Below the pieces are notes generated by a model. It was not told the DNA's origin and did not search any database. It worked only from the letters and a program-made list of their open reading frames with translations. Below are positions 1-42,298 of a stretch of 42,298 nt of DNA, piece after piece. The DNA lies in the NCBI GenBank assembly GCA_020439725.1, contig JAGQSE010000170.1, positions 1 through 42,298 of the forward strand, written 5' to 3'. This DNA comes from Acidobacteriota bacterium. GTDB lineage: Bacteria > Acidobacteriota > Thermoanaerobaculia > Multivoradales > JAHZIX01. Each line of letters starts with the position of its first letter. The first letter of the stretch is position 1. The position numbers were made by a program, and so were the translations under genes.

Positions 1-23
1 TTCAATTCCGCCCCTGGGCACCA
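1..23 (+). tRNA. 3' terminal fragment of a tRNA gene (window starts inside the gene)
   Basis: The sequence reads ttcaatt (T-loop TTCAATT), ccgcc (3' half of T-stem), cctgggc (3' half of acceptor stem), a (discriminator), then an encoded cca. The anticodon and 5' part lie outside the window, so the isotype cannot be called. Confidence 0.6.
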
Positions 24-177
24 TCTAAGTCTCCCAGAATCAGCTAGTTAGGGTCGTCGCTGGGAACTCTCCCGAAGGCGTCGTTCGGCTGGCGCAACCA
101 ATGCGCAACCAGCCGAGGGGGCGGATGTGCGTCCGGGCTCGCAGTGCAGGCGCCGAAGGCGGTTGCTGCATGGCCGT

Positions 178-2808
178 CTAGTCCAAGAAGGGATCGGAGT
201 CGTCTCGAAGCTCGTCTGCGCTGTTGGTTCCGTCTCGCTCGTCGCGATTGTCTTCCGCCGCGGCCTGGCCTTCGTCGAGCCGCTGGGGCCCCAAGCGGAG
301 CTGACCAGGCTGGGATCGTGGGAGGGTAGGCGCCTCGGGCTCGACCAGGCCCCGTAGGCGGACCCTTTGCAGGTCGAGCATGAGCCGTGGGTAATCCACC
401 GCTACGTAGACGTACTGGTCGTCGGGCACGAAGAGCGTTTCGATGAGCTGCGCGGACAGCGCTGCAGTGGTGAGGATAGCCTCGCGATTCCCCAGCTGCT
501 GCAAGCGATTGACCATGCGTTCCCGCTTCTCGTCGAGGGTCAGGTAGATCGGGCGCCGGGTCTTCGTCATGGAGTGCTCCCAACTCTCGGCTTCGGCTTC
601 CGTCTCGCCGCGGGAGTAGTCGAGCTTCTCGGTCAGCGCTACGCCTTCTTGGTGCGAGGCAATCTGCTGAAGGGCCTCCGAGTACGACTGCGAAACTTGG
701 TCAAGTACAGAAAACGCTCGGGCAACCGAGTCCTGCCAGCTCTCGGTCTCGGTCGTAGTCTCTGTCGTGGTCCAGGTCCTGCCTACCTCACGGGAGTGAC
801 TGCGGGAGCGGCCGCGTCCGCGGGTCTCGGTATCTACGTGGCTTCCGCCCTGCTGAAGACTCTCTCCGAGACTGAAAGACGTTCCGGATTCTTGTCTTGT
901 TCCTTTGGAGATGGTCAGGCCCTGCTGCTCCGAGAGAGCGTGCGCAACGCCGCGTAGTAGCGAGGTGGCCTTGCTGAGGCTCTCTTCCTGAGAACTGCTG
1001 ATACTCCTCATGCTGGCGAGCGAGGAACTCGTGCCATTGGTAGTGCGAGGCTTATTGTCTGTGTAGTAGGAGATGCTTCCGTTGGCTCCATGGGTCAGCG
1101 TGTCGCTCTGCCCTTCGGACTCTCTAACGCTATGCCCCCGGGTGTTCGTTTCTCCGTGCTGCTCGCTGGCAGTCAGGCTCTGACCCTGACTTCGCTGGAC
1201 CGCAAAGACCGCGTTCTCGCCTCTAGTCAGACTGAGTCCGCGGCGGTGATCACGAACCTGTGCCCAATTTCTCCCAACTGCGACGCTCATCTGAAGAGAC
1301 TCGTTGTAGGCCTCAGTAACACCCTCCGACTCAGATCTGCCTATTGCCGTTGCAAGCCCCCTCGCCAAGGAACCTCCGACGGCTTTCGTGACGGTCAAGC
1401 CGATGTTTGTGCCGAAGGTGCGTCCAATACCGATGGTATGGGTTTGTCCCAGCGAGATGGTGCGGGACCGCGACCAGCAGTAGGAAGTACCTTCCGTGAC
1501 CTGAAAGGAGAAGCTCAGGCTTCGAGAATGGCTCTTCGAGTAGGTTTCCGAGCGAGAGGTCTCATGGTGGCTGACTTCGGGTGCGGTGATCGCGTACAAC
1601 TCCTTCGCCATGGTCTCCGCGTCGGCGCGATCCAGCCGGAAGACGACCTTGATCTGCGAGTTCGCCTTGACGGTTGCAAGCAGCGCTTGCCCTTGAGGAG
1701 TCTCAAAGGGCGGCTGAGACTGCGATTGGTGGGCATTCACCAAGCTGAGGCCGTACTTGCGCAAGTCCGTCATGCTCTGAGCCAGAGCGAGATCTGCGAA
1801 GTGATGGAACTCGTCAAGGTACAGGTAGTAGCGGTTCTTCCACTCGTCCTGCTGCCTGCGGTAGGCGACTCGCTGAAGCTTGGTCGTGATGAGACGGCCA
1901 AGGAACGGTACTCCGGTGAGGTTCTCTCCGATTGGGAGATGACAGATCAAGCTGATGTCGTCCCTCAGGAGTCTGCCGAAGTCAAGGGTGCTTTGATGGG
2001 TATCAAGGGCTCTGAGAGCGAGCGTGTCGTCGACCAGATACTGGAGCACGTTCCAGCTAGACTGGATCAATCGGCTCTGCTCGATCCGGCCTAGCCGGGC
2101 GAAGTAACTCCAATACTGGCGTCGAAATCGGAGTCGAGCATCAGATCCAAGAGCATCCATCAGAGCAAGGCGCTGCTCGTCGCCTAGAAGCAGAAGGTCC
2201 GCCGCGAAGGAGAGGTTCAGCGGGTACGTACCTTGACATTGCGGAGGCAGAGGCGGTCTACGCGCCGGGGCAAGCCGATTGAGCTCCGCAGTCATCATGA
2301 AAACGCCGCGCAGAATGTTCCGCAGAATCCTCTGATCTTCGAGGTTACGCCCGAGGAGTCGCTCGATCGCCTTCAAGAGATCATCAACGAGGTTCTCGCT
2401 GGTCTCATGGTCAGTGGGTGCCAGGGGGTTGTACTTGACGGGGTTCTCGGCGTCGGTGAGGTCGAGAAACAGGAAGCGCTTGAGAATGTCCTCCGGATCG
2501 ATTCCTGACTGCGCCATGCGCTCTGTACCAGTCGCGACGAAGTCACGGACGGCGGCATACAGGTCCCCCATCGGGTCGACCAGACAGAGAGGGTGGCCCT
2601 TGGCAATATCCTGGAAGAGTAGCGCTTGAAGGAATCGGCTCTTACCGGAGCCGGAGACGCCTACGACGTAGGTGTGCACACTCCGCTGGTCTGGGCTGAG
2701 GAGGACAAGACCTCCGTCTTCGGCGAGGGTGCCTCCGGCAATGGAGTGGTCGATATCGCTCCGCTTCTTCCTGAGGAACACCAGGTCCTTCGGCAGGTGG
2801 TCTGGCAC
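178..2808 (-). CDS. FtsK/HerA/TraD-superfamily P-loop ATPase, type IV coupling protein-like, carrying a long low-complexity insertion
   Basis: 876-aa ORF. Walker A is VVGVSGSGKS (nt 2638-2661) and is followed by LCLVDPMGDLY. Walker B-like YYLYLDEFHHF is followed by LRKYGLSLVNAHQSQSQ, as in TraG-D_C/TraD-type domains. The GTG start lies 2 nt after the upstream stop, with AGGAAAG upstream. Confidence 0.8.
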   Translation of the reverse strand: MPDHLPKDLVFLRKKRSDIDHSIAGGTLAEDGGLVLLSPDQRSVHTYVVGVSGSGKSRFLQALLFQDIAKGHPLCLVDPMGDLYAAVRDFVATGTERMAQSGIDPEDILKRFLFLDLTDAENPVKYNPLAPTDHETSENLVDDLLKAIERLLGRNLEDQRILRNILRGVFMMTAELNRLAPARRPPLPPQCQGTYPLNLSFAADLLLLGDEQRLALMDALGSDARLRFRRQYWSYFARLGRIEQSRLIQSSWNVLQYLVDDTLALRALDTHQSTLDFGRLLRDDISLICHLPIGENLTGVPFLGRLITTKLQRVAYRRQQDEWKNRYYLYLDEFHHFADLALAQSMTDLRKYGLSLVNAHQSQSQPPFETPQGQALLATVKANSQIKVVFRLDRADAETMAKELYAITAPEVSHHETSRSETYSKSHSRSLSFSFQVTEGTSYCWSRSRTISLGQTHTIGIGRTFGTNIGLTVTKAVGGSLARGLATAIGRSESEGVTEAYNESLQMSVAVGRNWAQVRDHRRGLSLTRGENAVFAVQRSQGQSLTASEQHGETNTRGHSVRESEGQSDTLTHGANGSISYYTDNKPRTTNGTSSSLASMRSISSSQEESLSKATSLLRGVAHALSEQQGLTISKGTRQESGTSFSLGESLQQGGSHVDTETRGRGRSRSHSREVGRTWTTTETTTETESWQDSVARAFSVLDQVSQSYSEALQQIASHQEGVALTEKLDYSRGETEAEAESWEHSMTKTRRPIYLTLDEKRERMVNRLQQLGNREAILTTAALSAQLIETLFVPDDQYVYVAVDYPRLMLDLQRVRLRGLVEPEAPTLPRSQPGQLRLGPQRLDEGQAAAEDNRDERDGTNSADELRDDSDPFLD

Positions 2809-2810
2809 TT

Positions 2811-3170
2811 CTATCTTTCCTGGGTCCGCCCCGGCTCGTCTCCGAGCCTCTCGTTGAGGTCTTGTCTCTGGTCGATGGTCCTCTCCAAGGTGCGTTGGTG
2901 CTGCGCAAGAGCATTGCTCTGCTGCTTCATTGCAGCTCTTCCTGAGGCGACCTCCTCTTGGTGACCCCCTAGGTCTGCTAAGAAGGCCTCGGATGCGTCT
3001 CTCATTCGATCTTCGTTGTCGGTCCGTGCCCTCTGAAAGTGCTCGATTGCGAGGTCGTTTTGGGGACGACGAGGTGCCCTTCTGGAGATGGCCCCCGGCG
3101 TGCTTTTCTGAAATGCCTTTGAGAGCCCATCAAAGCGCTCGTCGAATTCGGCGTCCTCTAGGTCAGTCAT
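2811..3170 (-). CDS. hypothetical charged helical protein (119 aa)
   Basis: The ORF has a GAGGAG Shine-Dalgarno 5 nt upstream of its ATG. Its stop is 2 nt from the downstream ATPase start. No motif recognised. Confidence 0.6.
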   Translation of the reverse strand: MTDLEDAEFDERFDGLSKAFQKSTPGAISRRAPRRPQNDLAIEHFQRARTDNEDRMRDASEAFLADLGGHQEEVASGRAAMKQQSNALAQHQRTLERTIDQRQDLNERLGDEPGRTQER

Positions 3171-3196
3171 CAGTTCTCCTCTGCGACCTCGGTGCT

Positions 3197-3652
3197 CTAT
3201 TCGTCAGGCGCTGTTCTAGGGCGAAAGTGCAGTACGTTCGTCTTGCCCGGCCGGTCTGGAGTGGCAGTATCGAGGGTTCGAGCAGTGGCTATGCGAGCCT
3301 TGTCGGTGATCTCAGCTGTCTCCGAGCTCTCTCGGGGGCCGAGGATCTCGTAGGTGTTGGGGTCGTAGCGGATGGACTTGAGCCACTGCTGGTGGGCATA
3401 CCCAGGTGCGCCGGGAATGTGAGCGGTGGTGGAGTACTGGTCGGCTAGTCTGAATAGATAGAGCAAGTATGATCTAGGGGTGGAGTCTTCTCTGCACGAC
3501 TCGTACAAGCTGGAGTGCCATGGCGAGGGAGAGTTCGCATAGAACTTTAGCCGACGGACTGCCGGATCGGAATCATCGTCATAGTTGATCTGCTCGCCGA
3601 AGCTGCGGTGGATAGTTTCTGACAGAGGATTGAGAATTTGAAAGCAAATCAT
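3197..3652 (-). CDS. hypothetical protein (151 aa)
   Basis: The start overlaps the upstream stop as ATGA (3649-3652), indicating translational coupling. No motif recognised. Confidence 0.55.
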   Translation of the reverse strand: MICFQILNPLSETIHRSFGEQINYDDDSDPAVRRLKFYANSPSPWHSSLYESCREDSTPRSYLLYLFRLADQYSTTAHIPGAPGYAHQQWLKSIRYDPNTYEILGPRESSETAEITDKARIATARTLDTATPDRPGKTNVLHFRPRTAPDE

Positions 3653-5250
3653 TTATGCTCTTCCTTTCTCTTTCTGTCAAGAGAGTTGGTGAAGTGAGCG
3701 GGCTTTTGGTCCCAGAGCGCGATCCAAGAAGGTAGATCGGTCCTTGCTAGGGAGTGCTGCAAAAGAAGCTCTTCAAGCTCCTTCCTGTTTGGCAGGACTC
3801 CCGAGCGATACCGCTGGAACTGTGCCTGCTGGAAAGTGCGGTGGGGCTTGAGCCAAGCTTCTAGGAGATCGCGCGCTCTGTCGCCGGTTGCACGAAGGAT
3901 TGGTGTCGGCGAGAGCTGCTGGTGAGGAAGGTCCAACGTTCGCAGCGTGGTGAGGACAGTGGTCAGCGGCTCCTCTCCTAGGAGATAGGCGTTCAGGATG
4001 CCCACTAGCTCCCGGCCAGCGGTATGAAGATAGCGCTCCTCAAATTCATCGTCGATCAGTAGCTCATCAACAACCATGAGGAGGAACGGGTCAGACGGAC
4101 TGGGTCGTTCCTTTCGTTCGACCTGATAGGCTAGAGTCCGACGAGCTTCCAAGAGCAGGAACCCGACATCCCGATCGAGATACATTCCTCCTTCGGACTT
4201 CCGAAGCCTCTTGGACTCCTCGTCACGTAGTGCTTCCGCTCGTTGCCGAATCTCCGCGCGAAACCTCTTGAGCCCTTTTTCCTTGGCAGCTTGGTCTGTC
4301 TTTAGCGCCGAGAGCTTCGCTTCTGCATGCTGGGCGCGCTCGCGCGCTCCTCGGGCCTCGTTCTCGAGCCTCTCCGCGCTCTCGGCATGAGCTGCTTCTC
4401 GTTGCCGAAGGTTTGCCAGCTCCTCATCTGAGAGTCTGCGATGCTGTTCGCTGGCGGCAAGCTCTTCGCGGATCATGCTGACGAGCTGTCGCTGGTCCTC
4501 GGCTTCCTCTTCCGCCTCCTTCATCGTGCGCCGAGCCTTCTTCAATAGATCCTTGAGAGATTCCTCGTTGAGGCCCTTCTGGATCTGCCTCAGGAGCCTT
4601 TTTTCCTTGGCCAGGCTGATGAACATCCGGTAGGACTCTTCGCCACCTGACGTGTTTGGTGCGAAACCGCGCTGAGCTGCGAGTTCCACGATAAGGGCCT
4701 GTTGCGGATGAACTCCACGGCGAAACAGGGTGAAGGCCGTTCGGTATTTGTCGTCCCTCTCTACGATCTCGTTTTCCAGGAGTCGGTACCTGTGGAAGAG
4801 CTTCAGGAAGATCCATGCGAAGGCTTCGAATGAGCGAAATATGTCAGCTTCCTTGAAGCTCCCGTCATTTTGCGCGCTCTCGTCAGCTTCTTGAGCGGCT
4901 GCAGTCCGAAAGAGCGCCTCCTGGGGGTGGCGACCATTGCGCAGCAGCTCGAATTGGTGGACCATCACTGGCTCGAGGGACTTTAGATCCCGAGTGAGCT
5001 GACGGGTATGTTCCTCCGCCTCGCGGACGCGAGCGATGCGCTCCTTGAGGATAGTCCGGAGCTCCGAATCTCGTTCAGTGCGGAGTGTATGAACCAGCTG
5101 TCTTCTCGTTTCAAAAAGCCTCGCGGTCCGCTTCTTGAGCTCTGACGGCTGGATACCGAAGGGTTCGTGGGGTACAAGATCCAGATCTTGGCGCCGCGTG
5201 AGCGCGTTTGTCAACGAGAGCTCTGTTGGCTTCTTACTCTTGTCGCTCAC
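3649..5250 (-). CDS. hypothetical coiled-coil protein (533 aa)
   Basis: The GTG start overlaps the upstream stop (GTGA), with GGGAGAGAGGA upstream. There is a long E/R/K/A/L-rich heptad-like stretch (res about 230-345). An internal duplicated 21-aa motif is present: FELLRNGRHPQEALFRTAAAQ and FTLFRRGVHPQQALIVELAAQ. Confidence 0.7.
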   Translation of the reverse strand: MSDKSKKPTELSLTNALTRRQDLDLVPHEPFGIQPSELKKRTARLFETRRQLVHTLRTERDSELRTILKERIARVREAEEHTRQLTRDLKSLEPVMVHQFELLRNGRHPQEALFRTAAAQEADESAQNDGSFKEADIFRSFEAFAWIFLKLFHRYRLLENEIVERDDKYRTAFTLFRRGVHPQQALIVELAAQRGFAPNTSGGEESYRMFISLAKEKRLLRQIQKGLNEESLKDLLKKARRTMKEAEEEAEDQRQLVSMIREELAASEQHRRLSDEELANLRQREAAHAESAERLENEARGARERAQHAEAKLSALKTDQAAKEKGLKRFRAEIRQRAEALRDEESKRLRKSEGGMYLDRDVGFLLLEARRTLAYQVERKERPSPSDPFLLMVVDELLIDDEFEERYLHTAGRELVGILNAYLLGEEPLTTVLTTLRTLDLPHQQLSPTPILRATGDRARDLLEAWLKPHRTFQQAQFQRYRSGVLPNRKELEELLLQHSLARTDLPSWIALWDQKPAHFTNSLDRKRKEEHK

Positions 5251-7154
5251 TGGTCCTCTCTCCCTTTCGACTCGAGGTGATTTAGGTCCAGTCGGCCTGA
5301 CTTTAGGTCGATTCGAGCTTTCAAATGGGCAGGAATTGAACTTTCGGCCGCATGGACAGCTCGCTGTCGCTGGAGGCGGGCAAACTCAAGTTTCCTTCGG
5401 AGCGCCGTAGTTTCTGCTTTGCGCCTAGGGTGCTTCCTCGCCATGCCATCGACATGCACTTCGGCGTCGTCGAGCAGGCCTTGCTCCAGCAGAATTTCTG
5501 CATGCTCTATTTCGTGGGCGAAGTCCCTCGCCCTTTTGCGTCTCCAGCTCGCATAGGAGCTCTCTGACCTCTGAAGAGCCGTCGCAAGCGATAGGGCCAC
5601 AGCAAGTAGGGTGCCAGCGAGTGGAAGAACTGCTGGCAAGAGGAGGCTGTCGCTAGCTCGTCCGGCTTCGTTCTCGACGTGGGCGGACACACGGAGGAGC
5701 CACTTATCCGAGGTCACTACCTTTCCGTCTTCGGGCAGTGAAGCACTGGTCTCTTGGACTGGCTCGAAGTTCCCGGTTAGAAATTTTGTCTCAATGAGTC
5801 CTTGTGTGGTTGATGAGATCTGGATAGGTGTGGAGGTGAACCAGCGTATCCGGGGATGGTGGAGAATTCTTACAGTCGGTACTGAAGGGGGGTGATACTC
5901 AGACGTTCCGTTGATCCCGGTGAAGTGGAATATGCGCTGAAGATCGCCGTTTGTTACGCTCTCAGTAATGGCATACGAAGAGGGCCCCTGGTCGAGGATG
6001 CGGTATTCAAGGCCCTCGGCATTGGTCCAGAACTTGCTTATTGCGCCGTTACGCCCTTCGGTCTCGAATCTTCGTTTCCAGTAGATATATCTATGGCCGT
6101 TGCCGTTGAACCAGTCAGTCGGGACGATCGCTGAGTCGAGGTTCCGGGATCGAGTTCGCCAGCCAGCGATCTCGGGAACAATTGAGCGTAGCGTCGCGCT
6201 GGATACCTCGTGGGCCACGGTGCCCGGGGGTTTCCAGAGCCGCATTGATGGGAGAGCTGTGTATTCCCAGAGCGCTTTTAATTCTCGGCTCACGGACTCA
6301 TAGGCGAGAATATAAATTGGATCGTCCTCTACCTTCGAGATAACTTCTCTGCGATCGAGTTTGCGGCTTGGGTCTCGTGGGATGCGATAGATCGTAGCCC
6401 TAAGAGTGTCGGAGAGCTGGCACTCCCATGGTCCACCTTTCGTGCAGGGACTCTCCCACTGCGGCAGGTAGGCGTCCTGGCCGATGAGCCAGCCACTACC
6501 GAACTGAGCTTGAATCGGCTTGATCCCCTGTTCCTGGAGACGTTGATCTGCTTGCTCAATAGTCCAGCTCCAGTCGAGCCCCAGATCCCCGCGAAGATTG
6601 TTGAGGTCGTGGAACTCTTCGACGATCTTAAGACTCGGGAAGTCACTGCGGACAATTTGAAGATCGGCGTAGGTTACAGCCCGCGGGTCGGGCTTGGGGT
6701 TTTCTTCGAGATTCACTAGCTCTAAGGCACCAAATCTTCGGCTCCAGGTGAAGCCGGACTCCATGTTCATAAAGTAGAATTGGTAGAGACATGTTCGGTA
6801 CGGGTCTCTTCCTTCTGGGCTGCGCCAGGCGAGTACGTGCCCTGCAGCGCGAAGCCAGGAGGTCTGTTCAGAATCATCGATGCTCGCTATCTTCTCGAGC
6901 GGCCAGTCTTCTGCCTGTTCCGTCAGTTCCTCGCCAGGGAAGCCGCAAAGGAATTCGATCTCTGTCGAGGTTAGGATTGCGTGTTTCACGGCGCTAGCCG
7001 GTGCACTAGTAATGAAGAGGAGCGCGAGCAGAACACTCAGTGCGGAAGCGTGGAGACGCAGCCTCGCCAGGCCGCCGGATGTCTCTGGAGACGGCATCCT
7101 CGGAGGTGGCTCCATGCATGGCCTGGCTGCTGTGGTGCTGGCGAGAGAGTCCAT
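5247..7154 (-). CDS. secreted, C-terminally membrane-anchored hypothetical protein (635 aa)
   Basis: Signal-peptide-like LARLRLHASALSVLLALLFITSAPASA. It is followed by a large domain with no recognisable motif. There is a single TM (LLLPAVLPLAGTLLAVALSLATAL) near the C-terminus and then a basic helical tail of about 110 aa. The exact start is uncertain (M1, M14 or M20). Confidence 0.7.
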   Translation of the reverse strand: MDSLASTTAARPCMEPPPRMPSPETSGGLARLRLHASALSVLLALLFITSAPASAVKHAILTSTEIEFLCGFPGEELTEQAEDWPLEKIASIDDSEQTSWLRAAGHVLAWRSPEGRDPYRTCLYQFYFMNMESGFTWSRRFGALELVNLEENPKPDPRAVTYADLQIVRSDFPSLKIVEEFHDLNNLRGDLGLDWSWTIEQADQRLQEQGIKPIQAQFGSGWLIGQDAYLPQWESPCTKGGPWECQLSDTLRATIYRIPRDPSRKLDRREVISKVEDDPIYILAYESVSRELKALWEYTALPSMRLWKPPGTVAHEVSSATLRSIVPEIAGWRTRSRNLDSAIVPTDWFNGNGHRYIYWKRRFETEGRNGAISKFWTNAEGLEYRILDQGPSSYAITESVTNGDLQRIFHFTGINGTSEYHPPSVPTVRILHHPRIRWFTSTPIQISSTTQGLIETKFLTGNFEPVQETSASLPEDGKVVTSDKWLLRVSAHVENEAGRASDSLLLPAVLPLAGTLLAVALSLATALQRSESSYASWRRKRARDFAHEIEHAEILLEQGLLDDAEVHVDGMARKHPRRKAETTALRRKLEFARLQRQRAVHAAESSIPAHLKARIDLKSGRLDLNHLESKGREDQ

Positions 7155-7170
7155 GGCTGTAGTCCAGGTC

Positions 7171-8115
7171 TTAGCTTAGCTGCGCCTTCTTTGCCAACGC
7201 CCGCCCCCGCCCCGCCACATTCGTCCAGATCGGATCGAAGACGGGGTTCTCTTCCTTCACCGCGTCGAGACTCGCCACTGCCGTCAACTCGTAGCCCGGC
7301 TTGTCCCGGAGGCTCCGTGTCAGGCTGCGGGCTCGCTGGCGCTCGGTGGTCACGAGGAGGATCCGGAAGTCTCGTACAGCGCCGTAGCGCTGCCAGCGGT
7401 ACCGGGTACTGTCGTGTGGATCGAGCGCCGAGGCGTAGTGGTGATAGGCGAGGAGCTTGGCGGCGATTTCCCGAGCGCTCTCAAAGCCGCGATCGGCCTC
7501 AAGGAAGTAGAGCCGCGCGAGGGGCTGATCGTGCTGCGACTTGGCGAGAGCGAAGACGAGGTCGGGGCGGATTCGAATAGGAGCCGCCTGGCTGGGGACG
7601 ACGAGATCCTCCTGGCTCACGAAGCGCTCGACGTGCTTCTTGCTCGCCGTCCCCGCAACCGCGTGCGTGTGGTAGAAGGCCATGTGCAGCGGGCCGAGGT
7701 TGAGCAGTTCGAGGTGGCTGTGACGCAGGGCTTCCATGACGCGCACCGCGCACTCACTGACCATCAACGAGTGCTGCACCTGCCGCCAGGTGCCCGATCC
7801 CCGAGGTTGGTAGAGGCGCCGCTGGGGGATGCTGCAATGCTCCCGGAGCGCGGGTAGGGCCTGAGCCGCCAAGAAGTAGATGCGCTCCCGGGTCTCCAGC
7901 AGGCGGTCACCGCTGAGGTAACCGTGGTTCCAGAGCCGCTGGAGCCGCTTGCGGACGTTGTGGAGAGACGAGAGCTTGCCGGTGTCCGGTTGGTAGTAGC
8001 CAACCCGTTGGAGCTGCCGCAAGGTGAGCACGCGGACCATCCACAGCCAGCGGAACAGCTCGACGTCCGTGGCGGTGAGCACCAGGCCCGGCCTTCTGCG
8101 GTCTTCTCCTGCCAT
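7171..8115 (-). CDS. replication-relaxation (Replic_Relax) family protein
   Basis: 314 aa. The N-terminal winged-HTH-like region is LTATDVELFRWLWMVRVLTLRQLQRV...RKRLQRLWNHGYL. The C-terminal block is IRIRPDLVFAL...LYFLEADRGFES...AAKLLAYHHY, typical of this family. The stop lies 16 nt before the next gene. Confidence 0.75.
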   Translation of the reverse strand: MAGEDRRRPGLVLTATDVELFRWLWMVRVLTLRQLQRVGYYQPDTGKLSSLHNVRKRLQRLWNHGYLSGDRLLETRERIYFLAAQALPALREHCSIPQRRLYQPRGSGTWRQVQHSLMVSECAVRVMEALRHSHLELLNLGPLHMAFYHTHAVAGTASKKHVERFVSQEDLVVPSQAAPIRIRPDLVFALAKSQHDQPLARLYFLEADRGFESAREIAAKLLAYHHYASALDPHDSTRYRWQRYGAVRDFRILLVTTERQRARSLTRSLRDKPGYELTAVASLDAVKEENPVFDPIWTNVAGRGRALAKKAQLS

Positions 8116-8163
8116 CCCCCAGACTTTCCCGGCAGCATCGGGTCCATGGCGCCTCGCAAAGCG

Positions 8164-8412
8164 CTACTCATGGCCCGGATCCGACGTCGACGTGCGCAGC
8201 CGCGTCTCCACCCAGTGCTGAAGATCCTCGACCCTATAGCGCACAGCCCTTGCAGAGATTTTTACATACTTAGGACCGCGCCCCTGATAGCGCCAGGCTT
8301 GGAGCGCGCGCCGCGTCAGATTGAGGTAGGTGGCGGCCTCAACCTCTGTCAGCAAAGGAGCTGGAAGGTTGAGAGTGGATGCGATCGCCGGCATGAGCGT
8401 GACCTCCTGCAT
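8164..8412 (-). CDS. excisionase/AlpA-type helix-turn-helix DNA-binding protein
   Basis: 82 aa. The sequence LLTEVEAATYLNLTRRALQAWRYQGRGPKYVKISARAVRYRVEDLQHWV matches the MerR-superfamily HTH_17/Xis pattern. Confidence 0.7.
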   Translation of the reverse strand: MQEVTLMPAIASTLNLPAPLLTEVEAATYLNLTRRALQAWRYQGRGPKYVKISARAVRYRVEDLQHWVETRLRTSTSDPGHE

Positions 8413-8510
8413 CTAGCTGGTCGACAGTGCCGGAGAGGCCTGATGCCGGGCCGCTCCGGGGCGTTGCGAGCACTGTCTAAACCCTAGGCGCACCGCGGGA
8501 TGCTGACAAT

Positions 8511-8568
8511 TTACCCTTCGACACTACCCGCCTCGAAGGTAGGGTCAACGGGTAAGGAATGCGGGTAC
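8511..8568. promoter_or_regulatory. cluster of TACCC / GGGTA half-sites upstream of the Xis-like gene (candidate operator)
   Basis: The forward copies are TTACCC (8511-8516) and CTACCC (8524-8529). The inverted copies are CGGGTAA (8549-8555) and CGGGTAC (8562-8568). CCTTCGA/TCGAAGG (8515-8521 / 8533-8539) forms a 7-bp inverted repeat. Confidence 0.3.
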
Positions 8569-8814
8569 TCAGAGCGCTTGTAAGTGGTTGAAGGAAAGAC
8601 ACTTATTGAGTTCAAGTTTTTTCTGAGGGTGGTTCTGAGCCCGCACCAGAACAGCTGCTCGGTTGAACTCAACCGACAGATCGGCTGTCTGGTCTCGTTC
8701 CAAGCCTTCGAATTGGCCGCTTCGAGTGCGGCTGGTGGCTGGCGGGGAGGTGGAGGAACCGAGAGGAAAGGGAGAGCCTGCCGCAGGCCGACTCCCCATT
8801 CGATGTCAGCGGCT

Positions 8815-9462
8815 TCACGCCGCCCCAAACTGGCGCAGGCGCTTCTCCGCCACGGCGCAGTAGCCGGCGTCAAGCTCGACGCCGACGAAGCGGCGGCCCT
8901 GCTGGAGAGCTGCCGCTCCCGTCGAGCCGGAACCCATGAACGGGTCGAGGACCAGGTCGCCCGGGTCGGAAAAGGCGGCAATCAGCGGCTCGAGTGCAGA
9001 GACGGGCTTCTGCGTCGGGTGCAGCCGGTTGCCGGTGTAGCTCCACGGCAGCACGTCGTTGAGCAGCACCGTGGGTCGCCGCGGATGACGCTTCGCCAGC
9101 AGGTAGGCGCACTCGTGGGTAGCGCGCACGAGCCTACGCGAGGAGGCGTAGCTCTTCGCCCAGACGAAGTGCCCGACTGGAAAGAGCCCGCAGCGGCGCC
9201 ATGCCGCGAGGAACTGGTCGGCGCGGTTCCAACCGTAGAACGAGATGCAGTAGCCGTCCGGCTTGAGCACGCGGGCGATCTGCCGGAATGCCGGCTCGAT
9301 CCAGTCCGCGGCGTTGTCGTTGGCGATGCGCCGTCCGGTTCGGTCGCGGTAGTTGACGACATAGGGCGGGTCTGTGATCACCAGATCCACGCGCTCGGGC
9401 CGAGCGCCCCGCAAGACGTCGATGCAGTCGCCGTTGATGAGCCTGAAGAGTGAAGAGGTCAT
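8815..9462 (-). CDS. orphan N6-adenine/N4-cytosine DNA methyltransferase (N6_N4_Mtase, beta class)
   Basis: Catalytic DPPY is in LVITDPPYVV. HPTQKP and the AdoMet motif LDPFMGSGSTG lie near the C-terminus. The start is placed at MTSSLFRLINGDC (ATG 9462), because the longer ORF extension overlaps the DUF736-like gene and a terminator. No restriction endonuclease gene is adjacent. Confidence 0.9.
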   Translation of the reverse strand: MTSSLFRLINGDCIDVLRGARPERVDLVITDPPYVVNYRDRTGRRIANDNAADWIEPAFRQIARVLKPDGYCISFYGWNRADQFLAAWRRCGLFPVGHFVWAKSYASSRRLVRATHECAYLLAKRHPRRPTVLLNDVLPWSYTGNRLHPTQKPVSALEPLIAAFSDPGDLVLDPFMGSGSTGAAALQQGRRFVGVELDAGYCAVAEKRLRQFGAA

Positions 9463-9473
9463 GGGAAGTGAGT

Positions 9474-9509
9474 AAAAAAAGAGCCCGGCACCGCTCCTGT
9501 GGTACCGGG
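9474..9509 (-). terminator. Rho-independent terminator after the DUF736-like gene
   Basis: On the minus strand, CCCGGUACC-ACAGGAGC-GGUGCCGGG forms a 9-bp stem (one G-U pair) with an 8-nt loop. It is followed by CUC and U7 (plus-strand A7 at 9474-9480). The stem starts 9 nt after the stop codon at 9518-9520. Confidence 0.7.
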
Positions 9510-9517
9510 CAAGGGCT

Positions 9518-9721
9518 CTACCGTCGGGGAGCCTGTGTCCGCTTGGCGCCAGGCCGTTGGCGCGGCTCAGCCAGGATGAAGCGGCCATCCGGAGGTAGCA
9601 GGTCCAGAGCGACGGAAAGGCCTTGGCCGCTCTTGGTGTTCCAGGCGGCACCGATCTTGGTCCAATAGCCGTCCTTCACGTGGAAGGCATGGAAGACCGG
9701 AGAGTTCTCATGAGGAGTCAT
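9518..9721 (-). CDS. small DUF736-like protein
   Basis: 67 aa. The sequence KIGAAWNTKSGQGLSVALDLLPP resembles the conserved (F/I)GAAWKKTS...YLSVKLDDPSF core of DUF736 proteins found on ICEs and plasmids. It is shorter than typical family members. Confidence 0.5.
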   Translation of the reverse strand: MTPHENSPVFHAFHVKDGYWTKIGAAWNTKSGQGLSVALDLLPPDGRFILAEPRQRPGAKRTQAPRR

Positions 9722-10049
9722 GGGAAAAGGGGATAAGAGGATAGGAAAAATGCCGACCGAGAGAATCCCTCTCGCTCAGCGCTTCCCTTCCAGCAGACAG
9801 AGGGTCTCCCGCGGGTCAAGGAGGAGTCGCCGGAAAGCCAGCGGAATAGCCCCGGCGACAGAGCCGCCGGATTCCGGCTCCGGATGTCTCCTCCCGCTGA
9901 TGCTCCAGGAAACCGGCCTGCTCTTCCGGGGATCTGCGCTGCGGCGGTGAAGCTCCTTGAGGCGCGGGAGATGTCTGCTCTCCTGGGAAGAAGCGAGCGT
10001 CCCCCTCTCTGGGGTTGTTCCCCGGCAGTTCGAGCCCGCACCGCGAGCC

Positions 10050-10126
10050 CTGAGCACAACACTGCATTGTGCTCAGTTCGATCCCGACTCGTCGGGAGAA
10101 CAACTGTGCACAATGGCCGGTTGTGC
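10050..10126. repeat. two copies of a GCACAA-N7-TTGTGC palindrome plus an intervening hairpin
   Basis: CTGAGCACAA-cactgca-TTGTGCTCAG (10050-10076) is a 10-bp perfect stem. TCCCGAC-tc-GTCGGGA lies at 10082-10097. GCACAA-tggccgg-TTGTGC lies at 10108-10126. Confidence 0.5.
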
Positions 10127-10248
10127 CAGGAGAACTGCTTCCTTCTGCTTGAAATCTTTCGATGTGCTCGCGCTTTTATCCCGACGATCGAGAACGTCAG
10201 GCGCGGGAAGTGGGGCTGCGCGCAGAGGGGATCTGGCCGAGGTGCCGC

Positions 10249-10410
10249 TTAGTGGGTGGACAGCAGATCTCTCAGGAGGATGAGGTGTTCCATCGCTAGC
10301 TGCCGGATCTCGGCATCAGTCAGGCTGAGCTCTTTGCCGTGCTCCAGCACCATCAGTGCTACCTGAAGATTCTCTCGAAGGTCAGCAATTTCTGGGGGTG
10401 AAAATTCCAT
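10249..10410 (-). CDS. small hypothetical helical protein (53 aa; below the ORF-track cutoff)
   Basis: The ORF runs ATG 10410 to TAA 10249 and translates to MEFSPPEIADLRENLQVALMVLEHGKELSLTDAEIRQLAMEHLILLRDLLSTH. Its composition looks protein-like, but there is no obvious SD. Confidence 0.3.
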   Translation of the reverse strand: MEFSPPEIADLRENLQVALMVLEHGKELSLTDAEIRQLAMEHLILLRDLLSTH

Positions 10411-10417
10411 ACAAGGT

Positions 10418-10544
10418 GGGGCGATCGACCGATCCAGCTAACCCACCCAATCGAACCAGGGTCCAGACAGGATGGTGGAAGCGGTAATCGCCCCACGAAG
10501 CAATCCTGTCGGGAAGGTTTGAGTGAGATAGATGGTGGGTTAGC
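10418..10544. ncRNA. candidate structured RNA or DNA element (nested plus pseudoknot-compatible inverted repeats)
   Basis: Pair B is GCTAACCCACC 10437-10447 with GGTGGGTTAGC 10534-10544 (11 bp). Pair C is GACAGGAT 10466-10473 with ATCCTGTC 10503-10510 (8 bp, nested in B). Pair A is GGGGCGAT 10418-10425 with ATCGCCCC 10487-10494 (8 bp, crossing B and C). It sits in a divergent intergenic region, and the strand is undetermined. Confidence 0.3.
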
Positions 10545-10901
10545 AATAATGATGCTAGCGGAGCAGGAGTCCGCAGTAAAGGCGATTTTTTATTGCGCGA
10601 ATGGGCATGGTTGCCTTGTTGAGGGTTTCGAGTGCGTGCTTCGGAGTGTGGTAGTCTTAGAGAGTATGTGTGTTCATCCATGAGTCTTGGGGGTGGGAGC
10701 CTTCGATGATGTCTTGCAACCGCTCCAGGGGCCCGAGCCGCCATTTGGCTTGGTGGTTTTCGACCGCTGAGAACGGGGCGGTAGGTTCCATGCCGAGCTA
10801 GTCCAGGTACGGCCCAGGAACCCTAGGGGCTGGAGCGGAGTCCAACTCAACGATTGGGCACCGTGGTCCGTAGACCCAGAAAGAGCCGGGAGGTGCGATT
10901 G

Positions 10902-13900
10902 ATGGTCGGACGAGAGGGAAGGGCTGCATCGGCCCGCTGGATCGAATACCTCGGAGCGTGCGCAATGGTCTTGATGGCTGTGTCGGATGCTCCAGCCGCC
11001 GCAAGCCCTCCACAAAGTTCTCCTTCGGTTGCTACTCAAGGTCAACCGGCGACCGAAGGGGGAACGCCGATCTTCTCGGATGGCTTCGAGAGCGGAGACT
11101 ACTTCGCTTGGTCCCAAGCAGTCTTCGATACGGCCGACGAGACTCCGCCCAGTCTCGCCATCACGGCACCGGCGCCGCCGATCCTTTTCAACGAGCACCT
11201 CGTTACGATCGAGTTGGTCTATTCCGACGATGACTCTGGGATCGCTCAGAACAGCCTGGCGGTGGGGTTGGATGGCGTGCCGATCACCAGCGGTTGCGCG
11301 GTTCAAGCCGGTGCGGCGAGCTGCGAGAGCTTCTACCTCGATGAGGGAGCTCACGGGATCACGGCGTCGATCTGGGATCAAGCCGGCCACCGGACAGATG
11401 CCAGCCGCTTTCTGACGATCGTCCTGGATACGACTCCGCCAGAGATCCTCCTCACCTCACCTCCAGAAGAGAATGCGCTGGTCGCGACTCCTACGCTTCT
11501 GGTGACCGGAACGGTGTCGGACGGGGATCAAGTCGCCGAGGTCCTGGTCAGCGCAGAGCCGCTTCCCCTCACCGAGGACGCCCCCTCGGCGCAGCGGGTC
11601 ACGAGGCCGGTCGAGGGGCGCATCGAAGGGGATGCCTTCTCCGCCGAAGTATCGCTGGGAGAAGGTCTGAACCTGGTTGTCGTGCAGGCTCTCGACCGGG
11701 CCGGAAACGAAGCCGTCGTCTCACGCTTCGCAGTACGGGACTCCACGGTTCCCACCCTCGAGATCGAGTCTCCGGAGGGTGGTGCAGTGGTCAACGCGGC
11801 TCAGGTTCTCGTTTCGGGCCAGGCGTTCGACGATGCGCATGAAGTCACGGTCTCCGTCAACGGCATGCCGGTGCCTCTGGACCTGCGGTCCTTCTCCACG
11901 ACGGTACCTTTGACCGAGGGGGCGAACGCCGTCCTCGTCGAAGCAATCGACGAAGCGGGAAATACGGCCTCCGAGACCGTTCAAGTCGAGCGCGTGACCG
12001 TACCCACTCTTACGATCACGAGCCCGGCCTATGGCGCTCGGATCGAGGCGGCCGCGGTGGAGGTGTTGGGGACTGTTTCCGAGCCCATCGCGAGTGTGCG
12101 CGTGAACGGAGTCGCAGCGACGGTAGGTGCAGGGACCTTCCAGGCGACGATTCCGGTCAACCCTGGCGGAACCTTGATCGCCGCGGTCGCGACGAACCCC
12201 TCGGGAGCCCAGGCGACGGTCAAGACCAAGGTCTACCGAGATCTGAGCGCACCTCGGGTCGCGGTCACGTCGCCGGTTGACGGCAGCGTCGTCCATCAGG
12301 GAACGATTCCCGTGGTGGGCTTGGTCAACGACATCGTGCCTGGCACCGTCGACGCCGTCGATGCCAATGTCTGGGTCAACGGTCAGCCGGCGCAGGTCGC
12401 GAACCGATCATTCCTGCTCCCCAGCCTGGCGCTCTCCCCCGGCAGCAACGACATCACGGTTTCCGCCGAGGACGTTGCCGGGAATCTCGGTAGCGAAACG
12501 GTCACGGTCCACTACGAGCCGATCGTTGGCGCCCGCATCGAGCCGGTCTCCGGGAGCCTTCAGAGCGCGGTCATCGAGGCGCCACTGGCGGCTCCACTGG
12601 TGGTTCGCGTCTTGGATGACGGCGACCAGCCCGCTCAAGGCGTCGTCGTGGTGTTTCGCGTGGTGCAGGGCAACGGCAGCGTTGGGGGCGGAACGCGAAC
12701 GGTTCCTGTCCTGACCGATGCGAACGGCGAAGCGGCAACCTCCTTCCGGCTGGGAACACGCGCGGGAGTCGGCAACCAGCGGGTCCTCGCCGAGGCTGCC
12801 GGCTACTCGGGCCGCGTCGAGTTCCTGGCGACGGCGCTCCCGGGGCCTCCGGCCTACATCCACGTGGATGCCGGTGGACAGCAGCGAGGCGCCGCTCTTC
12901 AGCTGCTGCCGGATCCCATGGCCGTGGTCGTTACGGATGCCGGCTTCAACCGTCTTCCCGGTGTCGCGGTCGAATACCAGGTGGCACAGGGCCAAGCGGT
13001 GTTTGAGGAGACGGTGGCGCAGACGCTGTCCAGCACCACGGACCCGGACGGTAGAGCCGTTGCGCGGCTCCGCTTGGGAGCTGAGGAGGGGCCAGCAAAC
13101 ACTGTGGTCGAAGTGGGGCTGCCAGGCGATTCGACCGTTCGTTCGGCTACCTTCGTCGCTTCGACCTTCGCGGCCGGCGACCCCGCTTTGACCCGGATCT
13201 CGGGCCTGGTCCTCGACAACGCGAGTCAGCCGATTCCTGGAGTCACTCTCAGCCTGGCGGGGACAAGCTTGACCACTCAGTCGGATGCGGACGGTCTCTT
13301 CAGCCTGGCGGGGGTTCCGGTGGGAACATTCCATCTCGAGGCAGATGGCAGCACGGCAACACGGGCGGGCATCTGGCCGCACCTGGAGTTCGAGATCACG
13401 ACCATCGCGGGCCGGGACAATTCGTTGGGCATGCCGATCTACCTTCTTCCCCTCGACATCGAGCGAGGCCTAGCGGTGACCGCGACCGAAGGTGGCACGC
13501 TGACGCTTCCCGAGCTTCCTGGATTCTCTCTGACCGTCGAGCCGGGCTCGGTGACCTTCCCGGGCGGTACGCAAGAAGGAACGGTCAGCGCCACCCTCGT
13601 GCATGGCGACAAGGTGCCGGACGTGCCCAACTTCGGTCAGCAACCGACCTTCCTGCTGACGATACAGCCCGCAGGCGCGGTCTTTGATCCGCCGGCAAGG
13701 CTGTCGATGCCGAACGTGGATGCGCTGTCTCCGGGAACGGTGACGGAGCTCTACTCCTTCGACCACGACCTGGGTTCGTTCGTGAGCATCGGTCCTGGGA
13801 CGGTGAGCGACGACGGAACCATGGTGGTGTCGGATCCCGGGGTGGGAATCGTGAAGGCCGGCTGGCACTGCGGCGGCAACCCGACGCCGACCGGTACGCC

Positions 13901-15197
13901 GCATGATTGTCCCCAGTGCAAGGTGTGCAACGGCAGCCGGTGTGTGCCGGGGTGTGATTTGGCAATGATCGACGGGGCCGGTACCGCTGAAGCCTTCCCC
14001 ACGCTCCCGGAAGGTGCTACGTGCAACTGTGACGACGGCGATGCTTGTACGGTGGAGGATAGCTGCCAAGCGGGTTCTTGCCGAGGGGACCAAAGGCAAA
14101 TTGTCTCGGTGATTGCGAGTGCGGATGGAGCGCCAACGGCCGATGTCGGAGTAAATCGCTCCGTGAGCTTTGAGGTCTCTGTGCTGGAACATCACTGCGA
14201 GGAGCCTCAGCGGACCTACCGTTGGGCGTTTGGGGATGGGGCAACAGCAGCCGTTTCAAGTCCACTCCATGCATACGATACTCCAGGCGCCTACGCTTAC
14301 AACGTGAGGGTTGATTGTGCGGGGGGATGTAGTAGCAAGTCTTCGAGCGGTACTGTAATCGTACGGTGTCCGACAGTGACAATCACTCATACCGACCCGG
14401 ATATCAGTGTGCTTTGCCCAGCTTGCTCGATGGATCTCTTTGCTGAAGCAGATCCGCCGACGGTTCCTGTCCGGTGGAGGATACCTCCAGGCCGGGACCT
14501 CGGCGGTGCGGCAACGGTTCAGGATCTTGGTGGAGGAGTGGCTCGGTTGAGGTCGAGCGACCCAGGAATGGTGGGAGAAGCTCTTGTGGAGGCTTATCTT
14601 GAAGGCTCGGAACAGTCCTGTGAGAGTGCGGTGGACTCTACTGAGATCACCATCTTCTCACCCGGGGATGAGCCGCCTGTAACGATGCTCGGGCTAAACC
14701 CTAGAGAGCTGGAAGAGGCTGCAAGTTACTTCAATACGTATTTTCCACCTTTTCCGTTAAGCTTTGATCGGATAGCGTGCCTTCGTAGGATGGTGGGCAT
14801 CAAGGCAGAGGCGAAGAGGGTGGCCTTTGACGAAGTATTTGACGCAAATTCCTGTGCGCTAGGGATTGAAGATGGCGACATTCTCAATGCCTACCTGCAT
14901 GGCTATGTTAGCTGCGTCACGGCTTCGGTTTGCGGTCAAGAGTTCGCGAAAGATTTCTGGGACGCGCACGAGGAGTACGTCGGGAATGACTGCCTAGATG
15001 CCTACGTAGATCTTCACAACAATGCGGCCGGGCGGGCCGTGGCAATGGACGGAGATCCAGCTGCGTGCCGGTTGAGCGTCAAACAGGCAGTGCAGGGTGG
15101 TGATTTTCGCTGGCGATCCGATCCAAGTAATCCCAATTGCGCGGATCCGCTCGAAGAAGACGCTCAGCCCTACGATGCGTGCTTCAACCCGCTGTGA
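10902..15197 (+). CDS. giant secreted multi-domain surface protein (about 1431 aa) with a toxin-like C-terminal domain
   Basis: GGGAGG lies 8 nt before ATG 10902. The N-terminal motif is FSDGFESGDYFAWS. There are about 5 tandem Ig-like modules (pattern SP..G..V....V.V.G......V.VNG........F...V.L.EG.N...V.A.D.AGN) and two Big_1-like modules. A CarboxypepD_reg-like segment reads ISGLVLDNASQPIPGVTLSLAG...DADGLFSLAGVPVG. A Cys-rich CDDGDACTVEDSCQAGSC repeat and a PKD-like segment (WAFGDGA...HAYDTPGAY) follow. The C-terminal 175 aa carry NAYLHGY...AHEEY...VDLHNNAAGR. Confidence 0.85.
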   Translation: MVGREGRAASARWIEYLGACAMVLMAVSDAPAAASPPQSSPSVATQGQPATEGGTPIFSDGFESGDYFAWSQAVFDTADETPPSLAITAPAPPILFNEHLVTIELVYSDDDSGIAQNSLAVGLDGVPITSGCAVQAGAASCESFYLDEGAHGITASIWDQAGHRTDASRFLTIVLDTTPPEILLTSPPEENALVATPTLLVTGTVSDGDQVAEVLVSAEPLPLTEDAPSAQRVTRPVEGRIEGDAFSAEVSLGEGLNLVVVQALDRAGNEAVVSRFAVRDSTVPTLEIESPEGGAVVNAAQVLVSGQAFDDAHEVTVSVNGMPVPLDLRSFSTTVPLTEGANAVLVEAIDEAGNTASETVQVERVTVPTLTITSPAYGARIEAAAVEVLGTVSEPIASVRVNGVAATVGAGTFQATIPVNPGGTLIAAVATNPSGAQATVKTKVYRDLSAPRVAVTSPVDGSVVHQGTIPVVGLVNDIVPGTVDAVDANVWVNGQPAQVANRSFLLPSLALSPGSNDITVSAEDVAGNLGSETVTVHYEPIVGARIEPVSGSLQSAVIEAPLAAPLVVRVLDDGDQPAQGVVVVFRVVQGNGSVGGGTRTVPVLTDANGEAATSFRLGTRAGVGNQRVLAEAAGYSGRVEFLATALPGPPAYIHVDAGGQQRGAALQLLPDPMAVVVTDAGFNRLPGVAVEYQVAQGQAVFEETVAQTLSSTTDPDGRAVARLRLGAEEGPANTVVEVGLPGDSTVRSATFVASTFAAGDPALTRISGLVLDNASQPIPGVTLSLAGTSLTTQSDADGLFSLAGVPVGTFHLEADGSTATRAGIWPHLEFEITTIAGRDNSLGMPIYLLPLDIERGLAVTATEGGTLTLPELPGFSLTVEPGSVTFPGGTQEGTVSATLVHGDKVPDVPNFGQQPTFLLTIQPAGAVFDPPARLSMPNVDALSPGTVTELYSFDHDLGSFVSIGPGTVSDDGTMVVSDPGVGIVKAGWHCGGNPTPTGTPHDCPQCKVCNGSRCVPGCDLAMIDGAGTAEAFPTLPEGATCNCDDGDACTVEDSCQAGSCRGDQRQIVSVIASADGAPTADVGVNRSVSFEVSVLEHHCEEPQRTYRWAFGDGATAAVSSPLHAYDTPGAYAYNVRVDCAGGCSSKSSSGTVIVRCPTVTITHTDPDISVLCPACSMDLFAEADPPTVPVRWRIPPGRDLGGAATVQDLGGGVARLRSSDPGMVGEALVEAYLEGSEQSCESAVDSTEITIFSPGDEPPVTMLGLNPRELEEAASYFNTYFPPFPLSFDRIACLRRMVGIKAEAKRVAFDEVFDANSCALGIEDGDILNAYLHGYVSCVTASVCGQEFAKDFWDAHEEYVGNDCLDAYVDLHNNAAGRAVAMDGDPAACRLSVKQAVQGGDFRWRSDPSNPNCADPLEEDAQPYDACFNPL

Positions 15198-15203
15198 GGT
15201 AGC

Positions 15204-15740
15204 TTGATGAAGAACATTCTGTTGATTCTGTTGTTCAGTTGCTTGGGGTGCGGCATGGTTTCAACCCTGCCCGCTAGCGGTGGATCTGCCGGGGTTGGCG
15301 ATGCTCGAGCTTTCGGTCGCTGGAGTACCACTGAGGTGATGGGCGCTCCCGTTACGAACCCCACTCAGATCGAGGTGACCGACACTGGGGAGAGATCGGT
15401 CCAGCTGGATGTCACGGCCAGTGGTGAGACTTCGGTGATTTCGGGAGTTTATATCTCTATTGGATCGCTTCAGGTTCTGTCTGTCCAGAATGACCAGGAC
15501 AGTTGGAACATTCTTTTTCTAGAATTTAGTGCCGATGGTCAGGTGCTGACTGTGCGAGCCATGGACGTAGATGTAGTTCGCACTGCGGTGGAAGAGGGGC
15601 AGCTAGTCGGGGAAGTGATTCTTCCTGATACTAGCGAGATGCTGATCTCTGTGGGGGCCGCGTCGCCGGAATTGGTTGATTTTATAGCTGCGACACCGAC
15701 GGCTGTTGGCACTGTCGTCGGAATCCTCAGCAAGGAATAG
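15204..15740 (+). CDS. small lipoprotein (178 aa), candidate cognate or immunity partner of the upstream C-terminal domain
   Basis: The N-terminus is MMKNILLILLFSCLGCGMVS, a signal peptide with lipobox-like Cys. The gene starts 7 nt after the giant ORF's stop. The immunity role is inference only. Confidence 0.65.
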   Translation: MMKNILLILLFSCLGCGMVSTLPASGGSAGVGDARAFGRWSTTEVMGAPVTNPTQIEVTDTGERSVQLDVTASGETSVISGVYISIGSLQVLSVQNDQDSWNILFLEFSADGQVLTVRAMDVDVVRTAVEEGQLVGEVILPDTSEMLISVGAASPELVDFIAATPTAVGTVVGILSKE

Positions 15741-15753
15741 GGTTGGTGGCTAA

Positions 15754-16248
15754 GTGCGAAGATGGGCGATGGTGTCGTTGGCGCTTCTGTTTCTCCTGGC
15801 GATTCTGGCTGTCCTTCTGACAGTAAGGCGATACCCTTCAAGGGAGATCGTTCGCATGTCGGAGGCGAGATGGGACCTGGCGAGAATCTGGGAGGACTGG
15901 GCCCAGACTCAGGATAAGACTTACCAGGAGGTTCTAGATCGCCGTAAGGGTGGCGTAGATCTGTCGACTCTTCGTTTGCCGGACGAATGGCTGCCGATTG
16001 ACGATCTTCGGTCGGAGGTGTCAGCTGGCCTTTGGGACTCAACTCCTCGTATAGATCCATGGGGCACGCCCTATCAGTTTCAGCATGTGAAGGGCGGACT
16101 TGCCGTCCGGAGTGCTGGAAAGGATCGAAGCTTTGAGCAGGGCGAGTACCGAGAAGGTGGATTCCCTTTTGATGACACCGAAGCCGACCTTGTTTTCGTC
16201 TCGGGGAAGTGGCTTAGATGGCCCGTCTTCCCAAAGTCGGATGACTGA
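15754..16248 (+). CDS. type II secretion GspG-like (pseudopilin C-terminal domain) membrane protein
   Basis: The N-terminal TM is WAMVSLALLFLLAILAVLLTV. IDPWGTPYQFQHVKGGLAVRSAGKDRSF matches the DPWG.PY...S.GKDG signature of T2SS G-type pseudopilins. The canonical prepilin GFTL(I/L)E cleavage motif is absent. Confidence 0.6.
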   Translation: MRRWAMVSLALLFLLAILAVLLTVRRYPSREIVRMSEARWDLARIWEDWAQTQDKTYQEVLDRRKGGVDLSTLRLPDEWLPIDDLRSEVSAGLWDSTPRIDPWGTPYQFQHVKGGLAVRSAGKDRSFEQGEYREGGFPFDDTEADLVFVSGKWLRWPVFPKSDD

Positions 16249-16309
16249 TTCGAGTCCCTGCTACGGGGCAGAGGGGATTGGCGAAGCGCATGACTCCGAA
16301 TCGTGACGG

Positions 16310-17407
16310 TTGGGGGGGCAGGCCAATGCTAGTTGCTGCCGCTGGAAACGAGCTAGTGCAGTGACGCCAGGTGAAAGGCCTGCTTCGCGGTCAACCCTAG
16401 CTTCCTTCCAGGTGTTGCGCGCAGTGGTGGTTAGGTGCTTCGACTTGGGTGTTGCCTGCCGCCTGGTGACGCTGGGTCTGCTGATTGCGTCAAGCTCTGT
16501 GGCGGCAGCCAGTAGAGTGCAGCCGGATCCCACGAAGGACGAGTTGACGAAAGCCTTCCGTCAAGCCAAGTGCAGCGAAGGAGACGGGCAGGCGATCGCG
16601 AGGCTAGAAGCAGAAATTGAGAACGTCGAGGCTGATTCAGCACACAGAATCTACGCGGTTCAGCTCTCGGGAGACTTGGCCCTGGAGAGGCGGAAACTAT
16701 ATCGGGAAGACTACTTCATGCAATTGGTTGGGCGATCCTTGTACAGCGAATCGCTCCGGCCACTAATGGGCTCTGCCTTCCTGCAAGTTTCGCGGCTCTC
16801 GGTAGCAAGCCTCCGCGATCTGCCCGCTCAGGAGGAGAGGTTGGTTGCCCTTCTTCAAGCTCGCTTAGCTGGCTCTTCAATGGAGCAGACGCGGGACTGG
16901 GCTGCTGACGAGCTCTGCAACATGGGGTCAGCTAGAGCGCCTGAGGCACTTCGCGCAAGGCTTGGAAAGCGCATGGATCGAACGCAGGAGGCTGAGTATC
17001 ACCTCTGTGAGCACAAGGTAGAACTCTTGAGGAAGTATCAGAATCCCAGCGAGGCATTCTTGGGAGCGCTTTCGGAGGTTGGGGCGTCGACATGGGAAGA
17101 GCTTGGCCCTCGATTCGCTGGGGAGCTTCAGCGCTGGGCCATCGATGGTCTCCTAGAGCTAGACTCAAAGCTCGGCGAGAAGGAGTTGTTAGCTATAGCA
17201 GGCGACCAAAGCTGGAGGTCAAGCGCACGCGAGCAAGCGATACGAAAGCTCCATGACCTTGGCTTTCAATACGAAGCTCTGATCGAGGCCGGGGTTGAGC
17301 CAATAGTTCTCGTCCGGCAGCGTATCCATCCGATGCGCTACTACCAAGATCGGGGTCTGCCCATCGATCCTTGCGCAAGGATGATTCCCGTGACTCCGGA
17401 GGAGTAA
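16310..17407 (+). CDS. secreted alpha-helical (HEAT/ARM-like) repeat protein
   Basis: The ORF track gives 365 aa. A more plausible start is GTG 16412, which gives the signal peptide (M)LRAVVVRCFDLGVACRLVTLGLLIASSSVAAAS. The rest is predicted helical by composition. No catalytic motif recognised. Confidence 0.6.
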   Translation: MGGQANASCCRWKRASAVTPGERPASRSTLASFQVLRAVVVRCFDLGVACRLVTLGLLIASSSVAAASRVQPDPTKDELTKAFRQAKCSEGDGQAIARLEAEIENVEADSAHRIYAVQLSGDLALERRKLYREDYFMQLVGRSLYSESLRPLMGSAFLQVSRLSVASLRDLPAQEERLVALLQARLAGSSMEQTRDWAADELCNMGSARAPEALRARLGKRMDRTQEAEYHLCEHKVELLRKYQNPSEAFLGALSEVGASTWEELGPRFAGELQRWAIDGLLELDSKLGEKELLAIAGDQSWRSSAREQAIRKLHDLGFQYEALIEAGVEPIVLVRQRIHPMRYYQDRGLPIDPCARMIPVTPEE

Positions 17408-17504
17408 TGACAGGGTTGAGAGATAGGAGTGGGCGGAAGCGGGGCCTGGGACTCTTGACTCGGAGCCTACTGGAAGCGCTGGTGGTGTGGAACGGGAGAG
17501 AGAA

Positions 17505-20500
17505 ATGATGAGGCTCAGACGGAAGCAGACTCTCGCTGGGGGGCTCCTCGCCCTCTGCCTCGCATCAAGCGCAGCTGCCCAGCTCGACTCCTCCTGCCTC
17601 ATCAGTGCGCTCAATCGCACGGCTCCGGTCGAGGCGGATGGCACCTGGGTGCTCCCGAACGTCCCGGCGAATCTGGGGAAGGTGAGGCTACGGGCGACGT
17701 GTATTCGGGACGGAGTCGTCACCACCGGTCAGTCGGACTTCATCGAGGTGCCGGCGAACGGGGTCATCGAAGTAGCCGAGATCCGCTTCGACGTGACCGA
17801 GCCGGTGCCGGAGCGACTCGTGCTCAGTGCGCCGACTACTTCCTTGACCTCGGTCGGCCAGACCGTCCAGCTCACCGCGACAGCGGCCTACCCCGGCGGT
17901 AGTCAAGTGGACGTGACCGCGGCATCCGCCGGGACGACCTATCGGTCCAGCATGGCTACGGTGGCGAGCGTGGACGCCGACGGTCTCTTGACCGCGGCAG
18001 CCAGCGGCACGGTTTTGGTGAGTGCCGTCAATGAAGGGGCGTTGGGGCTCTTGCAGCTCTCGGTCGTGCTCTCGGGAGACAGCGACGGCGATGGTTTGCC
18101 GGACGACTTCGAGCTGGCGAACGGGCTCGATCCGAACAACCCGGACGATGCTCTTCTCGACCATGATCAGGATGGGCTCTCGACCTTAGAGGAGTTCCAG
18201 CAGGGGCTCGATCCGTTTGACAGCGACACCGACGACGATCAGTTGCTCGATGGCGCCGAGGTGGGGACCTGGGGAACCAACCCCCTCCTCTTCGACACCG
18301 ACGGGGACGGACTCTCGGATGGGCTTGAGGTAGCCACGGGGAGCGATCCGCTGGACCGGCTGAGCTTCAATCTCGCCGCGGCGCTCGAAGGGATCGAGGT
18401 GGCGCCCGAGAGCTTCACGATCATTTACAACACGGTCCTTGGGGAGGCGTCCCGCCAGCTCACGGTGACCGGGCAGCTCATCGATGGCAACCAGCTCGAC
18501 ATCACGTCGGACTTCTATGGAACGTCCTACACCTCCAACGATCTCTTTGTCGCCAACTTCGGAGCGGACCCGGGGCGTATCTTCGCCGGGGAGGACGGTG
18601 TCACGACGATCACCGCGGCGTGTAGCGGCTTCAGCGCCCAAGCTACCGTGACGGTAGAGAGCTTCGCGCCGATCGCGTTGTCGTTCTTGCCCTTGGGCGG
18701 AAGGCCCCGAGCGGTAGCGTTGGATGGCGCTCACGCCTATGTCGCGATGGGGCCGGTAGGCCTCAAGATCGTCGATGTCAGTGATCCGGAGCTCCCGTTC
18801 GAGGTGTCGAGGCTATATCTGTACTCCGAGCCGCCGTTCCGGGAGTATCGCGTCGTTTCCTCCGTGGCGGTACAGGATGGGCTGGCCTATGTGGGGGCGA
18901 ACGGTCTCGCGGTGATCGATGTCGCCGTGCCGACGGCTCCGACTCAGCTCTCGTATCTGTCCATCCCCACCATTTCTGTGGAAGCGATAGCCGTTCGGGG
19001 TGATCGGGTCCTCGCCGGTGGCTATGGCTCTCTCGGCGAACCAGGCGCGCTCGCCTTGATCGATGTCAGCGATGCGCTTTCGCCGGTGCTGCTGGGAGCG
19101 GTCGCGTTGCCCGGCAAGGTCGAGGATGTGGTCTTTTTCGGTTCGTACGCGGTGGTTACGACCGGCTTCACTGGCGTTCAGGTGGTCGATCTTCAGGACG
19201 AGACCTCGCTCGAGGTCGTCGGGTCGACTGATACCCGTTCCGGAGGACGCTCCAATGCCTCTGGGCTGGCCATGGCTGGTCAGCAGGTTCTGGTGGCCGA
19301 TGGTGGCCGCTATGGGGACCCGGGCACGCAGCTCGGCGGGCTTCGCGTCGTCGATCTGGCGGATCCGGCGAACCCGGCCTTGGTCGGGAGCACTAGCGAT
19401 CGCTTCGGTCTGACCGGTGTCGCCTGGGATGGCACGCTGGCGCTGACCGCGGACTACTTCTTCGCAAACGGGGTGCCCGTTTTCCGTCCGGCGGAGCCTT
19501 CGCCGCTATGGACCGGCTTGGTGGACTTCTCACAGCCGCCCATTGGAGGAAGCGGAAACGGAATCGACTTGGCAGTGAGTGGTGGGCTGGTCTACCTGGC
19601 AGGTGCGCGGGGAGCAACCGGTCCAGGCGGTCTGTACATCGGTCGCTACCTCATTCCCTTCGACGGCGAGGGGATTGCGCCCTCTGTAGCCTTTACGGCC
19701 CCAACCGAGGGGACGCTCGTGCCCGAGCGAGAGTGGGTGCAGGTGGCCGCAGAGGCGAGCGATGACATCTTCGTCCAGTCAGTGACATTCTCGGTCGATG
19801 GTCAAGCCGTCCGGGAGGACTTCGCGGCGCCGTATGGTGTGCGCATCCCCGTGCCCGCCGGTGTGTCCTCTCTGACCGTGACAGCGCAGGCCCGAGACGC
19901 CGGTGGCAACGTGTCTTCCGTGGCAGCTCTCGAGCTGGCCGTCGAGCCCAACAGCGCGCCGACCGCAGCCATTCTTGCGCCGCCCGAGGGGCTCGAGGTC
20001 CAGATCGGCGAACAGGTCGCTGCCGCGGTACATGCGACCGACGACGTGGGGGTCGACCGTGTGGAGTTCTTCGTCGATGGAGCGCTGGTGGCGACGGATG
20101 ATCGTGGTCCTTCGTACGGGGCGGTTCTGAACCTCGGCTCGACCGCGGGGACCCACCAGCTCACCGCGCTCGCCTATGACGACGTAGGGCCTTCAGAGAC
20201 CGCAGGTCCGGTATCGCTAGTCGTGGTGCCCGATGATCCACCGGAGGCCCGAGTGGTCGCGCCGGCAGATGGCACCGAAGTGATCGCCTACTCCTTGCTC
20301 GAGGTCGTCGCGGGCGCCAGCGACGCGGTGGGGATCGACCGCGTGAGCTTCTATCAGGATGGCGCGCTCGTAAGCACGGACCAGGCGGGGCCGGACTACC
20401 GGACAGCCTTGGCGGTGCCAGGACCGGGTGTCACTCTGAATCTGTGGGTGGTCGTCCGCGATACGGCGGGCCAGGAAACGATGTCCGAGGTCAACCAGGT

Positions 20501-21401
20501 GACCGTGGTCGCCGATCCGCTGACGTCGGCAACAGGGTTGGTTTTGGGTCCCACGGGCGAAGCCTTCGCCGGTGCGACGGTTTCTGCCGTCACGCTCGAA
20601 GGGACGCAGGTGACGGGCTTGACCGATGGTAGCGGCCTCTTCCTCTTGGAAGACGTTCCCGCCGCCCAAGGGGATCTCTCGATCTCGTCCATCGCGCTCG
20701 AGGCGGGCGAGGAGCTGCGCGCCAGCCTCCCCGACCCGATCGCGCCCTTCCCGGGCGATGTCGTCGATGTGGGCGTCCTCCTTCTGGACTACTCCGCGCT
20801 GGGGACGCTCGTGCGGGGTGTGGTCGAGGACGACCTGGGGAATCCGGTACCCGATGCTCAGGTAGGGTTACACGACCGGTTCGTTCGTCAGGAGACCACA
20901 ACTGACAGTGCGGGTGAGTTCGTCTTCACGCGCTTCCCGGTCTACCCGGGGAGCCAGTTCTTCCTGTCTGCCGAAGCGACGCTCAGCACCGTCGTCCATA
21001 CGGGAAAGCTGCCCAATGTTTTCCCCAACCCGATCGGGGATACCGATGTAGGAGCGATCACTCTGGCGCCAGAGGCCGGAGGGGATCCGCTGACGGCCGC
21101 GACCGGGATCGTTCTCGATCAGGCCGGTGAACCGGTGCCGGACTTCGAGGTCGTCGTTTCCTCGGATACGGCCTTTGTCGTGACCCTCACGGATGCGAGT
21201 GGTCAGTACACCGTACCGGCCCTGCCCGCTCTCGATGGTGGCCTCGTCGCTGCGGCCAGTGGCATCGCAGACGGCCGATCCTACCGGGAGACGACAAGCC
21301 CAGCGTCACCCGTGCCTGGCGGAACGACCGTGCTCGACACGTTGTTCCCCTTCGGTGAAGGCGGCGGCGGGGAGGGGGTCTCCGGAAGCCCGACCGACTG
21401 A
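17505..21401 (+). CDS. giant secreted protein (about 1298 aa): Big_2, thrombospondin type-3-like Ca-binding repeats, LVIVD repeats, Ig-like and CarboxypepD_reg-like domains
   Basis: GGGAGAG precedes ATG 17505/17508. The signal peptide is MMRLRRKQTLAGGLLALCLASSAAAQ. D-rich repeats read DSDGDGLPDDFE...DHDQDGL...DSDTDDD...DTDGDGLSDGLE. LVIVD-type strands include LKIVDVSDPELP, LAVIDVAVPTAP, LALIDVSDALSP, VQVVDLQDETS and LRVVDLADPANP. Three VxFxVDG-type Ig modules are followed by regulatory-like beta-sandwich segments. Confidence 0.85.
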   Translation: MMRLRRKQTLAGGLLALCLASSAAAQLDSSCLISALNRTAPVEADGTWVLPNVPANLGKVRLRATCIRDGVVTTGQSDFIEVPANGVIEVAEIRFDVTEPVPERLVLSAPTTSLTSVGQTVQLTATAAYPGGSQVDVTAASAGTTYRSSMATVASVDADGLLTAAASGTVLVSAVNEGALGLLQLSVVLSGDSDGDGLPDDFELANGLDPNNPDDALLDHDQDGLSTLEEFQQGLDPFDSDTDDDQLLDGAEVGTWGTNPLLFDTDGDGLSDGLEVATGSDPLDRLSFNLAAALEGIEVAPESFTIIYNTVLGEASRQLTVTGQLIDGNQLDITSDFYGTSYTSNDLFVANFGADPGRIFAGEDGVTTITAACSGFSAQATVTVESFAPIALSFLPLGGRPRAVALDGAHAYVAMGPVGLKIVDVSDPELPFEVSRLYLYSEPPFREYRVVSSVAVQDGLAYVGANGLAVIDVAVPTAPTQLSYLSIPTISVEAIAVRGDRVLAGGYGSLGEPGALALIDVSDALSPVLLGAVALPGKVEDVVFFGSYAVVTTGFTGVQVVDLQDETSLEVVGSTDTRSGGRSNASGLAMAGQQVLVADGGRYGDPGTQLGGLRVVDLADPANPALVGSTSDRFGLTGVAWDGTLALTADYFFANGVPVFRPAEPSPLWTGLVDFSQPPIGGSGNGIDLAVSGGLVYLAGARGATGPGGLYIGRYLIPFDGEGIAPSVAFTAPTEGTLVPEREWVQVAAEASDDIFVQSVTFSVDGQAVREDFAAPYGVRIPVPAGVSSLTVTAQARDAGGNVSSVAALELAVEPNSAPTAAILAPPEGLEVQIGEQVAAAVHATDDVGVDRVEFFVDGALVATDDRGPSYGAVLNLGSTAGTHQLTALAYDDVGPSETAGPVSLVVVPDDPPEARVVAPADGTEVIAYSLLEVVAGASDAVGIDRVSFYQDGALVSTDQAGPDYRTALAVPGPGVTLNLWVVVRDTAGQETMSEVNQVTVVADPLTSATGLVLGPTGEAFAGATVSAVTLEGTQVTGLTDGSGLFLLEDVPAAQGDLSISSIALEAGEELRASLPDPIAPFPGDVVDVGVLLLDYSALGTLVRGVVEDDLGNPVPDAQVGLHDRFVRQETTTDSAGEFVFTRFPVYPGSQFFLSAEATLSTVVHTGKLPNVFPNPIGDTDVGAITLAPEAGGDPLTAATGIVLDQAGEPVPDFEVVVSSDTAFVVTLTDASGQYTVPALPALDGGLVAAASGIADGRSYRETTSPASPVPGGTTVLDTLFPFGEGGGGEGVSGSPTD

Positions 21402-21421
21402 AGTCGTGAGAGGATCGAGCG

Positions 21422-22279
21422 ATGGATGCTCGAGACGCTCTTCACCGTCTGCTCGAACGAGGTCCGCGGTCGCTTGCTGACGCGGAGCTCCTCGCCGTGA
21501 TTCTCGGGAACCGCTCGGAGATGCCGGAGGCTGTCGCGGAGAGTCTCCTCGCGGGCCCCGATGCCTGGTCGGAGCTGGTACTGGCGGGCGAGAACCTGCT
21601 GGAACGCGACGGTCTGAATGCGGCCGAGGCCGCGATGGTCATGGCGACTCTCGAGCTCGGACGCCGGCTCGCGGAACGGCGCATCCCCAAGCGGCGGCCG
21701 CTCTCGCAGCCCAAAGCCCTCGTCACCTATCTCGACCTCCGCTATGGCTATCGCGACCAGGAAGTCCTTGGCGCTCTCTACCTCGATGCCCGGCACCGCC
21801 TGCTCAGCGAAATGGAGATTTTCCGGGGGACGCTCAACCGCATGAGCGTCGAGCCCGGCCCCATTCTCCGGAAGGGGCTACTTCAGGGAGCTGCGAGCGT
21901 GGTCATCTTCCACACCCACCCGAGTGGCAACCCCACCGCGAGCGCCGCCGATGTCGCGTTCACCCGGCGGCTGGCGCAGTCCGCGGACATCGTGGGACTC
22001 CGGCTGCTCGATCATCTGATCCTGGGGCGTGGTGGCCGTTGGATGTCGCTCCTCAAGCGCTCGTGGGTCGACGGGTATCAGCGGAAGCGGCGGCCCCGCG
22101 TCGAGACGTCCCGCCGGGTCAAGCCGAAGTACCGTCACCCGGAGACGGGCGAGACCTGGGCGGGATGCGGAAGCATGGCGCGGTGGTTGCGGCTCGAGCT
22201 GGAGGCAGGCCGTTCGCTCGAGGAGTTCCTCGTGGGCGACGAGGGCAAGGAAGCTGTCGCGCGGGCGCTTCCGGGCTAG
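21422..22279 (+). CDS. radC: RadC-family JAB/MPN domain protein fused to a C-terminal H-NS-type DNA-binding domain
   Basis: The N-terminal LADAELLAVILG is the RadC HhH-type start. The JAMM motif is VIFHTHPSGNPTASAADVAFT (HTHPSG at 21911-21928). The C-terminal KPKYRHPETGETWAGCGSMARWLRLELEAGRSLEEFLV (22118-22234) matches the H-NS C-terminal pattern KYR.P.TG.TW.GRGR.P.W......G.SL..FLI. Confidence 0.85.
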   Translation: MDARDALHRLLERGPRSLADAELLAVILGNRSEMPEAVAESLLAGPDAWSELVLAGENLLERDGLNAAEAAMVMATLELGRRLAERRIPKRRPLSQPKALVTYLDLRYGYRDQEVLGALYLDARHRLLSEMEIFRGTLNRMSVEPGPILRKGLLQGAASVVIFHTHPSGNPTASAADVAFTRRLAQSADIVGLRLLDHLILGRGGRWMSLLKRSWVDGYQRKRRPRVETSRRVKPKYRHPETGETWAGCGSMARWLRLELEAGRSLEEFLVGDEGKEAVARALPG

Positions 22280-22391
22280 GAGCCAGGTCGCCTGCGAGGG
22301 CTTTGCTAAAATCCCTGGAAAGTCGAGTGGCCTGCCGCCTCGACGGCGCGCTGTCTGCCTCGAAGGCGGGATGGCGCAGGAGGAAGCCTCT

Positions 22392-22733
22392 ATGAGCTCC
22401 ATCGTCGTCACCTTCCCCGAGACCGCCACGGTGCCGGAAGAGCTGCGGAACGACCCCGAGCGTACACGCTACCTGATCGTGGGGAGCCTGTACCAGCAGG
22501 GACATATCTCCCGCAGGCAGGCGGCTGAGCTGGCCGGCGACGCCGAGGTGGTGTTCGCCGCGAAGATGAAGCAATACGGCTTCCAGCCTCTTGGTGAGCT
22601 CGACTCGGAAGCCTCCGTTGCGCGAGGGACCCGCTGGCAGGCTCTCGCTGAGCGTCTTGCTGGCGAGGGATTCCTCGATGGCCTCTCTGACGACGCTGAG
22701 GAACTCCTCGGTCAGGTTCGCTTGGCACTGTAA
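22392..22733 (+). CDS. UPF0175-family antitoxin-like protein
   Basis: AGGAGG lies 8 nt before ATG 22392. The sequence YLIVGSLYQQGHISRRQAAELAGDAEVVFAAKMKQYGF fits the UPF0175 pattern (A..LY..G.IS.G.AAELAG......F...L...G). The stop is 8 nt before the PIN gene. Confidence 0.65.
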   Translation: MSSIVVTFPETATVPEELRNDPERTRYLIVGSLYQQGHISRRQAAELAGDAEVVFAAKMKQYGFQPLGELDSEASVARGTRWQALAERLAGEGFLDGLSDDAEELLGQVRLAL

Positions 22734-22741
22734 CGCCCGAC

Positions 22742-23200
22742 GTGTCCCTGTACCTCCTCGACGGCAACGTCCTGACGGCGCCGGAAGACCGCGCCAAGCC
22801 TCATTTCGAGACAGTTCGGCGGCGTCTCGGCGGTCTCGCGGCGACGGACCGGGTCGGTATCTCGGTCGTGTCGGCCTACGAATACGAACACGGAATCGCC
22901 AAGGCTCAGGGAGGTTTGCAGGAAGCCCTGCGGCGTACCTGGGCGACCTTCCTGGACGTCTTCGAGATCCTGCCGCTGTCGCTCAGCGGTGCGCGGCGCT
23001 ATGGCGAGCTCCGGTCCCGCTACGAGCAGAGCGTCGGTAGCACTTCGAAAGCTGCCAGCCGCCACACGTCGGACTTCCTCCTCGCCGCCACCGCTCTCGA
23101 CCTCGAGGCGATTCTGGTGAGCGGTGACCAGCTCTTCTCGAAGCTGCGCGAGCTAGAGCCGCAGCTGCGCGTCGAGGATTGGCGGAGCTCCATCGAGTAG
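22742..23200 (+). CDS. vapC: PIN-domain (VapC-like) toxin
   Basis: The gene has a GTG start. LYLLDGNVL carries the first conserved Asp. YEYEHG, SDFLLAATAL and ILVSGDQLF supply the other acidic positions typical of PIN nucleases. Confidence 0.75.
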   Translation: MSLYLLDGNVLTAPEDRAKPHFETVRRRLGGLAATDRVGISVVSAYEYEHGIAKAQGGLQEALRRTWATFLDVFEILPLSLSGARRYGELRSRYEQSVGSTSKAASRHTSDFLLAATALDLEAILVSGDQLFSKLRELEPQLRVEDWRSSIE

Positions 23201-23435
23201 GGACCAAGAATCCCTCTTGTCGCACTGTGAGTTGACGGTGTAGATCGGGGCTTGCCGGCGGGGGAGAGCCGCCGAAACCCGCAGCACCAGAGTCCCGGTC
23301 AAGTAGCCTGCCTTCATCTCTCACCGCTTCCTTCTGCGCTTTCGTTTTCCTCTCCACCTGGCCCGCCTCCTCGGGGCGCCCCTTCGCTGGTTCTTCGGGA
23401 TCTTCCGCTCGCGCCTGCATGGCGACGCGCGTTTC

Positions 23436-24695
23436 ATGCACTCGTGGGAACGCCGCCGCTTTCTTCATCCGCGGCACCGTGGACTCGTGCTGGGGCGCCG
23501 GCAACGCCTGAGCCGGCAGGACTCGTTCAAGAATCTGGTGCTGGTGGCACCGACCGGTTCTGGGAAGACCACCCGCTACGTCATCCCGAATGTCCTCGAG
23601 GTCGAGGGCTCCGTAGTCGTCACCGACCCTTCGGGCGAGATCTACCAGCACACCGCAGGACCGCTTCGCGACCGGGGTTTCGGCATTCAGGTGTTGCAGC
23701 CGGCGCGGCTGGCGGAAAGCGCTCGTTTCAACCCGCTGGCCTGCTGGCGCTCCGCGCAGGAGCTTCGTCAGCTCGCGACGCAGCTGGGCATGGCGACGCA
23801 GGGGCGCTCAGCGGATCCCTTCTGGACAACTTCGGCGATTAACGTGCTCTTCGTTCTGCTCACCGCGCTCTACCATCTCGAAGATCCCCGCCGTCACACC
23901 ATGGGCCATCTTCGCGACCTCCTTAATCGGTGCGGTGCTGCACACTCGAACGACTTCGAGCGCTTCATGGCTCGCTACCTGGCGGATGAGCCGCGAGTCT
24001 GGAGCGAGTACCAGGCCTTCCGGGGCCAAGACCCCAAGGTCGCCGCATCGATCGTGTCCAGCGCCCGCGCCGCGCTGGAGCTGTGGAGCGATCCGGACAT
24101 CTGCGAGCTCACCGGCCAGCACACGATCGACCTCGCAGCGCTTCGACAGGCGCGCACGGCCATCTACCTGATCGTGCCCGAGCACCAGATCCGCTACTTC
24201 GGCCCCCTGCTCAACCTCTTCTACTCCGCATGCTTCAACCACTGCCTGGTGAGCGGAAGAAGCGCCGAGGAGGAGCCGGTCTACTTCCTCCTCGACGAGT
24301 TCGGAAACCTCGGCTACGTCCACAACTTCGCCAGTGTCATCACCACGCTGCGCAAGCGGCGCTGCTCGATCAGCCTGATTCTCCAGGACCTCTCGCAGCT
24401 CCGCGCCACCTATGGCCCCGACGAGGCGCGCACGATCTTCTCCGGCGGGTGCGCGAACAAGCTCTTCTATGGCGGCCTCGACCTCGAGACCGCCGAGTAC
24501 GTCGAACGCGCCCTCGGCAAGCGCACCGAGTACGACACGGTCTTCGGGGGGATCAGTGACCGGGCGCGGACGGTGGCTGTTCCGCTGATGACGGCGGATC
24601 AGGTGCGGAGGATGCGGTGGGGGGAGGCGGTGTTGTTGTCGGGAAAGGAGCGGCCGGTATGGCTGCGGTTCGATACCAAATGGACATGGGCTTGA
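23436..24695 (+). CDS. TraG/VirD4-type type IV coupling protein ATPase lacking the N-terminal transmembrane region
   Basis: 419 aa. Walker A is LVLVAPTGSGKT followed by VVTDPSGEIY. Walker B is YFLLDEFGNLG. The sequence continues TTLRKRRCSISLILQDLSQLRATYG and ends PLMTADQVRRM...AVLLSGKERPVW. The in-frame upstream sequence back to a TAG at 23304 has no ATG, GTG or TTG and no TM-like stretch. Confidence 0.85.
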   Translation: MHSWERRRFLHPRHRGLVLGRRQRLSRQDSFKNLVLVAPTGSGKTTRYVIPNVLEVEGSVVVTDPSGEIYQHTAGPLRDRGFGIQVLQPARLAESARFNPLACWRSAQELRQLATQLGMATQGRSADPFWTTSAINVLFVLLTALYHLEDPRRHTMGHLRDLLNRCGAAHSNDFERFMARYLADEPRVWSEYQAFRGQDPKVAASIVSSARAALELWSDPDICELTGQHTIDLAALRQARTAIYLIVPEHQIRYFGPLLNLFYSACFNHCLVSGRSAEEEPVYFLLDEFGNLGYVHNFASVITTLRKRRCSISLILQDLSQLRATYGPDEARTIFSGGCANKLFYGGLDLETAEYVERALGKRTEYDTVFGGISDRARTVAVPLMTADQVRRMRWGEAVLLSGKERPVWLRFDTKWTWA

Positions 24696-24712
24696 AGGTG
24701 CTCCAGAAAGCA

Positions 24713-24750
24713 AGAGCCGAGAGCAACCTATTCAGATCGCCCTCGGCTCT
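24713..24750. terminator. hairpin between convergent genes (possible bidirectional terminator)
   Basis: AGAGCCGAG (24713-24721) pairs with CTCGGCTCT (24742-24750) as a 9-bp perfect inverted repeat. The loop is 20 nt and there is no U-run. It lies between the T4CP stop (24695) and the giant-gene stop (24772). Confidence 0.3.
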
Positions 24751-24771
24751 CGTCGACTTCAGGGATTGGGA

Positions 24772-33405: not shown

Positions 33406-36258
33406 TCAAAGACTTTCGGATGGCCTCTTGGTAAGCCTCTGAAGCCGGCTGCCTGCTGTCTTGGTTTCCCATGCGTCGGCTCCTTTCTCACTCTTAATTG
33501 CGAGATAGCTCTCCTCGAGAATTGGTCTGGCTTCTTTAGTGAGGCCTCGGCCGGCCATGCAGGCGCCGAGAATGCTTCGAGCGTCAGCCAGCTTGAGAGG
33601 GTCTGGAGACGACTGGCTCGAAAGAGCGTCTAGGACGTCTGCGATGAGCGCCTCTGCCTCCTCGTATTGCTGACTCTCTTCAAGAATCGAGGCGAGGCGG
33701 TGTTGATCGCGCACAATGGCTGAGTGCCTAGGCGAGAAAGTCCCGGAGTCGCGTGAAAGGGCCTCACGGGCTAGTTCCTCGGCCTCGGCAAGTTGCCCCT
33801 GACTCTGTCGGAGAAAAGCTAGGTTTTGAAGGTCGGAGGCGATGATAGGCGCGTCATCGCCATACGCGGCGCGCCTCTGTTGGGCTACCTCTTCGAACAG
33901 GCGGATTCCGGCTTCGCCCTCGCCGCTGAGCCACAGGAAGTAGGCATAGCTGGCACGAACCGATAAGACTCGCGGGTGATTTTCTGGCAAGTACTGGCTG
34001 TAGATCTCGAAGGCTTCTTCGAAGGCATCCTTTGCCTCTGGGTACCGCTCCTGTTTCTGGAGAATCAGGGCAAGGTTGCCGAGTGTGTTGGCGATATTGG
34101 GGTGGCTCTCCTTGCGGAGACTTTTCTCCATAGCGATTGAGCGTTTGTAGAGTTGCTCTGCGTGTCCGTAGTCGAGCTGGTGTGCCTTGAAGATTCCATA
34201 ATTGTTGAGAAGGCTGGCGATAGAGGGATGACCGTCAGGATAGAGCTTTTGTCCTAAGGCGAGTGCTTTCACGAAGGCGTCTTCAGATTTCCCGGGATCT
34301 TCTACTCTGCGATAGAGAACGGCGAGCTCGATGAGCGTATTGAGGGTATTGGGGTGGTCCGGCCCGAGGGTGTTCTGGTTCCACTCAAGAGCTTCTTCGA
34401 GCGTTTGAAGGGCGTTCGCGTAGTCTCCTTGGAGGCGCCGAGCTGTTCCAAGGCTGAAGAGGCTATCGCCAACCAGAGAGGCAGACTCTGGTAGGTGTTG
34501 TTGGCGAATTTGGAGAGACTGTTGGTGGGCCTCTGCCGATGCTGAATAGTCACCTTGGTTACGGTAGACAAGGCCCAGGTGATCCAGCGTTGAGGCTAGT
34601 TCTAGGCTTTGTGGGCCTTCGAGAGTGCTCCAGAGGCGTGCGGCTTGGAGTAGGTGGCGGAGGGCCAGCTCGTACTGCGCAGTATGGTTCTCTGCTAAGC
34701 CGAGGAGGTTTAGGGCTCTGGCCGTTTCCGGACTCTCTGGGCCACTCGCTTGTTTTTGGAGGTCCAAGAGCGTCTGACTCAGGGCAAGGCTCTCTTGATA
34801 GAGCCCAAGAGCGCCATAGGTTTGCTGGAGAGGGACCAGGAGCTGGGCTCTTGTCTCTGGGTCCTGATCGGAACTTGCTAACACGCGATCCTTAGCCGCG
34901 TCGAGGAGGGCGCGGGCTGTTATAACGGAGCCTTGATTCTCGTCTGGGTTGGCAGCCTCAAATATCCCAACCATGAACTCGCTGACCATTTCAGCGCGGT
35001 CTCGCTCTCGGGCCGTCTCATCACGCTGCTCTTTCATGATCCAGGCGGCGCTCAGGCTCAAGAGGATGGCCAGGAGGATGGCTGCGGACTTTCCAGGGTG
35101 GCGCCTGAATAATCTGCCTATACGGTAGCCAAAGGTGTCGTCGCGGGCTTGGACCGGCAGACCTTTTAGATACCGGTCTAGATCTTCGGAAAGCTGTAGA
35201 GGAGAACCGTACCGCCGCTCTGGCTCCTTCCGGATTGCCATCATCACGATGGTGTCGAGATCGCCTCGGAGGCGCTTCCGGAAGGCGAGCGCGGTGGGAT
35301 CCTGGCCAGAGTCAGGCGCCGGAGCGCTGGCTTCGCTAGGAAGGAGTGGAGTCTGTTGGCAGACGATTTGGTGGATCGCCGCTGCATCCTGATTCTCGAA
35401 GGAGTAGGGGGGAACTCCGGCCAAGAGCTCGTAGAGAATCACACCGAGCGAGTAGGTGTCGCTGGCAGTGGTCAGGGAGGTACCTGAGATCTGTTCTGGG
35501 CTGGCGTACTTGGGGGTAAAGAGCCTGAGGCTCCCGCCCGTGAGGGCTTCGGTGGTGCTACCAGGCTCTTCAAGGAGCTTTGCCACCCCGAAGTCTAGGA
35601 GCTTTGGCTCGCCGCCCTTGGTGACCAAGATATTGCTGGGTTTGAGATCCCGATGGACCACCAGGTTCTGGTGGGCGTATTGAACCGCTTCACAGACCTT
35701 CGAGAAGAGCGAGAGGCGCTGCTCCAGCGAAAGGTCGTGCTCCCGGCAATAGTCCGTAATGGGCTGGCCCTCGACATACTCCATCAAGTAGTAGAGCCGA
35801 CCGTCCTCTGTGGTGCCGCCTTCGTAGAGCCTGGCGATGTTGGGGTGGTTGAGCTTGGCGAGAATCGCCATCTCTCGGCGAAAGCGTCGATCCGAGTCCT
35901 CATCCCGGGCTTCGGGCCTCAGTACCTTGAGCGCTACTTCGCGGTGGAACTCATCGTCGGTCCTCGCGGCGAGGTAGACGACCCCCATCCCTCCAGAACC
36001 GAGAATCCTCAACACCTGGTACGAGCCGACCTGGCTCCCGTCAGAGAGAGGGGCGGGCTCCTCATCAAGCAGCCGGACAGGAGGGGCGTCGAGGAAGGAA
36101 ATTGCTTCAGCATCGGAGTCGAGGAAGCTTTGGAGCTCTTCGAGAAGCTCTGGATCCCCATTGCAGGCTTCAGCGAGAAATGCTGGACGCTCTTCGACCG
36201 GAAGCTCCCGGAGCTTGGGGAGGATCTTCTTGGCTTGTTCCCAGTGTTTAGGCTTCAT
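33406..36258 (-). CDS. Ser/Thr protein kinase with TM segment and C-terminal TPR array (950 aa)
   Basis: Kinase motifs are LGSGGMGVVYLA...VALKVL, HRDLKPSNILV, DFGVAKL and YASPEQ. The TM is SAAILLAILLSLSAAWIM. Many TPR-like repeats follow (LNLLGLAENH..., LGLVYRNQGDY..., LAVLYRRVEDP..., LALILQKQERY...). Confidence 0.9.
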   Translation of the reverse strand: MKPKHWEQAKKILPKLRELPVEERPAFLAEACNGDPELLEELQSFLDSDAEAISFLDAPPVRLLDEEPAPLSDGSQVGSYQVLRILGSGGMGVVYLAARTDDEFHREVALKVLRPEARDEDSDRRFRREMAILAKLNHPNIARLYEGGTTEDGRLYYLMEYVEGQPITDYCREHDLSLEQRLSLFSKVCEAVQYAHQNLVVHRDLKPSNILVTKGGEPKLLDFGVAKLLEEPGSTTEALTGGSLRLFTPKYASPEQISGTSLTTASDTYSLGVILYELLAGVPPYSFENQDAAAIHQIVCQQTPLLPSEASAPAPDSGQDPTALAFRKRLRGDLDTIVMMAIRKEPERRYGSPLQLSEDLDRYLKGLPVQARDDTFGYRIGRLFRRHPGKSAAILLAILLSLSAAWIMKEQRDETARERDRAEMVSEFMVGIFEAANPDENQGSVITARALLDAAKDRVLASSDQDPETRAQLLVPLQQTYGALGLYQESLALSQTLLDLQKQASGPESPETARALNLLGLAENHTAQYELALRHLLQAARLWSTLEGPQSLELASTLDHLGLVYRNQGDYSASAEAHQQSLQIRQQHLPESASLVGDSLFSLGTARRLQGDYANALQTLEEALEWNQNTLGPDHPNTLNTLIELAVLYRRVEDPGKSEDAFVKALALGQKLYPDGHPSIASLLNNYGIFKAHQLDYGHAEQLYKRSIAMEKSLRKESHPNIANTLGNLALILQKQERYPEAKDAFEEAFEIYSQYLPENHPRVLSVRASYAYFLWLSGEGEAGIRLFEEVAQQRRAAYGDDAPIIASDLQNLAFLRQSQGQLAEAEELAREALSRDSGTFSPRHSAIVRDQHRLASILEESQQYEEAEALIADVLDALSSQSSPDPLKLADARSILGACMAGRGLTKEARPILEESYLAIKSEKGADAWETKTAGSRLQRLTKRPSESL

Positions 36259-36337
36259 CGTGAGGGCTCCATAGGAAGGTCAGTGCTTCCTTTGTGCCTA
36301 CGAGGCGCAAAGGAGCAGATTCTTGGCTCAAGGAAAC

Positions 36338-36467
36338 ACGAGAGACGAGGGAATCGGTTCGAGGTGGTACTATGCGGGCTGCCGCACTAAGAGCTAGTCG
36401 GTAAGGGGGCCGCTCCGGCGTCACGGTGGCGTGGGAAGTGCCCCGAGCTCTTGGTGAGGTGTCCAGA
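36338..36467 (-). pseudogene. decayed 3' remnant of an ECF sigma-factor gene (paralog of 39143-39733)
   Basis: 36259-36333 aligns to 39057-39130 (the kinase 5' flank) at roughly three quarters identity by eye. AGAGACG (36341-36347) corresponds to 39146-39152 at the sigma stop. 36420-36444 (gtcacggtggcgtgggaagtgcccc) corresponds to 39213-39237 (gtcacggtggtacgggagatgccca), the region-4 HTH coding sequence, with 19 of the best 24 positions identical. There is no intact ORF. Confidence 0.4.
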
Positions 36468-39056
36468 TCAGTGGAGCTCTTCCAGGGCAGTTCGAAGAGT
36501 TCTTGACCGTTCGCTCTGGGGTCCGAAGAGGCGGTCTGAGAGCTCAGTAGCCTGGGTGAGTAGCTGGCGAGACTCTTGGCTCTCCCCCCGGCGTTTCAGG
36601 AAGTAACCAAGCTTCTCAATCCCATTGAGGAGATCTATATGGTCCTGGCCAGCGCTTGAGGCCCGTCTCCTTTCCAGTGACTCTCGATGAATAGCTTCAG
36701 CTTCCTTGAAGAATCCCTGTGCTTCGCGAATCTCTCCAATAAGGCTCAGGCTGTGAGCGATATGGGGATGGTCAGCCGGGAGGCTTGCTCTTCTTCCAGC
36801 GAGCCCGGCCTCGCAAGCTTCAAGTGCCTGGTTGTACTTGCCAGCGGTAAAGAGTGTTCTGGCGAGGTTGTGTTGAGCGATCGCTGTTTCAGGATGATCA
36901 GGGCCGTACACGGCGGTGAGCATTTGGACGGCCTCGCGACACCTTTCTTCTGCCTCTTCTTGGCGGAGGAGCTTCTCCAGAGTTCCGCAGATATTGAGGA
37001 GCGTCCGTGCTACCGAGGGATGGGGAAGATCAAAGGCCTGGAGTTCTATGTCGAGGCCACGCTCTTGGAACTCGAGGGCTTCTTCGTAGCGTTCCTGGCT
37101 GGAGAGGTTCCAGCCGAGATTGTGGAGGGAGCTTGCGAGGTTCCGATCCGTTGGGCTTAGCTCTTTCTGGCGTATGGCAAGTAACTCTCGGAAGAGCGCT
37201 TCTGCTTCCTCGTATTTGCTTTGCATCGTGAGCGTCGCGGCAAGGTTGTTTTTTGCCTCGAGTACTTCAGGATCGTGCGCACCAAGAAGGTGAGTCCGCA
37301 GAGCTAGTGCCTCACGGAACAGCTCCTCGGCCTCCTCGTGACGGCCTTGAGCAAGCAGAAGGCCCGCGAAGTTGTTCTTGAGGGAGGCATTTCGTTGATC
37401 AAATTTTGAAGGTAACGCCTTGTCGAAGACTGTTGACGACTGTCGGTAAAGTTCTTCGGACTCGTCGTACCTTCCCATGTAGTAGTAGGTAAGTGCCGTG
37501 TTACTCAGCTCTTCACCGTATTCTGCTGTCTCAGTCTCTCCGGCGGCTCGCAGTGCCTCCAGAGATGCGAGGTGGAGCGGGAGAGCTTGTTCCGCAAGCT
37601 CGAGGTCCGAGTACACACTGCCTATGCTCATTAAAAGGTCGGTCCGTAGCTGCGGATCCATTGTGCTAGTTGTTAGCAACACTTCGCTACCATGTTCAAG
37701 GAGTTCGAGTGCACTGATGTTCGAGGCTTTGATGTCCTGGGGGTCGGCTTCACGGAAGAGATTGACCAAGAAGGTTGTTGCTTCCCTAGCACGATCCCTC
37801 TCGCGTATCACCTGATCTCTTTGTTGTGTCATGACGAAGGAAGACGCAACGCTCGCGAGGATGACCAGGGCCGTTACAGCAATCTTCCAAGGATGTCGCC
37901 CGACGAGTTTCCCGGCCTTATATCCCCAGGTGTCAGCTCGGGCTTGGACTGGCCTCCCTTCAAGGTATCTGTCGAGATCATCGGAGAGTTGCTGACCAGA
38001 TCCGTATCGCCGCTCGGGCTCTTTTCGCAGGGCCACTAGAATGATCCGGTCGAGATCGCCCTTGAGGTGGCGCTGCCATCCTTTTTGGGCTCCTACTGCC
38101 TCACGGGGAACTCGGGTGCCTGCTGCTGCCACGCTTGGAGGTGCTGGTGGCTTCTGGAGAACCTCCTGGAGGAACTCCTCCAGTGACTGGCCTGCAGCGC
38201 GGAAAGGCTTTGTTCCGGAAAGTAGCTGGTATAGCAGCACGCCTAAAGAATAGACATCACTCTGGGTACCGATGTGCTGGCCAGACAGTTGTTCGGGGCT
38301 TGCATACTCAGGAGTTAAGAGCTTGTGCCCGGTTCCGGTTGGCACCCTCGGGGCACTTCCAGTTTCCTCGAGAGGACGGGCAATGCCGAAGTCGAGGAGT
38401 TTTGGCTCTCCGTCTTCCGTCACGAGCACATTCGAGGGCTTAATGTCTCGATGAACGACTAGCTGAGTATGGGCATACTGTACTGCTGCACAGACCTTCT
38501 GGAAGAGTCTTAGGCGCTGCTCAAGCGATAGCCTGTGTTCTCGGCAGTAGCTGTCGATGGCCTGACCTTCGACGTGCTCCATGAGGTAATAGAGTCGGCC
38601 ATCGTCCGTGCGGCCGCCCTCAAAGAGCCGGGCGATGTTAGGGTGATGGAGTTTTGCAAGGATTCCCATTTCCCTAAGGAAGCGCTTCTCGGCCTCGGGG
38701 CTCGTCTGGCCGACCTGAAGGACCTTGAGCGCCACTTCACGCTCGAACTCTTCGCCGATCCGTCTAGCCAAGTAGACGACCCCCATCCCCCCGGTGCCGA
38801 GAGTCTTTATTAGCCTGTAGGAACCTACTTGGCTACCCTCGGAAAGAGGGGCGAGCTCCTCCTCAAGCAGCCGGATCGGAGGGGCGTCGAGGAAGGAGAT
38901 TGCTTCAGCATCGGCGTCGAGGAAGCTATGGAGCTCTTCGAAGAGCTCTGGGTCCCCTTTTGAAACGTCAGCGAGAAAGGCCAGACGCTCTTCGACCGGC
39001 AGTTGCCGCAGCTTGGGGAGGATCTTCTTTGCTTGTTCCCAGTGTTCAAGCTTCAT
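36468..39056 (-). CDS. Ser/Thr protein kinase with TM segment and C-terminal TPR array (862 aa), paralog of 33406-36258
   Basis: Kinase motifs are LGTGGMGVVYLA...VALKVL, HRDIKPSNVLV, DFGIARP and YASPEQ. The TM is IAVTALVILASVASSFVM, followed by TPR-like repeats. By manual alignment, 76 of the first 97 residues are identical to the other kinase. Confidence 0.9.
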   Translation of the reverse strand: MKLEHWEQAKKILPKLRQLPVEERLAFLADVSKGDPELFEELHSFLDADAEAISFLDAPPIRLLEEELAPLSEGSQVGSYRLIKTLGTGGMGVVYLARRIGEEFEREVALKVLQVGQTSPEAEKRFLREMGILAKLHHPNIARLFEGGRTDDGRLYYLMEHVEGQAIDSYCREHRLSLEQRLRLFQKVCAAVQYAHTQLVVHRDIKPSNVLVTEDGEPKLLDFGIARPLEETGSAPRVPTGTGHKLLTPEYASPEQLSGQHIGTQSDVYSLGVLLYQLLSGTKPFRAAGQSLEEFLQEVLQKPPAPPSVAAAGTRVPREAVGAQKGWQRHLKGDLDRIILVALRKEPERRYGSGQQLSDDLDRYLEGRPVQARADTWGYKAGKLVGRHPWKIAVTALVILASVASSFVMTQQRDQVIRERDRAREATTFLVNLFREADPQDIKASNISALELLEHGSEVLLTTSTMDPQLRTDLLMSIGSVYSDLELAEQALPLHLASLEALRAAGETETAEYGEELSNTALTYYYMGRYDESEELYRQSSTVFDKALPSKFDQRNASLKNNFAGLLLAQGRHEEAEELFREALALRTHLLGAHDPEVLEAKNNLAATLTMQSKYEEAEALFRELLAIRQKELSPTDRNLASSLHNLGWNLSSQERYEEALEFQERGLDIELQAFDLPHPSVARTLLNICGTLEKLLRQEEAEERCREAVQMLTAVYGPDHPETAIAQHNLARTLFTAGKYNQALEACEAGLAGRRASLPADHPHIAHSLSLIGEIREAQGFFKEAEAIHRESLERRRASSAGQDHIDLLNGIEKLGYFLKRRGESQESRQLLTQATELSDRLFGPQSERSRTLRTALEELH

Positions 39057-39142
39057 GTTCAGGGCTCCGCTGGAAGGTCATGCTGCTTTGTACCTACGAG
39101 GCGCAAAGGGGCAGGCTCCTGGCGCAAGCCAACGAGGAGATC

Positions 39143-39733
39143 TCAAGAGACGGCTGGAACTGGGGCGCCGAGCTCCCGCGCCAGAAACTCCTTTGCCATG
39201 GCCCACTCTCGTGTCACGGTGGTACGGGAGATGCCCAGGGCTGTGGCGGTCTCTTCGCCGGTCAGGCCAGCGAAGAAGCGAAGCTCTACGATCTGGGCGG
39301 CTAGGGGATCGAGGGCTTCGAGTTGCTCGAGGGCTTCATGAAGGCTGAGGAGGATTGCTGGTGGAACGGAGGCGGCCGCTTCGCGATCCATCCCGCCGGT
39401 CAGCGAGACGATCTCGACGTGTCGGCCTCTTTTGGCAGCTTTTCGAACTTTTGCCGCGTCGATCAGCACCCGGCGCATGAGCTTGCCGGCGAATGCGAAG
39501 AACTGCCTGCGGTTCTCCCACTGCACCTTCCGCAAGCTCATGAGGCGGAGGCAGACTTCGCTGATCAGCGCCGTGGGTTGCAGCGTGTGATCGGCGTCTT
39601 CGCGGTTGAAGTAGAAGTAGGCGCAGCGCCTGAGCTCCTCCAGGACCAGGGGCATGAGCTGGTCGAGAGCTTCGGGATCTCCCTCATTCCAGAGCTGCAG
39701 CTTCGCGGTGATCTCACCCGGTTGGATCTTCAT
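39143..39733 (-). CDS. ECF-type sigma-70 factor (Sigma70_ECF / TIGR02999-like)
   Basis: 196 aa. The N-terminus is ITAKLQLWNEGDPEALDQLMPLV. Region 2 is HTLQPTALISEVCLRL. Region 4 is IVELRFFAGLTGEETATALGISRTTVTREWAMAKEFL. These are characteristic of this ECF subgroup. Confidence 0.9.
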   Translation of the reverse strand: MKIQPGEITAKLQLWNEGDPEALDQLMPLVLEELRRCAYFYFNREDADHTLQPTALISEVCLRLMSLRKVQWENRRQFFAFAGKLMRRVLIDAAKVRKAAKRGRHVEIVSLTGGMDREAAASVPPAILLSLHEALEQLEALDPLAAQIVELRFFAGLTGEETATALGISRTTVTREWAMAKEFLARELGAPVPAVS

Positions 39734-39995
39734 ATAGACCTCTGGTCGAACAGCAGCGGGCGCTAGGCCCGTGTTCTGGCAGACGCGTGGGCACGCGGTG
39801 TCCAGTAACAGCGCAAGGCAGCAATTGAGGGGCTGCGCAATACTAGCAGGTTCAAGTTCGATGGGCTGGAGCCGGGTTCCGCCCTAGAGCTGCTCCCCAG
39901 ACCTGGACCCGCTCTATCTTCAGTAGGAGCAGGCCTTGAGGCCGCAACAGGTGAAGTGGCGGCAGCGTCGATGCGAGCCTTCCATTTCAGGTCCG

Positions 39996-40589
39996 TTAGC
40001 CGTCATCGTCCACTGTCTGCTCTGCTTCTCGTAGTTGCTTCCGCACCCACAACCGCACCCCCGCCACCTCCAACTCATACACATCAGCATCGATCCCTTC
40101 TCCTTCGAGGTTCCGGTATTCATAGACCTGCCACGGGGGCTCGTCCCGCTCGGCGTGGTGTGGGAAGCAGGAGTACGGGTTGTCGGGGAGCAGGCTGTCG
40201 AGGGAGAGGTCGTGCTCCTCGAGCAGGTCTTCGACCTCCTGGAAGGCTGAGCGGGCGCGGTCTTCGCCTAGATAGGTGACGACGAGGGCGCTCAGAGACT
40301 CGATGCGGGTACGGAGATCGTCGAGAGTGACACCGGCGAGGTCGATGCCGTAGTCGTCACCATAGTTCTCGAGCAGAGTGAGTTGGTCGTCGAGATCGAG
40401 GTCCAGAACCAGACATTCGTCGACGGACCAGTCTTCGAGCGCTTCGCGGCACTCTTCGAGCGTGGCGCGGGGGTCGTAGCGGAGCCGGTACTCGATGAGC
40501 TCGAGCTGACGGGCGCAGGCGGTGTCGACGGCGTCGTTGGCGGCTGTACTGAGATGGGGATGGTGGGATTCAAAGGCGGAGGGAGACAT
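39996..40589 (-). CDS. strongly acidic hypothetical protein (197 aa)
   Basis: The ORF follows the relaxase gene on the same strand (38-nt gap). It is D/E-rich (for example LVLDLDLDDQLTLLENYGDDYGIDL). No SD and no recognised motif. Confidence 0.55.
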   Translation of the reverse strand: MSPSAFESHHPHLSTAANDAVDTACARQLELIEYRLRYDPRATLEECREALEDWSVDECLVLDLDLDDQLTLLENYGDDYGIDLAGVTLDDLRTRIESLSALVVTYLGEDRARSAFQEVEDLLEEHDLSLDSLLPDNPYSCFPHHAERDEPPWQVYEYRNLEGEGIDADVYELEVAGVRLWVRKQLREAEQTVDDDG

Positions 40590-40627
40590 GAGGGAGGGAT
40601 GAAAGGGCAGAAAGGGGGGGCGAGAGG

Positions 40628-41479
40628 TTAGCGCCCGCGCTCGGGAGCGCGCTCGTCCTGGCCCGGTGGACCTCGGGATCGGTCTGGAGACGGCGTGACT
40701 TGCTGTGGGTTGAGCTGCCAGGAGCGGCGGGCGTCGTCGAAGGCCTTCGCTACCTCCAGCGTCTTCAGCCGGAAGCGTCTTCCAGATTGCGCGTCCGCTA
40801 CGCCGACGGTTTGGCCGCGACGGTACAGGCGGAGGCCGTGGCGCAAGAGTCGTTGGTAGAGCTCAGGACCAGACCACGAGGCAGCGAGCTCCTGTAAGAC
40901 GACACCTCGAACCACATCCTTTCGGCAGGGTGTGGACTCGCCCCGCCTCCTCCGTTCCTGCTCTGCCCGGGTCTCGCGCTCCTTCTTCCGCGCGCGTGGT
41001 TCCTGGGCTAGCGAGTGACCCAGCTCTGGGTAGCGCTCGCGTTGGTAGCGCTCCAGTGCTTGCTGCACCCTTCGGAAGCTCTGTTTTGAGAGCCGGAGTC
41101 GCTTCGCGCTGCCGACGTTGTTGGCGGAAATCACCAGGTGGACGTGTGGGTTCGCCGTGTCGAGATGCGCCCGACCGTAGGCGAGGGCGTAGGGAGCGCG
41201 CAGCTCGAGGTACCGGCGGGTCAGGTCGAGCAGTGCGCCAGGATTGAGCTGCTCCCGGTCTTGCGGCGCGAAGCTGAGGACCTCGTGGTAAAGGACGTTC
41301 CCGTTCTTCCGCGGGGGCAACAGGTGGGCGTTGTGCAGGAACTCGCGGCGAATCTGCTCCGAAGAGCTGTGCCCGCCGAAGTTGTGCAGCAACGGTGCAG
41401 TCGTCTCCTGAGGCCGGTCGATGTAGCTCAGCAGCTGGCTGAAGCTGATGCTCTTACGCGCCATCGACTTGATGATCAT
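40628..41479 (-). CDS. MobA/VirD2-family relaxase (relaxase/mobilisation nuclease domain), short form (283 aa)
   Basis: The N-terminal MIIKSMARKSISFSQLLSYI is followed by VLYHEVLSF and the His triad HLDTANPHVHLVIS (the HxDxxxPHxH motif of this family). Confidence 0.85.
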   Translation of the reverse strand: MIIKSMARKSISFSQLLSYIDRPQETTAPLLHNFGGHSSSEQIRREFLHNAHLLPPRKNGNVLYHEVLSFAPQDREQLNPGALLDLTRRYLELRAPYALAYGRAHLDTANPHVHLVISANNVGSAKRLRLSKQSFRRVQQALERYQRERYPELGHSLAQEPRARKKERETRAEQERRRRGESTPCRKDVVRGVVLQELAASWSGPELYQRLLRHGLRLYRRGQTVGVADAQSGRRFRLKTLEVAKAFDDARRSWQLNPQQVTPSPDRSRGPPGQDERAPERGR

Positions 41480-41849
41480 GGGAGGCGTTGTCGCTACTGG
41501 GGAGATCCTCGAGGGTTTTCTGAAGCACGCTGACTACTCGCTCGAGCGTGAGCACCAGCCTGCCGGCGTTGCGGAGGTCCTGGTGCGTGACCCGCTGGAA
41601 CGAGTTCGCGTGGGCCGCCATCTGGTTGAGGTTGGTACCGACCCGGCGGATTTCCTGGATCAGCTGACCGAGATGGTTCTGGAGTGACTCGGGAAGCATC
41701 GTTCGCCGCTGGCAGTAGGCCATGGCGGCATCGCGAAGAAACGGAGCCAGCTTGGCGCCGAAGCTGCGGGCGGTTGTGAGGAGTAGCTCGTGCTGGTGGG
41801 GATAGAGGTTGCAGGTCACGCGGTGCGTGTAGGTTCCGTGCAGAGGCAT
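41454..41849 (-). CDS. mobC: MobC-family relaxosome accessory protein
   Basis: 131 aa. HRVTCNLYPHQHELLLTTARSFGAKLAPFLRDAAMAY is RHH-like. IRRVGTNLNQMAAHAN is the MobC signature (GNNLNQ). The gene overlaps the relaxase start by 26 nt. Confidence 0.8.
   Translation of the reverse strand: MPLHGTYTHRVTCNLYPHQHELLLTTARSFGAKLAPFLRDAAMAYCQRRTMLPESLQNHLGQLIQEIRRVGTNLNQMAAHANSFQRVTHQDLRNAGRLVLTLERVVSVLQKTLEDLPSSDNASHDHQVDGA

Positions 41850-42298: not shown

Follow-up and report, generated by a model that had tools for sequence, protein, structure and literature searches.

A cluster of seven genes, all on the minus strand, was located between positions 178 and 8412 of the window, the 42,298 nucleotide stretch of Acidobacteriota DNA analysed here. 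Read 5' to 3' on that strand, the cluster encodes a small HTH_17 protein, a Replic_Relax protein, four proteins of 635, 533, 151, and 119 aa, and an 876-aa ATPase. The successive junctions are a 48-nt gap, a 16-nt gap, two 4-nt overlaps (GTGA between the 635- and 533-aa genes, ATGA between the 533- and 151-aa genes), a 26-nt gap, and a 2-nt gap. The ORF list and a check of each junction reproduced exactly the order, lengths, coordinates, overlaps, and small gaps given in an earlier sequence-only reading of this DNA. Purine-rich, Shine-Dalgarno-like stretches precede the 533-, 151-, and 119-aa and ATPase starts; inspection of the start sites revealed none ahead of the 635-aa start, and promoter and terminator scans of the cluster gave matches no better than chance. 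Where the 635- and 151-aa genes begin is uncertain, because their homologues align only from about residues 48 and 10, respectively. GC content was 56-57.5% in 3001-7000 as compared to 63-65% in 7001-10000, in keeping with the AT-richer block described earlier at about 3200-7150, and GC3 was 0.62-0.66 in the four unknown genes as compared to 0.84 in the Replic_Relax gene and 0.72 in the ATPase gene. The identical gene string was independently assembled in two further metagenome assemblies (L001 and L002), so the cluster is not an assembly artefact.

The Replic_Relax gene (7171..8115, minus strand) encodes a predicted MOBC-type, PD-(D/E)XK relaxase-like nuclease that has a DNA-binding region at its N-terminus (PF13814; 1.1e-13, 52.1 bits against a cut-off of 25.3). 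The protein is 46-80% identical across all related loci, and E121, D185 (RPD), E206/D208 (LEADRG), and K220 are invariant in 10 sequences. PF13814 represents the MobC relaxase class of CONJscan (PMC5357655), and the family has been assigned to the PD-(D/E)XK nucleases (PMC3424549). A tblastn search of 72,556 plasmids returned no match, the protein differing from plasmid relaxases beyond detectable sequence similarity; the relaxase role is therefore ascribed from family membership only. The HTH_17 gene (8164..8412, minus strand) encodes a small DNA-binding protein of the MerR/excisionase type (6.6e-10, above the gathering cut-off), 56-85% identical in relatives. It had been labelled Xis; the HTH match stands, but excisionase function is unproven. 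In some loci the gene accompanies the relaxase gene and in others that of the ATPase partner; in L014 and L018 the HTH_17 protein forms one chain with the 533-like partner, joined to its C-terminus, which ties the membrane scaffold to DNA binding. An accessory factor in DNA recognition would account for this distribution no less well than an excisionase.

Upstream of this unit lies a conserved non-coding region (8413..8814, minus strand), a candidate oriT and operator that matched no Rfam family. Direct TACCCG and inverted CGGGTA sites occur at 8511-8570, with four TACCC/GGGTA sites inside 80 bp where 0.07 would be expected, and a C-rich box, CCTCCACCTCCCCGCCAGCCACC, at 8734-8756 on the minus strand is found in 9 loci. 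The repeat layout is kept upstream of the Replic_Relax unit in L005, L007, L008, L013, and L017, and also in L014 and L016, where the sites read TATCCGG/CCGGATA. In all, 8-9 loci carry a conserved cis element directly upstream of the relaxase unit, variable in site sequence and constant in layout. Next to it (8815..9651, minus strand) is an orphan N6/N4 DNA methyltransferase gene (PF01555, 2e-36), a conserved neighbour of the module that keeps its position, at 63-69% identity, in L005, L007, and L008. Its homologues align only from about residues 45-70 and a terminator-like hairpin lies at 9483-9510; the true start is probably near 9470.

The putative repeated, phased binding sites could also mark an iteron-like origin (TACCCG repeats), at which Replic_Relax would be the initiator nuclease of a replication or maintenance module for the excised island while a membrane-tethered ATPase segregates or resolves the copies. 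The family takes its name from both plasmid replication and relaxation (PMC3424549), the protein matches a PHROG described as "replication initiation by nicking" (1.4e-8), and other islands of the family bear, beside tRNA-Phe, genes faintly similar to island or plasmid replication proteins. Those similarities, however, are far under cut-off, the module has no linked helicase, primase, or polymerase, and it is not obvious what its membrane and periplasmic partners would do in replication. We know of no T4CP-type ATPase that acts as a partition or replication factor, and consider this reading very improbable.

The ATPase gene (178..2808, minus strand) encodes a nucleotide-binding domain with an all-alpha insertion (aa 1-434, nt 1507-2808), a low-complexity insert rich in S, T, G, R, E, and Q (aa 435-725, nt 634-1506), and a conserved C-terminal domain with an acidic tail ending in DPFLD (aa 726-876, nt 181-633). 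The Pfam families TrwB_AAD_bind (5.3e-9) and TraG-D_C (2.2e-5) both exceeded their gathering cut-offs. Among PDB sequences, TrwB chains (1.1e-6) were the sole matches at E<=0.001, followed by DotL at 1.5e-3. Foldseek, run with the AF2 model (pLDDT 81.9), placed TrwB, DotL, and Cagbeta on top (TM 0.5-0.63), with VirB4 and HerA after them, and every match on plasmids was annotated as T4CP, TraD, or TraG. Across 17 homologues there is no variation in Walker A GSGK(56) or Walker B DE(332-333), and a hydropathy scan found no TM segment in the window protein or any related ATPase. These results bear out the earlier description of the protein as coupling-protein-like and assign it as a TrwB/VirD4-type (or TraD-type) coupling-protein homologue predicted to lack a membrane domain. 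With TrwB (of R388), Cagbeta, and DotL, its best sequence and fold matches, it has in common the all-alpha insertion between Walker A and Walker B, and with TraD and DotL a C-terminal extension; it differs from the first three in being only 12-18% identical, in having no TMD, and in carrying a Ser/Thr/Gly-rich insert of about 290 aa, a family-specific C-terminal domain, and a P[FW]x[DF] tail. An acidic tail with P[FW]x[DF]-COOH ends every full-length homologue examined, the exceptions (P0018, from L018, and P0019) both being apparently truncated; we take this tail to recall the TraM-binding tail of F TraD.

The 635-, 533-, 151-, and 119-aa proteins matched nothing in Pfam, NCBIfam, PADLOC, PHROGs, or PDB, in keeping with the earlier reading, which recognised no mating-pore or defence signature in them. 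The 533-aa protein (3649..5250, minus strand) is the ATPase's universal partner; its AF2 model is all-helical (pLDDT 83.3), with a long coiled-coil helix of 75 residues (aa 276-350) and a conserved C-terminal domain (aa ~355-525, nt 3676-4188) modelled at pLDDT above 90; a fold search with this protein also returned no match. Its family comprises only about 21 clusters among 1.84 billion representatives, and its gene adjoins the ATPase gene in 14 of 14 loci. The 151-aa soluble protein (3197..3652, minus strand) belongs to a small family, with 39% identity to a 154-aa protein of L013 (8e-22) and 33% to the N-terminus of a 278-aa protein of L021 (4e-14); its members in L013, L015, and L021 each lie directly 3' of the 533-family gene. 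The 119-aa protein (2811..3170, minus strand) is an acidic, highly hydrophilic orphan (pI 5.2) with coding-like GC3, no family match, and no significant homologue in any related locus. A 161-aa ORF takes the place of its gene directly ahead of the ATPase gene in L021, the similarity not being significant. No TM segment was found in the 533-, 151-, or 119-aa proteins by hydropathy scan.

The 635-aa protein (5247..7154, minus strand) is predicted to be a type-I membrane protein. Hydropathy agreed with the topology proposed earlier: a signal-like segment (aa 30-48, then ASA|VK), a Trp-rich periplasmic domain of about 450 aa, a single C-terminal TM (aa ~503-525, nt ~5580-5648), and a basic cytoplasmic tail of about 110 aa (pI 10). 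Its only close homologue is P0002 (54% identity); distant homologues in L014 and L018 have the same topology, as do proteins of L013 and L015 that are linked to it weakly, through L014 and fusion proteins. In two distant relatives (P0034 and P0043) a 635-like and a 533-like protein are fused in one chain. Across the family, predicted topologies show tethering of the ATPase to be supplied by its partners in three interchangeable ways: by a 533-family partner with 2-4 N-terminal TMs of its own (within the first ~130 residues of the short partners), by a separate 3-TM protein ahead of the partner (L012), or by a 635-like single-pass protein that precedes, or is fused to, a TM-less partner. The minimal relatives (L005, L007, and L008) have only a 2-3-TM partner, and L009, L016, and L017 have further conserved membrane proteins alongside the module. 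These predicted anchors had not been described before.

In all 14 related loci with enough flanking sequence, every one from Acidobacteriota, the ATPase gene occurs together with a 533-family gene, and a Replic_Relax gene lies no more than 10 kb away. This linkage is obligate; the earlier association of the cluster with a relaxase-like gene holds, and a random juxtaposition does not explain a set that recurs in this way. The five-gene unit proposed earlier was borne out in part: Replic_Relax, the ATPase, and the 533-family protein form an invariable core, whereas the 635 and 151 families are frequent accessories whose relative order is kept, the 119-aa protein is without a significant counterpart, and relatives differ in gene order and even in the strand of the ATPase pair. 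Related islands in L012 and L013 are flanked by tRNA-Phe genes; nucleotides 1-23 of the window (plus strand), TTCAATTCCGCCCCTGGGCACCA, align to these over the T-arm and acceptor 3' end and mark the island/chromosome junction as a tRNA-Phe(GAA) 3' end or derived att repeat. ARAGORN found no complete tRNA in the window because the contig begins inside the tRNA-Phe gene. In the window and in L005, L008, L009, L012, L013, and L014 the 3' end of a tRNA is turned towards the element, and tyrosine integrases occur in L007 and L016. No second att copy, which would define the island borders, was found in the fetched DNA. The window, L013, L016, and L026 islands additionally carry a canonical VirD4-like T4CP, and the window and L026 also a MobA/VirD2 relaxase with MobC/NikA; this second relaxase/T4CP pair looks redundant, a hint that one of the pairs does something else.

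A role in defence or exclusion might also be considered, with 635/533 as a membrane sensor acting on a DNA-translocating ATPase and a PD-(D/E)XK nuclease (Replic_Relax) while the adjacent methyltransferase marks self DNA. Combinations of nuclease, FtsK/HerA-superfamily ATPase, and methylase are a recurrent feature of defence systems; the Foldseek matches of the ATPase include HerA-DUF4297 and SIR2-HerA structures; the accessory genes are fast-evolving and lower in GC3 (in L003 the 635 protein is 54% identical, the Replic_Relax protein 80%); and in L018 the 635-like/533-like pair is present twice in tandem. The ATPase also matches PADLOC mad8 (6.8e-14) and the HTH protein faintly mad1, and a methylase lies nearby, features in common with the MADS (mad1-8) anti-phage system, but the mandatory mad6 and mad7 are absent and the partners match no other defence model. 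Because the MADS models derive from PDB homologues aligned with HHpred, the mad8 match reflects fold only and gives the earlier defence option no real support. Moreover, the methyltransferase is missing from L013-L017, L021, and L026, all of which have the module, and islands that differ in cargo resemble each other most in the module genes; together with integrases and tRNA junctions this is the pattern of a backbone rather than of exchangeable cargo. We judge a defence function quite improbable.

A search of the 42-kb window, and of the surroundings of every relative to a distance of 10 kb, found no VirB4 or other mating-pore gene, which leaves room for a self-contained, T4SS-independent exporter in which the ATPase hexamer, 533, and 635 span the envelope and push island or chromosomal DNA out, with Replic_Relax as an end-generating nuclease. 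Precedents are TraB of Streptomyces and the TdtA/NurA "transjugation" system of ICETh1 in Thermus thermophilus, a tRNA-integrated element without a T4SS that encodes a TM-less, membrane-associated FtsK/HerA-superfamily ATPase (TdtA), nucleases (NurA-like, Tth111II), a PF01555 methylase, and an integrase (PMC5365140). The make-up of the window island resembles that of ICETh1, down to the PF01555 methylase beside the module; the module is never without membrane proteins of its own, of which some have large periplasmic domains, and the extra ones in L009, L016, and L017 fit as well; and the co-resident VirD4/MobA/MobC set would then be the ordinary mobilisation module, which removes the redundancy. 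However, the two modules have no sequence relationship, and in place of HerA-like TdtA with NurA there is here a T4CP-like ATPase with a PD-(D/E)XK Replic_Relax and dedicated membrane partners. The ATPase is closest to T4CPs, which work with a T4SS, and not to HerA/TdtA or FtsK/TraB (FtsK_SpoIIIE scored 15.3 bits, below its 24-bit cut-off, and HerA folds ranked under TrwB and VirB4). Nor is there a NurA, outer-membrane component, or peptidoglycan hydrolase, and the 2-3-TM partner of L005, L007, and L008 seems insufficient to build a machine that spans a diderm envelope. A self-contained exporter is, in our view, unlikely.

T4CPs without a TMD that work with a membrane partner are a recognised class, exemplified by TraJ/TraI of pIP501 (PMC7431656). 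In TraJ/TraI and the TraG-J pairs an ATPase without an N-terminal membrane domain is likewise presumed to rely on recruitment by a membrane protein from another gene, but those pairs lie inside complete T4SS clusters, of which none was seen here, and the present partner family is unrelated to any described. The MOBC1 module of CloDF13 (MobC and MobB) is similar in pairing a MOBC/Replic_Relax relaxase with a dedicated coupling ATPase and no mating-pore genes of its own. The essential three-helix membrane domain of MobB (~150 aa; PMC7431656) compares with the 2-4 TM helices of the short partners. In contrast to CloDF13, the membrane part here is one or two separate proteins of a family without known relatives, adds a long coiled coil and a novel C-terminal domain of about 170 aa, in some versions carries a periplasmic domain of 300-700 aa, and resides on a chromosomal, tRNA-integrated Acidobacteriota island instead of a small enterobacterial plasmid.

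The sequence-only reading had suggested a minimal non-canonical transfer apparatus, an interpretation that is partly supported. A coupling-protein-like ATPase linked to a relaxase-like gene is present, but an ordinary mobilisation module explains it at least as well, because Replic_Relax is of the MOBC family and MOBC elements, such as CloDF13, carry their own coupling protein. The proposed order of events is as follows: Replic_Relax, acting as a MOBC-type PD-(D/E)XK relaxase with assistance from the small HTH_17 protein, would bind and cut the repeat element upstream of its own operon; the cut DNA would pass to the hexameric TrwB/VirD4-type ATPase, which, having lost its own membrane domain, would be held at the inner membrane by contact with the 533-family protein. 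In the window the 533-aa protein would in turn have its anchor in the single-pass 635-aa protein, with the large domain of the latter facing the periplasm, and the 151- and 119-aa proteins may be accessory or adaptor subunits. As no mating-pore gene lies in the window or in the flanks of relatives, passage through the outer layers is assumed to depend on a helper type IV secretion system encoded elsewhere. We give about an even chance to the cluster being such a relaxase/coupling module, with a split coupling protein, of a tRNA-integrated and most likely mobilizable Acidobacteriota island. Islands of this kind, integrated at tRNA genes, are a rare family in Acidobacteriota, and the cluster is their conserved backbone.

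The seven minus-strand open reading frames running from 8412 to 178 lay at exactly the coordinates given by the sequence-only reading, and their junctions measured +48, +16, −4 at a GTGA overlap, −4 at an ATGA overlap, +26, and +2 nt. This spacing suggests that the seven genes are co-transcribed; promoter and terminator scans returned nothing above chance. The window takes up the whole of a 42,298-bp contig belonging to an Acidobacteria MAG, in which the 533-aa protein carries NCBI locus tag KDD11_05970, and the identical gene string was assembled in two further metagenome assemblies. Above its curated cut-offs, Pfam recognized HTH_17 in the 82-aa protein, Replic_Relax in the 314-aa protein, and both TrwB_AAD_bind and TraG-D_C within residues 1–430 of the ATPase (876 aa). 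The proteins of 635, 533, 151, and 119 aa, earlier called unrecognizable, indeed had no match in Pfam, PADLOC, NCBIfam, or PHROGs, and ten further conserved neighbors matched nothing in Pfam, NCBIfam, or PADLOC. Hydropathy bore out the proposed topology of the 635-aa protein, with a signal-like segment, one transmembrane (TM) helix at about aa 503–525, and a basic 110-aa tail, and found no TM segment in the other module proteins. The AT-richer middle block was also upheld: GC3 was 0.62–0.66 in its genes and 0.84 in Replic_Relax, and was higher in the flanking conserved genes. The gene cluster is genuine, and its interest goes beyond a gap in annotation.

The 876-aa ATPase scored 35.9 bits against TrwB_AAD_bind (cut-off 20.5) and 24.8 bits against TraG-D_C (cut-off 22), and its Walker A (GSGK56) and Walker B (D332-E333) motifs were invariant across 17 sequences. 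When the N-terminal 430 residues were compared with the PDB by sequence, TrwB chains were the sole matches at E ≤ 0.001, with DotL next at 1.5e-3. An AlphaFold2 model made from an alignment of 17 homologues (pLDDT 81.9) had a RecA-like core; an all-helical insertion separated its Walker A and Walker B motifs, helices 137–282 lying between strands 112–116 and 286–290. Foldseek placed TrwB (7.5e-9), DotL, and Cagbeta at the top (TM up to 0.63); VirB4 and HerA ranked lower, by just 1–3 orders of magnitude in E-value. Every match to the ATPase in a search of 72,556 plasmids was annotated as a coupling protein. A dsDNA translocase of the FtsK/TraB type was rejected, FtsK_SpoIIIE reaching 15.3 bits against a 24-bit cut-off and across 26 residues only, as was the HerA-NurA or ICETh1 TdtA type, for which DUF87 scored 19.6 bits (below the 23.2 cut-off) and HerA folds fell below coupling proteins; NurA was absent from the window and its relatives. 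PADLOC matched mad8 (6.8e-14), and it is mainly this match that speaks for a role in defense or exclusion, but mad8 was the only MADS component matched, mad6 and mad7 were absent from the window and relatives although mad6–mad8 are all mandatory, and alignments to PDB homologues were the basis of the MADS models; membership in MADS was rejected, and we consider a role in defense or exclusion quite unlikely.

Unlike canonical coupling proteins, the ATPase has no N-terminal membrane domain, contains a Ser/Thr/Gly/Arg-rich insert of ~290 aa, and carries a conserved C-terminal domain and an acidic tail. By hydropathy, the N-terminal TM domain was missing from the window protein and from 13 homologues; coupling proteins of this kind, lacking a TM domain but having membrane partners, have been listed as a class (PMC7431656). 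The insert was common to the relatives of ~850 aa and absent from those of ~600 aa. The C-terminal domain (aa 726–876; nt 181–633) matched no family. The window ATPase and every full-length homologue examined ended in an acidic tail followed by P[FW]x[DF]-COOH (variants DPFLD, PWSF, PFED, and PFAF), the exceptions being P0019 and P0018, both apparently truncated, the latter (the ATPase of related locus L018) seemingly within the Ser-rich region. This tail has the look of a docking peptide and is reminiscent of the tail by which F TraD binds TraM. Tail motif and partner type did not strictly co-vary.

Close homologues of the ATPase (44–57% identity) were few, and in the species-level genome collection they occurred only in Acidobacteriota; the hosts were Thermoanaerobaculia, Candidatus Multivoradales, and unclassified Acidobacteriota. 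Complete or large host assemblies include OZ375331.1 (12 Mb), DATHEF010000033.1, and CBDFLE010000006.1 (5.2 Mb), the last with the module in two copies. For the metagenome scan the ATPase alignment was used, the 533-family alignment being too divergent for patterns. The surroundings of ATPase homologues were fetched as loci (L numbers), genes were called by a GC3-based rule, which correctly gave back those of the window, and the products were clustered. The gene set proved syntenic outside the window: the ATPase, Replic_Relax (46–80% identity), and a 533-family gene occurred together in 14 of 14 non-redundant loci with enough flank, Replic_Relax lying less than 10 kb from the ATPase in every one. 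What is conserved is a three-gene core with variable accessories, and not the five-gene operon as such that the sequence-only reading had proposed. Gene order varied. The window and L003 shared the order Replic_Relax, 635, 533, 151, 119, ATPase, and L021 had Replic_Relax, a 533-like gene (675 aa), a 151-like gene, a 161-aa open reading frame, and the ATPase. The 119-aa protein had no significant homologue; its positional counterpart in L021 was not significantly similar. Replic_Relax and the ATPase were followed by 635-like and 533-like genes in L013, L014, and L015, and then by a 151-like gene in L013 and L015 only. A 533-like gene preceded the ATPase in L005, L007, and L008, convergent with a unit running from the methylase through HTH to Replic_Relax. 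Finally, L009, L012, and L016 had HTH, (membrane proteins), 533-like, and ATPase genes with a convergent Replic_Relax downstream, and L017 had Replic_Relax and then the series from HTH to ATPase, all on one strand.

The missing membrane domain of the ATPase appears to have a counterpart in the 533 family, which is marked by a C-terminal domain of ~170 aa with the consensus ...YGFLMAEAWRvLRAE...RYFH..GR...N.YL.G..PL...EAWLvPHRR.Q...W..LWDE.P. A word-indexed protein search had returned one relative for the 635-aa protein and none for the 533-aa protein, which turned out to be a limit of sensitivity; both families were recovered by BLAST against the neighbors of ATPase homologues and by exhaustive phmmer. 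The phmmer query was a concatenate of the 635-aa protein (aa 49–635) and the 533-aa protein, run against 1.84 billion cluster representatives, and it found 23 proteins only: P0002, the only close homologue of the 635-aa protein, and ~21 that belonged to the 533 family. Two of the proteins found, P0034 (1225 aa) and P0043 (1128 aa), carried a signal peptide, a large ectodomain, one TM helix, and a full 533-like region in a single chain. Their ectodomains matched the 635-like proteins of L014 and L018 (1e-20 to 1e-28), which in turn matched the window's 635-aa protein (1e-6 to 1e-8). P0034 and P0043 are Rosetta-stone fusions of the gene pair joined by the GTGA overlap in the window, and because of the fusions the two proteins can be argued to work as one unit.

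Attachment to the membrane took several forms. Partners of ~395–470 aa had 2–4 N-terminal TM helices of their own; in L012 a separate 3-TM protein was encoded just upstream of the partner; in the window, L003, P0034, and P0043 a TM-less partner followed, or was fused to, a 635-like type-I protein; and in L013–L015 and L018 N-terminal TM helices were combined with a 635-like neighbor. The sole exception was L021, whose 675-aa partner had no TM helix and no membrane protein found beside it. The simplest reading is that the 533 family is a membrane adaptor for a coupling ATPase that no longer has a membrane domain of its own, the contact between the two being a deduction on our part. The AlphaFold2 model of the 533-aa protein (pLDDT 83.3, above 90 in the C-terminal domain) was all-helical with a 75-residue helix, and Foldseek found it no match below E 0.39 in the PDB and BFVD. 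Pfam detected no domain in 22 members of the family, and PDB profile searches with the family gave only coiled-coil noise. Three protein families of the module are absent from the PDB and from all four family libraries examined. The 119-, 151-, 533-, and 635-aa proteins and their relatives gave no match in Pfam, NCBIfam, or PHROG to a VirB4-family ATPase, a channel component, or any other family. Downstream of the ATPase in L018 (6613–15534) a three-gene unit was duplicated in tandem, comprising a minus-strand gene of 303–306 aa, a 635-like protein of 756/767 aa, and a TM-anchored 533-like protein. One clade held further conserved genes between HTH_17 and the 533-like gene (L016 5498–8759, L017 4485–8341, L009 5252–7851), encoding proteins of 385–404 aa (2–4 TM helices), 427–522 aa, and 206–231 aa (2–3 TM helices); these had no family match and may be additional membrane components of the machine.

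The Replic_Relax protein scored 52.1 bits against PF13814 (gathering score 25.3), covering profile positions 1–177 of 191. This family belongs to the PD-(D/E)XK nucleases by fold family assignment (PMC3424549) and is the MobC relaxase class of CONJscan (PMC5357655). Acidic and lysine residues of the PD-(D/E)XK type, namely E121, D185 (in RPD), E206 and D208 (in LEADRG), and K220, were invariant in 10 sequences with 46–62% identity to the window protein, and their conservation suggests that they are catalytic. The name of the family and one PHROG match would suit a role in replication and maintenance, which we regard as very unlikely. Upstream of the HTH and Replic_Relax genes, the 400-bp non-coding region at 8413–8814 had a cluster of four TACCC/GGGTA sites in a stretch of 80 bp, compared with an expectation of 0.07. 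The TACCCG sites at 8511–8570 were arranged as direct and then inverted copies ~12–13 bp apart; the same layout immediately preceded the Replic_Relax unit in L005, L007, L008, L013, and L017, and again in L014 and L016 with the site changed to TATCCGG/CCGGATA. The repeat element was found upstream of Replic_Relax in 8–9 loci, and it tracked Replic_Relax, not the HTH gene. In nine loci a C-rich box, CCTCCaCCTCCCCaCCAgCCACC, lay 150–250 nt upstream of the repeat sites (8734–8756 in the window). With a layout as expected beside a relaxase operon, the region 8413–8814 is a candidate oriT or operator. Rfam found no RNA family in nt 1–11000.

The HTH_17 gene adjoined either Replic_Relax or the ATPase partner, depending on the locus, and in L014 and L018 it formed the C-terminal part of the 533-like protein, a fusion by which sequence-specific DNA binding is linked to the membrane scaffold. 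The neighboring methylase reading frame (PF01555; 8815–9651) is probably over-extended at its 5′ end, since its homologues align only from aa ~45–70 and the frame as listed encloses a strong terminator-like hairpin at 9483–9510 on the minus strand. In L007 (14004–18274) Replic_Relax was split by an IS21-family insertion (transposase and IstB), and this island copy is decaying. A plasmid origin was considered for the window and rejected: the ends of the contig do not overlap, no plasmid matched Replic_Relax, and the surroundings of the best plasmid match to the ATPase, in Sulfitobacter, were uninformative.

The reading with the best support, to which we give about an even chance, is a mobilization module like that of CloDF13, in which a MOBC relaxase comes with its own coupling protein; here the coupling protein would be divided between an ATPase and a novel anchor. 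The core, consisting of relaxase, coupling ATPase, and oriT-like site, is already of a known kind; the split coupling protein is a clear architectural twist. MOBC1 plasmids are rare among mobilizable plasmids in encoding their own coupling protein, and MobB requires its three-helix membrane domain (PMC7431656). Two observations weigh against mobilization. First, no VirB4 or mating-pore genes were seen in the 42-kb window or in the ±10-kb flanks of its relatives. Second, the window holds a canonical mobilization set as well, with a VirD4-like coupling protein (23436–24695, plus strand; 419 aa, no detectable TM), a MobA/VirD2 relaxase (40628–41479, minus strand), and MobC/NikA (41454–41849, minus strand). 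Canonical VirD4-like genes were also present in L013, L016, and L026, and MobA and MobC recurred in L026, where they adjoin Replic_Relax. Because the canonical genes are co-resident with the module, one of the two sets may have a different job.

The absence of mating-pore genes from the DNA searched and the co-resident canonical set keep alive a more novel rival, a self-contained DNA exporter, which we hold to be doubtful. Its closest precedent is ICETh1 of Thermus, a tRNA-integrated element with a TM-less, membrane-associated ATPase of the FtsK/HerA family, nucleases, a PF01555 methylase, and no T4SS (PMC5365140). That the module is a complete, T4SS-independent machine for DNA export in diderm Acidobacteriota, working without VirB4, pilus, or secretin, seems unlikely; if so, the ATPase hexamer would dock, via its acidic tail and the 533 coiled-coil scaffold, onto a periplasm-spanning, single-pass protein of the 635 family (which some relatives have fused to the scaffold), and the complex would move DNA cut by the MOBC-type nuclease out of the cell.

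Whichever way it acts, the module is carried on islands. The contig begins inside a tRNA gene, nt 1–23 of the window being the last 23 nt of tRNA-Phe(GAA), and among the relatives the 3′ end of a tRNA gene faced the element for tRNA-Phe (L009, L012, L013), tRNA-Ala (L005, L014), and tRNA-Arg (L008). Tyrosine integrases were present in L007 and L016; a second copy of the tRNA 3′ end (att) was found neither in the window nor in the fetched loci. Beside tRNA-Phe, at the position expected of an integrase, L009 (722–2866), L012 (3612–5774), and L013 (16956–19067) had a conserved gene pair that is absent from the window, encoding a 317-aa protein with N-terminal HTH_17 and a protein of 383–401 aa; the pair showed no recombinase domain and only faint similarity to island and plasmid replication proteins. 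Recurrent cargo consisted of an ECF sigma factor, TPR Ser/Thr kinases, HEAT proteins, and giant Ig-domain surface proteins. A cassette that spans 24772–39733 in the window recurred in L005, L014, L018, and L021. It combined an ECF sigma factor (PF07638) with one or two TPR Ser/Thr kinases, a HEAT-repeat protein, and a giant surface protein of the Ig/beta-sandwich type, 2512 aa long in the window. Two further giant surface proteins were encoded at 10854–15197 and 17487–21401. Between them and the cassette, at 21422–22279, lay an unusual fusion of a RadC-like JAB domain to the C-terminal DNA-binding domain of H-NS; RadC is common in the leading regions of conjugative elements. The module genes were the most conserved between islands, which is the pattern of a backbone function, and the window module is a rare, phylum-restricted island backbone.

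Acidobacteriota are among the most abundant phyla of soils and sediments, and to our knowledge almost nothing is known of gene movement in them. The module marks a family of tRNA-integrated islands that carry ECF-sigma/kinase cassettes and giant surface proteins, and in which the membrane anchor of a coupling ATPase has been handed over to separate, previously undescribed proteins. With its conserved cis element and few parts, it makes the ideas of mobilization and export testable in a heterologous host. If it mobilizes by way of a helper T4SS only, it would broaden the range of coupling proteins and MOBC relaxases that is known, and would add three new protein families to annotate. If DNA is exported autonomously, the mechanism would be a new, conjugation-like one, and a new route of horizontal transfer would stand alongside Streptomyces TraB and Thermus transjugation.

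Follow-up and report, generated by a model that had tools for sequence, protein, structure and literature searches.

A RadC protein fused to an H-NS-type C-terminal domain on a bacterial mobile element

A stretch of 42,298 nucleotides of DNA (referred to below as the window), whose uncultured host is probably acidobacterial, carries a gene encoding a RadC protein covalently joined to an H-NS-type C-terminal DNA-binding domain (CTD). This domain architecture is not previously described in the literature searched, and it is rare but recurring. RadC is, to our knowledge, among the most widespread bacterial proteins without a known biochemical function; it owes its name to a repair phenotype that had been wrongly assigned, and plasmids, ICEs and prophages carry it in abundance. 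The evidence presented here leans, with modest confidence, towards the protein being an extra RadC paralogue of a mobile element that is tethered to DNA by the CTD and a basic linker, and in which an Arg-to-Cys substitution at residue 249 (R249C) probably weakens AT-specific insertion into the minor groove. A DNA-tethered role had already been hinted at in a sequence-only reading of this DNA and is the most economical and most likely interpretation, although the tethering itself is something that we infer.

Domain architecture of the fusion protein

The open reading frame starts with ATG and contains no internal stop (Table 1), and the covalent RadC/H-NS-CTD fusion claimed in the sequence-only reading is borne out, since both domains score above curated cut-offs. 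In a Pfam profile search the RadC family (PF04002) matches residues 95-212 with an E-value of 6.1e-32 (110.5 bits against a cut-off of 22.1), and the NCBIfam RadC model TIGR00608 gives 147 bits (cut-off 133.85); with the equivalog model NF000642 the score of 170.7 lies below the cut-off of 180. At the other end of the protein, at the position (residues ~233-271) where the H-NS-type domain had been placed from the sequence, Histone_HNS (PF00816) matches residues 235-271 of the whole protein significantly (E 1.3e-9, 38.0 bits against a gathering threshold of 25.6) and over the full profile (positions 1-38 of 38), with 41.1 bits when the C-terminal piece is used alone and 41.3 bits in the genome search. 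The StpA equivalog model matches the C-terminal 45 residues only (13-17 bits against a cut-off of 202), and the oligomerisation domain Histone_HNS_N (PF22470) has no match in the fusion protein, the N-terminus of which is RadC. The protein gave no match in a PADLOC search for defence systems, and a local scan for promoters and terminators around the gene returned nothing above chance.

Table 1 Coordinates of the fusion gene, its parts and its downstream neighbours in the window
Feature	Position	Strand	Basis
RadC / H-NS-CTD fusion gene (P0001), 285 aa	21422..22279	+	ORF; Pfam RadC and Histone_HNS, NCBIfam TIGR00608, all above cut-off
N-terminal region, predicted helical (putatively HhH-type, UPF0758_N), residues ~9-90	21446..21691	+	PF20582 below cut-off; AF2 helices; omega
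JAB domain, RadC-type, residues 95-212, JAMM site intact	21704..22057	+	PF04002; JAMM columns; Foldseek; omega
Basic flexible linker, residues 216-233, DGYQRKRRPRVETSRRV	22067..22120	+	AF2 pLDDT; omega
H-NS/Bv3F-type C-terminal DNA-binding domain (CTD), residues 234-271	22121..22234	+	PF00816; PDB matches; omega
Hook C249-G250-S251 (TGC GGA AGC)	22166..22174	+	Alignment with Ler, Bv3F and H-NS
C-terminal tail GDEGKEAVARALPG, private	22235..22276	+	Alignments; AF2
UPF0175 antitoxin-like gene, neighbour	22371-22733	+	PF03683, 31.9 bits
PIN toxin gene, neighbour	22742-23200	+	PF01850, 54.6 bits
VirD4/TraG-type coupling protein, 419 aa, neighbour	23436..24695	+	PF02534, E 6.8e-63

The RadC part resembles the stand-alone RadC/YicR type (UPF0758; PF20582 + PF04002; TIGR00608; 2QLC) in having a putative N-terminal HhH-type helical region followed by a JAB domain with an intact E...HxHx7Sx2D motif, and it is 52-57% identical to plain acidobacterial RadCs of 228 aa. 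The profile of the N-terminal region (PF20582) scores 24.8 bits, slightly below its cut-off of 27.1, and is listed in the precomputed Pfam annotation; this region aligns with full-length RadCs and is modelled by AF2 as helices between residues 3 and 87 (pLDDT ~90). All five JAMM residues (E114, H164, H166, S174 and D177) are found, in agreement with the intact motif reported from the sequence, and in an alignment of 83 sequences H164 is nearly invariant and the other four are invariant. The AF2 model of the whole protein (pLDDT 87) is matched by Foldseek to the RadC structure 2QLC with an E-value of 7e-11, a target TM-score of 0.85 and an rmsd of 2.0 Å.

Unlike plain RadC, which ends in ...SLRERGGW, the fusion protein continues with a basic linker, about 18 residues long, that leads into an H-NS-type domain of 38 residues. 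The basic nature of the linker (QRKRRPRVETSRRVKP), already noted from the sequence, is reflected in seven Arg/Lys against two Asp/Glu in residues 216-233, for which AF2 pLDDT is 52-66; the linker sequence is not conserved among relatives, though it is usually basic. The C-terminal tail is missing from the 80%-identical protein P0002 and is predicted by AF2, with modest confidence, to form a helix at residues 273-282.

The CTD resembles those of Bv3F (Burkholderia, RGR hook, 2L92) and Ler (2LEV) in the pattern KPKYR.P.TGETW.G.G....WL......G....DF and in the predicted topology of a beta-hairpin, a helix and a short helix, its predicted secondary structure (strands 236-238 and 245-247, helix 251-261) being in agreement with the beta-hairpin, helix and 3-10 helix of the H-NS CTD. 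When the CTD alone was modelled by AF2, the top three Foldseek matches were 2LEV, 2L92 and 2L93 (the CTDs of Ler, Bv3F and H-NS), with statistically weak scores (E 0.17-0.96, TM 0.39-0.49) because the domain is tiny and the underlying alignment held only four sequences. The fusion protein differs from Bv3F and Ler in having no N-terminal coiled-coil oligomerisation domain, in its CGS hook and its subfamily motif GRGxMAxWL with Ala for the conserved Pro, and in occurring in a phylum which, in 400 sampled genomes, is otherwise without H-NS domains.

Hook residues and constraint on the C-terminal domain

In the HMMER alignment to solved structures, C249-G250-S251 lie opposite V-G-R of Ler (2LEV, E 1.3e-5), R-G-R of Bv3F (2L92, E 5.7e-4) and Q-G-R of StpA and H-NS, with A253 at the conserved Pro position, and the protein does not have the (Q/R)GR minor-groove loop, both Arg being gone. 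The sequence-only reading had described a replacement of RGR by CGS and of Pro by Ala, and its letters were right; yet the Ser and the Ala are normal in the RadC-linked CTD subfamily, the signature of which is TWAGRGxMAxWL, and therefore only R249C is particular to the window. After the hook, 22 of the 30 domains from all fusions collected read "MA" and not "xP"; in a comparison of 17 RadC-linked domains with about 200 others, "MA" was counted in 10 and 5, respectively. Relatives carry RGS, RGN, RGR or RGH; the third position of the hook is hypervariable among RadC-linked CTDs (R in eight, S in six, H in five, N and L in two each, and F, Q, C, K and P in one each). The enterobacterial H-NS paradigm stresses the third-position Arg of the hook, whereas in the RadC-linked branch the conserved Arg is the first, which is kept in 28 of 30 domains. 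Within the core fusion family, Cys at this position is confined to the window's lineage, where the codon TGC (22166-22168) takes the place of CGG (Arg) in the orthologue at locus L007. Since Cys here occupies the position of the subfamily's only conserved Arg for groove insertion, AT-specific insertion is probably weakened in the window's copy, and by analogy with AGA mutants of H-NS and Bv3F its CGS hook may not insert into the minor groove at all.

Constraint was estimated by pairwise comparison of the window's gene with its 80%-identical L007 orthologue, in which the two lineages are not separable and the synonymous background is saturated (dS ~1.2); omega amounts to 0.036 for the CTD, 0.041 for the JAB domain, 0.205 for the N-terminal region and 0.33 for the linker. 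Purifying selection on the H-NS domain equals that on the JAB domain, and the differences between the CTDs of the two genes number 16.5 synonymous against 3.5 non-synonymous. This pairwise omega may still be compatible with a CTD that recently became non-functional in the window's lineage.

It is considered unlikely that the H-NS domain is decaying or functionless in this copy, R249C having removed its sole conserved groove-inserting residue and left a plain RadC with a tail. The uniqueness of Cys at the first hook position within the core fusion family would fit such a loss, as would the presence of the R/C exchange among just three amino-acid differences from the L007 CTD, and H-NS and Bv3F retain hardly any DNA binding once both hook side chains are changed (QGR or RGR to AGA; PMC8476142). 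Yet the remaining CTD is intact, with neither frameshift nor stop and under the constraint given above, and R254, K234, K236 and R238 remain as contacts together with the basic linker. The CGS hook per se is no sign of decay either, since the identical hook is maintained in full-length H-NS-like proteins (109 aa) of two Cardiobacteriaceae species.

Recurrence of the fusion and its mobile-element setting

The RadC+Histone_HNS architecture is shared by about 28 divergent proteins from metagenomes, which fall into at least 20 clusters; the sequence-only reading had called the fusion unusual, and it is indeed rare, but it is no one-off. Considering that independent contigs carry the same architecture at 80%, 52% and ~50% identity to the window's protein, and that the reading frame is continuous, a frameshift or missed stop as the source of the fusion is ruled out. 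A word-indexed search with the C-terminal region, which is insensitive for a 38-aa domain, gave 33 candidates and three matches and was replaced by exhaustive phmmer. Of the 150 representatives with an H-NS domain that lie closest to the query, 11 contain RadC and only five contain Histone_HNS_N, and the RadC-linked CTDs are mutual nearest neighbours. A narrow scan of species-representative genomes for the CTD pattern, from which the window's own genome was possibly absent, yielded 19 loci, all encoding small ordinary H-NS-like proteins of Proteobacteria or Planctomycetota and none with RadC; therefore, no named cultured organism with the fusion was found.

A branch of short forms, in which the JAB domain and the CTD are kept and the HhH region is gone, adds 14 clusters with both domains. 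In the JAB tree the 18 short forms constitute one clade (support 94/81) and the full-length forms lie among plain chromosomal-type RadCs, and the association of one type of CTD with two RadC scaffolds suggests that the RadC-CTD pairing itself is selected. This tree requires five changes for the fusion; its strongly supported branches alone would fit a single origin as well. Three divergent members have lost JAMM residues and retained the CTD, which indicates that catalysis is not always needed.

A location on a mobile element, also claimed from the sequence, is confirmed by genes for a type 4 coupling protein (T4CP), a MobA/VirD2 relaxase, MobC/NikA and Replic_Relax in the window. The fusion gene lies mid-contig, beside the T4CP gene and ~19 kb from the MobC and relaxase genes, and counts as mobile-element cargo in that relaxase and coupling-protein genes reside on the same element. 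No oriT was identified, and a place in the leading region, where RadC genes are common according to the sequence-only reading, is at most conjectural for this gene. Six of the seven loci examined place fusion genes on integrative or conjugative/mobilisable elements: L007 is syntenic, with the fusion gene directly adjoining that of T4CP, L008 has an integrase nearby, the context of L032 comprises Replic_Relax, HTH_17 and ParE, and that of L035/L036 comprises integrase, MobC, relaxase and T4CP. A circular plasmid was rejected because the ends of the contig do not overlap, and the window contains no tRNA gene next to which integration could have occurred.

The UPF0175 and PIN genes downstream of the fusion gene (Table 1) are context only, no functional link to the fusion being shown. 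At L007 a UPF0175 gene (51% identical) is upstream of the fusion gene, as opposed to downstream in the window. Small upstream ORFs are of at least two unrelated kinds, UPF0175 (L007, window) and a 76-aa protein (L010, L032), and their position varies; a fixed two-gene module was rejected because the kind and the position of the neighbouring ORF are not constant.

In contrast to plain RadC, the fusion is borne by a mobile element, and the genome also encodes a separate, plain RadC on the chromosome. No other H-NS domain above the PF00816 cut-off was found in the host genome or in the 400 genomes sampled from the phylum. The element has a GC content of 60.5% and the genome one of 68.9%, that is 8 points more, and AT-rich targets are therefore scarce.

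Candidate roles and significance

In the preferred reading of a DNA-tethered RadC, a flexible basic linker would connect a putative metal-dependent JAB enzyme with a monomeric minor-groove-binding domain of the Bv3F/H-NS type. CTD and linker would keep the RadC enzyme at double-stranded DNA or raise its concentration there, the CTD supplementing the N-terminal HhH module of full-length forms and standing in for it in the JAB-only short forms, and RadC would act on DNA, or on something DNA-bound, of the element or the host. Since an H-NS oligomerisation domain is lacking, the fusion is not expected to cause the DNA bridging or silencing that is typical of H-NS. In the window's copy, in which the conserved groove-inserting Arg is changed to Cys, binding would be left mainly to the basic linker and to other contacts of the CTD. 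We know of no RadC with an established biochemical activity, for which reason the action of an enzyme on DNA is also something that we infer. As a tentative and rather doubtful extension, RadC-linked H-NS domains could be a dedicated targeting module that has coevolved with RadC on mobile elements and has been exchanged between the two RadC scaffolds.

Published fusions of RadC, to HhH, ArdC-N, a DnaG-like primase and a DinG/RAD3 helicase (Iyer et al. [quoted passage not shown] As in the present protein, their RadC JAB domain is covalently joined to a module that binds or processes nucleic acids, and many reside on conjugative elements, whereas the partner here is a small dsDNA minor-groove binder, neither an enzyme nor an ssDNA binder; the term "H-NS" occurs 0 times in PMC3239186 and in PMC5512222. 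Plasmid-borne H-NS homologues ("stealth" or regulatory proteins such as Sfh and Sfx) likewise place an H-NS-family DNA-binding domain on a conjugative or mobilisable element, but these are full-length, oligomerising silencers of Proteobacteria (PMC11796372, PMC12826799), whereas here a CTD alone is attached to an enzyme, in hosts of a phylum that otherwise lacks H-NS.

Whether the JAB domain instead functions as a peptidase, which the CTD would bring to DNA-bound proteins (such as a nucleoid protein, one linked covalently to the DNA being transferred, or a defence tag resembling ubiquitin), bears on the substrate and is judged quite improbable. Every JAB domain with a biochemical characterisation is an isopeptidase (PMC5512222), the neighbourhood encodes a T4 coupling protein and relaxases, and beyond 2QLC the full model is matched by Foldseek to deubiquitinases such as AMSH and BRCC36 and to bacterial BubCD. 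These non-RadC matches are weak, however (E > 1e-3, TM 0.2-0.3), RadC-type JABs have no ubiquitin-tail groove, as argued by Iyer et al. (PMC5512222), and no candidate substrate gene is conserved beside the fusion.

There is little to commend an anti-silencing decoy, in which the monomeric CTD would compete with a host xenogeneic silencer for relatively AT-rich element DNA, as Ler does with H-NS, so that transfer genes stay expressed, with RadC in a secondary role. The best PDB sequence match is Ler, which naturally antagonises H-NS, the fusion protein is without an oligomerisation domain, the lower GC content of the element marks the kind of DNA that silencers target, and H-NS homologues on plasmids are widespread (PMC12826799, PMC11796372). 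Against these points, the host genome and the 400 sampled genomes of the phylum offer no other H-NS domain and thus nothing to compete with, the JAB domain is constrained as strongly as the CTD, the CTD subfamily has a specific association with RadC scaffolds, and both Arg are absent from the hook of the window's protein. That the fusion or the Cys codon stems from an error of assembly, binning or sequencing is very improbable. The MAG is indeed in 866 fragments (82.6% complete, 4.45% contamination), the contig deviates from the genome in GC by 8 points, and a single-base error could have turned a CGC codon into TGC, but the architecture is repeated on many independent contigs from different samples, the ORF is continuous, and TGC differs from the orthologous CGG at two positions amid a dS of ~1.2, as real divergence would give.

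The significance of the fusion is regarded as moderate rather than high, because RadC fusions to other DNA-related modules are already known and the chemistry is not revealed here. If the H-NS domains are indeed a targeting module, RadC activity would be exerted on dsDNA, at sites recognised via the minor groove, and the hook of an H-NS-type domain would work with its first Arg alone, or as CGS without either Arg; the family would then be the first tractable in vitro system, combining a DNA-binding handle with an enzyme, for finding the RadC substrate. The joining of RadC under selection to a well-understood dsDNA minor-groove binder strengthens the view that RadC acts at DNA, and the DNA-binding domain provides a practical handle on genomic targets and for substrate assays. 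The H-NS CTD is thereby extended beyond proteobacterial silencers, as a portable monomeric and putatively targeting module on mobile elements.

Domain composition of the fusion protein

The fusion protein (P0001) is encoded by an ORF without internal stop and matches the H-NS profile PF00816 above its gathering score along the entire profile, bearing out the H-NS-type domain proposed by the sequence-only reading; the isolated C-terminal piece scores 41.1 bits. The protein also exceeds the NCBIfam RadC model TIGR00608 (147 against a cut-off of 133.85), and its N-terminal UPF0758_N/HhH region falls slightly below threshold (24.8 against 27.1). The JAMM residues E114, H164, H166, S174 and D177 are present, all of them invariant across 83 homologues except the nearly invariant H164. 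No H-NS oligomerisation domain was found in P0001.

Features of the fusion protein (residues) and of the window (nucleotides)
Feature	Position	Strand	Remarks
RadC/H-NS fusion gene	21422-22279	+	285 aa
RadC-type JAB domain	residues 95-212	+	PF04002, E 6.1e-32 (Pfam)
H-NS C-terminal domain (CTD), complete	residues 235-271	+	PF00816, 38.0 bits against gathering score 25.6; profile positions 1-38 of 38 (Pfam)
Hook C249-G250-S251	22166-22174		TGC GGA AGC
UPF0175 antitoxin-like + PIN toxin pair	22371-23200	+	antitoxin-like protein 120 aa; directly downstream of fusion gene
VirD4/TraG coupling protein	23436-24695	+	419 aa
TrwB/HerA-like (TrwB/TraG-D_C/DUF87-type) ATPase	178-2808	-	876 aa
Replic_Relax	7171-8115
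Tandem Ser/Thr protein kinase-TPR proteins	33406-39056	-	950 and 862 aa
ECF sigma factor	39143-39733
MobA/VirD2 relaxase + MobC/NikA	40628-41849
DNA methyltransferase	within window
Giant Ig-like surface proteins	within window

In the AlphaFold2 model of P0001 (mean pLDDT 87) the helical N-terminus and the JAB domain are confident, the linker is of low confidence (pLDDT 52-66), and the C-terminus forms a beta-hairpin plus helix; the JAB part matches RadC crystal structure 2QLC with a TM score of 0.85. The three best PDB matches of a CTD-only model (pLDDT 76, built on a four-sequence alignment) were 2LEV (Ler-DNA complex), 2L92 (Bv3F) and 2L93 (Salmonella H-NS), with weak E-values of 0.17-0.96 for this very small domain, and therefore the profile match represents the main evidence for the CTD.

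The H-NS-type hook and constraint on the domain

With the register set by HMMER alignments to solved structures, the hook lies opposite V-G-R in Ler, R-G-R in Bv3F and Q-G-R in both StpA and H-NS, and A253 occupies the conserved Pro position, so that the sequence had been correctly described as CGS for (Q/R)GR and Ala for Pro. According to PMC8476142, H-NS and Bv3F lose almost all DNA binding when QGR or RGR is replaced by AGA. Proteins of the RGR (Bv3F) type are characteristic of GC-rich hosts.

The hook was surveyed in 30 CTDs from the 28 fusion proteins collected, all of which are rare metagenomic sequences (cluster size 1-5 members). Position 1 is Arg in 28 CTDs; the other two have Cys (the window) and Ile (a very divergent protein with two CTDs). 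Hypervariability marks position 3 (R 8, S 6, H 5, N 2, L 2; F, Q, C, K and P 1 each), and 'MA' directly follows the hook in 22. An earlier tally had found 'MA' in 10 of 17 RadC-linked domains versus 5 of about 200 non-RadC CTDs among the best 150 of 1115 search hits (see below). The nearest neighbours of RadC-linked CTDs are other RadC-linked CTDs, which by sequence constitute a distinct subfamily with the signature TWAGRGxMAxWL. Given this variability, the frequent 'MA' and the mutual nearness, Ser at position 3 and Ala for Pro are subfamily traits; of the proposed departure from the consensus, only R249C, the window's sole private change, therefore stands. The orthologue in the syntenic element L007 has CGG where the window has TGC, two differences on a saturated synonymous background.

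A CGS identical to that of the window, of independent origin, occurs in 109-aa H-NS-like proteins (hook TWTGCGSHPKWV) of two rumen Cardiobacteriaceae species (MAGs; L013 5803-6132 and L014 5803-6132), and CGS is thus compatible with a maintained H-NS-type protein.

Pairwise Nei-Gojobori omega between the window gene and its L007 orthologue, a comparison which cannot date R249C, amounts to 0.205 (N-terminal region), 0.041 (JAB), 0.331 (linker) and 0.036 (CTD, with 16.5 synonymous and 3.5 non-synonymous differences), so that the H-NS domain is constrained as much as the catalytic domain. P0001 is a constrained three-module protein: an HhH-like region, an intact JAB domain, and a basic tether with a monomeric H-NS-type CTD. 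R249C should weaken groove insertion; that the window's copy is a disabled remnant is an unlikely reading. In H-NS, positively charged linker residues make a strong contribution to DNA binding. Remaining binding by P0001 could stem from its linker (7 Arg/Lys in 17 residues) together with K234, K236, R238 and R254.

Recurrence, RadC scaffolds and genomic setting

An exhaustive phmmer search with residues 228-285 against 1.84 billion representatives gave 1115 hits; among the best 150, PF00816 was present in all, RadC also in 11, and the canonical H-NS N-terminal domain in only 5. Fusions include P0002 (271 aa, 80% identical to P0001), P0003 (283 aa, 52% identical, from a TARA contig) and P0109 (204 aa, Acidobacteriota MAG), and a search seeded with a short-form fusion yielded 14 further clusters with both domains, one of these being named 'H-NS histone family protein [Acidobacteria bacterium]' at NCBI. 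Tandem arrays are frequent among the H-NS CTDs closest to the query, with two to three copies common (many of P0122-P0270) and, in the 801-aa P0121, ten stretches by phmmer and eight by Pfam; these proteins have mostly RGP hooks and no Histone_HNS_N, an architecture that looks undescribed.

A maximum-likelihood JAB-domain tree places 18 short-form fusions (204-254 aa, JAB-only and lacking the HhH region) in one clade (support 94/81), and puts the full-length fusions P0001/P0002, P0133/P0285 and P0003 into an unresolved group together with 24 plain, full-length RadCs of acidobacterial type. The tree requires five gains or losses; its strongly supported branches alone are compatible with one origin. 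Together with the tight CTD clustering, this suggests that one CTD type was captured by, or swapped between, two RadC backbones. The divergent members P0210, P0167 and P0218 have lost JAMM residues and kept the CTD.

The window is an entire contig, the longest of 866 in a MAG of 82.6% completeness, and because its GC content differs from that of the genome (60.5% versus 68.9%) its assignment is uncertain: it is either a foreign element or a mis-binned contig. Its composition is mosaic, with GC of 53% to 67% in 1-kb segments and the lowest values at 28-39 kb, in the neighbourhood of the giant surface protein and kinase genes. The tandem kinase-TPR genes follow the ECF sigma factor gene inside the element, between cargo and relaxase. 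For the 876-aa ATPase there is in addition a match to PADLOC model mad8 (E 6.8e-14), probably reflecting a shared HerA/FtsK-like ATPase fold. The MAG also encodes a plain chromosomal RadC, and a PF00816 profile search found no second H-NS domain in it; of 401 genomes searched in the phylum, namely 400 sampled ones and that of the window, the latter alone had an H-NS domain above cut-off. The closest homologues have source names that suggest an origin in Acidobacteriota.

L007 shares surface proteins, UPF0175, RadC-H-NS and a type IV coupling protein (T4CP) with the window. Its UPF0175 gene (9666-9896; 76 aa, 51% identical) lies upstream of the fusion gene versus downstream in the window, and no PIN gene was called in L007. 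The short coupling protein is kept in both (410 aa in L007, 11017-12249); that of the window has Walker A at about residue 40, and hence apparently lacks the transmembrane region usually present at the N-terminus. Elsewhere, the fusion adjoins a tyrosine recombinase (L008) or shares a locus with Replic_Relax, HTH_17 and a ParE toxin-antitoxin pair (L032), and L035 and L036 are textbook integrative mobilisable/conjugative elements (integrase, small ORF, RadC-H-NS, AAA_25, HTH_17, MobC, relaxase, T4CP), their T4CP being of normal length (693 aa). In six of seven loci, all but L033, the fusion gene thus sits on a mobile element. Two unrelated contigs, L010 (1217-1450) and L032 (2748-2978), carry homologous ORFs (about 76 aa, no Pfam match) that overlap the start of the full-length RadC-H-NS gene, which suggests translational coupling; the window lacks this ORF.

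Proposed role and place among known families

The CTD and linker would anchor RadC on duplex DNA, supplementing HhH in long forms and substituting for it in short forms. RadC-type JAB domains have been proposed to process nucleic acids because they occur fused to HhH, ArdC-N, primase and DinG helicase modules (PMC3239186, PMC5512222), and a DNA-anchored RadC would fit this proposal. A DNA-targeted peptidase and an anti-silencing decoy are, like the disabled remnant, unlikely readings. Since the same architecture was found in several places, the fusion is neither an artefact, an explanation of very low probability, nor unique. Among the papers found to mention both RadC and H-NS, none concerns such a fusion, and the RadC-fusion catalogues (PMC3239186, PMC5512222) do not mention H-NS, yet both domains are already auto-annotated in databases; the RadC/H-NS fusion is therefore a previously undescribed domain arrangement built from known families and not a new kind of system.

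Follow-up and report, generated by a model that had tools for sequence, protein, structure and literature searches.

What controls an ECF sigma factor whose gene is followed by two kinase genes, and what does that sigma factor control in turn? This question is raised by a locus in the stretch of 42,298 nucleotides analysed here (hereafter the window). Five minus-strand genes lie head to tail in this locus and encode a 196-aa ECF sigma factor, two Ser/Thr kinases with TPR arrays, a HEAT-repeat lipoprotein and a 2512-aa protein. An initial annotation had given their order, coordinates and gap sizes, all of which we recovered, with every ORF present on the minus strand. The sigma gene is separated from the first kinase gene (kinase 2) by 86 nt, and kinase 2 from the second (kinase 1) by 209 nt. 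Neither of these gaps contains an ORF, and no terminator-like site was found in the module gaps. The HEAT gene follows kinase 1 after 1 nt and overlaps the giant-protein gene by 4 nt. These features speak for co-transcription; among RNA runs, none was found to contain the sequence. As judged from its sequence, the locus represents an ordinary example of a switch already described, whereby phosphorylation by a membrane kinase activates a dormant sigma factor. The system is not new in kind and leaves the known principle unchanged; what is particular to the locus is that it has two sensor kinases and sits on a mobile element.

An ECF43-type sigma factor without an adjacent anti-sigma gene

The sigma gene (39143..39733, minus strand) encodes a protein consisting of the sigma2 and sigma4 regions only, with region 4 detected, that scored above the family cutoffs against both PF07638 (157 bits; cutoff 21.1) and TIGR02999 (170.8 bits; cutoff 126.15). 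These matches place it in the kinase-linked ECF43/TIGR02999 type, as the initial annotation had proposed, and more than 7300 homologues were found at E<=1e-10. No anti-sigma gene lies beside it, again as claimed earlier: its neighbors are the two kinase genes directly downstream and a gene for a 197-aa mobile-backbone protein without a significant Pfam domain. The linkage of ECF43 factors to Ser/Thr kinases in place of anti-sigma factors agrees with the literature (PMC8999054, PMC13147305, PMC7826278), and a kinase gene directly follows the sigma gene in 15 of 20 long background loci.

Region 2.2 of the protein reads Q52-P53-T54-A55-L-I-S-E at the position where canonical ECF factors carry an acidic DAED motif. 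In an alignment of 27 relatives, H49, L51, Q52, T54 and A55 were invariant, so that the segment DHTLQPTAL carries an invariant T54, and the SLTG motif of the linker was nearly invariant. Published descriptions of ECF43 factors report that DAED/DxxD is missing from region 2.2 and that a conserved Thr is present within the consensus QTTA (PMC13147305, PMC8999054). From these motif descriptions, T54 is predicted to be the equivalent of the second T in QTTA (T51 in EcfK). Its codon (codon 54, ACG; 39572..39574, minus strand) thus encodes the predicted phospho-acceptor, based on sequence and alignment invariance.

Experiments on EcfP/PknT and EcfK/PknS have shown that ECF43 factors can be activated by their cognate kinases (PMC8999054, PMC13147305). 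EcfP of Vibrio parahaemolyticus acts in the response to polymyxin (Iyer et al. 2020, cited in PMC8999054). This ECF43 factor is described as intrinsically inactive without DAED, activated by Thr phosphorylation in region 2.2 and lacking an anti-sigma factor. The window sigma factor is similar in its missing DAED, its region 2.2 Thr and the absence of an adjacent anti-sigma gene, with activation by phosphorylation predicted; unlike EcfP, whose published motif is STTA, it reads QPTA. EcfK of Xanthomonas citri is an ECF43 factor that, with its cognate Hanks-type receptor kinase PknS, controls a type VI secretion cluster (PMC13147305, PDB 9eed). As in EcfK, a Thr replaces the acidic motif of region 2.2, and Ser/Thr residues are found in the sigma2-sigma4 linker.

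The locus also shares features with canonical ECF/anti-sigma pairs such as RpoE-RseA and SigW-RsiW, namely a two-domain sigma factor (sigma2 plus sigma4), a membrane-spanning sensor encoded alongside it and a bipartite promoter-like motif nearby. Unlike these pairs, it has no anti-sigma domain, its proposed control is positive and exerted by kinases instead of by sequestration, and its conserved motif follows the sigma gene instead of preceding it. To our knowledge, experiments on the activation of sigma factors by direct phosphorylation are confined to a few systems, of which EcfP/PknT and EcfK/PknS are characterised in detail. An ECF43 pair of Hyphomonas neptunium has reportedly also been tested experimentally. 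These few systems contrast with the very large size of the family. The window locus provides a natural case of two kinases to one sigma factor for asking how signals are integrated, along with three testable leads: a candidate clade promoter, a candidate giant-protein output and evidence that the kinase leader is a near-universal module.

Both kinases are full-length homologues of PknS

Kinase 2 (862 aa; 36468..39056, minus strand) comprises a leader (residues 1-75), a Hanks kinase domain (80-353), a transmembrane segment (~390-411) and a C-terminal TPR array. Kinase 1 (950 aa; 33406..36258, minus strand) has the same plan, with leader helices at 3-56, a linker at 58-70, a Hanks kinase domain, a transmembrane segment at ~389-410 and a C-terminal TPR array. 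Pkinase matched residues 80-353 of kinase 2 and 80-315 of kinase 1 (E-values for the two kinases, 2e-49 and 2e-52), and TPR_12/TPR_10 arrays follow the kinase domain in both. Both proteins keep the P-loop, VALK, HRD, DFG and SPE motifs (GxGGMGVV, VALK, HRDxKPSN, DFG, SPE). Each has one hydrophobic segment, starting at ~389 in kinase 1 and ~390 in kinase 2, and we infer a topology with the kinase domain inside the cell and the TPR array outside.

The best solved-structure match of kinase 1 was PknS residues 1-364 (9eed_A, E 1e-59), ahead of PknB (2.5e-49). The alignment of the window kinase to PknS extends from residue 5 to 364 and takes in the leader; it begins with residue 5 of the query paired with residue 8 of PknS. 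An AlphaFold2 model of kinase 1 residues 1-400 (mean pLDDT 87.8) placed three helices at 3-56, followed by a disordered linker. The window kinases thus resemble PknS in having an N-terminal extension of ~80 aa, a kinase domain, one transmembrane segment and predicted extracytoplasmic TPRs. They differ from it in their longer TPR arrays (~450-540 aa versus three repeats in PknS) and in number, there being two kinase genes here versus one in the EcfK/PknS system. Since both are full-length homologues of PknS, a kinase shown to activate the ECF43 factor EcfK, the switch is one that is already known.

We consider an ECF43-type phospho-switch to be the probable explanation for this locus. The sigma factor would be made but remain inert, because its core-binding patch in region 2.2 is QPTA and not the acidic DAED. 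Two PknS-like receptor kinases would each cross the membrane once, and a signal at the large outer TPR array would cause the kinase to autophosphorylate and then to phosphorylate Thr54, possibly together with the conserved S110/T112 in the sigma linker. The added negative charge would allow the sigma factor to bind the RNA polymerase core, and the holoenzyme would start transcription at the motif TTGAGCCA-N12-TTCTCGCCTTCGTAG. From the motif copy before kinase 1, transcription would run through kinase 1, HEAT and giant as a unit of ~11.6 kb. The kinases would thereby reinforce their own expression by positive feedback, and the giant surface protein would be made in a switch-like manner, with the whole module travelling as cargo of a mobilisable element.

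Divergent kinases share a near-identical leader

A leader of 60 aa was present in 74 of the 75 kinases adjoining such sigma genes. It belongs to no Pfam family, and some proteins carry as many as 10 copies of it in tandem. Leader divergence followed that of the sigma factor when the kinase domain was controlled for (partial Mantel test, partial r = 0.52), a result confounded by shared phylogeny. The unexplained N-terminal extension of PknS therefore emerges as a near-universal module of such kinases that tracks its sigma factor, and we propose that this three-helix leader serves as a sigma-docking module in the phospho-switch.

Between the resident kinases the leader is 80% identical, versus 43-49% to orthologues, and 76 of the first 97 residues are identical, exactly as counted in the initial annotation. 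Overall identity is 44%, and the post-TM TPR parts are 24% identical, which bears out the strong divergence of the sensor arrays noted there. The description of these genes as tandemly duplicated did not hold in the sense of recent local copying, since the kinase domains are 61% identical to each other and 54-71% identical to kinases of other loci. The comparison indicates that the kinases are old paralogues of which the 5' end alone has been homogenised. In kinase 1 the homogenised tract extends over 36024..36328 (minus strand; ~-70 to +235 of the ATG), with its partner in kinase 2 at ~38822-39126. Inside the tract, 21-29 of every 30 nt are identical (mostly 25-29), and beyond it 14-24 of 30. 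Of the 47 identical codons within codons 1-60, 39 also agree at the synonymous third position; the proportion falls to roughly one half over codons 61-210 and is for the most part lower still after that. This synonymous-site similarity shows that gene conversion accounts at least in part for the near-identity of the leaders, and gene conversion does not require selection.

These comparisons also bear on a reading in which only kinase 2 is the cognate activator. Kinase 1 would have arrived together with another sigma gene, since lost by deletion, and would now act on other substrates or modulate kinase 2 by heterodimerising. The kinase domains are indeed as distant as those of different loci, and the TPR arrays have different nearest loci (L011 at 38% for kinase 1; L109, L001 and L005 at 30-31% for kinase 2). 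Moreover, 43 nt of the spacer between kinase 2 and kinase 1 are colinear with the 3' end of the sigma gene (31/43 nt, a match score reached in 9 of 2000 shuffles), and single-kinase loci are the rule, with two kinases in 1 of 20 long background loci. However, a profile search did not detect a sigma relic in the spacer, the catalytic motifs of kinase 1 are intact, and leaders and motifs have been kept nearly identical within the locus, a pattern consistent with the two kinases both acting on the resident sigma factor. We regard a sole role for kinase 2 as unlikely, and favor a phospho-switch fed by both kinases.

A conserved promoter-like motif precedes both kinase genes

A bipartite motif, TTGCGCCAG-N11-TTTGCGCCTCGTAGG (39093..39127, minus strand), starts 15 nt past the stop codon of the sigma gene and ends 36 nt short of the kinase 2 ATG. 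A second copy, TTGAGCCAA-N11-TTTGCGCCTCGTAGG (36297..36331, minus strand), ends 38 nt before the kinase 1 ATG. These were the only two PWM matches in the window, at 35.8 bits for the kinase 2 copy and 38.0 bits for the kinase 1 copy, the best, against a shuffle maximum of 18.4 bits. A search for a shared motif upstream of several starts had been suggested; of these starts, the one at 36258 (kinase 1) carries it, as does the previously unlisted kinase 2 site, whereas the scan of the window found none upstream of 39733, 33404/32310, 10902 or 17505. The sigma gene and the other large genes of the window have no copy ahead of them; for the sigma gene, this departs from the autoregulated promoter that is usual for ECF factors.

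A regular-expression search of both strands of 927 kb returned 11 full matches to the 35-36-nt motif, all of them intergenic, on the coding strand and ahead of a kinase or giant/cargo gene. In relatives, the motif stands before a kinase or giant-protein gene; in one locus (L108) it precedes unrelated genes. Its internal spacing is fixed, but it may stand anywhere from 26 to 170 nt ahead of the start codon. It was seen only where the sigma factor is ~56% or more identical, with the exception of a weaker match on the opposite strand in a locus with ~48% sigma identity (L083). The motif is thus a candidate target promoter for one clade of ECF43-type sigma factors. Within it, GAGCC-N17-CGCC fits ECF geometry, and the best conserved element, CGTAG, lies 22-23 nt from TGAGCC; which elements correspond to -35 and -10 is uncertain.

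The motif could alternatively be the operator of another regulator, the promoter of a different sigma factor, or a cassette recombination or junction site of the mobile element. Such roles would suit its position at module boundaries (between sigma and kinase, between kinase and cargo, and before the giant gene) in loci whose gene order is shuffled, and would also suit its absence ahead of the sigma gene and a geometry that is not that of a textbook ECF -35/-10 promoter. Yet the motif always stands on the coding strand directly before genes, combining fixed internal spacing with a variable start-codon distance, and no consensus RNA structure was predicted for it. Its restriction, bar L083, to loci with closely related sigma factors is what a sigma-specific promoter predicts. 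We find these alternatives improbable, and retain the view that the motif may be used by the resident sigma factor of the phospho-switch.

A giant surface protein is the candidate output

The giant protein (2512 aa; 24772..32310, minus strand) is predicted to be surface-exposed or secreted, with matches to Big_5, He_PIG, DUF11, GEVED and Flg_new_2. Its middle and C-terminal parts are conserved, and its 520-aa N-terminal head had no Pfam or PDB match. Homologues of the giant protein (E 1e-144 to 0) adjoin orthologous sigma genes, and each of the four nearest loci with sufficient flanking sequence has one next to the module. Three gene orders were observed: giant, sigma, kinase in L001 and L005-8; sigma, a 274-aa gene, giant, kinase in L004; and sigma, kinase 2, kinase 1, HEAT, giant in the window. 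In L009 and L011 (59-60% sigma identity), no giant gene adjoins the module. The previously suggested link between module and giant protein is thus supported by synteny conserved through three gene orders and by the shared promoter-like motif; the giant surface protein is a clear candidate output and is probably under the control of the module.

The HEAT-repeat lipoprotein gene (32307..33404, minus strand; HEAT_2 E 4e-12, LPGC lipobox) had also been listed in the gene order; it is not conserved with the module in relatives. Its ATG at 33404 leaves the 1-nt gap after kinase 1; an alternative ATG at 33392 has a better GAGG ribosome-binding site and would leave a 13-nt gap. The HEAT stop codon overlaps the GTG start of the giant gene as GTGA.

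The module is carried by a mobilisable element

Genes for MobC/NikA (41454-41849), a MobA/VirD2 relaxase (40628-41479) and the acidic 197-aa protein (39996-40589), all on the minus strand, form a mobile-element backbone directly upstream of the module (39996..41849). PF03432, PF05713/PF21983 and PF02534 were detected, corresponding to the relaxase, MobC and a type IV coupling protein, and the module lies between the mobilisation genes and the coupling protein gene. The order MobC, relaxase, 200-aa gene, sigma, kinase recurs in L109, L110 and L111, which come from other metagenomes, with proteins 53-64% identical; the mobile-island setting proposed in the initial annotation is therefore well founded. 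A tRNA 3'-end-like sequence occupies window positions 1-23 and is not repeated elsewhere in the window; the window ends show no terminal overlap, and the scanned ORFs did not include an integrase. That the module chiefly controls the element (transfer, maintenance or entry exclusion), with the giant protein as incidental cargo, would accord with its place between the backbone genes and the coupling protein gene here, and directly after the same backbone genes in L109, L110 and L111, but is highly improbable, as no transfer gene in the window has a motif copy upstream (PWM) and the giant gene stays linked in L001, where transfer genes were unseen within the fetched flanks.

Under the phospho-switch, the module would resemble EcfK/PknS in lying inside the gene cluster that it controls, taking the giant gene as its presumed target. 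It differs in its likely target, one giant surface protein instead of a secretion machine, and in that the module is on a mobilisable element in a host that is probably one of the Acidobacteriota. Tentatively, and with rather low confidence, we suggest that the locus is a mobile, self-contained circuit. Two anciently diverged kinases would act on one phospho-activated sigma factor through the leader, as a widespread and previously undescribed three-helix docking domain that gene conversion keeps matched between them; its clade-specific promoter would lie after the sigma factor's own gene and would therefore direct feedback to the kinases and to a giant protein with interchangeable enzymatic heads. 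The location on a mobile element shows that circuits of this kind are able to pass from host to host and take their output gene along.

A kinase-linked ECF43-type sigma factor

Five genes follow one another on the minus strand: a 196-aa ECF sigma factor (39733-39143), kinase 2 (39056-36468, 862 aa), kinase 1 (36258-33406, 950 aa), a HEAT-repeat gene (ATG at 33404 or 33392, end at 32307), and a giant 2512-aa protein gene with a GTG start (32310-24772). The sigma and kinase 2 genes are separated by 86 nt and the two kinase genes by 209 nt. If HEAT translation starts at the ATG at 33404, the gap after kinase 1 is 1 nt; an alternative ATG at 33392 has the better ribosome-binding site. The stop codon of the HEAT gene and the GTG start codon of the next gene, that of the giant protein, overlap. 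This order and these gaps had been reported in the initial annotation, together with 76 identical residues among the first 97 of the two kinases; since the ORF coordinates, gaps, overlap and leader identity all match, the observation was right in every checkable detail. Scans for sigma-70 promoters and terminators scored at or below chance and placed no site in the gaps.

The sigma factor scored 157 bits on Pfam Sigma70_ECF and 170.8 bits on TIGR02999 (cutoff 126.15). Published ECF43 sigma factors have a Hanks-type kinase as neighbor and lack an anti-sigma factor; in their region 2.2, uncharged residues and a conserved threonine (consensus QTTA) replace the acidic DAED patch, and phosphorylation of this threonine allows the sigma factor to bind RNA polymerase (PMC8999054, PMC13147305, PMC7826278). 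The switch has been demonstrated for EcfP/PknT of Vibrio parahaemolyticus, and in EcfK/PknS phosphorylation also occurs on linker residues (PMC8999054, PMC13147305, PMC7826278). We compared the window sigma factor with EcfK and EcfP through the published motif description. Its region 2.2 reads D-H-T-L-Q-P-T-A-L, with QPTA where the ECF43 consensus has QTTA, and H49, L51, Q52, T54, and A55 are invariant across 27 aligned relatives. In the same alignment, its S-L-T-G linker (S110, T112) is nearly invariant. The kinase linkage stated for TIGR02999-type sigma factors in the initial annotation is thus correct, and the window sigma factor fits the published ECF43 features. The switch mechanism is established biology, and the sigma-kinase set of the window is a member of an experimentally characterized kind. 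The core interpretation as a kinase-linked ECF43-type switch is right, with its functional steps predicted here. What this analysis adds is a promoter-like motif, a conserved link to the giant protein, old kinase paralogy with 5' homogenization, a mobile backbone, and a near-universal kinase leader; these additions are useful leads, not surprises.

Two PknS-like kinases with homogenized 5' ends

Both kinases pair a Hanks-type kinase domain with extended TPR_12/TPR_10 arrays C-terminal to it, and their P-loop, VALK lysine, HRD, DFG, and SPE motifs are intact. A single hydrophobic segment is located near residue 390 in each; with a cytoplasmic kinase domain, this would place the TPR arrays outside the membrane. 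The top match of known structure was 9eed_A (E 1e-59), a 364-residue structure covering the cytoplasmic part of PknS from Xanthomonas citri (PMC13147305), ahead of mycobacterial PknB at 2.5e-49. The PknS alignment begins at residue 5 and therefore covers the stretch before the kinase domain. PknS comprises an 83-residue N-terminal extension, kinase domain, transmembrane helix, and periplasmic TPRs (PMC13147305), a layout identical in kind to that of both window kinases.

The two kinases had been described as tandemly duplicated. They share 44% identity over their full length, and a recent duplication is unsupported: their kinase domains are 61% identical, within the 54-71% range seen between the window kinases and those of eight other loci. 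The TPR sensor arrays are as divergent as had been noted, at 24% identity between the kinases and 19-38% against the same eight loci, where the closest arrays are those of L011 for kinase 1 (38%) and L109 for kinase 2 (31%). The leader (residues 1-75), in contrast, is 80% identical between the two kinases versus 32-49% with the other loci. Where the two kinases have the same residue, the third codon position matches in 39 of 47 cases over codons 1-60, in roughly half of cases over codons 61-210, and in mostly smaller shares beyond; nucleotide identity is at its highest between about 70 nt upstream and about 235 nt downstream of the ATG. The simplest reading of these sequence patterns would be two old paralogues whose 5' ends and upstream motif were homogenized by gene conversion. 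Tandem kinases followed such a sigma gene in 1 of 20 long background loci, with further cases on shorter contigs, and are thus an uncommon yet recurrent arrangement.

A 43-nt stretch of the 209-nt spacer (36350-36450, minus strand) aligns colinearly with the coding end of sigma region 4.2 (31/43 nt), a score reached by 9 of 2000 shuffles. A profile search of the spacer for a sigma relic was negative, and a whole-window local alignment was not significant. Of these comparisons, only the colinear match is suggestive, hinting that kinase 1 may once have had its own sigma gene.

A leader domain of sigma-linked kinases

The leader, a widespread domain of 60-75 aa, is encoded at 36034-36258 and 38832-39056 on the minus strand. 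When 1.84 billion representative proteins were searched with one leader sequence, the 75-residue leader was found in 1477 of them at E<=0.001, nearly always at the N-terminus in the best 150 of these matches, and a profile search of loci found it in 74 of 75 kinases adjoining ECF43-type sigma genes. Leader-bearing proteins include P0243, P0246, and P0252. Some proteins carry multiple copies in tandem, the highest number being ten, ahead of a single kinase domain, in P0243. No Pfam family was found for the leader. Its AlphaFold2 model has three helices (3-18, 21-32, and 36-56) and a disordered linker to the kinase, an arrangement like that reported for PknS. A fold search of this model against the PDB gave nothing below E=3 and no link to anti-sigma domains. 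Over 32 sigma-kinase pairs, leader divergence tracks sigma divergence with r = 0.68 (partial r = 0.52 given the kinase domain), values that are inflated by shared ancestry. We propose that the leader is a sigma-docking module. In P0324, a predicted 374-aa protein from the representative library, a Sigma70_ECF fragment, the leader, and the first part of a kinase domain share one ORF, which represents either a naturally occurring fusion of sigma factor and kinase or an artefact of gene calling or a frameshift.

A candidate promoter motif upstream of the kinase genes

The regions before both kinase genes share a motif with related loci, with the consensus TTGAGCCA-N12-TTCTCGCCTTCGTAG. The strict pattern occurred 11 times in 927 kb scanned on both strands, each time in intergenic sequence and on the coding strand. 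A position-weight scan of the window returned two matches only, at 36331-36297 (38.0 bits) and 39127-39093 (35.8 bits), against a best of 18.4 bits in shuffled sequence, and located weaker copies in the sigma-kinase gaps of L011, L108, L109, L110, and L111. The motif stands ahead of a kinase gene in the window, L009, L011, and L108-111, and ahead of the giant gene in L001 and L005-8. In L004 it precedes a 274-aa gene that in turn precedes the giant gene and the kinase, and in L108 it is also found ahead of a 707-aa gene of no assigned function. At every locus, a kinase lies downstream of a motif copy on the same strand. The product of the 274-aa gene of L004 has no similarity to the HEAT protein.

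A reading of the motif as an RNA element was ruled against by RNAalifold, which predicts no pairs and no consensus fold. Together with its fixed internal spacing and variable distance to the start codon (26-170 nt), this makes the motif a candidate promoter, a better fit than a translational or RNA element. The distance from GAGCC to CGCC is 17 nt, an ECF-like geometry in which any assignment of the -10 bases is tentative. No published ECF43 promoter motif was found in the papers examined. The initial annotation had suggested looking for a shared motif upstream of several genes; of those sites, the position-weight scan placed a copy before kinase 1, and the motif was not found before the sigma, HEAT, or giant genes or the plus-strand genes at 10854 and 17487.

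Orthologous sigma genes lack the conserved motif upstream and are preceded instead by TGTATAAT-like extended -10 sequences, with the forms TGTATAAT, TGTATACT, GGTATACT, and TGCGGTATCCT in the clade and TGCTAGTAT in the window. These sites lie at about 39775-39790 in the window, 9880 in L001, 6690 in L005, and 60 in L004, and upstream of sigma in L108 and L109. They suggest that the sigma gene may be transcribed by the housekeeping machinery; by resemblance only, such a site would agree with a sigma factor that is made constitutively in an inert form.

Conserved linkage to a giant surface-type protein

Among the closest loci, those on long contigs have a protein of 2068-2555 aa next to sigma on the same strand (L001 3195-9617, L004 1908-9575, and L005 452-6658). 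These proteins are homologues of the window giant across its middle and C-terminal regions (E 1e-144 to 0) and share with it a set of Big_5, He_PIG, DUF11, GEVED, and Flg_new_2 domains. The linkage to sigma occurs in three different gene orders. This linkage, kept through rearrangement, and the shared motif support the earlier idea that the module is a dedicated regulator of the giant protein. This support has limits: no giant gene is present in loci at 59-60% sigma identity, and relatives of the module do not keep the HEAT gene. The N-terminal heads of the giant proteins vary by locus, being an M23 peptidase, an S8 peptidase, or SLH; the 520-aa head of the window giant had no Pfam or PDB sequence match, and our impression is that it may be a zinc phospholipase C/S1-P1-like domain. 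The family looks like a common stalk with swapped N-terminal heads. The window encodes two other large surface-type proteins on the plus strand, one of 1447 aa (10854-15197; Glucodextran_B, PKD, DUF6973) and one of 1304 aa (17487-21401; Big_7, LVIVD, TSP3, CarboxypepD_reg).

Mobile-element setting and occurrence

The backbone upstream of sigma encodes MobC, a MobA/VirD2 relaxase, and an acidic 197-aa protein, and this order recurs before sigma in L109, L110, and L111 with proteins 53-64% identical. The window further encodes a type IV coupling protein, a second relaxase-like gene, a RadC-like JAB domain fused to an H-NS C-terminal DNA-binding domain (21422-22279, plus strand), a PIN-domain protein (22742-23200, plus strand), and an N6/N4 DNA methylase (8815-9651, minus strand). 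RadC-like/H-NS fusion, PIN, and DNA methylase genes are typical accessory cargo of conjugative elements. The recurring Mob backbone and these further genes identify the module as cargo of a mobilizable-element family and agree with its earlier placement on a mobile island. Two genes are coupling-protein-like, encoding a TrwB-like protein of 876 aa and a T4SS-DNA_transf protein of 419 aa, and two are of relaxase type (Replic_Relax, and MobA/VirD2 with MobC); these are located at 178-2808, 7171-8115, 23436-24695, and 40628-41849, and the contig may hold two mobile elements or one composite. The relaxase had two weak plasmid matches only (35-36% identity), and no terminal overlap was found that would indicate a circular contig. 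Across the sigma, kinase, and HEAT genes and into the 5' portion of the giant gene (28000-39000), G+C is 53-60%, compared with 63-67% in 18-27 kb and parts of the remaining window; given this contrast, the origin of the module may differ from that of the backbone.

Positions 1-23, TTCAATTCCGCCCCTGGGCACCA, resemble a tRNA gene at its T-arm and acceptor end; ARAGORN found no whole tRNA at the window start, and the window holds no second copy of TTCAATTCCGCCCCTGGGCACCA. Such a start would be compatible with an element that had inserted into a tRNA gene site.

More than 7300 sigma homologues were found at E<=1e-10; the closest is 74% identical, and the source names of the relatives point to Acidobacteriota. 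An exact look-up of the window sigma factor matched no record. Among the species-representative genomes scanned, no sigma relative exceeded 47% identity, and the best belonged to Thermoanaerobaculia, order Candidatus Multivoradales. A metagenome scan with the sigma alignment, in which all of the matches listed were at most 52% identical, served as a background set. None of the RNA runs searched contains the window sequence, and it was found, free of variants or joints, in low-depth contigs of four activated-sludge metagenomes.
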